Positions 1 to 64,000 of a stretch of 64,000 bases of DNA are shown here, in pieces. The translations under genes were made by a program, and so were the position numbers. Every line of letters begins with the position of its first letter. Position 1 is the first letter of the stretch. Under the pieces are notes generated by a model. The model saw nothing but the letters and a program-made list of their open reading frames with translations. It did no database searches and was not told the DNA's origin. Source of the stretch: an uncultured Bacteroidota bacterium (lineage in GTDB: Bacteria > Bacteroidota > Ignavibacteria > UBA10030 > UBA6906); the NCBI GenBank assembly GCA_963700635.1, contig CAVOYH010000003.1:608001-672000 (forward strand), read 5' to 3'.

Positions 1-152
1 AGGATTACGTCGGGGGGATTCTCCCCCACGGCGAGCATGGCGTCCTCCCCTGAAGACGCCGTGCCCGCCATTGTATATCCCAATTTCTTCAAGCGGCTCT
101 GGATATCCAGGGCAACAATGCTCTCGTCCTCCACCACGAGTATACGTGGCAT
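1..152 (-). CDS. Response regulator receiver-domain protein (N-terminal part; runs off the window)
   Basis: Manual translation from ATG at 152: MPRILVVEDESIVALDIQSRLKKLGYTMAGTASSGEDAMLAVGENPPDVI, a typical REC N-terminus. Not in the ORF track because it is truncated. Confidence 0.85.
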   Translation of the reverse strand, partial: MPRILVVEDESIVALDIQSRLKKLGYTMAGTASSGEDAMLAVGENPPDVI

Positions 153-492
153 CTTACGCTTCCACAAAGTTGCCTTTAGCTCGTTACCCGCCGGATGCTG
201 TATCGTCCGTAACGCCCGTGCAGACCGGACAAATCGCCCCGGCTGGGTCGGCCGAGTCACGTACCCATCCCTGCGTGTCCAGAAATTTTTCCACTCAAAT
301 CTCCAAAAATGGGGCACCGGAGTCAATTCCACAAAATCTGATTCTCATGTCAGAAATTGTGGAACTTTTCTTGTAGGAATCTTCCTACACGAAATACGGC
401 TCAAAATCGCAGACTCATGGCGGCTGGACATTTCCATGCCCGGCTAATGCCGTATATAACTTCTCGTCACAATTCGCGACGGTTGCAGAACT

Positions 493-521
493 TTGAGAGT
501 TCCTTCTGATTTTTGTACATT
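493..521 (+). promoter_or_regulatory. Putative sigma70 promoter of the mutT-mutY-ogg operon (probably leaderless)
   Basis: TTGAGA-17 nt-TACATT, ending 7 nt before ATG 529; no SD visible. Confidence 0.5.
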
Positions 522-528
522 CATGATC

Positions 529-927
529 ATGAAAGAAGTTTCTGTCGGCATCCTCCTGCGAGAAAAGACCGTTCTTGCCGGCCAACGTAAACGGACGGCA
601 CATTATCCGTTGAAATGGGAGTTTCCCGGAGGGAAAATTGAACCGGGCGAAACTCCCTCTCAGGCCCTGGTCCGGGAACTGCACGAGGAACTCTCCATTA
701 TCGCGTTACCAGGGACAGAATTACTTCGTCAGGACTGGAAGTATGGCGACTTGTCCTACCGTGTCTACTACTTCCTGGTTCCCTCCTTCACCGGAGAGCC
801 CACAAACAATACGTTCGAGCAGCTTGCCTGGCTTACGCCGGATGAACTGCTCCATATGGATATTCTGGAAGGAAACCGGGAAGCGGTTCAGCGCCTTGCG
901 GTGATGATGAAAAGAGACCCTCTGTGA
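529..927 (+). CDS. mutT: NUDIX hydrolase, MutT/NudG-like (d)NTP pyrophosphohydrolase
   Basis: Nudix box WEFPGGKIEPGETPSQALVRELHEEL; adjacent to mutY and ogg. Start ATG 529 (or 523). Confidence 0.8.
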   Translation: MKEVSVGILLREKTVLAGQRKRTAHYPLKWEFPGGKIEPGETPSQALVRELHEELSIIALPGTELLRQDWKYGDLSYRVYYFLVPSFTGEPTNNTFEQLAWLTPDELLHMDILEGNREAVQRLAVMMKRDPL

Positions 928-1835
928 AAGCAGAGGCAAGGCCCCGGTTTCACGCAGCGGTGTTCCACTGGTACAAGAATCATGGCCGAATACTCCCATG
1001 GAGAGGTGATCAGAATCCGTACCGTGTGCTCCTCTCTGAGGTAATGCTCCAGCAAACACAGGTCAGCCGGGTTCTGGAGAAGTATCCGGTCTTTCTGAAG
1101 CACTTCCCGACTCTCCCGGCACTGGCGAGAGCGCAACGGGCAGATGTGATACGTGTCTGGCAGGGGATGGGCTACAACAACCGTGCAGTCAGGCTCCATC
1201 AATGTGCCCATATCATCTCCGGCCGGTATAACGGACGATTCCCCGTTACCGAAAAAGAGCTCAGGGAACTTCCTGGCATCGGAAGATATACCGCACGAGC
1301 CGTTCTGAGTTCCGCTCTGGGTATGCCAGTTGCTGTTGTGGACGTGAACATCCAGCGTGTGTTTTCCCGGTTTTTCTGGCGCATGGACACAGTTGCCGAA
1401 ACGGTTCATCTGGGCATCGTTGAGGCCTGTGCTGCCGACCACTTTCCAACGCAGCGAGGGTACGACTGGAATCAGGCCCTCATGGATCTGGGGGCCACGG
1501 TATGCACCGCACGGGCACCGCGGTGCGGGGTCTGTCCCGTTGCACCCTGGTGCAAATCACGCACGAGTATGAGTCGGACGGGCCCCGTGCAGATGAAACG
1601 GGAGCCTCTATTCTATGGCGTCCCGGAACGAATCTACCGCGGACGTATTGTCAACCGGCTCCGTGCAGTCAACAACGGGCATACCATTACTCTAACATCG
1701 CTTGGAACACATATTCTGACTCGATATACAGGGCGGAACGAGGCGTGGCTCCGGCGCCTTCTGGAACGGCTGGAACGCGATGGACTTGTCCGGCTCAGGA
1801 AACGTGGCGCGACAACGAGAGTGAGCCTTCCATGA
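924..1835 (+). CDS. mutY: A/G-specific adenine glycosylase
   Basis: LPWR, SEVMLQQTQV, GMGYNNRA, HhH LPGIGRYTA, VDVNIQRV, Fe-S motif CTARAPRCGVCPVAPWC. Confidence 0.92.
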   Translation: MKAEARPRFHAAVFHWYKNHGRILPWRGDQNPYRVLLSEVMLQQTQVSRVLEKYPVFLKHFPTLPALARAQRADVIRVWQGMGYNNRAVRLHQCAHIISGRYNGRFPVTEKELRELPGIGRYTARAVLSSALGMPVAVVDVNIQRVFSRFFWRMDTVAETVHLGIVEACAADHFPTQRGYDWNQALMDLGATVCTARAPRCGVCPVAPWCKSRTSMSRTGPVQMKREPLFYGVPERIYRGRIVNRLRAVNNGHTITLTSLGTHILTRYTGRNEAWLRRLLERLERDGLVRLRKRGATTRVSLP

Positions 1836-2491
1836 AGTCTCCACGGTACGTGGCTCTGGAGGAAATTGCCGTCGCCTACAGTCGGTCCCGTAAGAGCATC
1901 CGCACCCGTTTGAAGGAGTTTGCAAATGTCCCTGCTGATGATGTGTTTTATGAACTCGTGTACTGTCTGCTCACCCCTCAATCCAGCGCAGCACACGCCG
2001 ACAGCGCCGTGCAACTACTTCGCGAGGGTGAATTCCACGACCATGGTTTTGACCCCACGGACATTTTACGCCGGCCCGGGGCTTACATACGATTTCACAA
2101 CACCAAAGCACGGCGGCTGCTTGCTGTTCGCACCCAGTTTGCCGCCATTGATGCGGCGTTGCGTGCGGCCCCGGCTGACGGGGAAGGAGCCTCAACAGAC
2201 GGATTACAGATACGCGAGTGGCTCGTGCGTCGCGTACACGGACTGGGAATGAAAGAGGCGTCCCATTTCCTCCGTAACATCGGATACAAAAATCTTGCCA
2301 TCCTGGATCGGCACATCCTGAGGAACCTCAGGTATCATGGTGTACTTAGTTCTGTGCCCTCCTCCATGACCACACGGCGATATCTGGACATCGAGACTCG
2401 TTTTCTTTCTTTTGCCGCAACCGTGGGCATCCCGATGGATGATCTGGATTTGCTTTTCTGGAGCAAGGAAACCGGAGAAATCCGCAAATAG
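1832..2491 (+). CDS. ogg: 8-oxoguanine N-glycosylase/DNA lyase, archaeal-type (Ogg2 family)
   Basis: ELVYCLLTPQS, IRFHNTKA, HhH GLGMKEASHFLRNIG, ILDRHIL, and a C-terminal Lys (GEIRK). ATG 1832 overlaps the mutY stop. Confidence 0.85.
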   Translation: MKSPRYVALEEIAVAYSRSRKSIRTRLKEFANVPADDVFYELVYCLLTPQSSAAHADSAVQLLREGEFHDHGFDPTDILRRPGAYIRFHNTKARRLLAVRTQFAAIDAALRAAPADGEGASTDGLQIREWLVRRVHGLGMKEASHFLRNIGYKNLAILDRHILRNLRYHGVLSSVPSSMTTRRYLDIETRFLSFAATVGIPMDDLDLLFWSKETGEIRK

Positions 2492-2508
2492 AGGAAGGGC
2501 CGAAGACG

Positions 2509-3666
2509 ATGCAATTTCTTGTGCTGGGTGCTGGTATGATGGGAAGTGCCGTGGCATATGACATCGCCACAGCCTCAACGAAAAACACGGTGATGCTTGC
2601 TGATATCGATCTGGACCGTGCCACAGCGGCGGCCAGGGCCATCGGTTCCAACGTGACACCTCTGTGCCTGGATGTGCGCGACGCCGAAGCGTTACGCTCT
2701 GCCCTGCAGGGGTGCGCTGTCGTCATCAGCGCGGTTTCCTACAATGTGAATGAGCACATTACCCGAATGGCCATCGCCGCGGGCGTCCACATGTGCGACC
2801 TGGGAGGAAACAATGATGTCGTCGATCAGCAACTCCATCATGACGCTGAAGCCCGGGCGCGGAACGTTACCGTCATCCCCAATTGTGGGCTGGCTCCGGG
2901 TCTGATTAATGTCCTTGCGGTGACCGGCATCCAGGAGTTTGATTCCGTCAAGACGATCCGCCTGCGGGTGGGAGGTTTGCCCCAGCATCCGAAGCCGCCT
3001 CTGCAGTATCAGATCGTGTTTTCAGCGGAAGGACTGCTCAACGAATACCTTGAGCCTGCTGAAATACTGGACCATGGCGAACTCCACACTGTACCGTCGA
3101 TGACAGGCCTTGAGGAGATCCACTTTCCTCCGCCGTACGGCCGTCTTGAAGCATTTTACACGTCAGGCGGACTCTCCACCCTTCCCCGGATGCTTCGCGG
3201 CAGTGTTCAAGATCTGGATTACAAGACAATCCGCTACCCGGGACACTGTGAGAAATTCAAACTTCTCCTGGACCTTGGCTTTGCCGCGTCGGACCCTCTG
3301 GTGGGTGGCGGGGGCATTCGCACGTCGCGTGAGCTCTTTACGGAACTCCTGAAACGACGCCTCTTTTCGGACGATAGCGACGTGGTCCTTGCCAGAGCCA
3401 CGCTTACGGGAGAAAAAAATGGAAGGTCGCAGACTCTTGTGTATGAATGTGTGGATGCGTATGATGAAACTACACGAATTACTGCAATGATGCGCACGAC
3501 GGCCTTTCCGACAGCCATTACCGCCCTGATGCTTTCCGGGGGGGTCATCACACAGCGGGGTGTGATGCCACCCGAAGCATGTGTCCCCGGTCAGCACATG
3601 ATCCGTGATCTGGCACAGCGCGGGGTTGTTATCTCATCACGTTTTGTTAGCGAGACTACACGATGA
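2509..3666 (+). CDS. Saccharopine dehydrogenase family / lysine 6-dehydrogenase-like oxidoreductase
   Basis: Rossmann GAGMMG, DLGGN, CGLAPG, VGGLP, YKTIRYPGH, AMMRTT. Confidence 0.85.
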   Translation: MQFLVLGAGMMGSAVAYDIATASTKNTVMLADIDLDRATAAARAIGSNVTPLCLDVRDAEALRSALQGCAVVISAVSYNVNEHITRMAIAAGVHMCDLGGNNDVVDQQLHHDAEARARNVTVIPNCGLAPGLINVLAVTGIQEFDSVKTIRLRVGGLPQHPKPPLQYQIVFSAEGLLNEYLEPAEILDHGELHTVPSMTGLEEIHFPPPYGRLEAFYTSGGLSTLPRMLRGSVQDLDYKTIRYPGHCEKFKLLLDLGFAASDPLVGGGGIRTSRELFTELLKRRLFSDDSDVVLARATLTGEKNGRSQTLVYECVDAYDETTRITAMMRTTAFPTAITALMLSGGVITQRGVMPPEACVPGQHMIRDLAQRGVVISSRFVSETTR

Positions 3667-3815
3667 ATGTGTTTCCCTTATCCGTCATGATCAGCACCCG
3701 GGATTCTGTTGAGGGCAGGGATGTGCAGCACCAGTATATTGTCCGCACCCGGCACCCGCGCTGGGAACTGGTGCGGATTCTGGTCCGGGCCATGTTTGAA
3801 ATCCGTTTCCGGTAA
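3663..3815 (+). CDS. Small hypothetical protein (50 aa)
   Basis: MNVFPLSVMISTRDSVEGRDVQHQYIVRTRHPRWELVRILVRAMFEIRFR. ATGA overlap with the upstream stop; its TAA abuts the next ATG at 3816. Confidence 0.5.
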   Translation: MNVFPLSVMISTRDSVEGRDVQHQYIVRTRHPRWELVRILVRAMFEIRFR

Positions 3816-5486
3816 ATGCAAATGCCTCCCTCACGACAGCCTAACACTGCAGGCAGAGATTCGGGCACAGTCCGGCGGGCCCTTTCCTCTCTGTTCCTGG
3901 CGCTGTTCCTGTCGCTCCCCACCCTTCTGAACGCTCAGGAGAATACTGTCCGCATCATCGTGGACCAGGATCCCCAGCGCAACGCCGTGATCGGCGTATT
4001 CCGGACGCGGGGTATTCTCTACGCATCGTTGACAGACCTGGCGCAGACCTTTCAGGTGACGCCGTACGAGAATCACGCTACCGCAAAAATGGAGGTAAAA
4101 CAGGGCCCATACAGAATCAAGGTCACCGGAGGAAGTCCATTTGTAGTCGTCACCGATCAGGCCCAACGACAGACCATTTACCAGCTTCCCACAAATGTAT
4201 TGTATGCCGCGGGATCGTTTTTTGTGCCATTGCAGTCGTTCCTTCCCTATTTCTCTCTTGTGTTCAACAAGACGGCTGTTTTTGACCCGGCGACACATAT
4301 CCTGCGCGTCGGTTCGGAACCCTCACTGTCCGCATTTGATATCCCAACCGTTTACCTCGAACCCAAGTCGAACGGCATGCTTATCCGCATCTCCTCCACC
4401 AAACGTGTGGAAGATGTGGAAAGCTGGCTGCGTCAGGATGGCTGGCTGTATGTTACGCTGGTAGATGTAAAGGCAGACATCAATGCGATTAATGCCCTCA
4501 AGGGTTCCGGGATCGTGAAAGATATCGTTGCGATTCAGTCTCCCACGTCCGTGCAGCTCACCTTCAGACTCTCAGGCAAGATTGCAGCGTCAGAGATCCT
4601 TCGTGAAGAAGGCACGCAGGATATTCTGGTCTCCGTTCGCACCCACGCCGGCGCCGAACCTCCGGCATCTGAATCCCGGACGGGAAACGCCGGGGGGAAG
4701 CCAACCGTAAATCCTCCGGAGCGGACTGCCTCTCCGGTTTTTTCACCGGATCTTGCGGAACGGAGAAAACGGTGGGATCTTGACGTGATCGTTATTGATC
4801 CCGGTCACGGGGGGCACGATCCCGGCACTATCGGGATAAGTGGTGTGTATGAAAAAGATATCGCCCTGGCGATCTCGCTAAAACTCGGCTCCTTGATCAA
4901 GAAGGAACTTCCCGATGTCCGGGTGGTGTATACCCGCTCGAAAGATGCGTTCGTCCCGGTCTATCACAGAGGCCAGATCGCAAATGAAGCGGGAGGGAAA
5001 CTCTTTCTCAGTATTCACTGCAATTCCACACGGCGTAAACCGAGTCCGATACGCGGCATGGAAGTGTATCTCCTCCGGCCGGGGCGAACTGAGGAAGCCA
5101 TTGCCATCGCCGAAAAGGAAAATGCCGTCATCACACTGGAAGAGGGATACGAAAACCGGTATCAGGAACTGACGGACGAGAATTTTATACTTGTGACGAT
5201 GGCTCAAAGCGCGTACATGAAATCAAGCGAGGTACTGGCCAATCTTGTGCATGAAGAGGTGAAGAAAGTACGGGGACTTCAGAGCCGCGGTGTCATGCAG
5301 GCTGGTTTCTATGTTCTGGTGGGCGCCGCCATGCCAAACATTCTTGTGGAAACGGCGTTTCTCTCAAACCGGGAGGACGAGAAATTCGTAAAGAGCAGCG
5401 CCGGTCAGCAGAAAATCGCCCATGCGCTCTTTCAGGCGATCCGCCGGTACAAGGCCGAGTACGAAAAACTTCTCACGGGTGAGTAA
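3816..5486 (+). CDS. N-acetylmuramoyl-L-alanine amidase (Amidase_3) with signal peptide and N-terminal accessory domains
   Basis: IDPGHGGHDPG, EKDIAL, LFLSIHCNS, FYVLVGAAMPNILVETAFLSN. Confidence 0.92.
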   Translation: MQMPPSRQPNTAGRDSGTVRRALSSLFLALFLSLPTLLNAQENTVRIIVDQDPQRNAVIGVFRTRGILYASLTDLAQTFQVTPYENHATAKMEVKQGPYRIKVTGGSPFVVVTDQAQRQTIYQLPTNVLYAAGSFFVPLQSFLPYFSLVFNKTAVFDPATHILRVGSEPSLSAFDIPTVYLEPKSNGMLIRISSTKRVEDVESWLRQDGWLYVTLVDVKADINAINALKGSGIVKDIVAIQSPTSVQLTFRLSGKIAASEILREEGTQDILVSVRTHAGAEPPASESRTGNAGGKPTVNPPERTASPVFSPDLAERRKRWDLDVIVIDPGHGGHDPGTIGISGVYEKDIALAISLKLGSLIKKELPDVRVVYTRSKDAFVPVYHRGQIANEAGGKLFLSIHCNSTRRKPSPIRGMEVYLLRPGRTEEAIAIAEKENAVITLEEGYENRYQELTDENFILVTMAQSAYMKSSEVLANLVHEEVKKVRGLQSRGVMQAGFYVLVGAAMPNILVETAFLSNREDEKFVKSSAGQQKIAHALFQAIRRYKAEYEKLLTGE

Positions 5487-5487
5487 T

Positions 5488-5516
5488 TTGCATCCGGACC
5501 GATTTTGGTCTATGTT
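5488..5516 (+). promoter_or_regulatory. Putative sigma70 promoter (leaderless start at 5523)
   Basis: TTGCAT-17 nt-TATGTT, 6 nt before ATG 5523. Confidence 0.45.
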
Positions 5517-5522
5517 CTACGT

Positions 5523-6044
5523 ATGGTTATGAACAAAACGGTGGCGGCATATTTCGTCTTTCTTGCGGGAGCCTTACTCTGGTGCCTGCTGATCCTGGTG
5601 GCTCCTGTGCTGGCTCATGCCGGAGGTGAAGCACGGTTCTGGGCTGATGCGCTCTATGAGGCCTTTCACAGGGTATGCCATCAGCTGGATACCCGATCTC
5701 TCCATTTTTATGGCGAGCCGCTCGTTGTCTGTTCCCGGTGTGCCGCAATCTATTTCGGATTTCTGGCTGGCACCCTGTTCTATCCGTTGATCCGTGATGT
5801 GCGGCGTCCGGAATCTCCATCCCGGAATCTGCTCGTGATTGCCCTGGCACCGATGCTGCTCGATGTGCTGCTCGGGATAACCGGAATCTCGGATGTCACC
5901 ACGCCCACCAGACTCCTTACGGGCGGATTGTTTGGTTTGTTGATACCGTTTGTCGTTCTTCCCGTTGCCCTGGGCGCCGTTCAGGAACGAACCGCCCGCC
6001 CCCCCACCATCGAACACCAAACGAAAGGATTTATCGATGCCTGA
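5523..6044 (+). CDS. DUF2085-like membrane protein
   Basis: VCHQLDTRS...VCSRCAAIYFG and RLLTGGLFG motifs; about 4 hydrophobic segments. Start 5523 or 5529. Confidence 0.75.
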   Translation: MVMNKTVAAYFVFLAGALLWCLLILVAPVLAHAGGEARFWADALYEAFHRVCHQLDTRSLHFYGEPLVVCSRCAAIYFGFLAGTLFYPLIRDVRRPESPSRNLLVIALAPMLLDVLLGITGISDVTTPTRLLTGGLFGLLIPFVVLPVALGAVQERTARPPTIEHQTKGFIDA

Positions 6045-6561
6045 AAAACCGAGCAAATTGATGCCCGCCCTGTATGGCGGTATCATCATTGGTGTGATTT
6101 CGGGGGTTCCTTTTCTCAGTTTCGTTAATTGTTTGTGCTGCGCCGGCGTGATCTTTGGCGGAGTAATGGCCGTGTTCTTCTACAAGAAGGACCTTACTCC
6201 TGAAATGCCTCCGCTCACGAACAATGATGCGCTGACGGTCGGGGCTCTGGCAGGTTTGTTCGGAGCCCTGTTCGGCAATATCCTCGCAGCCATCTTCCTG
6301 TTCACGATCGGCAATGTCGCGGCAGAAGCCTCGTATCAGGCAGTGTTGAGTATTTACGACAGTCTGGGATTCCTCGAACACATGCCCCCCGATGCCATAG
6401 AACAGATGGAACAAAGCATGATGGAGGGAAGTCTCTCTCCTGTCGCCGTCATCACGTCATTTGTTATTGATCCGTTGTTTGGTCTGCTCGGCGGTTTGAT
6501 CGGCTATGCGATGTTCAAGCCCAAGACGGAGACCACACCAGAACCCCCTGCGAAAGTCTAG
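6037..6561 (+). CDS. Conserved hypothetical membrane protein with NCLCC motif
   Basis: SD-like AAAGGA before ATG 6037; 4 Gly-rich TM segments; overlaps the upstream gene end. Confidence 0.7.
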   Translation: MPEKPSKLMPALYGGIIIGVISGVPFLSFVNCLCCAGVIFGGVMAVFFYKKDLTPEMPPLTNNDALTVGALAGLFGALFGNILAAIFLFTIGNVAAEASYQAVLSIYDSLGFLEHMPPDAIEQMEQSMMEGSLSPVAVITSFVIDPLFGLLGGLIGYAMFKPKTETTPEPPAKV

Positions 6562-6694
6562 TCCGGGATAACACCCGGGAGAAAGCAGCCGATTGCAGCG
6601 ACGGAGTGAACCATGTACTTTTGTCCACCTGTCCTGCCACTGCTTGCTTCCGGGTGTTGCCCATTTTGGGAGTCTCCTCCCCGTTGGGTTTCCG

Positions 6695-7516
6695 CTACAC
6701 TCCACGGCCTGTCAGGCCAGGCAACGAGACGCGTTCGACATCCCACGCACCGTATTCATTTCTGCGGAACCGTATTCTCGCTTCTCCTGATCCGCCATGC
6801 AGCGTTCTGGTGCCCCCCTGTATCCCCGTCCAGGAGATGACACAATGTGCATGGGCATGATCTCCGTGTACCTCGCACGTCGTCATACCGAAACAATGCC
6901 CAGTGAATGTCATGATGCGTGAAAAGACCGTCTCAAAGCACTGCATCAGGGCCTGCGCAGCAAGGTTGCCGCCGATCGCGGAGGACGGGGCAAGGTGTGA
7001 ACACATCCGCCAGAGGGACGCCCGGTCACGCATAAAAAATGCCATAAGAAAATCCTCCATGGCGGATCGCACCTCGCCGGCTTCGTCCGGGTGACACTCG
7101 TCATACAAAAACGTGTGCAGCATCCCATCAATGCGGATGTCCTCCATCTTCTCGTTCAACAACTCCTCAGTGATAAACCGGTAGGCCTCGGCATCGGACA
7201 CCGGCCTTCCAAAATGAACCACGATGTTATGTGCAAGAAGATGTTCGAGCAGAAGTTCAAGTTCTGCTGAGAGGTCTTCCGGCGGGATCGAGGCGAGCGG
7301 TCTGACAGCCGGATGACCCGCAAACGCGCCTACTGTCGTTTCCCGGTGTGCAGAAAACTGCCGTTCAAATTCGGCGATATACTCCAGCCAATCCCCTTCG
7401 ACCTCCGGTGGCAACCGGATATCGCCTTGATAAATGCGGACATCATGCCGTTCCTCCAGAAGCTGCCTCTTTTGATCGTTCAGGGCACGCTGAATTCGCT
7501 CTTGGTTACCATCCAT
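6695..7516 (-). CDS. Hypothetical protein
   Basis: Long acidic ORF filling the gap between flanking genes; start 7516 or 7552; no family recognised. Confidence 0.6.
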   Translation of the reverse strand: MDGNQERIQRALNDQKRQLLEERHDVRIYQGDIRLPPEVEGDWLEYIAEFERQFSAHRETTVGAFAGHPAVRPLASIPPEDLSAELELLLEHLLAHNIVVHFGRPVSDAEAYRFITEELLNEKMEDIRIDGMLHTFLYDECHPDEAGEVRSAMEDFLMAFFMRDRASLWRMCSHLAPSSAIGGNLAAQALMQCFETVFSRIMTFTGHCFGMTTCEVHGDHAHAHCVISWTGIQGGTRTLHGGSGEARIRFRRNEYGAWDVERVSLPGLTGRGV

Positions 7517-7665
7517 CGCCGGGTCCTGTGAGGGAAATGTCAGAGGCTGCATAATCTCTTACAGGATTGTCCGCCGATTTCCGAACCAGCGACAGTTTTC
7601 GCGGATTTGGGAATGGAATTCAGGTTTTGCCCCTCAAATTATCAGATTTTTTGATGATTTCTGGG

Positions 7666-7682
7666 TTGGCATAAAATCTGCT
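7666..7682 (+). promoter_or_regulatory. Sigma54 (RpoN) -24/-12 promoter of the sulfur-reductase operon
   Basis: TTGGCATAAAATCTGCT has the exact GG-N10-GC spacing, about 70 nt before ATG 7752. Confidence 0.65.
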
Positions 7683-7751
7683 AATCATAGATATAGATTT
7701 TTCCGGCTATCGTCCCCCAGGAGAGCCAAAGTGGAGTTTACGGAGGTAACA

Positions 7752-8192
7752 ATGACAGATGTCCATTATAGCATCGGTGAGGCGGCCGACTTACTCGGCG
7801 TTTCTGTCCCTACACTCAGGCTTTATGAGCGGGAAGGACTTGTGCTCCCCATCCGCAAATCATCACGCCACCGCCGCTATTCGGCGTCTGATCTCAATCG
7901 TATCCGGTGTTTGCGGGAGACCATCAATCAGAAAAAAGTCAGTATTGCCGGAATCAAACGGCTTTTCGCCCTCATCCCATGCTGGCGAATCCACAACTGT
8001 TCGATACAGGAACGTGAGGCCTGTCCGGCCTTTCTGGACGGGGGAACACCGTGCTGGTCCGTTCTCTCGAAACCCGGTTCATGCGGCACGGCTGACTGCC
8101 GGTTATGCCCGGTGTATAATCAAGTCGCTGATTGTAACACGCTCAAACGCACCATCATTAATCTTACGACTGTTTCGGACTCCACTCCATGA
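7752..8192 (+). CDS. MerR-family transcriptional regulator with Cys-rich (two CW motifs) C-terminal domain
   Basis: YSIGEAADLLGVSVPTLRLYEREGL...RRYS MerR HTH; GGAGGT SD before ATG 7752; 8 Cys in the C-terminal part. Confidence 0.85.
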   Translation: MTDVHYSIGEAADLLGVSVPTLRLYEREGLVLPIRKSSRHRRYSASDLNRIRCLRETINQKKVSIAGIKRLFALIPCWRIHNCSIQEREACPAFLDGGTPCWSVLSKPGSCGTADCRLCPVYNQVADCNTLKRTIINLTTVSDSTP

Positions 8193-10390
8193 ATGCTCTT
8201 TCACGCAGAAAATTCCTGAAAATATCCGGTGCCGCCGCTGGCGTGGCCGCCGCCGGGACAGCCGCCATGCGGGCGGCGGGGACACTGACGTCACGCATAT
8301 CACCATCAGAAAAGGGACTCCGCACAGTACCGACTTTCTGTGACATTTGTTTTTGGAAATGCGGAACCATTGCCACGGTTCGAGACGGGGCCCTCTGGAA
8401 GGTGGAGGGAAATCCCCTTGACCCGCTCAGCCGCGGACGTTTGTGTCCCCGGGGTACCGGTGGCGTCGGCGCCCATTACGATCCTGATCGTCTGAAGGCG
8501 CCTCTTCTGCGTAAACGAAATCGCGGAGAAGAAGAGTGGGTGGAAGTAACCTGGGATGAGGCCTTTGAATTCATCGCGCAGAAAATGCAGGCCATCAAGG
8601 AGCGGCACGGGCCGGAAGCTGTTGCACTTTTTAGCCACGGCATCGGTGGAAATTTTTTGAAACATATGATCAAGGCGTACGGTAGTCCGAACATTACAGC
8701 ACCTTCATTCGCGCAATGCCGCGGACCACGTGATGTGGGATTCCGGTTGACTTTCGGCGAAGACGTCAGCTCGCCGGAACGCACCGACATCAGGAACGCA
8801 CGCTGTCTCGTCCTGCTCGGCAGTCATCTCGGCGAAAATATGCACAATACTCAGGTCCAGGAGTTTGCCGATGCAATAGGTGAAGGCTCGACGATCATTG
8901 TCGCTGATCCGCGGTTCTCCATCGCCGCCGGGAAAGCAAAGTTCTATCTGCCCGTCAAACCCGGCACCGATATGGCGCTTTTGCTGGCGTGGATGCATGT
9001 TATCGTATCCGAGCGTTTGTATGATCTCGACTATGTTGCACAACACGGATTTGGTTTTGAACAGTTTGCCGCCTCGCTTGCACCCTTTACCCCCGAGTGG
9101 GCATATCCCGAAACAGGAATTGAGCCCGCGCTGATCGTTACAACTGCGCGGGAAATGGCGGCACACAAGCCCGCAACACTTGTCCATCCGGGCCGCCACG
9201 TTACCTGGTATGGTGACGACGCCCAGCGCAGCCGCGCAATCGCACTGCTGAACGCACTGCTCGGAAGTTGGGGACGCAAGGGTGGGTTCTACACGCCGGT
9301 CAGCATGGACCTGCCTCCGTATCCGTACCCGGAGTATCCGTCCAGCCAGCGCGGAAAGGCAGACAATCCTGATCACCGGTATCCGTTCGCCCATGAGACG
9401 CTCACCACAGGTATTCGCGAAGCAACCATCACCGGAGAGCCCTATCCTATCAAGGGATGGTGGGTCTATGCCACAAACCTTCTGCACTCTCTTCCCAATG
9501 AAGCGGAGACCATCAAAGCAATTCAGAACCTTGATCTGATGGTGGTCGTTGATGTGATTCCCAGCGAAATCGCCGGGTGGGCCGATGTTGTCCTGCCGGA
9601 AACAACCTATCTTGAACGCCATGACGATCTGAACGTCGAATGGTTCCGCGAACCGTTCATCGCGCTTCGGCAACCTGTGGTCCCGGCTCCCCATGAACAG
9701 AAACCCAACTGGTGGATCGCAAAGCGGATGGCGGAGCATCTCGGGCTCGGCAGGTATTTCCCGTGGACTGATATTCAGGAGTACCTGCAGCACCGCCTTG
9801 CCGCCGGGGGATTTGACTACAAGAAGTTACAGCACGATGGTATCATCCTCGGTCCGAAGCAGCCGATCTATTTTGAGGAGGGGCTTGCGCCGGACTTTCC
9901 CACGCCCAGCGGAAAGATCGAATTCTACTCGGTCCAGCTGCAACAGGCCGGATTTGATCCGGTGCCGGTGTATCACAGACCCCCGGCTGGACCGCCGGGA
10001 TATTACCGGCTCCTGTACGGGCGGGCACCGGTACACTCGTTCAGCAGAACCCACTCCAACAGAATTCTGTCCGACATGATGAGCGAGAACGAAATCTGGG
10101 TGAACACACACACCGCACACCGGCATACACTCAGCAACGGCCAGTATGTGCGCCTCAAGAATCAGGACGGTGTTGTCAGTAACCGCATAAAGGTCAAAGT
10201 CACCGAACGTATCCGACCCGAATGTCTCTACATGGTCCACGGTTTTGGTCACAACAGCCGCATGCTCAAACATGCCTTCGGCAAAGGAGCGAGTGATGCC
10301 CAGCTCATCACACGCTACGTCATCGATCCGCTTATGGGTGGCACGGCAATGAACGTCAACTTTGTCACCTTTGAACCCGGGGAGGCATAA
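8189..10390 (+). CDS. psrA: Polysulfide/thiosulfate reductase-type molybdopterin catalytic subunit (PsrA/PhsA family), Tat-exported
   Basis: Tat signal SRRKFLK; FS0 motif CDICFWKC...LCPRG; probable Mo-ligand Cys in FAQCRGPR; ADVVLPETTYLER; followed by B and C subunits. Exact substrate not determinable. Confidence 0.82.
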   Translation: MNALSRRKFLKISGAAAGVAAAGTAAMRAAGTLTSRISPSEKGLRTVPTFCDICFWKCGTIATVRDGALWKVEGNPLDPLSRGRLCPRGTGGVGAHYDPDRLKAPLLRKRNRGEEEWVEVTWDEAFEFIAQKMQAIKERHGPEAVALFSHGIGGNFLKHMIKAYGSPNITAPSFAQCRGPRDVGFRLTFGEDVSSPERTDIRNARCLVLLGSHLGENMHNTQVQEFADAIGEGSTIIVADPRFSIAAGKAKFYLPVKPGTDMALLLAWMHVIVSERLYDLDYVAQHGFGFEQFAASLAPFTPEWAYPETGIEPALIVTTAREMAAHKPATLVHPGRHVTWYGDDAQRSRAIALLNALLGSWGRKGGFYTPVSMDLPPYPYPEYPSSQRGKADNPDHRYPFAHETLTTGIREATITGEPYPIKGWWVYATNLLHSLPNEAETIKAIQNLDLMVVVDVIPSEIAGWADVVLPETTYLERHDDLNVEWFREPFIALRQPVVPAPHEQKPNWWIAKRMAEHLGLGRYFPWTDIQEYLQHRLAAGGFDYKKLQHDGIILGPKQPIYFEEGLAPDFPTPSGKIEFYSVQLQQAGFDPVPVYHRPPAGPPGYYRLLYGRAPVHSFSRTHSNRILSDMMSENEIWVNTHTAHRHTLSNGQYVRLKNQDGVVSNRIKVKVTERIRPECLYMVHGFGHNSRMLKHAFGKGASDAQLITRYVIDPLMGGTAMNVNFVTFEPGEA

Positions 10391-10392
10391 GC

Positions 10393-10932
10393 ATGGCACG
10401 ATACGGCATGGTGATCGATACGGTACGGTGCGTGGGATGTATGGACTGCGTCGTGGCATGCAAAACGGAGAACGGCGTCCCAGAAGGATATGACCGGGAC
10501 TGGATTGCATACGACACAACCGGAGCGTTTCCGACACTCCACACGGAAATCCGGAGTGAACGCTGCAACCATTGTGACAACCCTCCGTGCGTCTATTGTT
10601 GTCCCTGCGCCGCCAGTCACATCCATGAACGGGGAGGCGTGGTGCTGGTGCACCACGACAAATGCAGCGGCTGCAAAGCATGTATTGCCGCATGCCCGTA
10701 TGACGCCCGGTTCATTCACCCCGAAGGTTACGCCGACAAATGTACGTTCTGCATCCATCGGGTGGAACGCGGACTTGACCCCGCATGTGTTGCCGTCTGC
10801 CCGACCCACTGTATGCATTTTGGTGATCTGGAAGACCCGAACAGCACCGTGAGCCGCCTGCTGACATCCCGTACGCATCACGCGCTCCTGACGGACGCCG
10901 GGACCAAACCGCAGGTGTGGTACCTGGATTAA
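10393..10932 (+). CDS. psrB: 4Fe-4S electron-transfer subunit (PsrB/NrfC family)
   Basis: CVGCMDCVVAC, CNHCDNPPCVYCCP, CSGCKACIAACP, KCTFC...PACVAVCP. Confidence 0.88.
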   Translation: MARYGMVIDTVRCVGCMDCVVACKTENGVPEGYDRDWIAYDTTGAFPTLHTEIRSERCNHCDNPPCVYCCPCAASHIHERGGVVLVHHDKCSGCKACIAACPYDARFIHPEGYADKCTFCIHRVERGLDPACVAVCPTHCMHFGDLEDPNSTVSRLLTSRTHHALLTDAGTKPQVWYLD

Positions 10933-10959
10933 CAAATATCAAAGGGATAAGGAAGAACC

Positions 10960-11910
10960 ATGCGTGAATTGGTGACAACACGGTCAAACCCGATGATCGA
11001 TCCTGCTCTGCATATCTGGGGATGGGAGATCTCCGTGTATCTGTTCCTCGGCGGATTGGTCGCAGGCATGATGATCATCTCGGGATATTTTCTTTTCAAG
11101 GGGCGTCAGAAGGAGATGACCTGCTCTTGTCTGACACTCCCCATGCTGAGTGTCGCCCTGCTGAGTCTGGGCATGCTGGCGCTCTTTCTCGACCTCGCAC
11201 ACCGCTGGTACTTCTGGAGAATGTACATGACGTTTCAACCGGCATCGCCGATGTCATGGGGTTCCTGGATTCTGCTTCTTGTGTATCCCGCTCTCCTGGC
11301 AAATGCTCTGATACGTCCGCCCGCATGGATCGCAACACGTATACCCTGGATCACAACACTCTCAAAACGCGTGCAGGCGCGCAGCGCAACGGTGAAGTTT
11401 ATCGGCATCATGAACATGCTGTTGGGGGGATTACTCGGTGTGTATACGGGAGTTCTCCTAAGTGCCTTCGGGGCCAGGCCGCTCTGGAACAGCTCCATTC
11501 TTGGCCTTCTCTTTCTCACATCCGGCCTCTCCTCCGCCGCAGCATTTGTTCACATCATCGCTTCGGACCCGTATGAGCGGAAACTTCTTGCCAAAGCAGA
11601 CAATGGTTTTCTGACATTGGAACTTGTTATCATCGTGATGTTTCTGATCGGTCTCGTCAGCAGTACCCGGGCGCACCTGGAAGCCGCGCTTCTCCTGCTC
11701 TCGGGTCCGTACGCCCCGATCTTCTGGGTCTTCGTGGTTGGCTTGGGCATCATCATCCCCCTCGTCATCCAGTCCCTGGCAGTTAACCACAAGATCGCCC
11801 ACACGCCGGTCGCCCCGCTCTTTGTTGTGCTCGGAGGATTGATACTCCGCTTTGTCATTGTCCAGGCCGGCCAGGTCAGTCACTGGACACGTACCGTTCT
11901 CACGAATTAA
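10960..11910 (+). CDS. psrC: NrfD/PsrC-family quinol-interacting membrane anchor
   Basis: WGWEISVYLFLGGLVAG, LFLDL, SPMSWGSWIL, YTGVLL...RPLW, GGLILRFVIV. Confidence 0.88.
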   Translation: MRELVTTRSNPMIDPALHIWGWEISVYLFLGGLVAGMMIISGYFLFKGRQKEMTCSCLTLPMLSVALLSLGMLALFLDLAHRWYFWRMYMTFQPASPMSWGSWILLLVYPALLANALIRPPAWIATRIPWITTLSKRVQARSATVKFIGIMNMLLGGLLGVYTGVLLSAFGARPLWNSSILGLLFLTSGLSSAAAFVHIIASDPYERKLLAKADNGFLTLELVIIVMFLIGLVSSTRAHLEAALLLLSGPYAPIFWVFVVGLGIIIPLVIQSLAVNHKIAHTPVAPLFVVLGGLILRFVIVQAGQVSHWTRTVLTN

Positions 11911-11922
11911 GGAGAGTTCTTT

Positions 11923-12504
11923 ATGCAGGCAGATGCACAATCATTGGCCGCAGATCCGGTTGACGCGGCCGCTCACCATACGATTCACCGCACACCGCAG
12001 CCGTACATGCATCCGTACCTTGCGGGGTTCGGGCTTGGACTTGTCCTCCTCGCGGCATTTGTGATCATGGGACGCGGGCTGGGCGCATCAGGTGCATTCA
12101 GTTCGCTCGTCGCCGTCGGAGCTGATCTTGTCGCAACGGAACACACCCGGGCCAATGAATTCTACGCCGAGTACCTCGGCGACGGATCCAGACACCCTTT
12201 AATGGACTGGCTGGTTTTTGAGGTGGCAGGAGTGTTTGTGGGCGGCTTCATATCAGGCATTCTGGCCGGACGCATCCGCAAAGGCATTGAACGAGGCCCG
12301 TCTGCCACAAAGGGGAAACGTCTGTTCTATGCGTTTATAGGCGGCGGTATCATGGGCATCGGATCCAAACTTGCCAGGGGGTGCACATCCGGGCAGGCCC
12401 TCACCGGGGGTGCATTGCTGAATGTCGGAAGTTGGGCCTTTATGCTCTGTGTATTTGCGGGCGCATATGCCACAGCCTATTTCGTAAGGAGACAGTGGCT
12501 ATGA
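11923..12504 (+). CDS. YeeE/YedE family sulfur-compound transporter subunit
   Basis: PYLAG, GLGASG, GGFISG, GGGIMGIGSKLARGCTSG. Confidence 0.85.
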   Translation: MQADAQSLAADPVDAAAHHTIHRTPQPYMHPYLAGFGLGLVLLAAFVIMGRGLGASGAFSSLVAVGADLVATEHTRANEFYAEYLGDGSRHPLMDWLVFEVAGVFVGGFISGILAGRIRKGIERGPSATKGKRLFYAFIGGGIMGIGSKLARGCTSGQALTGGALLNVGSWAFMLCVFAGAYATAYFVRRQWL

Positions 12505-13106
12505 ACGCACCCTTGTATAAACTCGGCCTCTTCGGGGATAATGTAGGCCTTATCGTTGCGTTCGTTATCGGCATCGGTTTTGGGTTCTTTCTTGAACGCG
12601 CCGGCTTCGGCAGCGCGCGCAAACTCACGGCACAATTCTATCTGACCGACCTGAGTGTGTTCAAGGTGATGTTCTCCGCCATTGTCACCGCCATGCTGGG
12701 TGTCTTTTACCTCTCCTGGCTGGGCGTCGTGGATCTCACACTCGTGTACCTGACTCCGACATACCTGCTTCCTCAGATCATCGGCGGGCTTCTGCTGGGC
12801 GTCGGATTTGTTGTAGGTGGATATTGTCCCGGGACCTCATGCGTCGCCATCTCGACAGGTAAGCTGGACGGCGTGGTATTCCTTTTCGGCATCATCGCAG
12901 GAATCGTTGTGTTTGGTGAACTGTTCACGGTCGTGAAGGACTTTTACTACGCGATGCCCATGGGACAAATTACCATTCCCCAGATTCTGAACATCCCTTA
13001 CGGCATCGTGGTCTTTCTCATCTCGCTGATTGCCATCGCAGGATTCGCCGGAGCCACCTGGGTGGAAAAAATGATGGCGACCCGGAAGGGAGGCCAGCCA
13101 TCATGA
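12501..13106 (+). CDS. YeeE/YedE family sulfur-compound transporter subunit
   Basis: GIGFGFFLERAGF, GGLLLGVGFVVGGYCPGT; ATGA overlap with SD AAGGAG upstream. Confidence 0.85.
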   Translation: MNAPLYKLGLFGDNVGLIVAFVIGIGFGFFLERAGFGSARKLTAQFYLTDLSVFKVMFSAIVTAMLGVFYLSWLGVVDLTLVYLTPTYLLPQIIGGLLLGVGFVVGGYCPGTSCVAISTGKLDGVVFLFGIIAGIVVFGELFTVVKDFYYAMPMGQITIPQILNIPYGIVVFLISLIAIAGFAGATWVEKMMATRKGGQPS

Positions 13107-13762
13107 AAACTGTTTTTGCGCGGTTGAACGCGACACAAAAGGCAGGATTGTTGGTGATTCTCCTGGGTCTGATTGCGGTCTTCGCCGGCAGTCCCTATCA
13201 GGGAACACGGTATACGGTCGATGCGCAAGAGCTTGCCCGGATTGTGGATGGAACAACAGACCATGTCAGCCCCGAAGAACTCGCCGACTGGATTATTCAG
13301 GGCAAAGCAGATTACCGGTTGATTGATCTTAGATCAGAAAAAGAGTATCGTGAGTATCATATCCCGGGCGCTGAAAATGTTCCCCTCACCACGCTGCCGG
13401 ATCACGGACTCCAGAAAACAGAGAAGATCGTTCTCTATTCGGAAGGTGGTATTCACTCCGCGCAAGCATGGTTCCTGCTGAAAGCAAAGGGATTCCGGGG
13501 GGTCTACATGCTTATGAGTGGACTTGATGGATGGAAAGATAACGTCCTGTTCCCGAGACTTGCACCCGACCCGACACCCGCACAAACCGTGGCGTTTGGC
13601 AAGATGAAAGAGGTCAGCACGTTCTTCGGCGGTATGCCTCAGACCGGGACTCCTGACACGGCGCACGATCTCTCGCTGACCATGCCCAAACTGGAAATGC
13701 CCCAGTCAGTGCAGGTTGTTCCGGGAAGTGCAACGAAAAAAAAGAAAAAGGAAGGGTGCTGA
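13103..13762 (+). CDS. Membrane-anchored rhodanese-like protein lacking the active-loop Cys, with C-terminal KKKKKEGC tail
   Basis: LIDLRSEKEYREYHIPGAENVP rhodanese signature; loop reads IVLYSEGG; N-terminal TM helix. Confidence 0.8.
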   Translation: MKTVFARLNATQKAGLLVILLGLIAVFAGSPYQGTRYTVDAQELARIVDGTTDHVSPEELADWIIQGKADYRLIDLRSEKEYREYHIPGAENVPLTTLPDHGLQKTEKIVLYSEGGIHSAQAWFLLKAKGFRGVYMLMSGLDGWKDNVLFPRLAPDPTPAQTVAFGKMKEVSTFFGGMPQTGTPDTAHDLSLTMPKLEMPQSVQVVPGSATKKKKKEGC

Positions 13763-13768
13763 CCGCCA

Positions 13769-14110
13769 ATGAGCAAGCTTCCAAAACGTTTTACCGGGTT
13801 TCAAAAGGCCTATCCCGACGTGGCCTCTGCATACGAGCAGTTTGGATCAGCGGTCCATTCTGCCGGCCCGCTTAACAACCGCACCCGCGCCATTGTCAAG
13901 TGCGCGATTGCCATCGCTGCGGGTCTCGAGGGCGGTACACACGCCCAGGTTCGCAAAGCTCTTGAAGCGGGAATCTCTGTCGACGAATTGCGCCATGTGG
14001 CACTTCTGGCCATGCCGACGATTGGATTCCCCTCCGCCATGGCGGCCATGAGCTGGATTGATGACCTGGCAGGAACAAAAAAGCCGCGCAAGAGATCACG
14101 GCGCAGTTGA
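13769..14110 (+). CDS. Carboxymuconolactone decarboxylase (CMD/AhpD-like) family protein
   Basis: GPLNNRTRAIVKCAIA...VRKALEAGISVDELRHVALLAMPTIGFP; no CxxC. Confidence 0.8.
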   Translation: MSKLPKRFTGFQKAYPDVASAYEQFGSAVHSAGPLNNRTRAIVKCAIAIAAGLEGGTHAQVRKALEAGISVDELRHVALLAMPTIGFPSAMAAMSWIDDLAGTKKPRKRSRRS

Positions 14111-14715
14111 ACCGGAGCCTGTGTACTGTCAGCGGTGCAGTCCTTGCCGGAGGACAAAGCCGGCGGATAGGTCAGGACAAAGCATCGTTACTGTTTGGCG
14201 GTATCACCCTGCTTGAACGCTCCGTCCGCATACTGCAGTCGGTGGTGGCACCGGTGGTCGTGGCAGGCGGCCAACCTCATCGTTATTCGCTGCCCGGAAT
14301 TCCCTGCCTTGGGGATGCCATTGCTGATTGCGGCCCTCTCGGCGGCATCCTCGCTGCGCTGGAAGAGACCAGCGCTGATGCCGTTATCGTGCTTGCATGT
14401 GATCTTCCCTTTGTCACTCCCGGCCTCATCCGCTCCCTCAGTCTGCTCCCTTCAGCATCTCCCCTTGTCATCACTACCTCGGATGGCATTGTACAGCCCC
14501 TGTGTGGACGATATCCATCCTCTCTGAAGGCCACCCTGCGCCGGTTTCTCATGAGGGGTGATCGAAAGGTTCTGGACTTTGTTGAATCGCAGAAACTTCA
14601 GTATCTTGTCATAGCCGATACTCATCCACTCTATCAACCGCGTTTGCTCATGAACATCAACACCCGTGAGGATCTGATTCGTGCGGAGGCAGACGTGACG
14701 AACAGAGAGTTCTGA
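14107..14715 (+). CDS. mobA: Molybdenum cofactor guanylyltransferase
   Basis: VLAGGQSRRIGQDKA, GPLGGI, LACDLPF, QPLCGRY, NINTREDL; TTG start overlapping the previous stop. Confidence 0.88.
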   Translation: MNRSLCTVSGAVLAGGQSRRIGQDKASLLFGGITLLERSVRILQSVVAPVVVAGGQPHRYSLPGIPCLGDAIADCGPLGGILAALEETSADAVIVLACDLPFVTPGLIRSLSLLPSASPLVITTSDGIVQPLCGRYPSSLKATLRRFLMRGDRKVLDFVESQKLQYLVIADTHPLYQPRLLMNINTREDLIRAEADVTNREF

Positions 14716-14719
14716 TTGT

Positions 14720-16441
14720 ATGGGCACTCCTCCCTCCCCCCGCACGTCCTCATCTCTCCCCCCACTCCGGTGGCAACGCGCTGCAATGCTGGGAAGTCTC
14801 TGGGCTGCAAATGAAATCGTTCTGGGGAGTTTTCTTCACAACGTCGGTATCCCATTCACCGGAACATTGCTCGCGAGCATCGGCGTAATGTTGCTTGTTG
14901 CCGGCCTGCGTCTCTGGGACGATCCGGGAGTGATCTGGCGAGCGGGTGTCATCTGTTCGCTTATGAAGTCGATATCCCCCAGCGCGGTAATTCTCGGACC
15001 GATGATTGGTATCCTCGCTGAGGCCGGGATCGTGTATGTCTTCGTGCTTCTGTTTCGCCGTTCTCTGGCAGGCTGTCTTCTTGGCGGCATGATCGCCAGT
15101 GTGACGCCAATTCTCCAGAAGATCTTGAGCATCCTCGTCGCATACGGAATGGATGCCGCACGCATGTACGCATCGCTGTTCACGCTGCTTTCGCAACGGC
15201 TGGGATTTACAGACGTCGATGCTGAAGGTGCCCTCTGGATACTCGCCGGCGCGCAGACCATCCCCGGAGCTCTTGCCGTTCTGGCAGGGGTGGCTGTCGC
15301 ACGCAGAGCCCGCGCTATGCCCCCACAGCAGAGCCAGCCATCGTCCGATGAAACAGCTCTTCATGCGCTGCACAGCACGGCACAACCACATTCACTCGCC
15401 GCTTTGATTTTCCATATCATATTCATCGTGGCGGGGCTGACCCTGATACCGTTCCTCCCGCAATTGCTGACCCCTGTTCCCGTTGCCGTGTATCTTCTCG
15501 GCGTTCTGTTCTGGTACCCGGGCCTGCGCAAAAAGTTTGCGCGCGTCCGATTGTGGGTGGAGTTCGCTGCCGTTGCCTTGCTTGCCGGATTGTTGCTGGG
15601 AACTCTGGCACCAGGAGGTATGGGCACGTGGTGGACCGGATTACTCAGCGGGGTTGTCATGGCTGCCCGTGCGACTCTCGTCGTGGCTGCCTTCAGCGCC
15701 ATAAGCATCGAGCTCAGAAATCCGGTTGTTGTCAACTGGTTTCTGCAGCGCGGCCTCGGCACGGTTTCCGATGCGCTCCAGGTTGCGTTCCGCGCTCTGC
15801 CGGCCATGATTCAGTCGCTTGGCCGGCAACGTAATGGCCTGCGGCATCCTCTCCGGGCGTTCAGCACCATGCTTGCTTTTATGCTTGCGCAGCTCGACGA
15901 TTTATCCCGCATTCCTATGCGGGCCAGCATCGTTCTGCTGACGGGAGCACAGGGAGTCGGGAAGACAACCCTGCTGACCAGGGCCATTGCACATATGCGG
16001 AAGAATGGGCTGTCCGTTGGGGGAATTCTCTCGCATGTCCGCCATAGTGACTCTGTGCGAATCGGTTATGATATTGAAAATATCCTGACCGGGGAACATA
16101 CGACGTTGTGCAGGGCGGATCATGGAGTCACCGGAAAGGTTGTCGGCTCTTTTGTGTTCGATGACGAAGGCCTTACCTTGGGCGCAAAGGCTCTGGCCTG
16201 GGATTCTGTGAGGGAATGTAGTGTTGTCATCGTCGACGAAGTGGGACCGCTGGAAATGCAGGGAGGCGGCTGGGCGGAGGCAGCGCAACAACTCTTCCGG
16301 ATAGAGGAGAAGAAGATTGTTCTCGTCGTGAGACCCGGACTGGTGAATGACATTCAGGCAGCGTGGGGCTTTGTGCCGGAGCGCGTGTGGGATATGAAGA
16401 GTCTCGATGAAGAGGAATTCTTGCAGGAGGTAGTCCGCTGA
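14720..16441 (+). CDS. Multi-pass membrane protein fused to a C-terminal THEP1/NTPase_1 (DUF2478-like) P-loop NTPase
   Basis: About 390 aa hydrophobic region, then LTGAQGVGKTT, GYDI, VIVDEVGPLE, LVVR. Confidence 0.75.
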   Translation: MGTPPSPRTSSSLPPLRWQRAAMLGSLWAANEIVLGSFLHNVGIPFTGTLLASIGVMLLVAGLRLWDDPGVIWRAGVICSLMKSISPSAVILGPMIGILAEAGIVYVFVLLFRRSLAGCLLGGMIASVTPILQKILSILVAYGMDAARMYASLFTLLSQRLGFTDVDAEGALWILAGAQTIPGALAVLAGVAVARRARAMPPQQSQPSSDETALHALHSTAQPHSLAALIFHIIFIVAGLTLIPFLPQLLTPVPVAVYLLGVLFWYPGLRKKFARVRLWVEFAAVALLAGLLLGTLAPGGMGTWWTGLLSGVVMAARATLVVAAFSAISIELRNPVVVNWFLQRGLGTVSDALQVAFRALPAMIQSLGRQRNGLRHPLRAFSTMLAFMLAQLDDLSRIPMRASIVLLTGAQGVGKTTLLTRAIAHMRKNGLSVGGILSHVRHSDSVRIGYDIENILTGEHTTLCRADHGVTGKVVGSFVFDDEGLTLGAKALAWDSVRECSVVIVDEVGPLEMQGGGWAEAAQQLFRIEEKKIVLVVRPGLVNDIQAAWGFVPERVWDMKSLDEEEFLQEVVR

Positions 16442-16525
16442 TGGGGTCGGACTTTTGCACCTTTTTGCATGATTGCTGCATCTCATAGATGACCATCTCT
16501 CTCAAAACTCGACAAAGGGTTCGTT

Positions 16526-16963
16526 ATGGCATCCAAACAGGCGATTGTTAAACAGCTTGACGGCGTCACCTTCATGGCAAAGGGGGATTCCGGTCATTGG
16601 GTCTCCATGGACGGCCCCGAAGATTTCGGTGGGAGCAACGCCGCCTCCCGCCCCAAAGAACTTGTCCTCTTCGCCCTCGGGGGATGCACCGGAAGTGATG
16701 TGGCTGCCATCCTGAAGAAGAAAAGAGCCTCGCTTCAGGACTTTGAAATGATTATCAAGGGGACCCAGGCAGAAGAGCACCCGCAGGTCTTTACCGAGAT
16801 CCACATCGAATACGTATTTTATGGCACAGGCATCATCCCTGCCGATGTCGAGCGGGCGATCGAACTCTCCACGACAAAATACTGTGCTGTCTCCGCGATG
16901 CTTCGCGCAAGTGTCAAGCTCACACATTCATATCGCATTGAGCCACCAAAGGGTGTCGTATAA
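16526..16963 (+). CDS. OsmC/YhfA family protein
   Basis: RPKELVLFALGGCTGSDV...ERAIELSTTKYCAVS, both Cys present. Confidence 0.88.
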   Translation: MASKQAIVKQLDGVTFMAKGDSGHWVSMDGPEDFGGSNAASRPKELVLFALGGCTGSDVAAILKKKRASLQDFEMIIKGTQAEEHPQVFTEIHIEYVFYGTGIIPADVERAIELSTTKYCAVSAMLRASVKLTHSYRIEPPKGVV

Positions 16964-17021
16964 GCGGACAACGGCGACGGCGTACCATGGCCGGCGCAAA
17001 GCATTTTTCTATCCTTACGGA

Positions 17022-17594
17022 ATGCCCATGCACAAATTTAATCCTGATAATGCCCTCCGGCTCGAGCGTCCCGAACGGTATCAGTTACTTCCTCCGCAGG
17101 AGACTCTCCATCGTTTTGGCGTTCGTAACGGGATGACGGTGGTTGACATTGGGGCCGGAACGGGATTCTTCGCCCGGGCGGCGGCAGAACTCACCGGACC
17201 AGCCGGGCGGGTGTATGCCGTGGACATGTCGCCGGAGATGATCGCGTATCTCAAGGCCAGCGCCATTCCGGCACACCTGAATACGGTCCTTTCCGAGGAG
17301 TATACGATTCCGCTCCCGGATGGAACGGCGGATCTGACAGTACTGGCTTTTGTTGTGCATGAAACGCCAGATATTCTGCGATTTCTGGATGAAGCCCGCA
17401 GGATCACGCGGGCCGATGGGCACATGGTGATTCTGGATTGGAAAATGCAGGAAGAAGAGCATGGCCCTCCTGCGGACGAGCGCCTTGATGAGCAGGTGCT
17501 GCTGCAGACACTCTCTCCCCGCTTTGGAATAAAGGAACATGGCTCTTTGAACGCTTCACACTATTATGTTGTTGTACAGTTCTTAAGGCCATGA
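17022..17594 (+). CDS. Class I SAM-dependent methyltransferase
   Basis: VVDIGAGTGFF, VYAVDMSPEM, ILDW, HGPP; start 17022 or 17028. Confidence 0.85.
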   Translation: MPMHKFNPDNALRLERPERYQLLPPQETLHRFGVRNGMTVVDIGAGTGFFARAAAELTGPAGRVYAVDMSPEMIAYLKASAIPAHLNTVLSEEYTIPLPDGTADLTVLAFVVHETPDILRFLDEARRITRADGHMVILDWKMQEEEHGPPADERLDEQVLLQTLSPRFGIKEHGSLNASHYYVVVQFLRP

Positions 17595-18001
17595 CTATGC
17601 GCGTACTCGTTCTGGCTGTCCTCGGCATTCTCACGATAGGTACTGTTTTGATCATGCAAGATGATTCATCTGAGACCATTACCCCGGCCGAAGTACACGC
17701 CCTCATGGAGAGCGACTCTGCGTATCTCCTGCTGGACGTCAGGACTGGAGAGGAATTCGACGGCCCATCCGGACACCTGCGCGGAGCTATTTTGATTCCT
17801 GTGCAGCATCTCAAGGAACGGCTGTCAGAACTCACCCCTCACACACACAAGACGATCATCGCGATCTGCCGGTCCGGAAACCGGAGCGGATACGCGACAA
17901 GTTTCTTGCGTGACAGAGGCTTTCGCACCCTCAACATGGTCGGCGGGATGGTGAGGTGGAATAATGAAAAACGGCCCACCGTCCAGACGGAACATCCATG
18001 A
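17591..18001 (+). CDS. Rhodanese-domain sulfurtransferase, N-terminally anchored or exported
   Basis: LLDVRT...GHLRGAILIP, active loop CRSGNRS, GGMVRW. Confidence 0.88.
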   Translation: MTMRVLVLAVLGILTIGTVLIMQDDSSETITPAEVHALMESDSAYLLLDVRTGEEFDGPSGHLRGAILIPVQHLKERLSELTPHTHKTIIAICRSGNRSGYATSFLRDRGFRTLNMVGGMVRWNNEKRPTVQTEHP

Positions 18002-18390
18002 CCACAACCCAACTTGTCCTGTATGCCGCTCTGATTTTTATTATTCTCGTCTATCTCCGCAGGTTTTTTCTTACGCGGTCCATCAAAAGATATTCCGCTG
18101 TACAGCTTGCCGACCGGATGAGGGAGGGGGGGGTTGTGCTGCTTGATGTACGCACAGCGCCAGAACTCCGCTCGGGTACCCTCAAGGGAGCCGTGCATAT
18201 TCCGGCCCACGAACTCAAACGCCGGGCCGATGAACTGAAGAAGTATACCGACAGGGAAGTTGTCTGTTATTGTAAAACCGGACGCCGGAGCCTGCTCGCT
18301 GCCGCACGATTAACGCAACAGGGATTCCGGGCTTCCCATCTGGAAGGTGGCATCATCGAGTGGAACTTTTCACAGCGACAGAAAGGATAA
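17998..18390 (+). CDS. Rhodanese-domain sulfurtransferase with N-terminal TM helix
   Basis: LLDVRT...GAVHIP, active loop CKTGRRS, LEGGIIEW. Confidence 0.88.
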   Translation: MTTTQLVLYAALIFIILVYLRRFFLTRSIKRYSAVQLADRMREGGVVLLDVRTAPELRSGTLKGAVHIPAHELKRRADELKKYTDREVVCYCKTGRRSLLAAARLTQQGFRASHLEGGIIEWNFSQRQKG

Positions 18391-18394
18391 GACG

Positions 18395-18778
18395 ATGAAG
18401 TACGGTTTTTCAAAGGCCGTGGATCTCACCTTCGATCAGGCTCTCGAGAAGGTGACCGTAGAATTAAAGAAGGAGGGGTTCGGTGTACTCACGACCATCG
18501 ACGTGCAGGAGACGCTCAAAACCAAATTGGATGTTGAATTCCCCCGGTATGTCATTCTCGGAGCGTGTAATCCTCCGTTCGCGCACAAAGCTCTACAGGC
18601 AGAGGAAGAGATCGGGCTTCTGCTTCCCTGCAACGTGATCGTCTATGAGAAGCTGGGCAAGACCCGTGTCGCCGCGTTTGATCCCATGGTGATGAGCGTA
18701 ATCCTCGGCAACCGTCAGATGGAACCGATTGCGGAAGAGGTAAAAATCCGTCTCAAACGTGTGATCGCGGAAATGTAA
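18395..18778 (+). CDS. DUF302 domain protein
   Basis: LKKEGFGVLTTIDV, YVILGACNP, IGLLLPCNVIVYE. Confidence 0.88.
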   Translation: MKYGFSKAVDLTFDQALEKVTVELKKEGFGVLTTIDVQETLKTKLDVEFPRYVILGACNPPFAHKALQAEEEIGLLLPCNVIVYEKLGKTRVAAFDPMVMSVILGNRQMEPIAEEVKIRLKRVIAEM

Positions 18779-18802
18779 CAGATCGCTCCGCATCACGGAC
18801 GT

Positions 18803-20029
18803 TCAGAAGAAATAGAATGCGGCACAAAGAACACGGTTGTTCGCGGCAAGCGTAGCGTTTTCCACTTTCCCCTTGTTTTGACCGTTTGGCGTACCGTATC
18901 GGGCTGCAGTATGTTCGTATTCCGCTGCAAAACGCACCTTGCCCGTGTTCCAGACTATCCGCGGTGCAATACGGATTATGTTGTCGATATCGTTCCCCCG
19001 TCCGTAAGATGTTCCGGTGAGATTTTCATTCGCTCCCATATTTTTCGAGTATCCGGCAAATAGTGCAAGCTCCACATCCTTGCCCGCCGAAATCTCCCCC
19101 CAGCACGACCAGCTCTTTAGCCCTGAATACTGCTCAATTCCAGTCACCGTGTCGGCTGTTTTGACACCATAGCCACCGATCATGAGAAGATCGGAAAGAT
19201 TTTCTCCATAGGTTCCTTCCGCTTTCACGGTCACCGGACCCAGAACGACCTTCGCGTATCCCAGAAAGGCCGTGCTGTGGATGGCAGCGTCAGTAGCGAT
19301 ATTCTTCGCCGTAACCAGACGGGGAACCAGCCTTTTCCAGTCGGCCCCGAAGCCGAGCAAGGTACCGTCACTCGAATATTGTAATTGCGCATGAAGATTT
19401 GGCACCACCGCGTTGCGGAGGTACGAGGAACTCAGCCCGGCCGGTCCGCTGCTCTGAAAATCCCGCTGTGACATTGCCGCGAGAATGAGCTTCACCCTAT
19501 CGAAGGAATGGGAAAACCGGATTTGCGGATTTCTTGAAAACGCCTGAAAGGGCACGCCGGTATTAAAGGACACAACACCGGGATACATCTCCACCACAAA
19601 CATGGGGTGCCAGAATTGCCCGATAAGAAGGGACGAGCGGTCCCAGTCCAGTTTCACATACGCATGCCGGATCCGGAACCCGCTGGCATCGGCATCGGAC
19701 GTCCCGAAGAACTCTCCTTCGATCAATCCTGACGTCTTTGCACCAAGGGCATCCGGCCCCGTAATCCTGCCGAGGAGTCTGGTCTGAAGAGAGAGGATAT
19801 TAAAGTTTGCCTTCTTATTGATGTCTTCTCCGAATTTATCGCGTACCACCGGTGACGGATAAAGCAAGAAATGCCCCTCACGGGCAGCAACGGTCTGCCG
19901 GGAATCAAAGATACAATCGGTCTTTACGAATCCGGAAAAGGTGATGCCGAATGTGGCCTGTTCCTGCTGGGCAGAAGCGACAACGGCAAGAAAACAGATA
20001 CACGCCAGCGCAAGAAATCGTACACTCAT
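18803..20029 (-). CDS. Outer-membrane beta-barrel porin (DcaP-like)
   Basis: Signal peptide MSVRFLALACICFLAVVASA; FSGFVKTD, IEGEFFG, FRIRHAYVKL, LLIGQFW, RNPQIRF; terminal YFF; SD GAGG before ATG 20029. Confidence 0.72.
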   Translation of the reverse strand: MSVRFLALACICFLAVVASAQQEQATFGITFSGFVKTDCIFDSRQTVAAREGHFLLYPSPVVRDKFGEDINKKANFNILSLQTRLLGRITGPDALGAKTSGLIEGEFFGTSDADASGFRIRHAYVKLDWDRSSLLIGQFWHPMFVVEMYPGVVSFNTGVPFQAFSRNPQIRFSHSFDRVKLILAAMSQRDFQSSGPAGLSSSYLRNAVVPNLHAQLQYSSDGTLLGFGADWKRLVPRLVTAKNIATDAAIHSTAFLGYAKVVLGPVTVKAEGTYGENLSDLLMIGGYGVKTADTVTGIEQYSGLKSWSCWGEISAGKDVELALFAGYSKNMGANENLTGTSYGRGNDIDNIIRIAPRIVWNTGKVRFAAEYEHTAARYGTPNGQNKGKVENATLAANNRVLCAAFYFF

Positions 20030-20081
20030 GAATTCCTCTCGAGCGTTAGTCATAAAGATTTGTGTCCACACCGCAGCGGGG

Positions 20082-21629
20082 TTATTCTGCCCCGATGCCA
20101 AGATACGTTCGGAGTTTTTCCTCTTCAAACTTTGCTGCAGCCTCCGGCTCTTTGCTCATGATCGAAACAAGGTAGCCGACAAGGAATGCCGCGGGCATGG
20201 AAAAGAGAGCCGGGTTCTTTAACGGGAAGATCGCGGCGCTGTTGTGAAGGAGATCTACCCAGACCGTCGGACTGAGGACGATGAGCGTCACAGCCAATCC
20301 GGTGCCTGTAAGCACGCTGGCGACCGCCCCTTTCGTGGTGAATCCCTGCCACAAAATGGAGAGGAGAAGGGCGGGAAACGTAGCGCTTGCCGCGATGGCA
20401 AAGGCCAGACCGACCATAAAAGCAACATTCTGCCCCTTGAATATGAGTCCGAGCACGATTGCAAGAATGCCCAGGAAGAGGGTGGATGCTTTCGCCACGC
20501 GGATTTCACCGGCCTCATCGGCTTTCCCGCGCTTGACGACATTGACGTACAGGTCGTGCGAAAGTGTGGAAGCTCCGGAAAGCGTCAGGCCCGCCACAAC
20601 CGCCAGAATGGTGGCAAATGCGACCGCTGCAATAAAGCCGAGGAAAAACTGGCCGCCCACCGATTCGGCGAGCAGCAACGCTGCCATGTTTCCACCTTTG
20701 TCGAAACTGCTCACCACCTCCTGGCTCACAAGAACCATTGCACCGAATCCGATAAAGAAGGTAAGAATGTAGAAGTAACCGATGAACCCTGTTGCTATAA
20801 AAACAGATTTCCTCGCCTGTTTTGCGTCTGGCACGGTGAAAAAACGCATGAGGATGTGTGGCAGCCCTGCGGTCCCCAACATCAACGCAAGACCAAGGGA
20901 CAGAGCATCCCAGGGATTGGTCACAAAACCACCCGGTGACAGAACCTTGTCGGAATACATGACGGCTGCTTTTTCAAACAGCAGTAACGGGTTCATGCTA
21001 AAATGTGAGAGCGTCATGATAACCAGCAGCGTGGCTCCGCCGAGAAGTAACACGGCTTTGATGATCTGAACCCAGGTCGTCGCGAGCATGCCGCCGAAGA
21101 GTACGTAGGCGATCATGACGCACCCGACAATGATGACAGCCGCTTCATACGGCAGACCGAACAGCGTGGTGATAAGAGAGCCGGCGCCCACCATCTGGGC
21201 AATAAGATAGAATACGATCGTCATCAACGAACCAATCGAAGACCCGATGCGCACAGGCCGCTGTTTCAGGCGGAAGGCCACTACGTCGGCAAACGTAAAT
21301 TTGCCCAGATTCCTGAGCGGTTCAGCAATGAGAAACATCACCAGGGGCCATCCGACAAGAAATCCAATGGAATAGATGAGACCGTCGTATCCTTTCAGGG
21401 CGACCATACCGGCAATCCCCAGGAACGATGCCGCGCTCATGTAATCACCCGCGAGCGCGAGTCCGTTTTGCAGGCCGGAAATACTCCTGTCGGCCGCATA
21501 AAATTCTGATGTGGTCTTCGTCCGCTTGGCAGCCCAATACGTTATCGCCAGTGTAATCATGACGAAAACGAAGAAGATGATAATGGAAGCGGTATTCACC
21601 TGACCGAGTGTTGACTGAAAAGTATCCAA
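20082..21629 (-). CDS. actP: Cation/acetate symporter (SSS family)
   Basis: [62 protein letters not shown]. Start probably TTG 21629 after AGGAGG (ORF extends to 21665). Confidence 0.93.
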
Positions 21630-21668
21630 AGCAAGTTCCTCCTGGTTCCGAAGAGTGGTGAGCACGGC

Positions 21669-21983
21669 CTATTGATGAAGTACCTTGTTGCGTAGTTCTC
21701 TCACTTTCGCGTCGTATGAACGATTCGCCCATCGTGTATAGTAACCGGTCAAGAGCCAGGCAAACAGGATAAGGCTTATGCCGATGGGAAGACCGAGGGT
21801 CAGGTATTCACTGATCTTATAGGACAGAAATTCTGGGAAGAATGCGATGGTGAGGATAAAACCGAAATATACCACCAGCATGACCACCGTCAGGACAGAA
21901 GATACCATAATTCTCTGCCTGACAAGACTCCTGAATTCATCCGAGTTGAGGATCTCCCGGATTTTCGATGCCTGTACGCTCAT
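21669..21983 (-). CDS. DUF485 (YjcH-like) small membrane partner of ActP
   Basis: EFRSLVRQR, two TMs, YTRWANRSYD; directly upstream of actP; SD GAGGAG. Confidence 0.88.
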   Translation of the reverse strand: MSVQASKIREILNSDEFRSLVRQRIMVSSVLTVVMLVVYFGFILTIAFFPEFLSYKISEYLTLGLPIGISLILFAWLLTGYYTRWANRSYDAKVRELRNKVLHQ

Positions 21984-22134
21984 GGTGAATGCTCCTCTTC
22001 TGTTTTGCCGGTTTGGACGTACGTCTGTCACGTTTTTGATGTTCGGTTCGTGCTCGAGGAATATGCCTGAGAACTGATAGAGCCAGAGGTCGGGGAGGTC
22101 ACCCGATATGGGGCGGAGGACTCGCTGGTCTCGC

Positions 22135-22163
22135 AGTATAGGGATTTTTTCTTGAAAACCCAA
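22135..22163 (-). promoter_or_regulatory. Putative sigma70 promoter of DUF485-actP-porin
   Basis: Minus strand TTGGGT-17 nt-TATACT; implies a ~145 nt 5' UTR. Confidence 0.4.
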
Positions 22164-22268
22164 CACCGTGTGGAAATGTGCCGGTAAGCACGGTGTGGAG
22201 GGGGCGTCCGGGCAAGGTATCAGGCCGATCGGCTCTCGGGAGACAGGACATCCGTAAAACTGTGCGTA

Positions 22269-25163
22269 TTACCTGGCCACACCCTTGAACCCAAGACTGA
22301 TAGCAGCCTTGAAGCTGTCGATTTGCCCCACCCCCCTTTTGAGCATCATGAGGTCTGACTCCGTACACTCAGCTGGATCGATCTCATTGTTTGGAGAAAG
22401 GTTTTCTGATATCAGCTTCGCCTGATGCCGGAACCGTATGCGCATCAGAAAGGAATAGAGCTCCGCGATGTCCTGATACGTCCTTCGTGAAAACACGTTC
22501 GCCTCGTAGAGGAGCGCAAGTCGGTCCAGTGTATTGGTGCCTGCCACCTGATGTTTCAGGGCATGGAGCCTTGCGCCATCGACAATGGGCATGATAACTT
22601 TCTTGATGTCAAACGGTCCCTTCAGCTTCTGGATACCATCCGGCAACTCCCATTTGATCACACTGTCGGACAGATAGAGAAAGAACGGATCATTTCCCGT
22701 TAGCACTTTTTTTACGTGAGTCTGAAGGGATTGTACGATTTCCTCGTTGCCATGGAGAAGACGGAAATCGAAGAAGGTTTTTGCATCGAGCAGATCCTGC
22801 GGGCTTGCGTTCGTCACCCAATCCGTAAAATACGTTTTCCATACGGCAAGTGGTTGACACCATTTCACGTTCTTCGCCATGATGCCACCCTTGCAAAAAT
22901 GATAGCCCACGGTATCGAGCGCCGCGCAGACTTCTTCTCCCAGGCGCAGGAAATATGCCTGTGACTTTTCCCGAAGGTCGGGAGATGGGTCTTGATATAC
23001 AATCGCATTGTCCTGATCAGTAAGGAGTGTTTGTTCCTTCCTTCCATCACTCCCGAGCGCGATAAAGGCGAACGGAACAGGTGGTTCCCCAAGATCGTCC
23101 ATAGCCAGGACAATGATACGATGGGTGAGTGCCTGAGAGATCAGCGTGGTCACCCGCGTAACGTCGGCGACGTGCGCTCCCCTCGCGATAAGAGTCTGTA
23201 CCAGGAACTGGAGTCTGGAATGATACTCTTTTAATTCACGGGCCGTAGAAAGAGATTCAATCCTCTGGAGGAAGTAGAGATACGAGGTATACAGTGCGTG
23301 CTGAATATCCCGTGCATGGACAATGCCGGCGGGTGTACCGTCGGTACGGTTGACCACAACGTGGGAAACATGTTTTTCAGCAAATAGCTGGAGGACATCG
23401 AACACTGTCGAGGAAGAAGGTACTCCCAAAAGCGGGGAGGTCATCACGGTGTGGACTGGATTATCAAGACCAACCTGAGGCGCCAGGACACGCTCCCGGA
23501 TGTCACATTCGGTCACAATCCCAATTGCCGACAATCCGGTTGTGGTGACGAGAATGGCATCCCGTTGTCGGCGTGTCATAAGCTGAACAGCATCCCCGAT
23601 TGTGGCCTGCATATCGCACGATGGATAGGATTCGGCAAAGGGCTGTACCGGTTGATGGAGCAGGAGGATGGAAATCTGAAGATCTGAAAGCAGGTTCTCG
23701 CGTTCGGTTTCTGAGCGCTTCTGCTCGGTGATGTCTTCCAGGACCCCGTCACACGCCAGAGGTTTTCCCTGTTTGTCCCGGATCAGAATGGCGGAAAGGG
23801 AGATGATGGCTTTTGCTCCCGTGAGACGGCGTACGGCGGTGATCCAGTTCCTGACGATTCCGGCTTCAAAAAGAGTCTCAAAGAATCTCCTTCCCTCGTG
23901 CACATCATCGAACAGCTCGAGCAGCGAATAGGTGAGGAGCATGTTCTTATCGGAGGCGCCAAGAATGTTTCCGGCGGCCGGATTCACTTCGAGAAATCTG
24001 GCCTCCTTTGTGGGCGCGGTGCGGAATACGCCGATAGAGAGCTGATTGGTCAGCGTTCGATACTGCTCCTGGCTGCTGTCAAGGGCGTCTTCGATTTGTT
24101 TGTGGCGGCTGATATCCTTGACACTCAGCACAATACCTTCCTTTTGTAGCAAGGTGATCGGCGAAATGCTGATGACGACATCCAGAACACCCCCGCTCAT
24201 CGTCCGGAGTTTTGCCTCCACCTGCTCCAGCGCTGCCTCTTGTCCGGCTACGGGTCGAAATGTTTCAAAATCAAAGATGTTCGCATGGGGGACCGAAATG
24301 AACAGATCGCGGAACGGCACTTCGCCGGAAAAGCCCTCAGCATAACCGATCATGGCATACAAAGCCTTGTTACAGAAGACTTCCTGATCCGCCATGACCA
24401 TGATCAAGCCCTCCGTCGAGGTTTCCACAAGCGCGCGGTATTTTTCTCTTGATGTATGCAGTTCCTGTTCAGCACGCTGCCGCTGGTTTTCTGCCCGGAG
24501 GTTTTGCCATGCAATGTACAGGAGCAGGATTGCAATAATGATGGAGATACCGATGGACATGTGAACCGTCTGTCGCTCCAACGCAGCGATTTCGGATTTG
24601 ACGTCTTCAATGTAGATCCCCGTTCCGACAATCCACTTCCAGGGTGTAAACCCTTTTACAAAGGACAGCTTGGGAACGATGCGTGTTGAGTCGTCCTTCC
24701 ACTGCCACGTGTAATCGACGTACCCCTCTCCGGCATTTTCCACCGCTGCCACCATCTCCACAAACATCCGGTTTCCGTATGAGTCGTCATACTCTTTCAG
24801 ACTCTTTCCGTTCAGATCAGGACGATAGGGATGCATGATCATGACCGGATCATGGTCGGTTATCCAGAAATAGTCTTTACCTTCCTTGCCGTATCTGAGC
24901 AGTTTTATCTGGTTCACCGCCGATTGCTGTGCCTGGTCCCGTGAAATCAATCCCCTCGTCTCCCGATCATGCCATTGCTCCAGGATGCTCCAGGCAGAAT
25001 TCGTCAGCTCCCGGATCATTTCGCGCTTTCGTCCATAGATGATCTCTTCGAACTGTGGTATCAGGACGAGAAACAGAGCGGTGATGAAAAGGCCGATTGT
25101 AAGGAGTGTGGGAAGGAGGGTCCTGACGATGAATCGTGTTCGATATCCGCCGGAAGTTTTCAT
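22269..25163 (-). CDS. Membrane sensor nucleotidyltransferase: TM-sCache_2-TM-PAS-PAS-CBS pair-DUF294 NTase-DUF294_C
   Basis: Cache_2 RYG..DYFWITD..MIMHP..GYVDYTW..KLSFV..WIVGTGIY; two PAS folds ending KDIS and EDITEQK; CBS GIVTECDI and VMTSPL; NTase LGSDGRKEQTLLTDQDNAI; FFDFR; FDIKK. Start 25163 (alternatives 25196, 25217). Confidence 0.85.
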   Translation of the reverse strand: MKTSGGYRTRFIVRTLLPTLLTIGLFITALFLVLIPQFEEIIYGRKREMIRELTNSAWSILEQWHDRETRGLISRDQAQQSAVNQIKLLRYGKEGKDYFWITDHDPVMIMHPYRPDLNGKSLKEYDDSYGNRMFVEMVAAVENAGEGYVDYTWQWKDDSTRIVPKLSFVKGFTPWKWIVGTGIYIEDVKSEIAALERQTVHMSIGISIIIAILLLYIAWQNLRAENQRQRAEQELHTSREKYRALVETSTEGLIMVMADQEVFCNKALYAMIGYAEGFSGEVPFRDLFISVPHANIFDFETFRPVAGQEAALEQVEAKLRTMSGGVLDVVISISPITLLQKEGIVLSVKDISRHKQIEDALDSSQEQYRTLTNQLSIGVFRTAPTKEARFLEVNPAAGNILGASDKNMLLTYSLLELFDDVHEGRRFFETLFEAGIVRNWITAVRRLTGAKAIISLSAILIRDKQGKPLACDGVLEDITEQKRSETERENLLSDLQISILLLHQPVQPFAESYPSCDMQATIGDAVQLMTRRQRDAILVTTTGLSAIGIVTECDIRERVLAPQVGLDNPVHTVMTSPLLGVPSSSTVFDVLQLFAEKHVSHVVVNRTDGTPAGIVHARDIQHALYTSYLYFLQRIESLSTARELKEYHSRLQFLVQTLIARGAHVADVTRVTTLISQALTHRIIVLAMDDLGEPPVPFAFIALGSDGRKEQTLLTDQDNAIVYQDPSPDLREKSQAYFLRLGEEVCAALDTVGYHFCKGGIMAKNVKWCQPLAVWKTYFTDWVTNASPQDLLDAKTFFDFRLLHGNEEIVQSLQTHVKKVLTGNDPFFLYLSDSVIKWELPDGIQKLKGPFDIKKVIMPIVDGARLHALKHQVAGTNTLDRLALLYEANVFSRRTYQDIAELYSFLMRIRFRHQAKLISENLSPNNEIDPAECTESDLMMLKRGVGQIDSFKAAISLGFKGVAR

Positions 25164-25220
25164 GCGTAACTTTCCCGTGGAAAAGGGAGGAGCCATGATG
25201 TGACCGTTACGAAACACAGG

Positions 25221-25991
25221 TCACTGAAGGGCACGGCGTGCTTCATGTAAGGGCACCACCGTGATGTGTCGTTTCTCAGTATCCAGTATCATACAACCGT
25301 TTGCACGTGACGTGCGTGCAACACAGGGGGCAACGATCCATTGGGGACCTTCGAACAGCTGTACTGTTCCAAACGGATGCAGAGTCATTGTATCTTCATT
25401 GACAATCAAACACCCCTCGGGATGCCCGTGCCCGGAAATTCCCAGGTCACAGCCCTGCTCACGGACGAATTGGAAATGTTTTTTCAGATGAAAAGCCTGA
25501 CTGGGAAAGAAGATCGCAGATCCGGATAGGTCGGGATAACAGAAGTGTGAAACGAGGCAGGAGAATCCATCAACCCGCAGACACTCCGTTTCCTCCAGGC
25601 CCTGGAGATACTCCAGCGAGGCCGGACTCAGCGCTGGAGGCAGTTCGTTGTCTTCATAGAGCCAGATTCGATTACGGGCCCTCTTTTCGCGGATCGTATA
25701 CGCAAGATCGTACCAGTTGGCACCGTATTCAAATCCAGCATTAAACCGGGGCACCCTTCGGATTGCGTACAGGTCGTGATTCCCCGCAACGGCAACACTA
25801 CACCGGCTGCGAATCTGGGCTATACATCCTTCCGCATCCCGGGCTCGAATGTATTGATAGAAAGGAAGGGCAAATCCGACGATGTCGCCAAGACAGACGA
25901 TCTTCTCACACTGGTATTGGGCCAGAACCTCCAGAGCGAGATTGAGGCTCACAATGTCTTCGTGTATATCCGCCAGAAACCCTACGATCAT
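25221..25991 (-). CDS. Calcineurin-like metallophosphoesterase
   Basis: ADIHED, CLGDIVG, GNHD, SH, GHGH metal-binding motifs. Confidence 0.85.
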   Translation of the reverse strand: MIVGFLADIHEDIVSLNLALEVLAQYQCEKIVCLGDIVGFALPFYQYIRARDAEGCIAQIRSRCSVAVAGNHDLYAIRRVPRFNAGFEYGANWYDLAYTIREKRARNRIWLYEDNELPPALSPASLEYLQGLEETECLRVDGFSCLVSHFCYPDLSGSAIFFPSQAFHLKKHFQFVREQGCDLGISGHGHPEGCLIVNEDTMTLHPFGTVQLFEGPQWIVAPCVARTSRANGCMILDTEKRHITVVPLHEARRALQ

Positions 25992-26090
25992 GAGATTGCC
26001 GCGGCTGAGGTTGGTCTATCGCTGGAAAAACCTACAAAAGGGCATCCTGGTAAGCAAGCAAATACTCCCGAAGTCAGCGCAGGCATCGCG

Positions 26091-27281
26091 TCAAAACGGG
26101 CTTCGGACACTTCTTGCCTTCCTCGTAACCTTCGGCGTAAACTCCTTACCCGCGTCCCTCCGCAAGCCAAAGTAGTGCTGGATGGCCCGGACGGTCCGTT
26201 CCGACGCACGGCCATCACCGTACGGATTAACAGCGGTTGCCATCCGTTCGTACGCCGCCTGGTCGTCCAGCAACCGCCGCGCATTAGTATAAATCTTCTC
26301 TTGATCCACACCGACCAGTTTTACGGTGCCAGAGCGGACGGCTTCAGGGCGTTCAGTCTTGTCGCGAAGAACAAGAACCGGTATCCCCAGGGAGGGCCCC
26401 TCTTCCTGGACTCCACCTGAATCACTGATGAGCAGATACGCACGTGCCATCACATGCACAAAATCCATATAGTCAAGCGGCTCCATTAACACAACATTGG
26501 GCACGTTCTTGAGAACCGGCATAACCGCTTCCCGTACCATGGGGTTTTTGTGGACCGGGAAGAGAACAAGGGTATCGGGTGATTCCCGGGCAATCCGCCG
26601 CAGCGCCAGGGCAGCACCCTGCATGGGCTCACCCCAATTCTCCCGCCGGTGCATGGTCACCAGAATGATACGACGCTCGTCGGACGCTGCACGCCGCAAC
26701 GCAGAGGTGCTGAAAGTATGTTTCTTTCTCACAGCGAGGTGTAACGCATCAATCACGGAGTTTCCTGTGATCCGAATGGACGACGCAGGGACATGTTCAC
26801 GCAGGAGTGCTTGCCGCGCAGTTGCGGTGGGTGCAAAATGCAGGTCGGCGATCACACTCGTGAGCCTCCTGTTCATTTCTTCCGGAAACGGCTGGCTCTT
26901 GTCGTGTGTGCGTAAGCCGGCCTCCACGTGACCGACCGGGATGTGCCGGAAAAAGGCCGCCAGACTCCCGACAAACGTCGTGAGTGTGTCACCCTGGACC
27001 AGCACCATCTCGGGCCGTTCCTCGACCATGATACGATCCAGCGTTTCAATGGCGTTGCGCGTAATTTGCGCAAGTGTCTGCCGCGGTCGCATGATGTTCA
27101 GGTCGTGGTCCGGCGTAATCCGGAACACATCCAGCACCTGATCCAGCATGTGCCGGTGTTGCGCCGTTGCTATCGTGACCACGCGGCACCACGTGCGCTC
27201 TTCTCGCAAGCGGAGGATGATAGGAGCAAGCTTGATTGTATCCGGCCGGGTTCCAAAGATCACAGCGATGGTTTTTTTCAT
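26091..27281 (-). CDS. wecB: UDP-N-acetylglucosamine 2-epimerase (non-hydrolysing)
   Basis: GTRPDTIK, VQGDT, HVEAGLRT, PFPEEMNR, HRRENWG, DSGGVQEE, TERPEA, NPYGDG. Confidence 0.92.
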   Translation of the reverse strand: MKKTIAVIFGTRPDTIKLAPIILRLREERTWCRVVTIATAQHRHMLDQVLDVFRITPDHDLNIMRPRQTLAQITRNAIETLDRIMVEERPEMVLVQGDTLTTFVGSLAAFFRHIPVGHVEAGLRTHDKSQPFPEEMNRRLTSVIADLHFAPTATARQALLREHVPASSIRITGNSVIDALHLAVRKKHTFSTSALRRAASDERRIILVTMHRRENWGEPMQGAALALRRIARESPDTLVLFPVHKNPMVREAVMPVLKNVPNVVLMEPLDYMDFVHVMARAYLLISDSGGVQEEGPSLGIPVLVLRDKTERPEAVRSGTVKLVGVDQEKIYTNARRLLDDQAAYERMATAVNPYGDGRASERTVRAIQHYFGLRRDAGKEFTPKVTRKARSVRSPF

Positions 27282-27564
27282 CGGCTTTCGTGAGATGATG
27301 GCCACGAGTAAAGAAGATCACCCTTGTGTTGTCGGAAAATGTCACGCCGTAAAAATACGGAAGATACAGGAGAAATGCGCAGGAATGTACAACGAGTGGT
27401 ATTGTGGCTCACTGCGGGCAACGAGCAAAGACGCCCTGATTGCAGCAGTGATCCCGCAAAACTGTCTGCAACCACGGCGTCTTCGTGGCCGATCTTTGTT
27501 TTGTCTCGCCCCTCCACGGCCTGCATTTCTGGTTCAAGCGTCCGTTACAGGGTGGAAGGGTCGG

Positions 27565-28737
27565 TCAGAACGCGCTAACGAAGCCAACCGTGAATTTGTT
27601 CGCCTTGGCTTTCATGTCGTGCGTGAACTCACCAACAAGCCTGAAGTTCCGGGCGAGAAGGTATCCGACATGACCGGTTATGGTCTGATAGTCCAGGCCG
27701 GGAGCCTCGGAATCCACCCAGTTGTACAGGGCCGCTCCATACCAGCGCCCCTTATCGCCACCCGGCGTCACCGTCAGTTCCCCAAAAGCACCGCGTGTTT
27801 TTATCCGGTTTCCGGCGGACAGATAGAAGGGGTTATCGTCGCGTCGTTCCATGTATTGCACGTTCAGTTCGACAGATTCTACTGAGACGGTGAAGTCCGG
27901 TCCGGCCATCCAGAGTGAATTTGTTCTGTCGCCGTCAGCTTCACGGCCCCAATACCCAAACACCCCGAGACGGAAATGTTCGCCGAGATCCTGTGAAAGC
28001 CGCAATGCGGTGTTCTTGTATTTGTCGTTGTCAAAATTTCGCGCCGCATCTGCTGAACCGATGCCCGAGCCGTTCAGCACTTCCACTATGATGTCTGTAC
28101 CCGTGGGGAAACCATACGTGAGCATGATCCCGCGGTCGTATGTGAGATTTGCGGAGGATCTTCCAGGTTTCACTCGGTAGATCTGGTAATCCTCCAGCGT
28201 CAGGCGTAATTCCCGTTTGAACAGGGGGTCTGACACCTGAAACTGCCCCAGGTAGACGTCCAGTTCACTCTTGAAGAGATTGTTGAACATGACGAATGCG
28301 TCCTCGAGCCCGGCCACCTCGCCCCGTTCACCAAAAAAGAAATAGAAATAGTACGACACATCCTTGGCGATCTGGCCGCCCGAAAGCAGTTTCACCAGGT
28401 ACGGCCATTGTATGTCTGTCCGTCCCACCGATCCCGGTTGCCAGCGCGCATATCCCTCAAGGCGGACTGCAAACGGCAGTTCACGCAACAGCATGAGTTG
28501 ATCATCTCCGGTTTCGCGGTATTCCCGCGGCGCATCTTTGTCAGCCAGAACAAAACCGTTCCCGGCAAATTCGTCGCCGTACGGTTTGAGTTTCGGAGCA
28601 GGAAGATGGCAGGTGTTGCATGACATGTTGTATTTCCGGGCAAATGCGGGAATTGCACATGCGTCCGAAACGCTGAGGGCAAGAAAGCCCGCGGCCAGAA
28701 CCACTGACCCAAGATATCTGCTCATTGTTGTACTCAT
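27565..28737 (-). CDS. Cyc2-like fused monoheme cytochrome c / outer-membrane porin
   Basis: Signal peptide, then IPAFARKYNMSCNTCHLPAPKLKPYGDEFAGNGF; rest made of amphipathic beta strands; terminal Phe. Confidence 0.75.
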   Translation of the reverse strand: MSTTMSRYLGSVVLAAGFLALSVSDACAIPAFARKYNMSCNTCHLPAPKLKPYGDEFAGNGFVLADKDAPREYRETGDDQLMLLRELPFAVRLEGYARWQPGSVGRTDIQWPYLVKLLSGGQIAKDVSYYFYFFFGERGEVAGLEDAFVMFNNLFKSELDVYLGQFQVSDPLFKRELRLTLEDYQIYRVKPGRSSANLTYDRGIMLTYGFPTGTDIIVEVLNGSGIGSADAARNFDNDKYKNTALRLSQDLGEHFRLGVFGYWGREADGDRTNSLWMAGPDFTVSVESVELNVQYMERRDDNPFYLSAGNRIKTRGAFGELTVTPGGDKGRWYGAALYNWVDSEAPGLDYQTITGHVGYLLARNFRLVGEFTHDMKAKANKFTVGFVSAF

Positions 28738-30083
28738 GGCAATATGGTCACCTGTGTGGAATGGGTATTAACTTCAATGATCTCCGCTTCTTCCATGGGA
28801 ACACCGAGGAATTCTGCGACCGGGGCGGGAAGTTTCTGATAGTTCACGGTCGCCTTCACCGCCAGCGGCCCCGGTGCGCATTGTATCGGGACCGTCCAGG
28901 TAAAGGTCTCGAGTTTTGTTTCGCGCGGGCCAATCCGGTAATCGGTGGACTGAGACGCAGTATTCCATTGCATGATGGTCATGCGGCCCTGGGGATCAAG
29001 ATACGGAAGGCGGAAGATCCTGTCTCCCAAAGGGATACCGTCGCGCTGGATCCCCTTGAAGTCGGGAATGTCCAGCGGAATGCCCATGTCCTGATAGGCA
29101 AGAGTATTTGCAGCGATTGTGTATTCCTCTCCGGCAAATCCCTTCTTGTCAACCGGCAAGTGATAGACCGTTCCTTTTGCATCCACCGCTTCCACATGCA
29201 ACCACACCATCCGCTCTTCGGCGGAACCGGAGGGGAATTTGTGGCCGGTCTTCTGATTAAAGAGCGCAACGGTAAACTTCATCCGTTCGCCCGGCTCGAG
29301 CTCACGAATATCCGGATGAATCCGGACCTCGATGGTGCCCCGTACTTTGCCGGGATCATGAGCGCCATGAAACAGATGCTGCCATGCATCAGTGACCGTC
29401 TCGCCCATTTCAGCCAGCTTTCCCTGAGCCTTTGTCATGTGACAGTCATGGCACCGCACACCCTCCTTGGCATACGGTCCTTCTTTCCATTCAAGGTGCG
29501 TGGACTTCACCCACACTCCATACGGGCTTTTTTCATTGTGGCAGGTTCCACAAAACTCGGCCTTTGTAATAAACTCTGATTTTTGGGTTTCGTGTGATGG
29601 AGACTCCAGATTGCCCCTGCGTCCGTATTTAACGGCGCCGGGCTCGGAATAGTAGTTGAAGTTGAACGGGATGTCACCTGAAAAGCCCGTGATCGTGTGG
29701 CACACGTCGCACGAAACCGATTCGTTTGCCCGGCTATTCTCCTCCGGCTTCGGGGGCGGCACATCACCCGCAAGAAAAGCCATCGGGGAATGACAACCGT
29801 TACATCCGGCTTTCACCTCGGCAACCTTGGGATCTTTTTCTGCATGCGGTACGGCCAATTTGAAATACTCTATCTCATCCCAATGATGGGTGTAGGCCTG
29901 CGACATCATTGACTGGCTCCACTGCTGATAAAAATCCACGTGACACGATGCGCCACAGAACTCAGGCTTCTCAAACTGTTCATATTTTTTAGAACCCAGC
30001 GCTTCATCTCCAGCCTTTTTCTGCTGCGCGAAGCCGGCGGAACACAATGCCGAAACAATCAAGAACACCATGATCTTTCTCAT
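28734..30083 (-). CDS. Periplasmic multiheme (5 heme) c-type cytochrome
   Basis: Signal peptide MRKIMVFLIVSALCSAGFA; CGASCH (CX3CH), CNGCH, CDVCH, CGTCH, CHDCH; GHKFPSG. Confidence 0.85.
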   Translation of the reverse strand: MRKIMVFLIVSALCSAGFAQQKKAGDEALGSKKYEQFEKPEFCGASCHVDFYQQWSQSMMSQAYTHHWDEIEYFKLAVPHAEKDPKVAEVKAGCNGCHSPMAFLAGDVPPPKPEENSRANESVSCDVCHTITGFSGDIPFNFNYYSEPGAVKYGRRGNLESPSHETQKSEFITKAEFCGTCHNEKSPYGVWVKSTHLEWKEGPYAKEGVRCHDCHMTKAQGKLAEMGETVTDAWQHLFHGAHDPGKVRGTIEVRIHPDIRELEPGERMKFTVALFNQKTGHKFPSGSAEERMVWLHVEAVDAKGTVYHLPVDKKGFAGEEYTIAANTLAYQDMGIPLDIPDFKGIQRDGIPLGDRIFRLPYLDPQGRMTIMQWNTASQSTDYRIGPRETKLETFTWTVPIQCAPGPLAVKATVNYQKLPAPVAEFLGVPMEEAEIIEVNTHSTQVTILP

Positions 30084-30148
30084 TCGGGGTGGCCTCTCAT
30101 CAATAGGTGGTGGGATGCTTGATGGGAAAGGGTTAATGTAAAATATGA

Positions 30149-30165
30149 CACAAAGCAAGTGCCAG
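30149..30165 (-). promoter_or_regulatory. Possible sigma54 promoter (variant -12) of the cytochrome operon
   Basis: Minus strand CTGGCACTTGCTTTGTG: strong -24 element, GG-N10-GT instead of GC. Confidence 0.35.
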
Positions 30166-30459
30166 AGCGAAACGGCAAATTCACTAAAAAAAGCCCATGA
30201 TCTGTCCGCCAGATCCGGCAGGATTCGCAAACTTGAGAATATTCGTGCGGCTGAGGCCCGTGCGAAGGAGATTGCGGTTGTAGGAAACCAGGAGTGTGAA
30301 TGAGAGATTTTGCTGGATCGGGCCCGGAAGCCGGGCTCCATCATCTCCGAATCCGCAACGGAGTGCCGGTGATGGTCGGTGCGACCACGTGCGTGAACCG
30401 GAAGCACCTCCCGGGTCTTCCAGCCCCGCGGGTTATTCCGTCGGGGCGGAGAAACCGCG

Positions 30460-31350
30460 TTACTTTGTGTCCAGAATAATCGGGAGCCCGTCTTTCCCCG
30501 ATCCAACGATCACAACTTTTGTATTCGGTGAGCTGGAGAGTTTTTCGGTTGCTTCGATCCCTTTCCACCTCAACAGTTGTTCGCTGATCCCCGCGGCAAC
30601 AATTGTCTGGAAATCGGCAATACCTTTCGCTTCAATCCGCTTCCGGTCTGCTTCCTGACGTTCTTTTAACAGGATGAACTCCATCCGTTGGGCTTCCTGA
30701 TCCGCACGCTGTTTCTGTTCGATTGCTTCCGTCAGCTGTGACGGGAGTGATACATTCCGGAGGGGTGTGGCTTCGATGAGTACGCCCCGCACGGCCACGG
30801 TTCGGGCCAGTTCTTCCTGTATTGCCGATCCGAGGCGTTCACGTTCCGTGGAATAGAGAGCGCTGGCCTGGAAACTGGCCGTGACAGACCGACTGTGAGA
30901 CCGGAACTGCGGAATTAGGACGATGGTCTCGTAATCACCGCCGGCAATTGTCTGATATACCCGCGCTGCCGAGTCGGGATTCAAGCGGTAGAGCACGCTG
31001 ATTTCCAGTCCGATGGTGAGCCCTTCACGCGAAAGCACCTGCATCGCTTCCTTGTGCTCCTGAGTTTGCGTCGTGAATTTGTGAACGCGGGCAAGCGGAT
31101 TCACCAAATTGATGCCGGGCGGTAATGTCCTTTCCGACACGATCCCGAAAACGTCAACTACCCCAACGTGTCCGGCCGGAACCTGCGTAAAGATCTGTGA
31201 GATTGCCAGCAGGCTGAAGACGACGAGCCCGAGCAATGACATGCTGACGAGAGAACGGAAGGACGGATTGTTTTCCTTCACCTTACGTGCAGCGCCGCGC
31301 CACGCGAAAAGCGCAACGATGACAACCAGAATACTCAGAATAAACAGCAT
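30460..31350 (-). CDS. SPFH/prohibitin (band 7) family membrane protein
   Basis: VPAGHVGVV, LSREGL, AIEQKQRADQEA, RIEAKGIADFQ, GKDGLPIIL. Confidence 0.9.
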   Translation of the reverse strand: MLFILSILVVIVALFAWRGAARKVKENNPSFRSLVSMSLLGLVVFSLLAISQIFTQVPAGHVGVVDVFGIVSERTLPPGINLVNPLARVHKFTTQTQEHKEAMQVLSREGLTIGLEISVLYRLNPDSAARVYQTIAGGDYETIVLIPQFRSHSRSVTASFQASALYSTERERLGSAIQEELARTVAVRGVLIEATPLRNVSLPSQLTEAIEQKQRADQEAQRMEFILLKERQEADRKRIEAKGIADFQTIVAAGISEQLLRWKGIEATEKLSSSPNTKVVIVGSGKDGLPIILDTK

Positions 31351-31423
31351 ACAGACTCTCCCTGTATATGGGACAAGTGAATGTTTCGGTGTAAGGGCAA
31401 GAGAAATACACGCGGGCGGACAC

Positions 31424-33148
31424 CTACCCCGGTGTACGCCGGACCACAAGAATCGTCATGTCATCTGCAGCCGGTTCGGCTCCCTGATGTGCGGTGACAG
31501 CGGCAAGGATGGCATCCCTGATCTCCGCTGCGGACTTGTTCCGGTGTGTCTCAAGAGTATCTACCAGCCGTTTCTCGCCGAGCAGTTCCTGACGATCGTT
31601 GGTGGCTTCGGGGATGCCGTCGGTATAGAGCACCATCACATCACCCGGACTCAGGGTGACCGTGTCCTCATCAAATGTAACACGATCAAGAATCCCAAGC
31701 AAGGTCCCTCCTGTCGAAAGGTACCGGAGAGGCCGGATTGAGGAAGAGAGGATGGGCGGGTTGTGCCCTGCGTTGCTATAATAAAACGTATGGTTCCGCG
31801 TGTCAAGAATTCCATAGACGAGCGTCACAAACTTCTCGGGGGATGTGCTGAGGACCAGGCGTTCATTCAACATGGCAATGCAGGACGACGCGCTCGCCGT
31901 CTCGTGCGCGACATCGCGGACGGATGCCTGAATGTGTGCCATCAATAATGCTGCGGGAAGGCCTTTGCCGGACACATCGCCCATGCTGAGTGCAATCCGG
32001 TGGGAATCCAGACGGATAAAATCATACAGATCCCCCGCCACTTCCCGTGCCGGGAGGGCCGTGGCGGCAAACTCATATCCCGGGATGGCCGGGACACCTG
32101 CAGGCAACAGACTCATCTGCACCTCGCGCGCCGCCAGCAGATCCCGTTCGATCCGGATTTTCTGACGTTCCTGCTCCACGAGGCGGGCATTCTCCAGTGC
32201 AATCGCGGCATGAATGGAAAGCGCATTCATGATGTGCGCATCTTCGTCGGTGAACACGCCCTTTCGTTTGTTCAGTAACTGAAAGACGCCGATGATGTTT
32301 CCGCTCTTCGTACGAATCGGCATACAGAGAATCGAACGGGTCCGGTATCCGGTCTGCCGGTCAAATTCCGGATTAAAACGAGGATCGAGATAGGCATCGG
32401 AAATATTGATGGTGTCACCTGTGGCCGCAACGTACCCCGCGATGCCCTTCCCCACCGGGAGACGAATGGTCACCCGGCTGGTCCCATCGAGTCCCTTTGC
32501 AACACGTGTCCACAATTCCTGCTTGACCTCATCCACAATGTACACCGTACCCCGGTCGCCGTCCACAATGCCGAGGGCGAGGCCCAGGAGAATGTCCAAT
32601 AATGTGTTCAGATCAAGCGTCGAGTTCAGGCTCTTGGCCGCCTCGATAAGGCGCTCAAGCGTCCGTACCTCCTGCCGGTTCCGTTCGTTCTTGCGGTTGG
32701 ATTCCGCAATATAGTGGTAATTCAGAGCGCGCATCCGGATACTGAGAACCTGCAGCAGTCGTATTGCAAGGGCTGGGGATTGATGCAGCAGCTGTTCAAA
32801 ATCAGGCTTGTGAAGCGTATAGGCCAGGCAACGATCCATAGCCGCCACGCGGGCTGATCGCGGCCGGCATGCAATCGGCTCGAGCTCGCCGAAGCAGTCA
32901 CCGGGGTGCAGCAACGCCAGGAGTTCTTCCTCGCCCTGAAGGGGTTGCTTGGTGATCCTTACACGCCCCTCCACCAGAAAAAACACCTCTTCTCCGTACC
33001 CTTCGTCCTCAATAATCGTCTCGCCGGGAAGGTAGGTGTGCTCGGTGAGTTTCTGTTCAAGAGCGCGGAACTCGTCATCCGAGAGGGTTTCGAGCAGCAC
33101 ATTGTACCGCAACCGGTTACGGCTGGGTGAATCGATACTCGTCGTCAT
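31424..33148 (-). CDS. cNMP-binding + GAF + PP2C (SpoIIE/RsbU-like) phosphatase
   Basis: cNMP FGELE..RPRSARV; GAF GIAGYVA..DAYLDPRFNPEFD..TGYRTRSILC..NK; PP2C GDLYD, GDVSGKG, NAGHNPP, YTDGI, DDMT. Confidence 0.88.
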   Translation of the reverse strand: MTTSIDSPSRNRLRYNVLLETLSDDEFRALEQKLTEHTYLPGETIIEDEGYGEEVFFLVEGRVRITKQPLQGEEELLALLHPGDCFGELEPIACRPRSARVAAMDRCLAYTLHKPDFEQLLHQSPALAIRLLQVLSIRMRALNYHYIAESNRKNERNRQEVRTLERLIEAAKSLNSTLDLNTLLDILLGLALGIVDGDRGTVYIVDEVKQELWTRVAKGLDGTSRVTIRLPVGKGIAGYVAATGDTINISDAYLDPRFNPEFDRQTGYRTRSILCMPIRTKSGNIIGVFQLLNKRKGVFTDEDAHIMNALSIHAAIALENARLVEQERQKIRIERDLLAAREVQMSLLPAGVPAIPGYEFAATALPAREVAGDLYDFIRLDSHRIALSMGDVSGKGLPAALLMAHIQASVRDVAHETASASSCIAMLNERLVLSTSPEKFVTLVYGILDTRNHTFYYSNAGHNPPILSSSIRPLRYLSTGGTLLGILDRVTFDEDTVTLSPGDVMVLYTDGIPEATNDRQELLGEKRLVDTLETHRNKSAAEIRDAILAAVTAHQGAEPAADDMTILVVRRTPG

Positions 33149-33158
33149 GGTGATCCGC

Positions 33159-33187
33159 AACATAATCGCATCGGCAGGGAAAGTCAA
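33159..33187 (-). promoter_or_regulatory. Putative sigma70 promoter, near-leaderless
   Basis: Minus strand TTGACT-17 nt-TATGTT, 10 nt before ATG 33148. Confidence 0.5.
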
Positions 33188-33210
33188 GGGAAAACGCTGC
33201 CGCCCGCCTT

Positions 33211-33239
33211 TTGCTTTTCCCCTTACCTCTCTGTATTAT
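33211..33239 (+). promoter_or_regulatory. Putative sigma70 promoter of the LD-carboxypeptidase gene
   Basis: TTGCTT-17 nt-TATTAT. Confidence 0.5.
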
Positions 33240-33280
33240 TACTCTCGTAAACTGTTTCCTCACACACCCCTGGAGATCAG

Positions 33281-34218
33281 ATGGAACCTCTGAAGCCTCC
33301 CCGTTTAAAACCCGGTGCACTGATCGGCATTATCTCTCCGGCAAGCCGCATCGCTGATCCGGCCCGCATTCAGGCAGGTGTTGGCTACCTTGAAGGCCTG
33401 GGATACCGGACCATGATCGGGAAAAACGTTTTGAACTCCTATGGATACCTCGCCGGAACGGACGAGGAGCGGGTGGCAGATCTCCATGACATGTTTGCCC
33501 ACCCTGAAGTGAAGGCCATATTGTGTGTCCGGGGCGGCTACGGTACACCCCGGCTGCTCTCGTTGATCAACTACCGGCTCATCGCCCGTCATCCGAAGAT
33601 TTTTGTGGGTTACAGCGACATCACCTCCCTGCAGCTGGCGCTCTGGAAGAAATGCCGGCTTGTCACATTCCAGGGACCGATGGTGGGGGTGGATCTGGCC
33701 GATCCTCTGGACAGCTTTACCGAAGAACTGTTCTGGAGGGTGTTGAGTTCCCCAAAAAGGGCCGGTCAGGTGGTCCCCGCGGGCGAGCCCGCTGTTGCTG
33801 TACGGGAGGGAAAGGGATCAGGCCGTTTGCTGGGGGAAACCTCGCCCATCTTGTCGCCATTCTGGGAACTGTACATCAGCCGTCCTTCGAGGACTCCCTT
33901 CTCTTTCTTGAAGACATCGGTGAGGAGCCGTACAGGATTGACCGGATGATGACTCAGCTCCGCCATGCTCGCATCCTGGACCGTGCGAAGGTCATCCTGG
34001 GAGGCCAATTCACAGATTGTGCCCCCAAAGACCCCTCAAAAGCTTCTCTGAGCATCGATGACATCTTCCGGGAAATTGGCTCCGCAATCCCCACACCGTT
34101 CCTCGCCCGGCTACCGTTCGGTCATGAAGCGAGGAAGATTACCATCCCGATCGGAATCCGCGGTCGTGTTCATGTTGGCGCCCATACGCTGGAATATCTT
34201 GAAGGGGCTGTGCGTTGA
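33281..34218 (+). pseudogene. ldcA: LD-carboxypeptidase (peptidase S66) with a single-base frameshift in a G5 run (or a sequencing error)
   Basis: First frame has RGGYG, GYSDIT, GPM up to GRLLG; second frame continues GGNL, LFLEDIGE, PFGH. Adding one G at 33832-33836 restores GRLLGGNL. Confidence 0.8.
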
Positions 34219-34225
34219 AGTCTGG

Positions 34226-34254
34226 TTGAATCTCTGCCAGAATTGTGCTACACT
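34226..34254 (+). promoter_or_regulatory. Putative sigma70 promoter of purN, near-leaderless
   Basis: TTGAAT-17 nt-TACACT with TG extension, 8 nt before ATG 34263. Confidence 0.55.
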
Positions 34255-34262
34255 ATAGTGTT

Positions 34263-34901
34263 ATGCTCAATATTGCCGTGTTCGGGTCGGGGCGGGGATC
34301 CAACTTTAAAGCGATCCTGGATGCAATCGAGCACAGGCAATTGCCGGATGCTCGTGTTGTCCTGGTGGTGAGCAACAATTCCGACGCCGGTATACTCGAC
34401 CTCGCACGGGCTGCCGGACTCCCGTACCGCCACGTGAGCCGGAAACAATACCCCTCGGAAGATTTGTGTGCGACAGATATGCTTGCCGCCCTCCACGCAG
34501 CCGAGACGAACCTGATTGTTCTTGCGGGATACATGAAGCACCTCCCCGCTCAGATTATTGCAGCATTTCGTCATCGTATTATAAATATCCACCCAGCCCT
34601 TTTGCCCGCATTTGGCGGCAAAGGGATGTACGGACTTCGTGTTCACCAGGCCGTTCTGGATTCTCACGGGCCTCTGACAGGGGCAACGGTGCACATTGTG
34701 GATGAAGAGTACGATCATGGACCGATTGTGTTGCAACGGACCGTCCCCGTGCTTTCGTCCGATTCACCCGAAAGTCTTGCTTCGCGCGTTCTTGAGATGG
34801 AACACCATCTCCTTCCCGAAGCCCTGCGCCTTTTCGCAGAAGGAAGAATCCGGATCGTTGAGGGTCAGACTCACGTTCACATCGATCCTCCACAGGAGTA
34901 G
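34263..34901 (+). CDS. purN: Phosphoribosylglycinamide formyltransferase
   Basis: SGRGSNF, LAGYM, INIHPALLP, GATVHIVDEEYDHGPI. Confidence 0.95.
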   Translation: MLNIAVFGSGRGSNFKAILDAIEHRQLPDARVVLVVSNNSDAGILDLARAAGLPYRHVSRKQYPSEDLCATDMLAALHAAETNLIVLAGYMKHLPAQIIAAFRHRIINIHPALLPAFGGKGMYGLRVHQAVLDSHGPLTGATVHIVDEEYDHGPIVLQRTVPVLSSDSPESLASRVLEMEHHLLPEALRLFAEGRIRIVEGQTHVHIDPPQE

Positions 34902-36445
34902 TGGTGCCACGCATCCGTCGGGCCCTGATAAGTGTCTCTGACAAACGCGGACTTGTCGCATTCGCCTCCGTCCTCCGTACCATGGACATCGAAATTCTGT
35001 CCACGGGCGGAACGTACTCGTTCTTGCGAGAAGCCGGCATTGAAGTCCGGCAGGTGTCCGACGTAACCGGGTTTCCCGAAATTCTGGACGGCCGGGTGAA
35101 AACGCTCCATCCGGTGATTCATGCCGGGCTGCTTGCGGTGCCGGATAATCCCGAGCACGTGCGCCAGCTGGAGGAACAGAAAATTATCCCCATCGAGATG
35201 GTAGTCGTCAACCTCTACCCGTTTGCCCGGACGATCGCGCGTCCGGACATCCGCTTGGATGACGCCATCGAGCAGATTGATATCGGTGGACCGTCGATGG
35301 TGCGCTCCGCTGCCAAAAATTTCCGGCACAAGGCCGTCATCGTGAACCCCGATCGATATGAAGAGCTCGGCGAGGAACTCCGCGCACACGACGGGTGGGT
35401 TACTGAAGAGACCTGTTTTTCGCTCGCGCGGGAGGCCTTCCGGCATACTGCGGCATACGACGCCGTGATTGCAGACTATCTTGACCGGACCGCGGGAGGT
35501 GCAACGGCATTTCCGGACACCGTAACCTTTTCTGCTCCGCGCGAACTCTCCCTTCGATACGGCGAGAACCCGCATCAGCAGGCCGCGTTGTACGGGCAGT
35601 GGGGTTCGACGTTTGAGAAACTGCATGGCAAGGAGTTGTCGTTCAACAACATTATGGACGTCTCCGCCGCGGGCGCTCTGCTCGCCGAATTCGATGAAAC
35701 GGCAGCCGTTATTGTGAAACACACGAATCCCTGCGGAGTCGGGACGGGTTCGAGCCTGCAGGAGGCATACGAGCGGGCATTTGCAACAGACACAAAATCT
35801 CCCTTCGGGGGAATCGTGGCCGTCAACCGTCCGCTTGATCTGGCAACCGCGGAACGTATGAACCAGATCTTTACTGAGGTAATTATTGCGCCATCTTTTC
35901 CCGAAGACGTTCTCGCGCTCATGCGGAAGAAGAAGGACCGCCGCCTCATCCGGATGCACGGAAACCTTCGTGGTCGTCGTGACCCGGATGTCCGGAGCGT
36001 TCCCGGAGGATTTCTCGTGCAGGAATCTGACGATAAACCTCCGGAGACGGAAGGATTCCGGGTGGTAACGCGTCGACACCCGACAGAGATCGAACGTCAG
36101 GCTCTTCTTTTCGCATGGCGAGTCGCAAAGCATGTAAAATCCAATGCCATTGTGTACGCCGGGCCGGACCGCACGTTGGGCATCGGAGCCGGCCAGATGT
36201 CACGCGTTGATGCCGCCCGAATCGCCGCGCGTAAATCGGCCGATGAAGGGCTTTCGTTGCAGGGGTCGGTGGTGGGATCGGATGCGTTCTTCCCTTTTGC
36301 CGACGGGTTGCTTGAAGCCGTCCGCGCGGGATCCGTTGCGGTTATCCAACCCGGCGGCTCAATACGGGACGAGGAAGTGATTGCCGCCGCTGACGCACAC
36401 AACATAGCCATGATATTCACAGGGATCAGACACTTCAGACACTAA
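34901..36445 (+). CDS. purH: AICAR transformylase / IMP cyclohydrolase
   Basis: [57 protein letters not shown]. Confidence 0.97.
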
Positions 36446-36450
36446 CGCCA

Positions 36451-37476
36451 ATGGGTCTATTTTCATTTTTCTCAGCCGATCTCGCTATCGACCTCGGCAC
36501 CGCCAACACCCTCATTCACATGAAGGGAAAGGGTATTGTGCTCAATGAGCCTTCCATCGTGGCTTTTGATCGGAATACCAAGAAGATCGTCGCCATCGGA
36601 ACGGAAGCCCAGCAGATGCTGGGGAGAACGCATCGGGACATCCGCACCATCCGCCCGATGCGGGACGGCGTGATTGCGGACTTCGAGATCGCCGAAGGGA
36701 TGTTACGTGAATTTATCCGGAAAATTCACGCCAACTGGATGCCCAGCCGCAGAATCGTCATCAGTGTGCCGAGTGGTGTAACGGAAGTGGAAAAACGGGC
36801 CGTTCGTGATGCCGCGGAACATGCCGGGGCAAAAGAAGTCCACCTCGTCGCCGAACCGATGGCTGCCGCAATTGGCGTCGGGTTGGATGTGGAGGCTGCA
36901 GTCGGAAACATGATTGTGGATATCGGCGGTGGGACCACCGAAATCGCAGTCATTGCACTTTCCGGCATCGTCAACGAGGAATCCATCCGGGTAGCCGGCG
37001 ACGAAATGAACAATGCTATCATCCAGTTCTTCAAAAAGAACCACAACATCCTTATCGGCGAACGAACGGCCGAGGCAATCAAGTGTGAGGTGGGATCCGC
37101 CATGCCGCTGAAAGAAGAGATTACGATCCGGGTTAAGGGGCGTGATCTTGTTAATGGTATCCCAAAAACGAGCGAAGCCAGTTCTGTGGAGATCCGCGAA
37201 TCCCTCGGCGAACCGATCGTGCAGATCATCGAGGCAGTCAAACTCACCCTCGAACGAACCCCGCCTGAACTATCAGCAGATATTCTTGATCGTGGTGTCA
37301 TGCTCAGCGGGGGCGGGGCGCTGCTCCGCGGCCTTGATGAGCGCTTGCGGCTCGAGACACAACTCCCCGTCCATGTCTCTGAAGATCCTCTCTCTGCCGT
37401 CGTGCGGGGCACCGGCCGCATACTTGAGAACCTCAACAGGTATTCAAAAGTGCTCCTGAAGAGCAAACGGTATTAG
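36451..37476 (+). CDS. mreB: Rod shape-determining actin homolog
   Basis: IDLGTANTL, RPMRDGVIADF, DIGGGTTE, GGGALL. Confidence 0.97.
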   Translation: MGLFSFFSADLAIDLGTANTLIHMKGKGIVLNEPSIVAFDRNTKKIVAIGTEAQQMLGRTHRDIRTIRPMRDGVIADFEIAEGMLREFIRKIHANWMPSRRIVISVPSGVTEVEKRAVRDAAEHAGAKEVHLVAEPMAAAIGVGLDVEAAVGNMIVDIGGGTTEIAVIALSGIVNEESIRVAGDEMNNAIIQFFKKNHNILIGERTAEAIKCEVGSAMPLKEEITIRVKGRDLVNGIPKTSEASSVEIRESLGEPIVQIIEAVKLTLERTPPELSADILDRGVMLSGGGALLRGLDERLRLETQLPVHVSEDPLSAVVRGTGRILENLNRYSKVLLKSKRY

Positions 37477-37505
37477 CGGGAACGAACAGGAATTCTGCAG
37501 GAGTC

Positions 37506-38336
37506 ATGCTCAAACGCGTCTACGATACCGCTGTTCTTTTTAAGGAATATCTCCTCCTCGCGCTGTATCTGCTTCTCTCCATTATCCTGATGGCTGCAAA
37601 TTCAACCAACCAGGTCCGTGCCATTCGCGGGCATGTGCTGGGTGTTGCCGGTGTTGTCCAGGATGTGTTCGGCTTCGTGCCTGACTACTTTACCCTGCGG
37701 CAACAAAACCGGGCCCTGCGTGAACAGAACCTCACACTCTCAGACGAGGTGAACCGGCTCCGGGAATCAGCACTTGAAAACATACGGCTCCGGCAGATGT
37801 TTGGTATGCTGGAACGGTCGGCCTTCCGATATGTCAGCGCGCAGGTGGTCGGAACCCACATCCAGGCGCTGCGGAACAGTGTGACCATCAATGCCGGAAC
37901 CGAACATGGTGTGCGTGTGGGAATGCCCGTCGTCACCGATCATGGACTCGCGGGAAGAGTTGTGTCGACAAGCAGCGAGTATGCTATTGTGCAGTTGCTC
38001 CTGCACAAAGATCTTCATGTAAGCGCCCGGATCCAGCGGAGCAGAGTGAACGGCATTATCCGGTGGTCCGGTGGGCGGACCCTGCACTTCTCGCATGTCC
38101 CGAAAACACTTGATGTCAGGGAGGGGGACGTCGTCATCACATCGGAATTCAGCAGCCTTTTTCCCGCCGGCATCCGTATCGGCCTTGTACAATCCACGCG
38201 CCAGCTTGCCGGTGAATTGTTTCAGGGGATTGCCGTCGCACCATCGGTGGATTTTGACCGGATGGAAGAAGTGTTTGTGGCCATGGTTGTCCCGGATTCC
38301 GGCCGGGTCGCCCTTGAACGCAGGATCAGGGAGTAA
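37506..38336 (+). CDS. mreC: Rod shape-determining protein MreC
   Basis: TM, coiled coil ENIRLR, GLAGRV, GDVVITS..FPAGIRIG; position after mreB. Confidence 0.92.
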   Translation: MLKRVYDTAVLFKEYLLLALYLLLSIILMAANSTNQVRAIRGHVLGVAGVVQDVFGFVPDYFTLRQQNRALREQNLTLSDEVNRLRESALENIRLRQMFGMLERSAFRYVSAQVVGTHIQALRNSVTINAGTEHGVRVGMPVVTDHGLAGRVVSTSSEYAIVQLLLHKDLHVSARIQRSRVNGIIRWSGGRTLHFSHVPKTLDVREGDVVITSEFSSLFPAGIRIGLVQSTRQLAGELFQGIAVAPSVDFDRMEEVFVAMVVPDSGRVALERRIRE

Positions 38337-38347
38337 CGACGCTGCCT

Positions 38348-38839
38348 ATGACCCGCCCACTGCTTCTGATCGTCATCTCTCTCGCCGTCCTTCTCGTTCA
38401 AACCACGGTCATCCCCTACGTGGCGGTCGGCACCATCGTCCCCGACCTGCTCCTCATCTGGATTGTATACCTCGGGATTACGCGCGGACACGTATCGGCT
38501 TCCACGGCGGGTTTTTTCCTGGGACTGATGATGGATATTCTTGCAGGTGCAGACGGGATGCTGGGACTCTCTTCATTAACGAAGGTCGTAGCGGGTTTTA
38601 TCGCCGGCTACACCTACAACGAAAACAAGACCATCCAGACCCTCACATCGGCCCAATTCCCCCTCATCGTCGGCGCCGTGGGTCTTATGCATAATCTCCT
38701 CTATTTTGTTATCTTCCTTCAGGGTACGGATATTTCCTGGAATAGCGTAGTGTTGCGGCACGGCATACCGGCCACCGTATACACTGTTCTCGTGTCGTTG
38801 TTTCCCATGTTTATTTATGCGCGGCGTTATCGCTCCTGA
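38348..38839 (+). CDS. mreD: Rod shape-determining protein MreD
   Basis: PDLLLI, GFFLGLMMD; hydrophobic; synteny. Confidence 0.88.
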   Translation: MTRPLLLIVISLAVLLVQTTVIPYVAVGTIVPDLLLIWIVYLGITRGHVSASTAGFFLGLMMDILAGADGMLGLSSLTKVVAGFIAGYTYNENKTIQTLTSAQFPLIVGAVGLMHNLLYFVIFLQGTDISWNSVVLRHGIPATVYTVLVSLFPMFIYARRYRS

Positions 38840-38841
38840 CC

Positions 38842-40692
38842 ATGGCTTTACAGGATGACATACACGTTTATCGAAAACGGCGGACTCTCTATGCGTTCAT
38901 CGCGCTGATGATGATGCTCTTCCTCGGGCGCCTCTACCAGCTACAGCTTATCTATCGCGATGAGTACGGGAAAAAATCCCAGGAAAACAGCGTCCGCATC
39001 ATACCGAAAGAACCGGTACGGGGGTACATGTACGACCGGAACAATGAGCTCGTTGTGGATAACCGTCCGTCGTTTACCGTGACCCTGATGCCGTACGAGT
39101 TCGACAAGGCCACCATCGGATATCTGAGCCGTACACTTTCACTTGATACGGCGTTTATTCAGGAACGCCTCAAGCGCGGAGAACAGTATTCGTGGTTTGC
39201 CCCGGTCAAGATCAAAAGGGACATCGATTTCCGCGAACTCTCCACCCTCGAAGAGAACCACGATCGCCTGCCGGGTGTTGACTTTCAGATAGAATCGAAG
39301 CGCATGTACACCACGTCCGCACATGCCGCACATATCCTCGGCTATACCAAGGAGGTCTCCGAGTCGCAGATTAAGATTCTCGGACGTGACTACGTTCCGG
39401 GCGATGTCGTGGGATCATCCGGTCTCGAGGGCGCATACGAACGGACCCTGAGGGGGGAGAAAGGTGCAGAGTTCAGCACCGTCAACGTTCGCGGGCAGGT
39501 CATCGGTGGTTTCGAAAGCGGGAAACTGGATGTACCTGCGGTCGACGGCAAAGATCTTCTTCTGACCATGGATTTTGGCCTGCAGGCGTTTGCAGAATCG
39601 CTGATGACCGGCCGCCGGGGGGCGGTCGTTGCGATCGATCCGCAGGATGGCGGAATTCTTGCTATGGTCAGCGTGCCGGATTATCACCTCTCCGTCTTCA
39701 GCGGCGTCACACCACCCCAGATCTGGCGCGCAATGAATGGTGACGAGGCAAAACCGTTATTTAACCGTGCGACCCTGACTCGCTATCCACCCGGATCGAC
39801 GTACAAAATGGCTCTCGCGATCGCCGCACTCGAGAGCAACACGGTGACACCATCGTGGCGCGTTACTTGTACCGGTGCGTTCCGGATGGGGAACAAGGTA
39901 TTCAAAGACCTCCATGTCCATGGCTCCGTGGACATGATTACCGCAATACAACAATCGTGCAACGTCTATTTCTATCAACTGATGCTGAAGACCGGGCTTG
40001 ACGAGTGGTCCCACTACGGCAGGGAACTGGGTTTCGGCATGCTGACCGGCATTGACATTGCTGAAGAAAATCCAGGGTTGTTGCCGACCACGGCGTATAT
40101 GAACAGACGATACGGGCCGTCCGGGTGGACGCGCGGATTCCTGCCAAGCCTTGGGATCGGTCAGGGTGAACTGGGGGTTACGCCCCTGCAGATGGCATGT
40201 TATGCAATGGTCCTCGCAAATCAGGGAATGTATCACCAGCCTCACGCTGTGCGGGTCGTCATCCAGAAAGAGGAACCTCGCATCGATACCCTGACATTCC
40301 AGAGCCGCCGGCTGAACGTGTCCGCTGAAACATGGAGAATCGTTCGCGAAGGCATGCGCCGGGCTGTTGAGCTTCCCGGCGGCACGGGCGGACTTGCCCG
40401 CATCAAAGGGAACGAGGTCGCCGGAAAAACCGGCACCGCCCAGAATCCACATGGTCTCGATCATGCGTGGTTCGTCGGGTTTGCACCCTTTGACAACCCC
40501 AGGATAGCCATTGCCGTGCTTGTTGAAAACGCGGGGTTTGGCGGATCGTATGCCGCTCCCATCGCCGGAATGTGCATGGAACGGTACCTGTACGGGCGAC
40601 TTGTGCGCAGCAATCCGCTCCCGCTCCCTCCGGCCAAACAGAGTATTGCAGGAAGCCACACCGTCGCGTCGCCTGTCCCGGAAGGACAGTAA
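38842..40692 (+). CDS. mrdA: Penicillin-binding protein 2
   Basis: RGYMYDRN, PPGSTYK (SxxK), SCN (SxN), KTGTAQ. Confidence 0.93.
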   Translation: MALQDDIHVYRKRRTLYAFIALMMMLFLGRLYQLQLIYRDEYGKKSQENSVRIIPKEPVRGYMYDRNNELVVDNRPSFTVTLMPYEFDKATIGYLSRTLSLDTAFIQERLKRGEQYSWFAPVKIKRDIDFRELSTLEENHDRLPGVDFQIESKRMYTTSAHAAHILGYTKEVSESQIKILGRDYVPGDVVGSSGLEGAYERTLRGEKGAEFSTVNVRGQVIGGFESGKLDVPAVDGKDLLLTMDFGLQAFAESLMTGRRGAVVAIDPQDGGILAMVSVPDYHLSVFSGVTPPQIWRAMNGDEAKPLFNRATLTRYPPGSTYKMALAIAALESNTVTPSWRVTCTGAFRMGNKVFKDLHVHGSVDMITAIQQSCNVYFYQLMLKTGLDEWSHYGRELGFGMLTGIDIAEENPGLLPTTAYMNRRYGPSGWTRGFLPSLGIGQGELGVTPLQMACYAMVLANQGMYHQPHAVRVVIQKEEPRIDTLTFQSRRLNVSAETWRIVREGMRRAVELPGGTGGLARIKGNEVAGKTGTAQNPHGLDHAWFVGFAPFDNPRIAIAVLVENAGFGGSYAAPIAGMCMERYLYGRLVRSNPLPLPPAKQSIAGSHTVASPVPEGQ

Positions 40693-40695
40693 AGC

Positions 40696-41913
40696 ATGTG
40701 GAACTACATTAAACGGCATTTTGATCTCCAGATAGGGCTCACCACTCTGACGCTTGCGTTGATTGGCTTGATCGCTATCTATAGTGCGACCTACGATGCA
40801 CGCGCATCAGATATCTTCTATAAGCAGGTCGCATGGGTTCTGACCGGCAGCGTATTGTTACTTATCATCACATTCATACCCTTTCGCCTGCTGCAATCCA
40901 TTTCCTATCCCGCGTATTTGCTGTCCCTCGTGATGCTGGTCATCGTACTCCTTCTCGGCAAGACCGTTTCCGGATCCACAAGCTGGTTTAGCATTGGATC
41001 ATTTCGTATTCAACCGTCGGAATTCGCGAAAATCTCCACCGTGCTCGCCCTTGCGACATATCTCTCCCGTTCCGATGTCTCGCTTCGGTCCACCCGCGGA
41101 CTCCTGACGGCGGCCGGGATAGTGCTTGCCCCTGTCGCACTCATCATGCTGCAACCCGACTTTGGCACGGCAATTATTTACGGAGGGATGTCGTTCGCTC
41201 TGCTGTACTGGGGCGGAGCATCGCGCTTCACCCTCATCGCTATTGTCGCTCCGATTGCTGCTGCCCTCGGGGCTTTGCTGGGCACGACACCGTTCCTGAT
41301 CGTTGTCGCCGTGTTTGGCATCCTGATCTACATCACCAGGGAACATCTGCTTGTGGCGGCGGTGGCGTTCTCGTTGATGGTTCTTGTCGGCATCTCGGTA
41401 CAGTTTATCTACGACGGGCTCAGACCGTATCAGCAGAAACGTATTGATACCTTCCTTGATCCCAATGCGGATCCTCTGGGCGCGGGATACAACATCCTGC
41501 AATCGAAAGTTGCCATCGGCTCGGGCGGATTAACGGGAAAGGGCTATCTCCGTGGATCACAGACACAGTTAAACTTCATTCCTGAACAGTGGACGGATTT
41601 TATTTTTTGTGTCCCCGGAGAGGAGTTCGGATTTTTGGGTGCGGTGAGCGTCTTACTACTGTTCGGGGTGCTTATTACCCGTGGCGTGACCCTCGCGTCG
41701 ATTGTGGGGAGCCGGTACAGCAGTTTTGCTGCTATTGGCCTTACCGCCATACTCTCAACACACGTCTTCATCAACATCGGAATGGCCCTGGGCCTTTTTC
41801 CTGTCATCGGTGTACCGCTGCCGTTTCTCAGCTATGGGGGATCGGCACTGCTTTCAAACACGATGATGGTGGGCATTCTGATGAATCTGTACACCAATCG
41901 CAAAGAATACTAA
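40696..41913 (+). CDS. rodA: SEDS peptidoglycan polymerase RodA
   Basis: IQPSEFAK, QPDFGT, GYNILQSKVAIGSGG, PEQWTDFIF, LPFLSYGGS. Confidence 0.95.
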   Translation: MWNYIKRHFDLQIGLTTLTLALIGLIAIYSATYDARASDIFYKQVAWVLTGSVLLLIITFIPFRLLQSISYPAYLLSLVMLVIVLLLGKTVSGSTSWFSIGSFRIQPSEFAKISTVLALATYLSRSDVSLRSTRGLLTAAGIVLAPVALIMLQPDFGTAIIYGGMSFALLYWGGASRFTLIAIVAPIAAALGALLGTTPFLIVVAVFGILIYITREHLLVAAVAFSLMVLVGISVQFIYDGLRPYQQKRIDTFLDPNADPLGAGYNILQSKVAIGSGGLTGKGYLRGSQTQLNFIPEQWTDFIFCVPGEEFGFLGAVSVLLLFGVLITRGVTLASIVGSRYSSFAAIGLTAILSTHVFINIGMALGLFPVIGVPLPFLSYGGSALLSNTMMVGILMNLYTNRKEY

Positions 41914-44351
41914 TGAAGAAATCTCGCAGATCCCTCCGACACCCTCTGGAAATCACACAACCCGATCTCCGGTGGCGATGCACGCCTGCAATGATCGGCG
42001 TTGACCATGTTGAGGAAGTCACTCCCCTGGAAGACATCATAGGCCAGGATCGGGCGTTGCGGGCGCTGGCGCTGGGATTGGACATTCAACACAACGGCTA
42101 CAATGTCTTCGTGACCGGTCTCTCGGGGACCGGCCGGAAGACCACCATCAGGAGGCTCCTCCAGGAGATTGAGGGGCGCCCCGCACAGCTTACGGACAAA
42201 TGTTATGTCCACAATTTTCGTGACCCGGATTCTCCCATTATGATTACCCTGCCGGCGGGCAAGGGCATGGCATTTCGTAAGGACATGGCGGGGTTCCTGA
42301 CCGAACTCATCAAGTCCATCCCCGCCGTTTTCGAAAGTCGCCGGTACGCAGAACAGCGCAAAACATCCCTTGAACATTTTCAGCAGCGGCAACGAAGTGT
42401 TTTACGGGAATTTGAGAAACGCGTTAAGGAACAGGGATTCGAGGTAGTGCAGGTGCAGGCCGGCGGTGGAACCAGACCGGAAATTGCCCCCGTCTTTGAA
42501 GGAAGTCCCACCACCATGGAGCAACTCCACGCACGTGTTGATACTGGCGAGCTCACCGTGGAGGATCTGAAACGCATGGAAAGCCAGCATTCTGAACTCG
42601 AAAAGCAGATGGATCTCGTCATGCGCGAGATGCGTAATATCGAGCGGAAAGCCAAGAAGTCCCTGGAAGAGCTCAACCATAGAATTATCGTTCCCGTCGT
42701 CGAAGAATCACTGGAAGATCTCCGCCAGCGTTACCCCGTACAGCGTGTGGCGGAATACCTGAACGACGTCGAACGGAATATCCTTGAGAATCTACAGAGA
42801 TTCCAGCAGCGCGAGGAACACCAGCAGGCTCTCCTCTCCCTGGGATCCCCGAAGGAAGACGACACGTTTCAGGAATATCAGGTAAACGTCATTGTTGACA
42901 ATACCGATACACCGGGAACTCCGGTGATCATCGAGACAAATCCACGATTTAAGAATCTTTTCGGCACGATCGAGAGAGTTGTAGACCGGAACGGCTTGCT
43001 ACGATCCGATTTTACGCAGGTGAAGGCGGGATCAATGCTCAAAGCAGACGGCGGCTATCTGGTCATCAACGCCATCGATGCTCTCACGGAACCCGGCGTA
43101 TGGAACACTCTCAAACGCGTCCTGCGGAATCGTCAAATCGAAATTCAGTCCTATGAAACCGGATTTTTCGGGGTGAGTTCGGCACTAAAACCGGAATCGA
43201 TCGATATTAATGTGAAAGTTATCATGGTCGGGGATTCGTACATTTACCAGCTTCTGTTCGGACTTGACCAGGATTTTAAGAAGATTTTCAAGGTGCGGGC
43301 CGATTTTGATGTCGAAATGGCTAACGATGCAAAATCGATCAACTCCTATGTTTCCTTCATCAAGACCCTTTGCGAGCAGGAAAAACTTCTTCCGTTTGAA
43401 GTGGATGCTGCCGCGGAAGTGATTGAGTATGGGGCGCGTCTGGCCGGACAGCAGAAAAAGCTCACCACCCGGTTCAGTGTGCTTGCCGATGTTCTTCGTG
43501 AAGCAAGCTACTGGGCGGAAAAGCAGAACGCCCGGCGCGTCAGCGGAATGCATGTGCGCACGGCCATCCACGAACGTATCGAACGCGTGAACATGCTTGA
43601 GGAGAAAATCCAGGAGATGATCATGGATGGCTCCATCATGATCGACACGCAGAAAGAAGTGGTCGGACAGGTAAACGGACTTTCCGTGTATCAACTTGCA
43701 GAGCACGAGTTTGGACGGCCGTCGCGTATTACGGCCAAGACATCACTCGGGCGCGCCGGCATTATCAATATTGAACGTGAAGCATCAATGAGCGGACCTA
43801 CCCATAACAAGGGAGTGCTCATCCTGAGCGGCTATTTGCGGTCGAAGTATGCGCAGGATAAACCGCTCGTGCTGAGCGCAAGTCTTGCCTTCGAGCAGTC
43901 CTATTCCGGCGTTGACGGGGACAGCGCTTCGTCAACAGAAATATACGCTCTCCTCTCGAGCCTCTCCAACCTCCCCCTGCGACAGGATCTGGCGGTCACC
44001 GGGTCCGTGAACCAGCATGGTGATATCCAGCCGATCGGCGGCGTTAATCAGAAGATTGAGGGCTTCTTCGATGTCTGCAAGGCGCGGGGGCTCACCGGCA
44101 CACAGGGTGTCTTGATCCCAAAACAGAACGTACAGGATCTGATGTTGAGGCACGATGTAGTTGAAGCGGTGGAAAAGGGAGCGTTCCATGTGTACGCGAT
44201 TTCGACCATCGATGAGGGAATAGAACTCCTGACGGGTAACAAGGCGGGAACGCGCCAGTCCAACGGCCGGTTCCCCGCCAAGAGCATTCATGGCCTTGTG
44301 GATGCCAGGCTCCGCGAGTTTGCCCGCAAGAACAAGACGTATGGACGATGA
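41913..44351 (+). CDS. Lon-like S16 protease (AAA_32 / LonC-type)
   Basis: IIGQDRA, GQVNGLSV, Ser-Lys dyad GVDGDSAS...IGGVNQKIEGF; ATG overlaps the rodA TAA. Confidence 0.88.
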   Translation: MKKSRRSLRHPLEITQPDLRWRCTPAMIGVDHVEEVTPLEDIIGQDRALRALALGLDIQHNGYNVFVTGLSGTGRKTTIRRLLQEIEGRPAQLTDKCYVHNFRDPDSPIMITLPAGKGMAFRKDMAGFLTELIKSIPAVFESRRYAEQRKTSLEHFQQRQRSVLREFEKRVKEQGFEVVQVQAGGGTRPEIAPVFEGSPTTMEQLHARVDTGELTVEDLKRMESQHSELEKQMDLVMREMRNIERKAKKSLEELNHRIIVPVVEESLEDLRQRYPVQRVAEYLNDVERNILENLQRFQQREEHQQALLSLGSPKEDDTFQEYQVNVIVDNTDTPGTPVIIETNPRFKNLFGTIERVVDRNGLLRSDFTQVKAGSMLKADGGYLVINAIDALTEPGVWNTLKRVLRNRQIEIQSYETGFFGVSSALKPESIDINVKVIMVGDSYIYQLLFGLDQDFKKIFKVRADFDVEMANDAKSINSYVSFIKTLCEQEKLLPFEVDAAAEVIEYGARLAGQQKKLTTRFSVLADVLREASYWAEKQNARRVSGMHVRTAIHERIERVNMLEEKIQEMIMDGSIMIDTQKEVVGQVNGLSVYQLAEHEFGRPSRITAKTSLGRAGIINIEREASMSGPTHNKGVLILSGYLRSKYAQDKPLVLSASLAFEQSYSGVDGDSASSTEIYALLSSLSNLPLRQDLAVTGSVNQHGDIQPIGGVNQKIEGFFDVCKARGLTGTQGVLIPKQNVQDLMLRHDVVEAVEKGAFHVYAISTIDEGIELLTGNKAGTRQSNGRFPAKSIHGLVDARLREFARKNKTYGR

Positions 44352-45763
44352 AGAACGACGAGTTCCGGGCCTATGCGCACGAGCTGGTCGACTGGATGGC
44401 CGACTATCTAGACCAGGTTGAGCGCCTGCCCGTACAGCCCGATATCGCGCCACGCACTCTTCTTCAACAACTTCCTCTGGGTCCGCCGGAACACGGCGAG
44501 CCCTTTGCCGAGCTGTTCCGCGATTTCCGGGAGATCATCCTGCCGGGAATGACGCACTGGCAACACCCCTCTTTTTTCGCCTACTTCCCTGCGAATACAA
44601 GTCCGCCTTCGATCCTGGCCGAAATGTTAACGGCAACTCTTGGCGCCCAATGTATGAGCTGGGCAACCTCGCCTGCGGCAACCGAACTCGAAGAACGGAT
44701 GATGCAGTGGCTGCGTACAATGATCGGACTCCCGCCGACATTCACCGGCGTCCTGCAGGATACCGCATCCACGGCCACACTCTGCGCACTGCTCACCGCA
44801 CGCGAACGTCGATCCGGATTCCGGATCAATCAACGCGGCTACACTCCTGAAACGCGCTATACGGTGTACTGTTCCACCGAAGCACATTCGTCAATCGAGA
44901 AGGCAATCAAAATTGCCGGCCTGGGCAAGGAATACCTGCGCAAGATCCCGGTCGATAACGACTACGCGATGATCCCGGCGGCTCTCGAGGATGCCGTCAG
45001 CCGGGACATCCGGCTCGGGTATACCCCGCTCTGTGTCGTTGCAGCGGTCGGCACAACCGGTTCCACAGCACTCGATCCGATCCGGCCCATTGCTGAATTC
45101 TGCAAGAGCCAGAACGTCTGGCTCCATGTCGATGCCGCATTCGCCGGGTCTGCACTGATCCTTCCCGAATTCCGATGGATTGCCGACGGTGTGGAGGAGG
45201 CGGATTCCTTTGTGTTTAACCCCCACAAGTGGCTGCTCACAAATTTTGACTGTTCCGCATACTTCGTGCGCGACGAAGAGGCTCTGGTACGCACCTTTGA
45301 GATTCTCCCGGAATATCTGAAAACAACGGAAGGTGGCCGGGTTAATAACTATCGCGACTGGGGGATCCAGCTTGGCAGACGGTTCCGCGCGTTGAAGCTC
45401 TGGTTTGTAATCCGGACATACGGCGTGGAAGGTCTCCAACAAATTGTTCGCACCCACATTACGATGGCCCGGCGATTGGCGGAGATCATACGATCAACCT
45501 CCGACTTCGAGCTGCTTGCACCCGCGCCGCTTAATCTTGTCTGTTTCCGCTATGCCCCCCCCGGGGTCACGGATCCTTCGACTCTTGACGCCCTCAACGC
45601 CCGATTGCTGGATACGCTGAACCGGTCAGGGCAAATGTTCCTCTCACATACGCGGTTGTCCGGCAACTATACGCTCCGCCTTGTCATCGGCCAGACGAAC
45701 GTTCTGCAACGTCATATCGATGACGCCTGGGCCCGCGTTGTAACAACCGCAAGGGCTTTGTAA
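44348..45763 (+). CDS. PLP-dependent aromatic L-amino-acid decarboxylase (group II)
   Basis: THWQHPSFFAYFP, SPAATELE, HSSIEKA, HVDAAFAG, FNPHKW, LGRRFRALKLW. Confidence 0.9.
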   Translation: MKNDEFRAYAHELVDWMADYLDQVERLPVQPDIAPRTLLQQLPLGPPEHGEPFAELFRDFREIILPGMTHWQHPSFFAYFPANTSPPSILAEMLTATLGAQCMSWATSPAATELEERMMQWLRTMIGLPPTFTGVLQDTASTATLCALLTARERRSGFRINQRGYTPETRYTVYCSTEAHSSIEKAIKIAGLGKEYLRKIPVDNDYAMIPAALEDAVSRDIRLGYTPLCVVAAVGTTGSTALDPIRPIAEFCKSQNVWLHVDAAFAGSALILPEFRWIADGVEEADSFVFNPHKWLLTNFDCSAYFVRDEEALVRTFEILPEYLKTTEGGRVNNYRDWGIQLGRRFRALKLWFVIRTYGVEGLQQIVRTHITMARRLAEIIRSTSDFELLAPAPLNLVCFRYAPPGVTDPSTLDALNARLLDTLNRSGQMFLSHTRLSGNYTLRLVIGQTNVLQRHIDDAWARVVTTARAL

Positions 45764-45777
45764 TCCGCTTTTGGGTT

Positions 45778-45806
45778 TTGCCCCCCTTTTTTGTTTATTA
45801 TATATT
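45778..45806 (+). promoter_or_regulatory. Putative sigma70 promoter of dcd
   Basis: TTGCCC-17 nt-TATATT. Confidence 0.45.
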
Positions 45807-45838
45807 CAGGTTTTCCTCCTTCCCTGCCATGGACTCAC

Positions 45839-46390
45839 ATGATACTCACGGACACACAGATACGCGATGAACTCCAAAAAGGGTCAATTGTCATCGATCC
45901 TTTTGACCCGGACTGCCTCGGGTCGAACTCCTATGATGTGCATCTGGGCCGAACACTCGCTCTGTACAAGGACGATGTGCTTGACGCCCGTGTTCACAAC
46001 ACCGTTGAGTATCTGACCATACCCGACGAGGGGATGATCCTGCTCCCGCAGCGATTTTATCTCGGAGTCACCGAAGAGTACACCGAAACTCACCGCCACG
46101 TGCCATTCCTTGAAGGAAAAAGCAGCATCGGACGGCTTGGGATTGATATCCATGCGACGGCGGGCAAGGGGGATATCGGTTTTTGCAACACCTGGACGCT
46201 GGAGATTTCCGTCAAACAACCCGTTCGCGTTTACCATGCAATGCCTATCGGACAGTTGATCTACTTTGAAGTGTCGGGCTCTCCCGCAACACCATATCGG
46301 CAGAAAGCGGGGGCAAAATATGCCGAACGAACTGACAAACCCGTCGAATCCATGATGTGGAAAAACTTCCTTCCCAAGGAGCGACCATGA
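45839..46390 (+). CDS. dcd: dCTP deaminase
   Basis: MILTD, SYDVHLG, EGKSSIGRLG, GFCNTWTLE, IGQLIY. Confidence 0.92.
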   Translation: MILTDTQIRDELQKGSIVIDPFDPDCLGSNSYDVHLGRTLALYKDDVLDARVHNTVEYLTIPDEGMILLPQRFYLGVTEEYTETHRHVPFLEGKSSIGRLGIDIHATAGKGDIGFCNTWTLEISVKQPVRVYHAMPIGQLIYFEVSGSPATPYRQKAGAKYAERTDKPVESMMWKNFLPKERP

Positions 46391-48459
46391 AATGTACCCT
46401 GCGCACCGTTGCTTTTGGTGTTGTTCTCCTGTCCTTTGCTGCGACCGTGTCAACCAGCGCCCAGGAAAGACATCCACTTACCATCGGGGACATGGGCACC
46501 ATGAAGCGGATCGCTTCCCCCGCTCTGTCGCCGGACGGGAAATGGGTGGCGTACACGCTGACCACTCCCAATGTTCAGGAGAATAAGAACAGTTCTGACC
46601 TCTGGATTTCTTCCATCGATGGGTCGGTCCACCGTCAACTAACCACCCACCCGGCGTCTGACCGCGTTCCATCGTGGTCTCCCGATGGTAAATGGATCGC
46701 ATTTGAATCAACACGTTCAGGCGAGAACCAGATCTGGTTGATCAGTCCGACGGGCGGAGAACCACGGCAGTTTACAACTCTCTCGACGGGTGCCTCACAG
46801 GCAGTCTGGTCTCCGGACGGCTCCCTGATGGCCTACATTTCCGACGTATTTCCGGAATACTCCGACAAACCTTTCAACGAGAGTGATGGACTCAACAGAA
46901 TCAAGCTAAAGGAGTTAAAAGACGGAAAGATCAAAGCACAGGTGTTCACCCGCTTGTTGTACCGGCACTGGGATAGCTGGGTGCAGGGGAAACGGCGGCA
47001 CCTGTTCATCCAACCCCTCGCGGGCGGGGAGCCGCGTAATCTTACTCCCGGAGATCGGGACGCCGTGCCCACCTCATCGACATTCTCGGCCGGCGTGGAC
47101 TATTCTTTTTCTCCCGATGTCAAAGAAATTGCCTATACAGCTACGCCGGTTCCGGTACGGGAAGAGGCGTGGAGCACCAACCACGACATTTATATCGTTC
47201 CACTTACAGGAGGAGCGCCGCGACAGCTTACCACCAATCCTGCTGCTGACGGATATCCGCAGTACTCCCCTGACGGCAAGTACATTGCCTATCGGGCACA
47301 ACAGCGTTCGGGGTTCGAGGCAGACCGCTGGCAACTCATGTTGTATGATCGGTCAACAGGAGCGGTGAGAAGTCTGACGCCGGCTTTTGATGCCTCCGTA
47401 GGAACTCCACTCTGGTCACCTGACAGCAGACAATTATATTTTGATGCCGAAGAACGGGCACGCACACCGATATTTGTTGTTTCGATAAAGGGGAGTGATG
47501 TGAGTAAGGTCGTTGACGGACGCACCAATCACGACATCAACATTTCACCCGATGGCTCGTTCCTGGTCTTCACTCGAGTCGGCGCTACGCGTCCGTCGGA
47601 GATCTACCGTGCGGGAACAAACGGTCAGGGGATCCGCCCGGTAACCGTCGTCAATGACGCGGTGTTTGCCAGGCTTGTCATCCCGGAACCGGAGTCTATC
47701 ACCTTCGCCGGCGCCGACGGTGCACGGATACAGGCCTGGGTTCACAAACCACCCCGGTTTGACCCAGCGAAGAAGTATCCGCTGGTGATGATGATCCATG
47801 GCGGTCCGCAGGGAGCCTGGGGAGACAGCTGGTCGTATCGATGGAATCCACCTCTCTGGGCCGCTCAGGGGTATGTGGTTCTCGCCCCGAATCCACGTGG
47901 AAGTACCGGCTTCGGCCAGAAGTTCACCGATGAAATCAGCGGAGATTGGGGTGGAAAGGTATTCGTTGATCTCATGAAAGGGCTGGATACCGTCTCCACA
48001 TTCTCCTACGTTGACTCGACACGCAGGGGCGCTGCAGGTGCTTCGTTTGGCGGATATATGGTGAACTGGATTCTCGGACATGCCGGCGACCGGTTTAAGG
48101 CCCTGGTGACGCATGATGGCGTCTACAACTTCGAGAGTATGTATGGTTCGACCGACGAAATCTGGTTCGACGAGTGGGATCACAGCGGCACACCGTGGGA
48201 CAAACCCGAAGACTACAGGAAGTTTTCACCGCACGTCTATGCAAAAAATTTCCGCACCCCCACCCTTGTCATCCACGGCGCCCTGGATTACCGGATCCCA
48301 TACTCGGAGGCGATGCAGCTGTTCACGGCTTTACAGCGACAGGATGTTCCATCACAATTCCTGTATTTTCCCGATGAAAACCACTGGGTGTTAAAGCCGG
48401 CAAACAGCGAGTTGTGGCACCGCACGGTCTTTGGGTGGCTGGCGACATATTTGCGGTGA
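46387..48459 (+). CDS. Secreted S9 family peptidase (dipeptidyl-peptidase 5-like) with PD40 propeller repeats
   Basis: Signal peptide; repeated WSPDG; IHGGPQG, GASFGG, DYRI, DENHW. Confidence 0.92.
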   Translation: MKCTLRTVAFGVVLLSFAATVSTSAQERHPLTIGDMGTMKRIASPALSPDGKWVAYTLTTPNVQENKNSSDLWISSIDGSVHRQLTTHPASDRVPSWSPDGKWIAFESTRSGENQIWLISPTGGEPRQFTTLSTGASQAVWSPDGSLMAYISDVFPEYSDKPFNESDGLNRIKLKELKDGKIKAQVFTRLLYRHWDSWVQGKRRHLFIQPLAGGEPRNLTPGDRDAVPTSSTFSAGVDYSFSPDVKEIAYTATPVPVREEAWSTNHDIYIVPLTGGAPRQLTTNPAADGYPQYSPDGKYIAYRAQQRSGFEADRWQLMLYDRSTGAVRSLTPAFDASVGTPLWSPDSRQLYFDAEERARTPIFVVSIKGSDVSKVVDGRTNHDINISPDGSFLVFTRVGATRPSEIYRAGTNGQGIRPVTVVNDAVFARLVIPEPESITFAGADGARIQAWVHKPPRFDPAKKYPLVMMIHGGPQGAWGDSWSYRWNPPLWAAQGYVVLAPNPRGSTGFGQKFTDEISGDWGGKVFVDLMKGLDTVSTFSYVDSTRRGAAGASFGGYMVNWILGHAGDRFKALVTHDGVYNFESMYGSTDEIWFDEWDHSGTPWDKPEDYRKFSPHVYAKNFRTPTLVIHGALDYRIPYSEAMQLFTALQRQDVPSQFLYFPDENHWVLKPANSELWHRTVFGWLATYLR

Positions 48460-48542
48460 TACGTATCGAACTATCCGATCATCGAACGTGTTGAGTACAT
48501 ACCCAAGGTGGGTCCACGTGTACATATCAGAAGGAGCATACC

Positions 48543-49007
48543 ATGAAAGAGCAATATCGTAAACAGATTATTGAGATGTTGATTAAGGCGTACTGGATGG
48601 AAATCGAAACCGTCACAAACTATATTGCAAATTCTGTCAATCTGGATGGTGTCCGCGCCGAAGAGATCAAGAAGAGTCTGGCTGCAGATATTGTCGCGGA
48701 ATTGACGCACGCGCAGACGCTCGCCAGGAGAATCAAGCAGGTAGGCGGGCAGGTTCCGGGGTCAATGGGGTTCCGTCCGGACCAGAAATCCCTTCAACCA
48801 CCAGTTGACACAACGGATGTCGTTGCAGTGATCCGGGGGGTCATCGAGGCCGAAGACGGAGCCATCGAGCATTACGGCAAACTGATCGAACTTGCCGGCG
48901 AAGCTGCAGACTATGTTACCCAGGACCTGTGCATCACCACGCTTGCAGATGAAGAAGGCCACCGGGTTGAGTTCGCCGGCTTTCTGAAAGAATACGCCAA
49001 ATCATAA
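48543..49007 (+). CDS. Ferritin-like diiron protein (bacterioferritin/DPSL-like)
   Basis: E..ELTH..RIKQVGG..EAE..Y..DEEGH; SD AAGGAG. Confidence 0.8.
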   Translation: MKEQYRKQIIEMLIKAYWMEIETVTNYIANSVNLDGVRAEEIKKSLAADIVAELTHAQTLARRIKQVGGQVPGSMGFRPDQKSLQPPVDTTDVVAVIRGVIEAEDGAIEHYGKLIELAGEAADYVTQDLCITTLADEEGHRVEFAGFLKEYAKS

Positions 49008-49023
49008 TGTAAGGAGTACACCC

Positions 49024-50616
49024 ATGCAACAACATGGCACAGGAGCATCTTCCCTTGAACACCTCGGCCTCCGTAATCTCGGGAACGTGTATTGGAATCT
49101 GGCGTCACCGACACTCTATGAAGAGGTGGTCCGCCGCCGTGAAGGGTGGATTTCTCATCTCGGGCCTCTCCTTGTACGGACCGGCCACCACACAGGGCGA
49201 TCACCGAATGACAAGTTTATCGTCCGGGAACCATCCAGCGAACACAAAATCGCCTGGGGAAAGGTTAACCAGCCGATGGACGAAGCCAAGTTCAACGGAC
49301 TGTACGCCAAACTGTGTTCGAGCTTCCAGGGCCGTGATGTGTTTGTGCAGAACCTGTATGCGGGGGCAGATCCGCGCTACCGGATACCGGTGCGTGTGGT
49401 AACCGAGTACGCCTGGCATAACCTGTTTGCACGAAACCTGCTCATCAGGCCTGACGAGCCGGTTATCCACACTTCTCCGGAGACATGGACCATCATCGAT
49501 TCTCCACGGTATCACGCCGTACCGGACGTTGATGGTACCCGGTCAGAGGTGTTTGTTGTCCTTAACCTTGCGAAGAAGCTTGTGATTATCGGCGGAACGA
49601 GTTACGGCGGAGAAATCAAGAAGAGCGTGTTCACCATCCTGAATTACCTTCTCCCCGGTCAGGGTGTTCTTCCCATGCACTGTTCGGCAAACGTGGGCCC
49701 TGAGGGCGATTCTGCCCTGTTTTTCGGTCTTTCCGGCACGGGTAAGACCACTCTCTCGGCTGACCCGGAGCGTGCGCTTGTCGGGGACGATGAACACGGC
49801 TGGAGCGACAACGGGGTATTCAACTTTGAGGGCGGATGTTATGCCAAAGTGATCCGGCTCTCCTCCGAAGCGGAACCAGATATCTACGAGACCACCCGTA
49901 TGTTTGGCACCGTTCTGGAAAACGTCGTGATGAATTCTGACGACCGGCATATTGACCTGGACGATTACTCACTGACAGAGAACACCCGGGCTGCATACCC
50001 ATTATCTCATATTACCAACATCGTCCCGTCCGGCATGGCAGATCATCCACGAAATCTGATCATGCTTACAGCTGATGCATTTGGCGTGCTTCCTCCGGTT
50101 TCAAAATTGACACCTGAACAGGCAATGTATCATTTTCTCTCAGGATACACTGCGAAAGTGGCGGGAACAGAAAAAGGGGTGACCGAACCGCAGGCGACAT
50201 TCAGCACCTGCTTTGGAGCTCCGTTTATGCCCATCGCACCCACGGTGTATGCAACGATGCTCGGCGAACGCCTGGCCAAACACAACGTTCATGCGTGGTT
50301 GATAAACACCGGATGGACCGGTGGCCCGTATGGCACGGGGAAGAGGATAAGCATTGCTCACACGCGCGCCATCGTACGCGCGACATTGAGTGGCGCTCTT
50401 GCCCGCGTCGCCACAGAAGCTGACCCGCTGTTTGGGTTACAGATTCCCGCCAGCGTTCCGGGCGTCCCGCAGGAGGTGTTGAATCCGCGCTCAACATGGC
50501 ACGATACTGCAGCGTATGATACCAAAGCGCGCGAGCTTGCAGAACGGTTCAAGAAGAACTTCGAACAGTTCGCGTCCGCGGTACCGCCGGCGGTGCGTGC
50601 TGCCGGACCGAAGTAA
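49024..50616 (+). CDS. pckA: Phosphoenolpyruvate carboxykinase (ATP)
   Basis: TGRSPNDK, YGGEIKKS, MHCSAN, GLSGTGKTTLS, GDDEHGW, NFEGGCYAK. Confidence 0.97.
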   Translation: MQQHGTGASSLEHLGLRNLGNVYWNLASPTLYEEVVRRREGWISHLGPLLVRTGHHTGRSPNDKFIVREPSSEHKIAWGKVNQPMDEAKFNGLYAKLCSSFQGRDVFVQNLYAGADPRYRIPVRVVTEYAWHNLFARNLLIRPDEPVIHTSPETWTIIDSPRYHAVPDVDGTRSEVFVVLNLAKKLVIIGGTSYGGEIKKSVFTILNYLLPGQGVLPMHCSANVGPEGDSALFFGLSGTGKTTLSADPERALVGDDEHGWSDNGVFNFEGGCYAKVIRLSSEAEPDIYETTRMFGTVLENVVMNSDDRHIDLDDYSLTENTRAAYPLSHITNIVPSGMADHPRNLIMLTADAFGVLPPVSKLTPEQAMYHFLSGYTAKVAGTEKGVTEPQATFSTCFGAPFMPIAPTVYATMLGERLAKHNVHAWLINTGWTGGPYGTGKRISIAHTRAIVRATLSGALARVATEADPLFGLQIPASVPGVPQEVLNPRSTWHDTAAYDTKARELAERFKKNFEQFASAVPPAVRAAGPK

Positions 50617-50622
50617 CATACG

Positions 50623-51279
50623 ATGAAGACCATTTCCACAACCCTATTTCACCGGATTATTCCTCCCGGGAATCCCGGTGCCGGCCCCCATCCGGCGCTC
50701 CTGCTCCTGCACGGAAGAGGGGCAGATGAAGAGGATCTGCTGGGTCTGGCGTCCGCGTTTGATGACCGGTTCTTCATTATCAGTGTACGCGCACCGTTTT
50801 CATACGAATTCGGCGGCTACACCTGGTATGAATTCGGTCCCGGAGGGGCTCCTGAACCGGGTATGTTTCGCAAGAGCTGCGACAGTCTTTCTCAATTTCT
50901 CGACGACATCCGCACACACTACCCGATCGATCCGGCCAGGGTGTTTCTGTTTGGCTTCAGCATGGGATCCGCAATGGCATTCGGGATCGCTCTTTCACGG
51001 CCACGCGATGTGAGGGGTGTTTCGGCAAACAGCGGGTACGTACCTGAGGGAACACATTTGTCTTTGTGCTGGCGGGAACTCGAAGGCACAGCGTTTTTTA
51101 TCACCCACGGAGCACTTGACCCGGTCATTCCGATCGACGCCGCGCGGCATACCCGTGTCCTCTTCGAACAATCCAACGCGCCGTTTCTGTACCGGGAATA
51201 CCCTGCCGCACATCAAATGACTGATTCCTGTGTGGCAGACATTGCGGAGTGGTTGCGCGTGATGCTTGAGACCCGTTGA
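50623..51279 (+). CDS. Phospholipase/carboxylesterase (alpha/beta hydrolase)
   Basis: LLHGRG, GFSMG, HGALDPVI, AHQ. Confidence 0.88.
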   Translation: MKTISTTLFHRIIPPGNPGAGPHPALLLLHGRGADEEDLLGLASAFDDRFFIISVRAPFSYEFGGYTWYEFGPGGAPEPGMFRKSCDSLSQFLDDIRTHYPIDPARVFLFGFSMGSAMAFGIALSRPRDVRGVSANSGYVPEGTHLSLCWRELEGTAFFITHGALDPVIPIDAARHTRVLFEQSNAPFLYREYPAAHQMTDSCVADIAEWLRVMLETR

Positions 51280-51291
51280 TCCCCTGAGCGC

Positions 51292-51320
51292 CGGGGGATG
51301 CCCCGATGGAGCATCCCCCG
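51292..51320. terminator. GC-rich hairpin between convergent genes (probable terminator)
   Basis: CGGGGGATGC-9 nt loop-GCATCCCCCG perfect 10 bp stem; no clear U tract. Confidence 0.5.
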
Positions 51321-51335
51321 CACCAGGCAGCGGTA

Positions 51336-53597
51336 TTATTTGGATGGTTCCTGGGCGTCCCGTACCGCAATCGCTGTGACATTCACAATGTCCGCGACTT
51401 CGTTGCCCGGGATTAACAGATACACCGGCTTCCGGATCCCCACCAGAATCGGGCCCACGGATTCAGCCCCGCCGAGTTTGCCAAGGAGTTTGTACGCAAT
51501 ATTAGCCGATTCGAGATTTGGACAGATCAGCACATTTGCATCACCTTTCAGCGAACTGAACGGGTAGAGTGCTTCGAGGATTTCCGGCGACACCGCGGTA
51601 TCAGCCATCATCTCGCCGTCCACCATAAGCGTTGGCATGCGTTTCTTTACAAGCTCTGTGGCCCGTGCCATTTTTTGCGCCGATGGGTGTTGTGTGCTGC
51701 CAAAATTGCTGAATGAGAGCATGGCAAGACGTGGTTCCGTTCCAAAACTCTGCACCTTTTCTGCCACCAGAATCGCAATGTCGGCCAGCTGTTCGGCTGT
51801 CGGATCAAAATTTACTGTCGCATCCGCGATAAACCGCACATCGTTCTTGAAAATCATCATGTACATACCGGCGATTGTCGAAGTGCCCGGACGTGCGCTG
51901 ATGATCTGCAACGCCGGCCGAATGGTGCCGGGATAGTTCTCCGTGAGTCCTGCGACAAGGCCGTCCGCATCACCTTCGTTTACCATCATCATGCCGAACG
52001 AAATGGTTCTGTGCATCTGTTCGCGGGCGTCTGTGCGGGTGATCCCTTTCCGTTTCCGCATTTCATAAAACTTGTTTACATACGACGCGCTTGTTGGAGA
52101 GACCAGCGGATCGACGATTTCCGCACCATGGAGGTCAAGATCGAGCCTCTTGGTTGCTTCTTCAATCAACTTCCGGTCCCCGAGCAGGATCGGGTGCGCG
52201 ATCTCTTCATCCAGGATAATCTGACAGGCCCGCAGGATCCTGTCATCGTTGCCTTCCGGGAAGACAATACGTTTTGGCTCTTCCTTGGCTTTGTGGATGA
52301 AGACACGCATGATCTGCTTTGAGCGCCCGAACCGACTTTCCAGGGAATCCTTGTACGCATCGAGGTCGGCAATAGGGTTGCGGGCAACACCGGTTTCCAT
52401 CGCTGCCTTCGCAACAGCCGGAGTCTCCCACAGCAACACGCGGGGATCAAGCGGTTTCGGAATGATGTAGTTCCGGCCGAACTTGAATTTTTCACCGCCG
52501 TATGCCTTGATGACCACATCAGGCACATCTTCCCTGGCCAGCGTCGCGAGAGCATGGGCGGCCGCAAGTTTCATCTCGTCGTTGATCGCGGAGGCCATCA
52601 CATCCAGGGCCCCGCGGAATATAAACGGAAATCCAAGAACATTGTTGATCTGGTTGGGATAATCGGATCTTCCCGTCGCCATCAACACATCCTTACGCGC
52701 GTCAAAGGCATCCTCCGGGAGAATCTCCGGGTCCGGGTTGGCCATGGCAAAGATAATCGGATCGCGGCCCATGCTCTTGACCATGGCTTTCGTCACAACC
52801 CCTTTGACGGACACCCCGGCAAACACATCGGCGCCTTTCATTGCATCTTCAAGCGTGCGGGCGGGTGTGTCAATGGCGAAGAATTCTTTGTAGGGGTTCA
52901 TTCCCTGCGTGCGGCCTTTATACACGACGCCCTTGGTATCGCAGAGAATCAGGTTTTCACGTTTTACGCCGAGCGTAATGTAGAATTTTGCGCACGCAAT
53001 TCCGGCGGCCCCGGCACCGCTGAAGACCACCTTCACTTCATCAATCTTCTTTCCGACAATCTCCAGCGCGTTGAGAAGTCCGGCACCGGAAATAATCGCC
53101 GTCCCGTGTTGATCGTCGTGGAACACCGGTATGTTCATTGTTTTCTTCAGCGTTTCCTCGATGTGGAAACATTCCGGCGCCTTGATGTCCTCGAGGTTGA
53201 TCCCGCCGAATGTCGGTTCGAGGGCTTTGACAATCATGATCACTTCTTCGGGATCATGGGCGTTGATTTCAATATCGAACACGTCAATATCAGCAAAACG
53301 TTTAAAAAGGATTCCCTTTCCTTCCATCACGGGTTTCCCGGCCAGAGCACCAATATCGCCGAGGCCGAGAACGGCGGTGCCGTTGCTCACCACCGCAACG
53401 AGGTTTCCTTTCGCGGTGTACTTGTACGCATCAGCGGGATTGGCCTGGATCTCCCGGCAGGGTTCAGCCACCCCCGGTGTATAGGCGAGAGACAGGTCCC
53501 GCTGCGTGGCGCAGGGCTTGGTTGACACGACTTCAATTTTCCCTCTGCGTCCGTGGCTGTGATAATCAAGCGCATCTTGTTTGCGGATCATGGCCAT
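51336..53597 (-). CDS. maeB: NADP-dependent malic enzyme with PTA-like domain
   Basis: [43 protein letters not shown]; C-terminal RIVFPEG, DGEM. Confidence 0.96.
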
Positions 53598-53761
53598 GAT
53601 AGAAACTCCTTATGTTTCTCAGGAACAGGTGGGTATGGTGAGGATAGTATTCCCGACGATCGGGCAGGGGATCTTAGCCGGGATGTCGTCGTTGAGAACA
53701 AGATACAACAATGAAATGAACGGGTCAAATGCCAGGAGCGCCGTTCGGTTCCTTCCCTGCC

Positions 53762-53790
53762 TTGCATCTCAAGCCCCTTTTACGTAAAAT
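53762..53790 (+). promoter_or_regulatory. Putative sigma70 promoter overlapped by a 12 bp palindrome
   Basis: TTGCAT-17 nt-TAAAAT; TTTTACGTAAAA at 53778-53789. Confidence 0.45.
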
Positions 53791-53980
53791 TGACAAACCA
53801 CTACGTTCCATTCATTAGATGTTGCGCGGTGACTACCCTCCGGACACCCGTCAGAGTACTGGCATCCTGTAGGGCTCGATCCCTTGCCTGTTGTATCTCC
53901 ATCGCCGCTGCTGCTCGATTTCCTGACCGTTCCGCGCCGCGTATCCTTGCACAACCGCCGGAGACCGAGGCATACGATCC

Positions 53981-54688
53981 ATGATCGTCAGCATCATCCG
54001 GCTCCTTGTCAGCGTCCTTGTCACCATACTCATCGCCATCGTGGCGTTTGTGACGCTGCCGTTCAACAAAAATGAAAGATTGTACCACGGCATTTCCCGG
54101 TTCTGGTCACGTTCTTTGCTCCGCATCTGCGGTGTCCGGGTGGTCCTGCATGGTTCCGAACATATCGACCGAGCCTGTTCCTATATATACGCTTCGAACC
54201 ATGCAAGTATGTTCGATATTCCTGTGGTGGTTGCCGGTCTTCCCGACAATATCCGGCTCGTCTATAAGAAGGAATTGGAGCGTATTCCGGTATTTGGCTG
54301 GGGGTTACGCTGGGGCAGTTACATTGGAATCGACAGAGGCCGGGGCTCCGAAGCCAGAAAAAGTCTGCACGAGGCAGTTGAGAAAATCCGCCGCGGGGCT
54401 TCTGTTCTACTGTTCGTGGAAGGAACACGCACCGCGGACGGAAACCTTCAGCCTTTCAAGCGTGGCGCCTTTAACCTGGCTGCACGGGCGGGAGTCCCCG
54501 TCATCCCCTTGACCATAAACGGGACATACCGTATCGTTCCTAAACATTCGCTTCGTATTCGACCCGGGACCGTTCATCTCATCCTGGCTCCACCCATCAC
54601 CGTCACGGGCAAGGGCGAAAAAGAAACCGAACAACTGTTGATGGAGCGCGTTCGGAGCGCAATCGAACAGAATTATCAAGACCAGTAG
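53981..54688 (+). CDS. plsC: 1-acyl-sn-glycerol-3-phosphate acyltransferase
   Basis: NHASMFD, IDR, FVEGTRT, FKRGAF. Confidence 0.9.
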   Translation: MIVSIIRLLVSVLVTILIAIVAFVTLPFNKNERLYHGISRFWSRSLLRICGVRVVLHGSEHIDRACSYIYASNHASMFDIPVVVAGLPDNIRLVYKKELERIPVFGWGLRWGSYIGIDRGRGSEARKSLHEAVEKIRRGASVLLFVEGTRTADGNLQPFKRGAFNLAARAGVPVIPLTINGTYRIVPKHSLRIRPGTVHLILAPPITVTGKGEKETEQLLMERVRSAIEQNYQDQ

Positions 54689-54697
54689 GAGATCGTT

Positions 54698-54991
54698 GTG
54701 GCAGTCACAGTGCATGATGTCGATCATATTGCCCGGCTTGCCCGGCTTTCGTTCACCGAGGAGGAGAAACACCGGCTCACCGGCGAGCTGAATACGATCC
54801 TCGGGTATATGGAACAGTTGAACAGCGTGCCGACTGACCACGTTGAGCCGTTGTCCCACGTTATTGACCTTGAGAACGTGGTACGAGATGATATCCGATC
54901 ACCCGGACTGTCAACGGAGGAAGCTCTCCGGAACGCTCCTTCTCATGACGACAAATTCTTCAAGGTACCAAAAGTCATCGCCGACCGATGA
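54698..54991 (+). CDS. gatC: Asp/Glu-tRNA amidotransferase subunit C
   Basis: HIARLARL, NVVRDD, ALRNAP, FFKVPKVI; GTG with AGGAG SD. Confidence 0.93.
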   Translation: MAVTVHDVDHIARLARLSFTEEEKHRLTGELNTILGYMEQLNSVPTDHVEPLSHVIDLENVVRDDIRSPGLSTEEALRNAPSHDDKFFKVPKVIADR

Positions 54992-55754
54992 GTCCACGTT
55001 CACAACATCGAGTTGTTGCCATCATCCCCGCGCGGTACGCCTCAACGCGGCTGCCAGGAAAGCCCCTGGCGGAAATCGCCGGAAAACCGATGATCCAGCA
55101 TGTCTACGAACGGACACGGCGTGCCACGCTGGTCGATGATGTGATTGTCGCAACGGACGATGACCGGATCGTTAAGGCCGTGCGCGCGTTTGGCGGACAG
55201 GCGGAACTGACGTCACCGGACATCCGGAGCGGTTCGGATCGTATCGCCGTTGTTGCGCGCAGCCTCTCCTCGGCCGAACTCATCGTCAATATCCAGGGGG
55301 ATGAACCCCTTATCCCACCCGAAATGATAGACGAGGCCGTGCGCCCCCTGCTCGACAATCCGAAACTTGATGCGGGGACTCTTGTCACGCGTATCTCCAC
55401 ACGTGAAGAATACCTTGACCCTCATACGGTAAAAGTCACACTCGACCGGAACTCACGCTGTCTGTACTTCTCCCGTTCGCCGATTCCTTTTGCGAGGGAT
55501 ATCTCGATCGAGGCGCTTCTTCAGACTTGCCCCCTCTACAGGCATATCGGGTTGTACGTGTACAGGGCCGCATTCCTCGTCCGTTTTGCAGCCCTCGAAC
55601 AGACTCCGCTCGAAAAGGCGGAAAAGCTTGAGCAACTCCGTATTCTCGAACACGGCTTTTCACTTCATGCGGTACTCACGTCGCATAACAACAGTATTGC
55701 TGTCGACACCCCCGCCGATCTCGAACGCGTGAGGACACTTGTGGGAAACACACC

Positions 55755-55758
<4 letters not shown>
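54988..55758 (+). CDS. kdsB: 3-deoxy-manno-octulosonate cytidylyltransferase
   Basis: IPARYASTRLPGKPL, SGSDRI, NIQGDEP, YFSRSPIP, EKLEQLR. Confidence 0.95.
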
Positions 55759-58030
<2,272 letters not shown>

Positions 58031-58042
58031 GACCGCCCTGGT

Positions 58043-58483
58043 ATGCCGCCCATTCATTACCACATCGGCAACGATCTTAACCTGGACGAGGTGATCGCCC
58101 TGTATCGCGTTTCAACACTCGGGGAACGCAGGCCGGTGGACGACCGGGATGCCATGAAGGCCATGCTGCAACACGCCAACCTCATCGTGACGGCCTGGAA
58201 CGATTCGCTCCTCGTGGGTATTGCGCGGACACTCACAGATTTTTCATATGTGGGGTACCTCTCTGATCTTGCTGTACACGCGGAATACCAGCATGCAGGT
58301 ATCGGCAGGGAACTGATCCGCAGGACGCGCGGGCAGATGAAACCTCAAGCACGTATTGTGCTGCTTGCCGCGCCCGCAGCTATCGAGTACTACCCCCACA
58401 TCGGGTTTACCCGGCACTCCAGCGCCTGGATACTGCGAGGAACAGACCCGTTTCCTGAGAGTGCGCCTGATCATGGAGTCTGA
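58043..58483 (+). CDS. GNAT family N-acetyltransferase
   Basis: LVGIAR, YLSDLAVHAEYQHAGIGRELI, YYPHIGF. Confidence 0.88.
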   Translation: MPPIHYHIGNDLNLDEVIALYRVSTLGERRPVDDRDAMKAMLQHANLIVTAWNDSLLVGIARTLTDFSYVGYLSDLAVHAEYQHAGIGRELIRRTRGQMKPQARIVLLAAPAAIEYYPHIGFTRHSSAWILRGTDPFPESAPDHGV

Positions 58484-58485
58484 GC

Positions 58486-58683
58486 ATGTCACTCGTGCTG
58501 CGCCGTGGATACTTTTTCACGTTGATGTTCTCCTCCGCTCTCATCGTACTCAGCGCAGGATTTGTCTTGAAACACGAATCCCCGATGAAGAGGAGCTGGA
58601 CGGTGCTGCGATGTGTGTACGTGATTCTTTTCGTTGTACACCTCCGATCACGGATGATCCGGCGCTATCTGGATCACGGATGA
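58486..58683 (+). CDS. Possible small membrane protein (65 aa)
   Basis: ATG 2 nt after the GNAT stop, GGAG upstream, two hydrophobic stretches; no family recognised. Confidence 0.3.
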   Translation: MSLVLRRGYFFTLMFSSALIVLSAGFVLKHESPMKRSWTVLRCVYVILFVVHLRSRMIRRYLDHG

Positions 58684-58791
58684 TCCCACATCCGTCGGGG
58701 GTGAACACACAGGCCACCACACCACGCCGCTGAGGAGTGCGCACCCATTCCGAATCTCCGCCCGCAGCATCCGGCGTTTAGGCCTCTCAGC

Positions 58792-58820
58792 TTTACATTG
58801 GCCGAGGAAAGCCGTATACT
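58792..58820 (+). promoter_or_regulatory. Putative sigma70 promoter
   Basis: TTTACA-17 nt-TATACT, near consensus. Confidence 0.6.
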
Positions 58821-58869
58821 TTTTTAGATGGCCGTCTGTTTATCTTCCCCGCACGAATGAGGACACAGA

Positions 58870-60252
58870 ATGTCATTGCTTGATCCTGCACTTACCAGAC
58901 GCGATGTGTTGCGCGATATCGGCGCATTGGCGGTAGGCGGTGCTCTCGGACCGTTGTTGCTGGGTGACGGGCCCATCGCTCTGGCGGCGGAACAACGTCC
59001 GTCAACGCCATTCACCAACAAACCGGTCAGCTGTATCATTCTCGGAGCCGGCAGCCGTGGTAACACGTATGCGGCGTGGTCAAAGCAGTTTCCGGAGCAG
59101 ATGCGTGTCGTCGGCGTTGCGGAACCTATTCCGTCGCGTCAGGAGCGGTTCGCGCAGTTGTATGATATCCCCGCAGAGAACCGATTCCCCAGTTGGGATG
59201 ATGCGCTGGCGGTGCCCAAATTTGCAGACGCCATTCTCATTACTACTCCGGATCAGCTCCATCATGGACCGGCGATGCGCGGTCTCGAGCTCGGCTACGA
59301 TGTTCTCCTGGAAAAGCCGATTGCAACCACCTGGGAACACTGCACGGAGATTCTCGCGCAACATGCGCGTTATCCCCGGATCGTCGCTGTGTGTCACGTA
59401 CTTCGATACACGACATACTTTAAGAAACTCCGTGACATCGTCGCCTCGGGAATACTCGGGGAGATTGTTACCATAGAACATCTCGAGCCTGTTGGCTACT
59501 GGCACCAGGGACATAGTTTTGTACGGGGTAACTGGCGCAATGTCGCCTCTTCGTGTCCGATGATCCTTGCCAAGTCCTGCCACGATCTGGACATCATCCG
59601 TTGGTTAATGGATGAACCCTGCCTTTCTGTCGCATCCTATGGCTCCCTCAAGCATTTCAAAAAAGAAAATGCCCCAGCAGGATCCACAACCCGCTGCATC
59701 GATGGCTGTATCATAGAGAAAGAGTGCCCCTACTCCGCGCTGAAGTTGTACATGGATATGAAGAACACCGGCTGGCCTGTATCGGTGATTACTGAAGATG
59801 TCTCGGAAGCAGGCAGGCTCAAAGCTCTCCGCGAAGGACCCTATGGACGGTGCGTGTATCACAGCGACAACGATGTCGTCGATCATCAGGTGCTCGCTCT
59901 GGAATTCGGCAAAGAACGTACGGCGGCATTTACCATGTCCGCGTTTACCACCGGGTCCCGACGTACACGGGTCATGGGAACTATGGGCGAAGCAATCGGG
60001 GATACGCAGTATCTCTCGGTGGTCAACTTCAGAAATGGCAAAAAGGAGACTCTTGACACACGGCTGGCGGAGACCGGTATCGCCAGCGGTCACGGGGGCG
60101 GAGATTATGGCCTGATGGAAGCCTTCATCAAGGCCTCCCAGCACCAGGATCCATCAATGGTTGCTTCATCCCTGGCGGTGTCCATGGAAAGTCATTACAT
60201 CGCATTCGGCGCGGAACGGAGCAGAATGGAAAAGCGCGTCGTCACACTCTAA
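58870..60252 (+). CDS. Gfo/Idh/MocA family oxidoreductase with Tat-like signal
   Basis: LTRRDVLR + hydrophobic stretch + ALA; GAGSRG; LLEKPI; HSFVRGNWR; KSCHDLD; GHGGGD. Confidence 0.88.
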   Translation: MSLLDPALTRRDVLRDIGALAVGGALGPLLLGDGPIALAAEQRPSTPFTNKPVSCIILGAGSRGNTYAAWSKQFPEQMRVVGVAEPIPSRQERFAQLYDIPAENRFPSWDDALAVPKFADAILITTPDQLHHGPAMRGLELGYDVLLEKPIATTWEHCTEILAQHARYPRIVAVCHVLRYTTYFKKLRDIVASGILGEIVTIEHLEPVGYWHQGHSFVRGNWRNVASSCPMILAKSCHDLDIIRWLMDEPCLSVASYGSLKHFKKENAPAGSTTRCIDGCIIEKECPYSALKLYMDMKNTGWPVSVITEDVSEAGRLKALREGPYGRCVYHSDNDVVDHQVLALEFGKERTAAFTMSAFTTGSRRTRVMGTMGEAIGDTQYLSVVNFRNGKKETLDTRLAETGIASGHGGGDYGLMEAFIKASQHQDPSMVASSLAVSMESHYIAFGAERSRMEKRVVTL

Positions 60253-60291
60253 TCCACTACACATTCTATCACTTCACAAGCGAGGAACATC

Positions 60292-60456
60292 ATGGCAAAA
60301 GGAAGAAGACGAACAACCCACCGTAGTGTCTCCGGCACCAAGTTGTATGCGGTCCGCGACGCCAAAGGTCGCTTCGTCGATATTCAGACGTACAAACGAG
60401 CACACGGAGCAGACCTCAGAAGGAAGAGCAAGAAAGAGTCCGGTAAAAAGAAGTAA
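60292..60456 (+). CDS. Small, highly basic hypothetical protein (54 aa)
   Basis: MAKGRRRTTHRSVSGTKLYAVRDAKGRFVDIQTYKRAHGADLRRKSKKESGKKK; GAGGA SD; below the ORF-track cutoff. Confidence 0.7.
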   Translation: MAKGRRRTTHRSVSGTKLYAVRDAKGRFVDIQTYKRAHGADLRRKSKKESGKKK

Positions 60457-60500
60457 CTGCCACACGTTCTCATCTATCGCCGATCACGGGGACCGATTCT

Positions 60501-60929
60501 ATGGGCGCTTCAGAGACCACCACACACGGCATTGTTGCCTGGGCCGACCTGACGATAGCCGGGGCGGATCAGATCAGGGATTTTTACCATGCCGTGGTGG
60601 GTTGGGATCCTCTGCCCATACGCATGGGAAGCTATAACGACTATCAGATGAATGCTCCCGGAACGGACCAGCCTGTCGCAGGAATCTGTCATGCCCGCGG
60701 CGTTAATGCTGATCTTCCACCACAATGGCTTCTGTACGTCACGGTGCCTGACATCGGTGCCGCGATCGCCGCGTGCACCGGCAGGGGGGGAAGTGTGATC
60801 ACCGGTCCACGGGAGATGGGTGCATACGGTCGTTTCTGCGTCATCCGCGATCCGGTGGGCGCAGTGTTGGCTCTCCTTGAAACCCCACCCGCACCGCAAC
60901 AGTCCGACCCCAAGGCAAAGGATTCCTGA
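60501..60929 (+). CDS. VOC/glyoxalase family protein
   Basis: WADLT, FYHAVVGW, PQWLLYVTVPD, FCVIRDPVGA. Confidence 0.88.
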   Translation: MGASETTTHGIVAWADLTIAGADQIRDFYHAVVGWDPLPIRMGSYNDYQMNAPGTDQPVAGICHARGVNADLPPQWLLYVTVPDIGAAIAACTGRGGSVITGPREMGAYGRFCVIRDPVGAVLALLETPPAPQQSDPKAKDS

Positions 60930-60933
60930 CCTG

Positions 60934-61416
60934 ATGGGTGAGTCCTTCTTGCTGATCGTGGGGATCCTGATGGTGATTGCCGGCATCGCCGGCATCATCA
61001 TCCCGGGATTGCCGGGCGTCATCCTTGTCTACCTGGGGCTGTTTTTTGTGGCCTGGAGTGATGGTTTTGTACGTGTCGGGTGGATTACGCTTACTGCTTT
61101 GCTCCTGATCGGTGCCGTCGCCTGGCTCATCGATATGTTCTCGACCGTCTATGGTGCGCGCCGCGTCGGCGCAAGTCGATGGGCAGCGCTCGGAGCTGGC
61201 ATCGGCATGGTCATCGGGTTCTGGTTCGGACTTCCCGGGGTCCTGCTTGGCCCTTTTGTCGGTGCACTGCTCGTTGAACTTGTGGTCAGAAAAGAACTAC
61301 TCGGGGCGGGAAAGGCCGGACTCGGTACCTGGCTCGGACTCCTTGTGGGTACCGCGGTCAAACTGGCGCTGATCTTTTCCATGATCGGCATTTTCCTTAT
61401 TGCCTACATTTTCTAA
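60934..61416 (+). CDS. DUF456 (YqgC-like) membrane protein
   Basis: GIIIPGLPG, GARRVGASRW, LLGPFVGA..E. Confidence 0.85.
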   Translation: MGESFLLIVGILMVIAGIAGIIIPGLPGVILVYLGLFFVAWSDGFVRVGWITLTALLLIGAVAWLIDMFSTVYGARRVGASRWAALGAGIGMVIGFWFGLPGVLLGPFVGALLVELVVRKELLGAGKAGLGTWLGLLVGTAVKLALIFSMIGIFLIAYIF

Positions 61417-61439
61417 CCGTTCACGCCACCTTTATCCTC

Positions 61440-63407
61440 GTGCTGATTCTAAGTCTCTGCATGTGTGTTTTTTCCCCTCTTCCTGGAGATCCTTCGATGG
61501 ACTACACCGTCCTGTCACCGGACAAGCAGACCGTTGTTACCATCAGCACCGGTGAACGTATTACGTACGCGGTTTCACATAACGACAAACCTCTGATCAC
61601 ACCATCGCAGATCGCGCTCGTTACCGAAGGGGGAAGGATTCCCGCAACGCCAGCCACCGTGAAGAACACGGCAACACGATCTGTACAGGAGACGGTGCCG
61701 CGTATCGTCTGGCAGAAAAGTAAGACTCTCACCGACCACTACAACGAGCGAACACTGGAATTTTCCGATGGGACGGTGTTGATCTTCAGAGCGTTTGACA
61801 ATGGGGTTGCCTACCGGTGGGAGACCAGACTGGGCGGGACGGTCCGTTTCCTTCCTGAGACGTTCGAGATCAATGTCGCCGGAAACCCTTGGATTCATTT
61901 CCCTGAAGAAGAACGTTTTTTTTCGCACAACGAACGACTCTACAAGTACGAACCGCTGGCCGGAATCTCCGGAACACGATTCTGCAGCACTCCGGCTCTT
62001 ATCGATACCCGCGGGGGAACATTCATTCTTGTGACCGAATCGGATCTCGTGGACTACCCCGGACTCTGGCTCTCAGGTACGGGCGAAAACGGTCTCACCG
62101 GCCTCTTTCCGGGATATGTCCTCCTGGAAGACATCAAAAATGACCGCGATGCTGAACCTGTCAAGCGCGCTAATTTTGTTGCACTCACCAGCGGGACACG
62201 TTCTTTTCCATGGCGCATTCTGGCGATTGCCGACAGGGATGCGGACCTCCTCACCAACGATCTGGTCTTCCTGCTCTCACAGCCGAATCGGCTGTCCGAT
62301 GTCACATGGATCAAACCGGGAAAGGTCGCGTGGGACTGGTGGAACGCAAACAACGTGTACGGTGTCGACTTTGAGGCCGGAATCAACAACGAGACGTATA
62401 TGTACTATATCGATTTCGCAGCACAGTACGGTCTTGAATACGTGATCCTTGACGAGGGGTGGTACACCCTGGGTGATCTCCTTGCGGTCAATCCTGCCAT
62501 CGATATTCCGAAGCTGGTTGCTTATGCAGAGAAAAAGAATGTGGGCATCATTCTCTGGGTGATCTGGAAAACCCTTCACGACCAGCTTGCGCCGGCGCTT
62601 GATCAGTTTGCCGATTGGGGCATCAAGGGCATCAAGGTGGATTTTATGCAACGGGACGACCAATGGATGGTGAACTACTACTGGGACATTGCCCGGGAAG
62701 CAGCTCAACGAAAATTGCTCGTGGATTTCCACGGAGCCCACAAACCGGCAGGACTTTATCGTGCCTATCCGAATGTCATGACGGGTGAAGGCGTACGCGG
62801 TCTGGAAAACACAAAATGGTCAGCGGATATCACACCCGGACATTGCGTGACATTGCCCTTTACGCGTATGGTGGCGGGACCAATGGACTTCACGCCGGGA
62901 GCAATGCTGAATCTGCCGCAATCCTCGTTCAAACCCATGTTTGCAACTCCGGCAAGCATAGGAACACGCTGCCAGCAGCTGGCGATGTATGTTGTGTATG
63001 AAAGCCCGCTGCAGATGTTGTGTGACAGCCCCACACTCTATCTGCGCGAACCCGAATGTATGGAGTTTCTCGGCCGGGTTCCGACAGTCTGGGAACGTAC
63101 TCTTGCACTGGACGGCAAGGTATCGGAGTACGTCCTTGTTGCGCGAAAGTCCGGTTCCGCATGGTACATCGGAGCAATGACCAATGAAAGCGGCCGCACC
63201 CTCTCCGTTGATCTGACATTTCTTGAAAAGGGAACATTTACCGCCGATATCTGGCAGGACGGTCCCAATGCCCACCGGCATGGGAATGATTTCCGGTATT
63301 CGGCGGTCACCGTAACCAGAGACACCAGACTGGAGATTCCCCTTGCCCCCGGAGGCGGCTGGGTTGCGCGTATACACCCCTCCGCGTTTGATTTCAGTGG
63401 GGAATAA
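61440..63407 (+). CDS. Glycoside hydrolase family 97 (retaining-type motif)
   Basis: SPD, FRAFDNGVAYR, WIKPGKVAWDWW, LDEGW, GIKVDFM (Asp nucleophile), EGVRGLE, GPMDFTPG. Confidence 0.92.
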   Translation: MLILSLCMCVFSPLPGDPSMDYTVLSPDKQTVVTISTGERITYAVSHNDKPLITPSQIALVTEGGRIPATPATVKNTATRSVQETVPRIVWQKSKTLTDHYNERTLEFSDGTVLIFRAFDNGVAYRWETRLGGTVRFLPETFEINVAGNPWIHFPEEERFFSHNERLYKYEPLAGISGTRFCSTPALIDTRGGTFILVTESDLVDYPGLWLSGTGENGLTGLFPGYVLLEDIKNDRDAEPVKRANFVALTSGTRSFPWRILAIADRDADLLTNDLVFLLSQPNRLSDVTWIKPGKVAWDWWNANNVYGVDFEAGINNETYMYYIDFAAQYGLEYVILDEGWYTLGDLLAVNPAIDIPKLVAYAEKKNVGIILWVIWKTLHDQLAPALDQFADWGIKGIKVDFMQRDDQWMVNYYWDIAREAAQRKLLVDFHGAHKPAGLYRAYPNVMTGEGVRGLENTKWSADITPGHCVTLPFTRMVAGPMDFTPGAMLNLPQSSFKPMFATPASIGTRCQQLAMYVVYESPLQMLCDSPTLYLREPECMEFLGRVPTVWERTLALDGKVSEYVLVARKSGSAWYIGAMTNESGRTLSVDLTFLEKGTFTADIWQDGPNAHRHGNDFRYSAVTVTRDTRLEIPLAPGGGWVARIHPSAFDFSGE

Positions 63408-63430
63408 GTGGTATATTATCCTCAGTGCCT

Positions 63431-64000
63431 ATGCTCTATCACCGCCAGCAATACCTGGATTTGATGACATTTGGGTCCTCCGATCGTCCCATGTTTGTCG
63501 AGTTGTTCGGCCTTCTTGTCGGACTCGAAGACGAGTGGCGCGCACAGGGTGCAACATCGGACGAACTGTCACTCGAGGCATTCGACTGGGACTATGTGCC
63601 CGTCGTACATTGTGGAGGCACCACCGGGGTATTCGGCGGCCCGCCTCCAGTCGTCGTCGAAGAAACAGATGAGATCCTTCTCCGCCGCGATGAACTGGGC
63701 CGGCTCACAAAACTTTTCAAAAAATCCGCAACGATTCCCCTGCCGCTTGATCACCCTGTACATGACATGGATTCGTGGCTTGCCATCAAACCGCTTTTTG
63801 TGTTCACGGAAGAACGGATTGACGAAGACGCCATTCAACAGGCAAAGAAGGCCCAACAACACGGTGCACTTGTAGTTGCCTACATCCCGGGTGGCTTCGA
63901 TATGCCGCGGGAATTAATGGGCGAAGAGTGCGCCTGCCTCGCCTATTATGAACAGCCTGAACTCATGCAGGATATCCTGACAACGCTCACCACGACGTCA
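63431..64000 (+). CDS. Uroporphyrinogen decarboxylase/MtaA-like TIM-barrel family protein (partial; runs off the window)
   Basis: Open frame from ATG 63431 to the end: MLYHRQQYLDLMTFG...RDELGR..PLDHPVHDMDSW...GGFDMPRELMGEE..LAYYEQPELMQDIL. Confidence 0.65.
   Translation, partial: MLYHRQQYLDLMTFGSSDRPMFVELFGLLVGLEDEWRAQGATSDELSLEAFDWDYVPVVHCGGTTGVFGGPPPVVVEETDEILLRRDELGRLTKLFKKSATIPLPLDHPVHDMDSWLAIKPLFVFTEERIDEDAIQQAKKAQQHGALVVAYIPGGFDMPRELMGEECACLAYYEQPELMQDILTTLTTTS

Follow-up and report, generated by a model that had tools for sequence, protein, structure and literature searches.

The window, a stretch of 64,000 nucleotides from an uncultured bacterium of the Ignavibacteria lineage, carries on its minus strand a compact cassette of five genes (18803-25991) for a metallophosphoesterase (MPE), a predicted receptor nucleotidyltransferase (hereafter the sensor), a DUF485 protein, a probable ActP-type symporter and a probable DcaP-like porin (Table 1). 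This confirms the five co-oriented genes described in an earlier note on this DNA. The arrangement is beyond chance; 10 assemblies labelled Ignavibacteriota share the identical gene order, as does the related genome G025. The open reading frame (ORF) of the sensor spans 22269-25217, and the database form of the protein begins at M19 of this ORF, which gives the gene limits listed here. The true start of the DUF485 gene is the ATG at 21983, preceded by a GAGGAG site, and that of the porin gene is at 20029.

Table 1. Features of the five-gene cassette, with positions in the window.
Feature	Position	Strand	Evidence or remark
Metallophosphoesterase (MPE), cytoplasmic, 256 aa	25221..25991	(-)	Pfam Metallophos and Metallophos_2
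Receptor nucleotidyltransferase (predicted), 964 aa: TM1, sCache_2, TM2, PAS, PAS, CBS pair, DUF294, DUF294_C	22269..25163	(-)
TM1	25059-25115	(-)	N-terminal flank of sensor sCache_2
Periplasmic sCache_2 domain, predicted C2/C3-carboxylate pocket	24576..25031	(-)	PDB matches and ligand residues
TM2	24510-24566	(-)	C-terminal flank of sensor sCache_2
Two cytoplasmic PAS domains	23724..24452	(-)	TIGR00229, PAS_8/PAS_9
CBS pair	23283..23630	(-)	Pfam CBS, 2 stretches; PDB CBS proteins match
DUF294 nucleotidyltransferase and DUF294_C helical domain	22293..23216	(-)	Pfam, HHalign
Catalytic motif GSDGRKEQTLLTDQDN	23007-23054	(-)	Within DUF294
285-nt spacer upstream of DUF485	21984..22268	(-)
8-nt inverted repeat	22163-22196		Inside sensor-DUF485 spacer
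DUF485 (YjcH-like) small membrane subunit, 104 aa	21669..21983	(-)	Pfam 98 bits, translation
Cation/acetate symporter of the SSS family, probably ActP-type, 527 aa	20082..21665	(-)	SSF, NF006903
Outer-membrane porin, probably DcaP-like, 408 aa	18803..20029	(-)	Signal peptide, C-terminal YFF, 6EUS profile match

Domain-model matches and transmembrane helices bear out the order TM-sCache_2-TM-PAS-PAS-CBS2-DUF294/DUF294_C that the earlier note had read for the sensor. In ORF numbering, the sCache_2 domain occupies residues 63-214 (133.5 bits, PF17200) and lies between two hydrophobic helices (residues 17-35 and 200-218), the N-terminus carrying positive charge. It is followed by PAS domains at 256-379 and 384-498, a CBS pair at about 530-645, DUF294 at 668-807 (PF03445, 157.9 bits, cut-off 21) and DUF294_C at 866-975 (PF10335, 90.7 bits, cut-off 22.5). 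Conservation within the sensor is lowest in the CBS pair, which has one invariant column. HisKA/HATPase, GGDEF and MCP domains are absent from the domain-model matches of the sensor, as the note had also held for a histidine kinase, GGDEF or MCP output.

In the PDB the Cache domain comes closest to 4K08 (E 4.6e-35), followed by 5G4Y (E 7.6e-33), two acetate- and propionate-bound sensors, and the region scores 91.9 bits against the MctS model. The PscD report lists Y90, W92, H103, F126, Y143, W145 and K156 as ligand contacts (PMC5062169); in our alignment all seven of these C2/C3-carboxylate contact residues are identical in the sensor, and the seven columns are invariant across 24 relatives, in support of the carboxylate-type Cache domain proposed before. 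PscD, McpP (PP_2861) and Adeh_3718 share the Cache fold with the sensor, in which all seven carboxylate contact residues are kept. Unlike these proteins, the sensor has a nucleotidyltransferase (NTase) module as output in place of the MCP signalling domain, and our literature search found no paper linking an sCache_2 or other Cache domain to a nucleotidyltransferase.

The NTase motif GSDGRKEQTLLTDQDN is intact and of the Pol-beta type, as claimed earlier, its G, S, R, E and D-Q-D residues being invariant in 56 sequences. The suggested kinship of DUF294 to the GlnD/GlnE enzymes is likewise upheld: against 13 GlnD N-termini from the same order, DUF294 and DUF294_C are colinear with the Pol-beta NTase and helical domain of GlnD (HHalign probability 89.9%, E 1.7e-6, 242 columns), and the host genome's own GlnD matches the DUF294 model weakly. 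No GlnD_UR_UTase, HD or ACT model and no GlnE double module matches the sensor, while the genome's true GlnD has GlnD_UR_UTase, HD and ACT. In GlnD the UMP-removing phosphohydrolase is the HD domain; the sensor lacks both HD and ACT domains, the hydrolase is a separate gene, and the input is predicted to be an extracellular carboxylate and not glutamine. Homology with GlnD does not define the substrate class of the sensor NTase.

The MPE matches Metallophos_2 with 34.5 bits (cut-off 27) and the other Metallophos model with 30.2 bits, also above its cut-off, and no transmembrane helix was found in it. Its motif residues D8, H10, D36, N71, H72, H149, H188 and H190 are all present and invariant in 30 sequences, and three MPE subfamilies have the metal ligands in common without variation. 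Among 41 related genomes the cassette is patchy, being present in two (G000 and G025); full-length matches to the window MPE subfamily (365 and 363 bits) occur in the same two genomes, which also hold the sensor, and the next best match is a partial one of 74 bits. The MPE therefore appears to be a dedicated partner of the sensor. A database fragment (P0244) has the MPE joined in frame to TM1-Cache. A search for longer fused forms of the MPE gave none at E 1e-20, a negative of little weight. Complex prediction for the cytoplasmic module of the sensor with the MPE gave a median of 0.34, and one control reached 0.41; we count this neither for nor against an interaction.

The Cache-DUF294 fusion is widespread and unnamed, and is present in 116 of the best 120 database matches. 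By tblastn we counted genes around 80 fusion loci, all of other species. In 60 of these, and in 36 of the 45 whose flanks extend for 5 kb or more in both directions, the sensor has a phosphoesterase gene no more than 400 nt away; the 60 are of the types MPE (25), PHP (12), MPE_b (7), GAF-HD (7), MPE_c (6), MPE_d (2) and RNase T-like (1, at locus L032). The type tracks the sensor clades, with PHP, MPE_b and GAF-HD each making up a single clade. Across 1.17 Mb of flanks, 61 of 62 such genes lie within 400 nt of a sensor, a count that is partly circular because the queries were the adjacent genes. Non-homologous phosphoesterases have thus been recruited repeatedly beside the same type of NTase. 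The partner is either not obligatory or was missed in some cases, since 20 of the 80 loci, including 9 of the 45 with full flanks, have no detected adjacent phosphoesterase. An AP_endonuc_2 TIM-barrel gene adjoins the sensor in 5 loci; it was left uncounted as a further hydrolase type because this family consists mostly of sugar isomerases.

A carboxylate transporter (SSS or SatP) lies within 7 kb of the sensor in 57 of the 80 loci; among the 45 with full flanks the figure is 39, the remaining 6 having none nearby. A small subunit is found in 50 loci and the porin near the sensor in 22. With 18 SSS genes spread over the 4.2 Mb of the host genome, we estimate the chance of such SSS proximity at less than about 10%. 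The fusion, a phosphoesterase and a carboxylate transporter are thus kept together in other genomes, and the lack of such conservation, which the earlier note named among the grounds for refuting its proposal, does not apply. In the closest relative (L003, 65% identity) the copy is truncated at its N-terminus, and neither an MPE nor an ActP gene is near. The closeness of sensors to transporters could reflect co-regulation only.

The ActP of the window scores 352 bits against SSF, clearly above threshold, 745.6 against the subfamily model NF006903 (cut-off 750) and 662.4 against the equivalog TIGR02711 (cut-off 1099), and is 80-85% identical to its cassette orthologues. DUF485 is reported to be required by ActP-like permeases (10.1101/072470). 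The porin begins with a signal peptide and ends in YFF; it has no Pfam match, the DcaP model included, and one orthologue reaches 18.9 bits, below the DcaP cut-off. A profile built from 23 porin orthologues has the DcaP-like porin 6EUS as its sole PDB match (E 9.3e-13, about half of the length). The spacer between the sensor and DUF485 possibly holds a separate promoter. It is not conserved between related loci, where it ranges from 42 to 302 nt, and about 0.2 inverted repeats like the one within it are expected by chance by our estimate.

The nearest known system is the soluble cNMP-CBS-DUF294 (COG2905) protein, exemplified by PP_0354/PP_0353, Pflu5625 and the PA3232-PA3235 cluster. Like these, the sensor has a CBS pair and a DUF294/DUF294_C output, is paired with a phosphodiester hydrolase and stands beside DUF485-ActP; the soluble forms adjoin DUF485-ActP or DUF4212-SSS transporters, sometimes with acs. 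Among seven sampled records of soluble DUF294 proteins, five have a 3'-5' exonuclease partner and four lie behind SSS transporters, and in a same-genus genome a minimal DUF294 gene is accompanied by RNase T and SSS genes, in agreement with the background given in the earlier note. COG2905 is also cofit with a DUF4212 transporter subunit. Unlike the soluble forms, the window has an MPE in place of the DEDDh/RNase T-type exonuclease and an outer-membrane porin as part of the cassette. The sensor has no cNMP_binding match; TM-sCache_2-TM-PAS-PAS takes that position and therefore makes it a membrane receptor whose outside ligand can be predicted. The 'new signalling system' of the note was too strong, as the COG2905/DUF294 module is known though uncharacterised. 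The cassette is a membrane-bound variant in input and partner, with a predicted ligand, of the cNMP-CBS-DUF294 and exonuclease module of acetate regulons.

In two Pseudomonas studies, the COG2905/DUF294 module is linked to acetate and short-chain fatty acid regulons (PMC5715377; preprint 10.64898/2026.09.07.749794), and in Pseudomonas the DUF294/COG2905 genes are reported to be among the most MxtR/ErdR-dependent. It is also reported that the soluble DUF294/exonuclease pair belongs to the CrbS/R (MxtR/ErdR) acetate regulon, that McpP shares a Pseudomonas regulon with this pair, that mutants of the pair grow more poorly on propionate or pyruvate, and that in P. alloputida deletion of either the NTase or the exonuclease lowers growth on propionate. 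CrbS/CrbR and the MctS-type Cache kinases resemble the cassette in being sensory systems at acetate or monocarboxylate uptake genes. MctS is a Cache-type kinase controlling monocarboxylate uptake. Unlike these two-component kinases, which act via transcription, the cassette has neither a kinase nor a DNA-binding partner.

Our favoured reading, which we hold tentatively and as somewhat short of probable, is that the cassette encodes a carboxylate-gated nucleotidyltransferase/phosphoesterase switch, in which an NMP mark would be written and removed to tune the adjacent carboxylate uptake. The periplasmic sCache_2 domain of the transmembrane receptor would bind acetate-like C2/C3 carboxylates, and the PAS-PAS-CBS stalk would relay this signal, possibly together with adenine-nucleotide status, to the NTase. 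The GlnD/GlnE-like NTase may then attach a nucleotidyl (NMP) group to a target, putatively a protein, from which the co-inherited phosphoesterase would strip it, making the switch reversible. The process so tuned may be the neighbouring uptake route formed by the DcaP-like porin, DUF485 and ActP. The same logic operates in GlnD, where a sensor domain governs a nucleotidyl mark that a phosphohydrolase removes. Both P. alloputida deletions lower growth on propionate, and by analogy this speaks against the switch, as a simple antagonistic writer and eraser would not obviously behave so.

The same phenotype on loss of either gene suits a pathway better than antagonism, and it is possible, if doubtful, that the product of the NTase is no protein mark but a diffusible signal, either a nucleotide or a short oligonucleotide, which the phosphoesterase degrades and which, through a nucleotide-binding effector (e.g. 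of CRP type), switches on the transporter operon. Known members of the RNase T-like DEDDh, MPE, PHP and GAF-HD_5 folds cleave nucleotides, cyclic nucleotides or oligonucleotides, and every partner type belongs to such a fold. A CRP-family gene (cNMP_binding and HTH) lies between the sensor/MPE_b and the transporter operon, within 1.5 kb, in 5 loci. In the cassette of the window no gene for an obvious effector, CRP-like or other, is present. Adenylate/guanylate cyclase genes are found within 7 kb of the sensor in 4 loci, the HD-type partner bears a GAF domain and the soluble relatives a cNMP-binding domain. No such messenger is known, however, and the module is closest to the protein-modifying NTases of the GlnD/GlnE type, helical domain included. 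A cyclic product would be incompatible with an RNase T-type partner, because such an enzyme requires a free 3' end. Price et al. speculated that COG2905 is required for symporter expression, which would suit a diffusible signal.

Two further explanations seem improbable to us. In one, the NTase and hydrolase would tail and trim an RNA 3' end and so set how stable transporter or metabolic transcripts are or how they are translated. The CCA-adding enzyme with RNase T provides a precedent, and the Pol-beta superfamily membership of the NTase, the RNase T-family exonuclease as classic partner and the nucleases within the PHP and MPE families all fit; against this, a membrane-anchored enzyme would be an odd RNA tailer, the helical domain is of GlnD/KNTase type, no RNA-binding domain is among the domain-model matches of the sensor, and neither an Rfam match in 18000-27000 nor a conserved spacer element was found. 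In the other, which we consider just as unlikely, DUF294 would bind nucleotides as a regulatory or scaffold domain and gate ActP through direct contact, with the MPE as an unrelated housekeeping neighbour. Invariance of the catalytic carboxylates and G-S motif of the NTase and of the MPE metal ligands argues against such a non-catalytic role, as do the strict co-occurrence of MPE subfamily and sensor among the 41 relatives and the repeated recruitment of non-homologous phosphoesterases. It would agree with the loci lacking an adjacent phosphoesterase and with the literature searched, up to September 2026, in which no activity, substrate or product has been demonstrated for any DUF294 protein.

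DUF294/COG2905 proteins are common and widespread regulators. The Cache variant offers what the soluble forms lack, namely a ligand that is predictable and cheap (acetate, propionate or pyruvate), a hydrolase that is dedicated and single-domain, and a compact cassette that includes the process probably under control. That non-homologous phosphoesterases replace one another beside one NTase argues that phosphodiester synthesis and hydrolysis may be the core of the system, and the function of the DUF294 family would therefore be directly testable. That DUF294 with its interchangeable phosphoesterases (RNase T, MPE, PHP, HD) represents a distinct and widespread signalling chemistry, based either on an (oligo)nucleotide messenger or on NMP-marking of a transporter subunit, is a conjecture we put forward with considerable doubt. 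On that conjecture the Cache fusion would stand as the first 'receptor nucleotidyltransferase' and join kinases, cyclases and chemoreceptors as a class of transmembrane output, one in which acetate outside the cell is coupled directly to nucleotide transfer within it. If this holds, a new layer of control would be added to the uptake of short-chain fatty acids by anaerobic bacteria of sediments and digesters.

Five consecutive genes on the minus strand (18803-25991) encode a metallophosphoesterase (MPE), a membrane sensor, a DUF485 protein, an ActP-type symporter and a putative DcaP-like porin. Gene calling together with Pfam and NCBIfam searches recovered the five co-oriented genes, the sensor domain order and the intact nucleotidyltransferase (NTase) motif (GSDGRKEQTLLTDQDN) just as an earlier note had described them from the sequence; its statement that the sensor lacks a histidine kinase, GGDEF or MCP output also holds, as no kinase, GGDEF or MCP domain was found in the Pfam and NCBIfam searches. 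The start of the sensor was placed at M19 of its open reading frame, as in the database twin P0002. The Cache domain lies between hydrophobic helices at residues 17-35 and 200-218 (964-aa numbering), and the basic N-terminus places this domain in the periplasm and the rest of the sensor in the cytoplasm. The MPE was searched for a hydrophobic helix and none was found. Details of the features are presented in the table.

Coordinates of the cassette genes, sensor domains and neighbouring or related features (window coordinates unless a locus or genome is named; G000 is the own genome)
Feature	Location	Strand	Description
MPE	25221-25991	-	256 aa; calcineurin-like metallophosphoesterase; all metal-binding motif residues present
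Sensor	ORF 22269-25217; gene 22269-25163	-	964 aa
sCache_2 of sensor	63-214 (ORF numbering)		Pfam/NCBIfam
Two PAS domains of sensor	256-379 and 384-498 (ORF numbering)		Pfam/NCBIfam
CBS pair of sensor	about 530-645 (ORF numbering)		Pfam/NCBIfam
DUF294 of sensor	668-807 (ORF numbering)		Pfam/NCBIfam
DUF294_C of sensor	866-975 (ORF numbering)		Pfam/NCBIfam
Inverted repeat	22163-22196		Sensor-DUF485 spacer
DUF485	true start 21983	-	104 aa
ActP	20082-21665	-	ActP-type SSS symporter
ArsM-like and rhodanese-domain genes	16821-18390	+	
wecB	26091-27305		
Multihaem cytochrome	28734-30506	-	590 aa
Acetyl-CoA synthetase match	G000:C5:95533-97362		935.9 bits
Sensor of L003	L003:9959-12616		885 aa
Sensor of L010	L010:10001-13080		Frame apparently broken
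PHP gene	L029:9146-9937		Homologues directly upstream of sensor in L017, L019, L021, L035, L036, L038, L049, L063, L064, L072, L074
Same-genus DUF294 locus L094 (G005:C8)	6914-10542		SSS gene apparently split into two frames; RNase T-family gene on opposite strand

Sensor and DUF485 are separated by a 285-nt spacer, which holds a perfect 8-nt inverted repeat (ACACCGTG-18 nt-CACGGTGT) whose significance is at chance level only; a promoter-like stretch (TTTCAA...TATACT) lies downstream of it. The ActP subfamily model scored 745.6 bits on the symporter against a cut-off of 750. The porin, which has no family match in Pfam, carries a signal peptide and ends in YFF, as a secreted, beta-barrel-like protein, and a profile of 23 orthologues gave one PDB match only, the DcaP-like porin 6EUS (E 9.3e-13). 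Upstream of the cassette lies a multihaem cytochrome gene with NapC/NirT, c554 and MtrC-like matches, adjoined by wecB and a gene for a 390-aa protein without family match. Elsewhere in the window an ArsM-like methyltransferase gene is followed by two rhodanese-domain genes, and the best NCBIfam neighbours of this group include selenoprotein-type models, all below cut-off. The sole strong acetyl-CoA synthetase match of the own genome (4.2 Mb) lies on another contig and contains one in-frame TGA. The same genome matches the SSS transporter family 19 times, in 18 genes, several of which are tandem pairs with open frames of ~590-690 aa.

The closest solved relatives of the Cache domain are Adeh_3718 (4K08, E 4.6e-35) and PscD (5G4Y/5G4Z, E 7.6e-33). 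According to excerpts of the PscD study, propionate is contacted by Y90, W92, H103, F126, Y143, W145 and K156, and these residues are identical in three C2/C3-carboxylate binders (PMC5062169). All seven counterparts in the window sensor, mapped by alignment, are identical (Y98, W100, H111, F134, Y151, W153 and K165 in the 964-aa form), and the columns are invariant in a 24-sequence alignment reaching down to 41% identity. This conservation strongly predicts a C2/C3 carboxylate as the sensor ligand and bears out, at the level of the pocket sequence, the carboxylate-type sCache_2 proposed earlier.

At the other end of the protein, 56 output modules agree without exception at the G-S, R, E and D-Q-D positions and at several basic residues in the helical domain; the CBS pair has a single invariant column. 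The DUF294 part matched no solved structure in sequence or profile searches. Comparison with a GlnD profile, made from the N-terminal 350 residues in 13 genomes of the window's order, gave a probability of 89.9% (E 1.7e-6) over 242 columns that cover NTase and helical domain alike. The own genome's GlnD weakly matches the DUF294 model, and Anantharaman et al., in the excerpt consulted, group DUF294_C with the C-terminal domains of GlnD/GlnE. Judged by these similarities, the sensor output looks like a GlnD/GlnE-like NTase, catalytically competent in appearance. A true GlnD or GlnE is ruled out because the HD, ACT and GlnD_UR_UTase domains are all absent.

A search with the output region returned 2075 proteins at E <= 0.001 among 5140 candidates. 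sCache_2 and DUF294 occur together in 116 of the 120 best proteins listed, at a length of ~965 aa, and the fusion is named in its sources only as 'cache domain-containing', 'PAS domain S-box' or 'DUF294 ... domain-containing'; a literature search found no paper joining sCache_2 or 'Cache domain' with nucleotidyltransferase. Scanning of species-representative genomes confirmed at least 588 relatives, forms without Cache included. The best 80 of these are nearly all full-length fusions, from assemblies labelled in the record titles as Ignavibacteriota, Bacteroidota, Chlorobiota, Thermodesulfobacteriota, Myxococcota, Acidobacteriota, Planctomycetota, Lentisphaerota and others. The full-length sensor is restricted, in a set of 41 genomes (own included) from this genus, family and order, to the own genome and G025, where the same five genes stand in the same order between different flanks; the cassette is therefore a self-contained unit of patchy distribution. 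The nearest relative of the window sensor, L003 at 65% identity, starts inside the Cache domain and abuts an ABC ATPase gene with no MPE, DUF485 or ActP nearby; this copy has probably been truncated or displaced. At L010 the open reading frame ends at 11881 and DUF294 coding continues beyond, the apparent interruption being a frameshift or an assembly error.

The window MPE subfamily is small (164 clusters at E <= 1e-30 among 1.84 billion representatives). Full-length members (365 and 363 bits) occur in the same two of the 41 genomes as the sensor and all other matches are partial, at 74 bits or less; since these genomes are kin and not independent, the co-occurrence is a pattern and no statistic. 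A search of five genomes with a sensor and no adjacent MPE found no full-length member of the subfamily, the best match reaching 62 bits over 76 positions. In P0244, a 468-aa database fragment, an MPE reads in frame into TM1-sCache_2-TM2-PAS, which reflects either a fusion of natural origin or the loss of a stop codon on a short contig; a search for longer MPE-sensor fusions gave no hit, a weak piece of evidence.

Representative sequences of every neighbour type served as tblastn queries against 80 sensor loci. A phosphoesterase lies within 400 nt of the sensor in 60 of them (window MPE type 25, PHP 12, MPE_b 7, GAF-HD_5 7, MPE_c 6, MPE_d 2, RNase T-like 1) and an SSS or SatP carboxylate transporter within 7 kb in 57; small transporter subunits (DUF485, divergent DUF485 or DUF4212) are found in 50 and the porin near the sensor in 22. 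Where at least 5 kb were available on both sides (45 loci), the phosphoesterase is present in 36, the transporter in 39 and the two together in 33. Fusion, phosphoesterase and carboxylate transporter are thus conserved together in other genomes, and the earlier note's reading is not refuted on this point. By tblastn, nine of the 45 have no phosphoesterase within 400 nt (L003, L016, L025, L033, L050, L076, L077, L078 and L081). In the sensor clade without a recognised phosphoesterase, an AP_endonuc_2/xylose-isomerase-like TIM-barrel gene is a constant neighbour, downstream of the sensor on the opposite strand (L013, L014, L015, L076 and L078). Phosphoesterase genes of these types number 62 in the 1.17 Mb of flanks; 61 are no more than 400 nt from the sensor, in a zone that makes up only 14% of the flanking DNA, and the last is at 450 nt. 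Since the queries came from sensor-adjacent genes, the check is circular in part.

The MPE subfamilies share only ~15% mutual identity, yet all catalytic residues are kept. On a FastTree tree of 68 sensors (SH-like support, midpoint root, many rows of biased composition), the PHP, MPE_b and GAF-HD partners each correspond to one well-supported clade, whereas five changes are required for MPE and seven for 'none'. In every member of a clade of 12 sensors, the upstream place of the MPE is taken by a stand-alone PHP-domain protein of ~260 aa.

Soluble DUF294 systems offer a comparison. Of 63 plasmid or chromid records matching DUF294, seven were chosen for their diversity, not as a random sample. 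In five of them a 3'-5' exonuclease gene stands no more than three genes from a soluble DUF294 protein of ~600-635 aa, and in four a DUF4212/SSS or DUF485/ActP pair lies directly upstream of it, preceded by acs in one; the association with SSS transporters and exonucleases described in the earlier note is thus seen in this sample. The same-genus genome G005 encodes a minimal, sensor-less DUF294/DUF294_C protein of 390 aa between SSS and RNase T-family genes. In the excerpts consulted, Pflu5625, whose mutant shows no phenotype, belongs to the CrbS/R acetate regulon, PA3232-PA3235 are co-induced with actP, the permeases that go with DUF485 and DUF4212 depend on these subunits (10.1101/072470), and COG2905, the soluble cNMP-CBS-DUF294 protein, is cofit with DUF4212. 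Excerpts of a further study name PP_0353 (exonuclease) and PP_0354 (NTase) as the genes most dependent on MxtR/ErdR, report reduced growth on propionate upon deletion of either, and place PP_2861, a C2/C3 Cache chemoreceptor, in the same regulon (10.64898/2026.09.07.749794). The McpP-like Cache sensor, DUF294 NTase, hydrolase and YjcH-ActP that are kept apart in Pseudomonas are united in the window cassette, partly in one polypeptide. The cassette is real and conserved, and is a variant of the known, uncharacterised soluble DUF294 kind.

Across all forms the constant core is an NTase beside a phosphodiester hydrolase beside a carboxylate transporter. The input of the NTase varies (none, cNMP-CBS, PAS-CBS or Cache-PAS-PAS-CBS), and so does the hydrolase fold. 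Because non-homologous enzymes of the same chemistry replace the neighbour of the sensor, the function would lie in the making and breaking of a phosphodiester bond, and this swap is the strongest evidence here. Given the homology to GlnD, we tentatively favour, at somewhat short of an even chance, a reading in which the sensor NTase would, in the manner of GlnD, mark a protein reversibly with NMP, this protein belonging to the uptake system or to carboxylate metabolism. The GlnK-AmtB logic serves as an analogy.

The main rival, that the NTase makes a nucleotide or oligonucleotide signal, we regard as rather unlikely, although the nuclease or phosphodiesterase character of all partner enzymes speaks for it, as does the finding that the two P. 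alloputida deletions, of NTase and of exonuclease, have phenotypes of the same direction. It is also consistent with five loci (L041, L046, L050, L051 and L055) where a CRP-family regulator (cNMP_binding + HTH_Crp_2), within 1.5 kb of the sensor, sits between sensor/MPE_b and a divergently oriented transporter operon; such a regulator could be the reader of the signal. RNA tailing by the NTase seems improbable, less likely than either mark or signal, and we would give an equally small chance to a non-catalytic role of the module. The cassette is more useful than surprising, because through it a long-standing unknown family becomes ligand-addressable.
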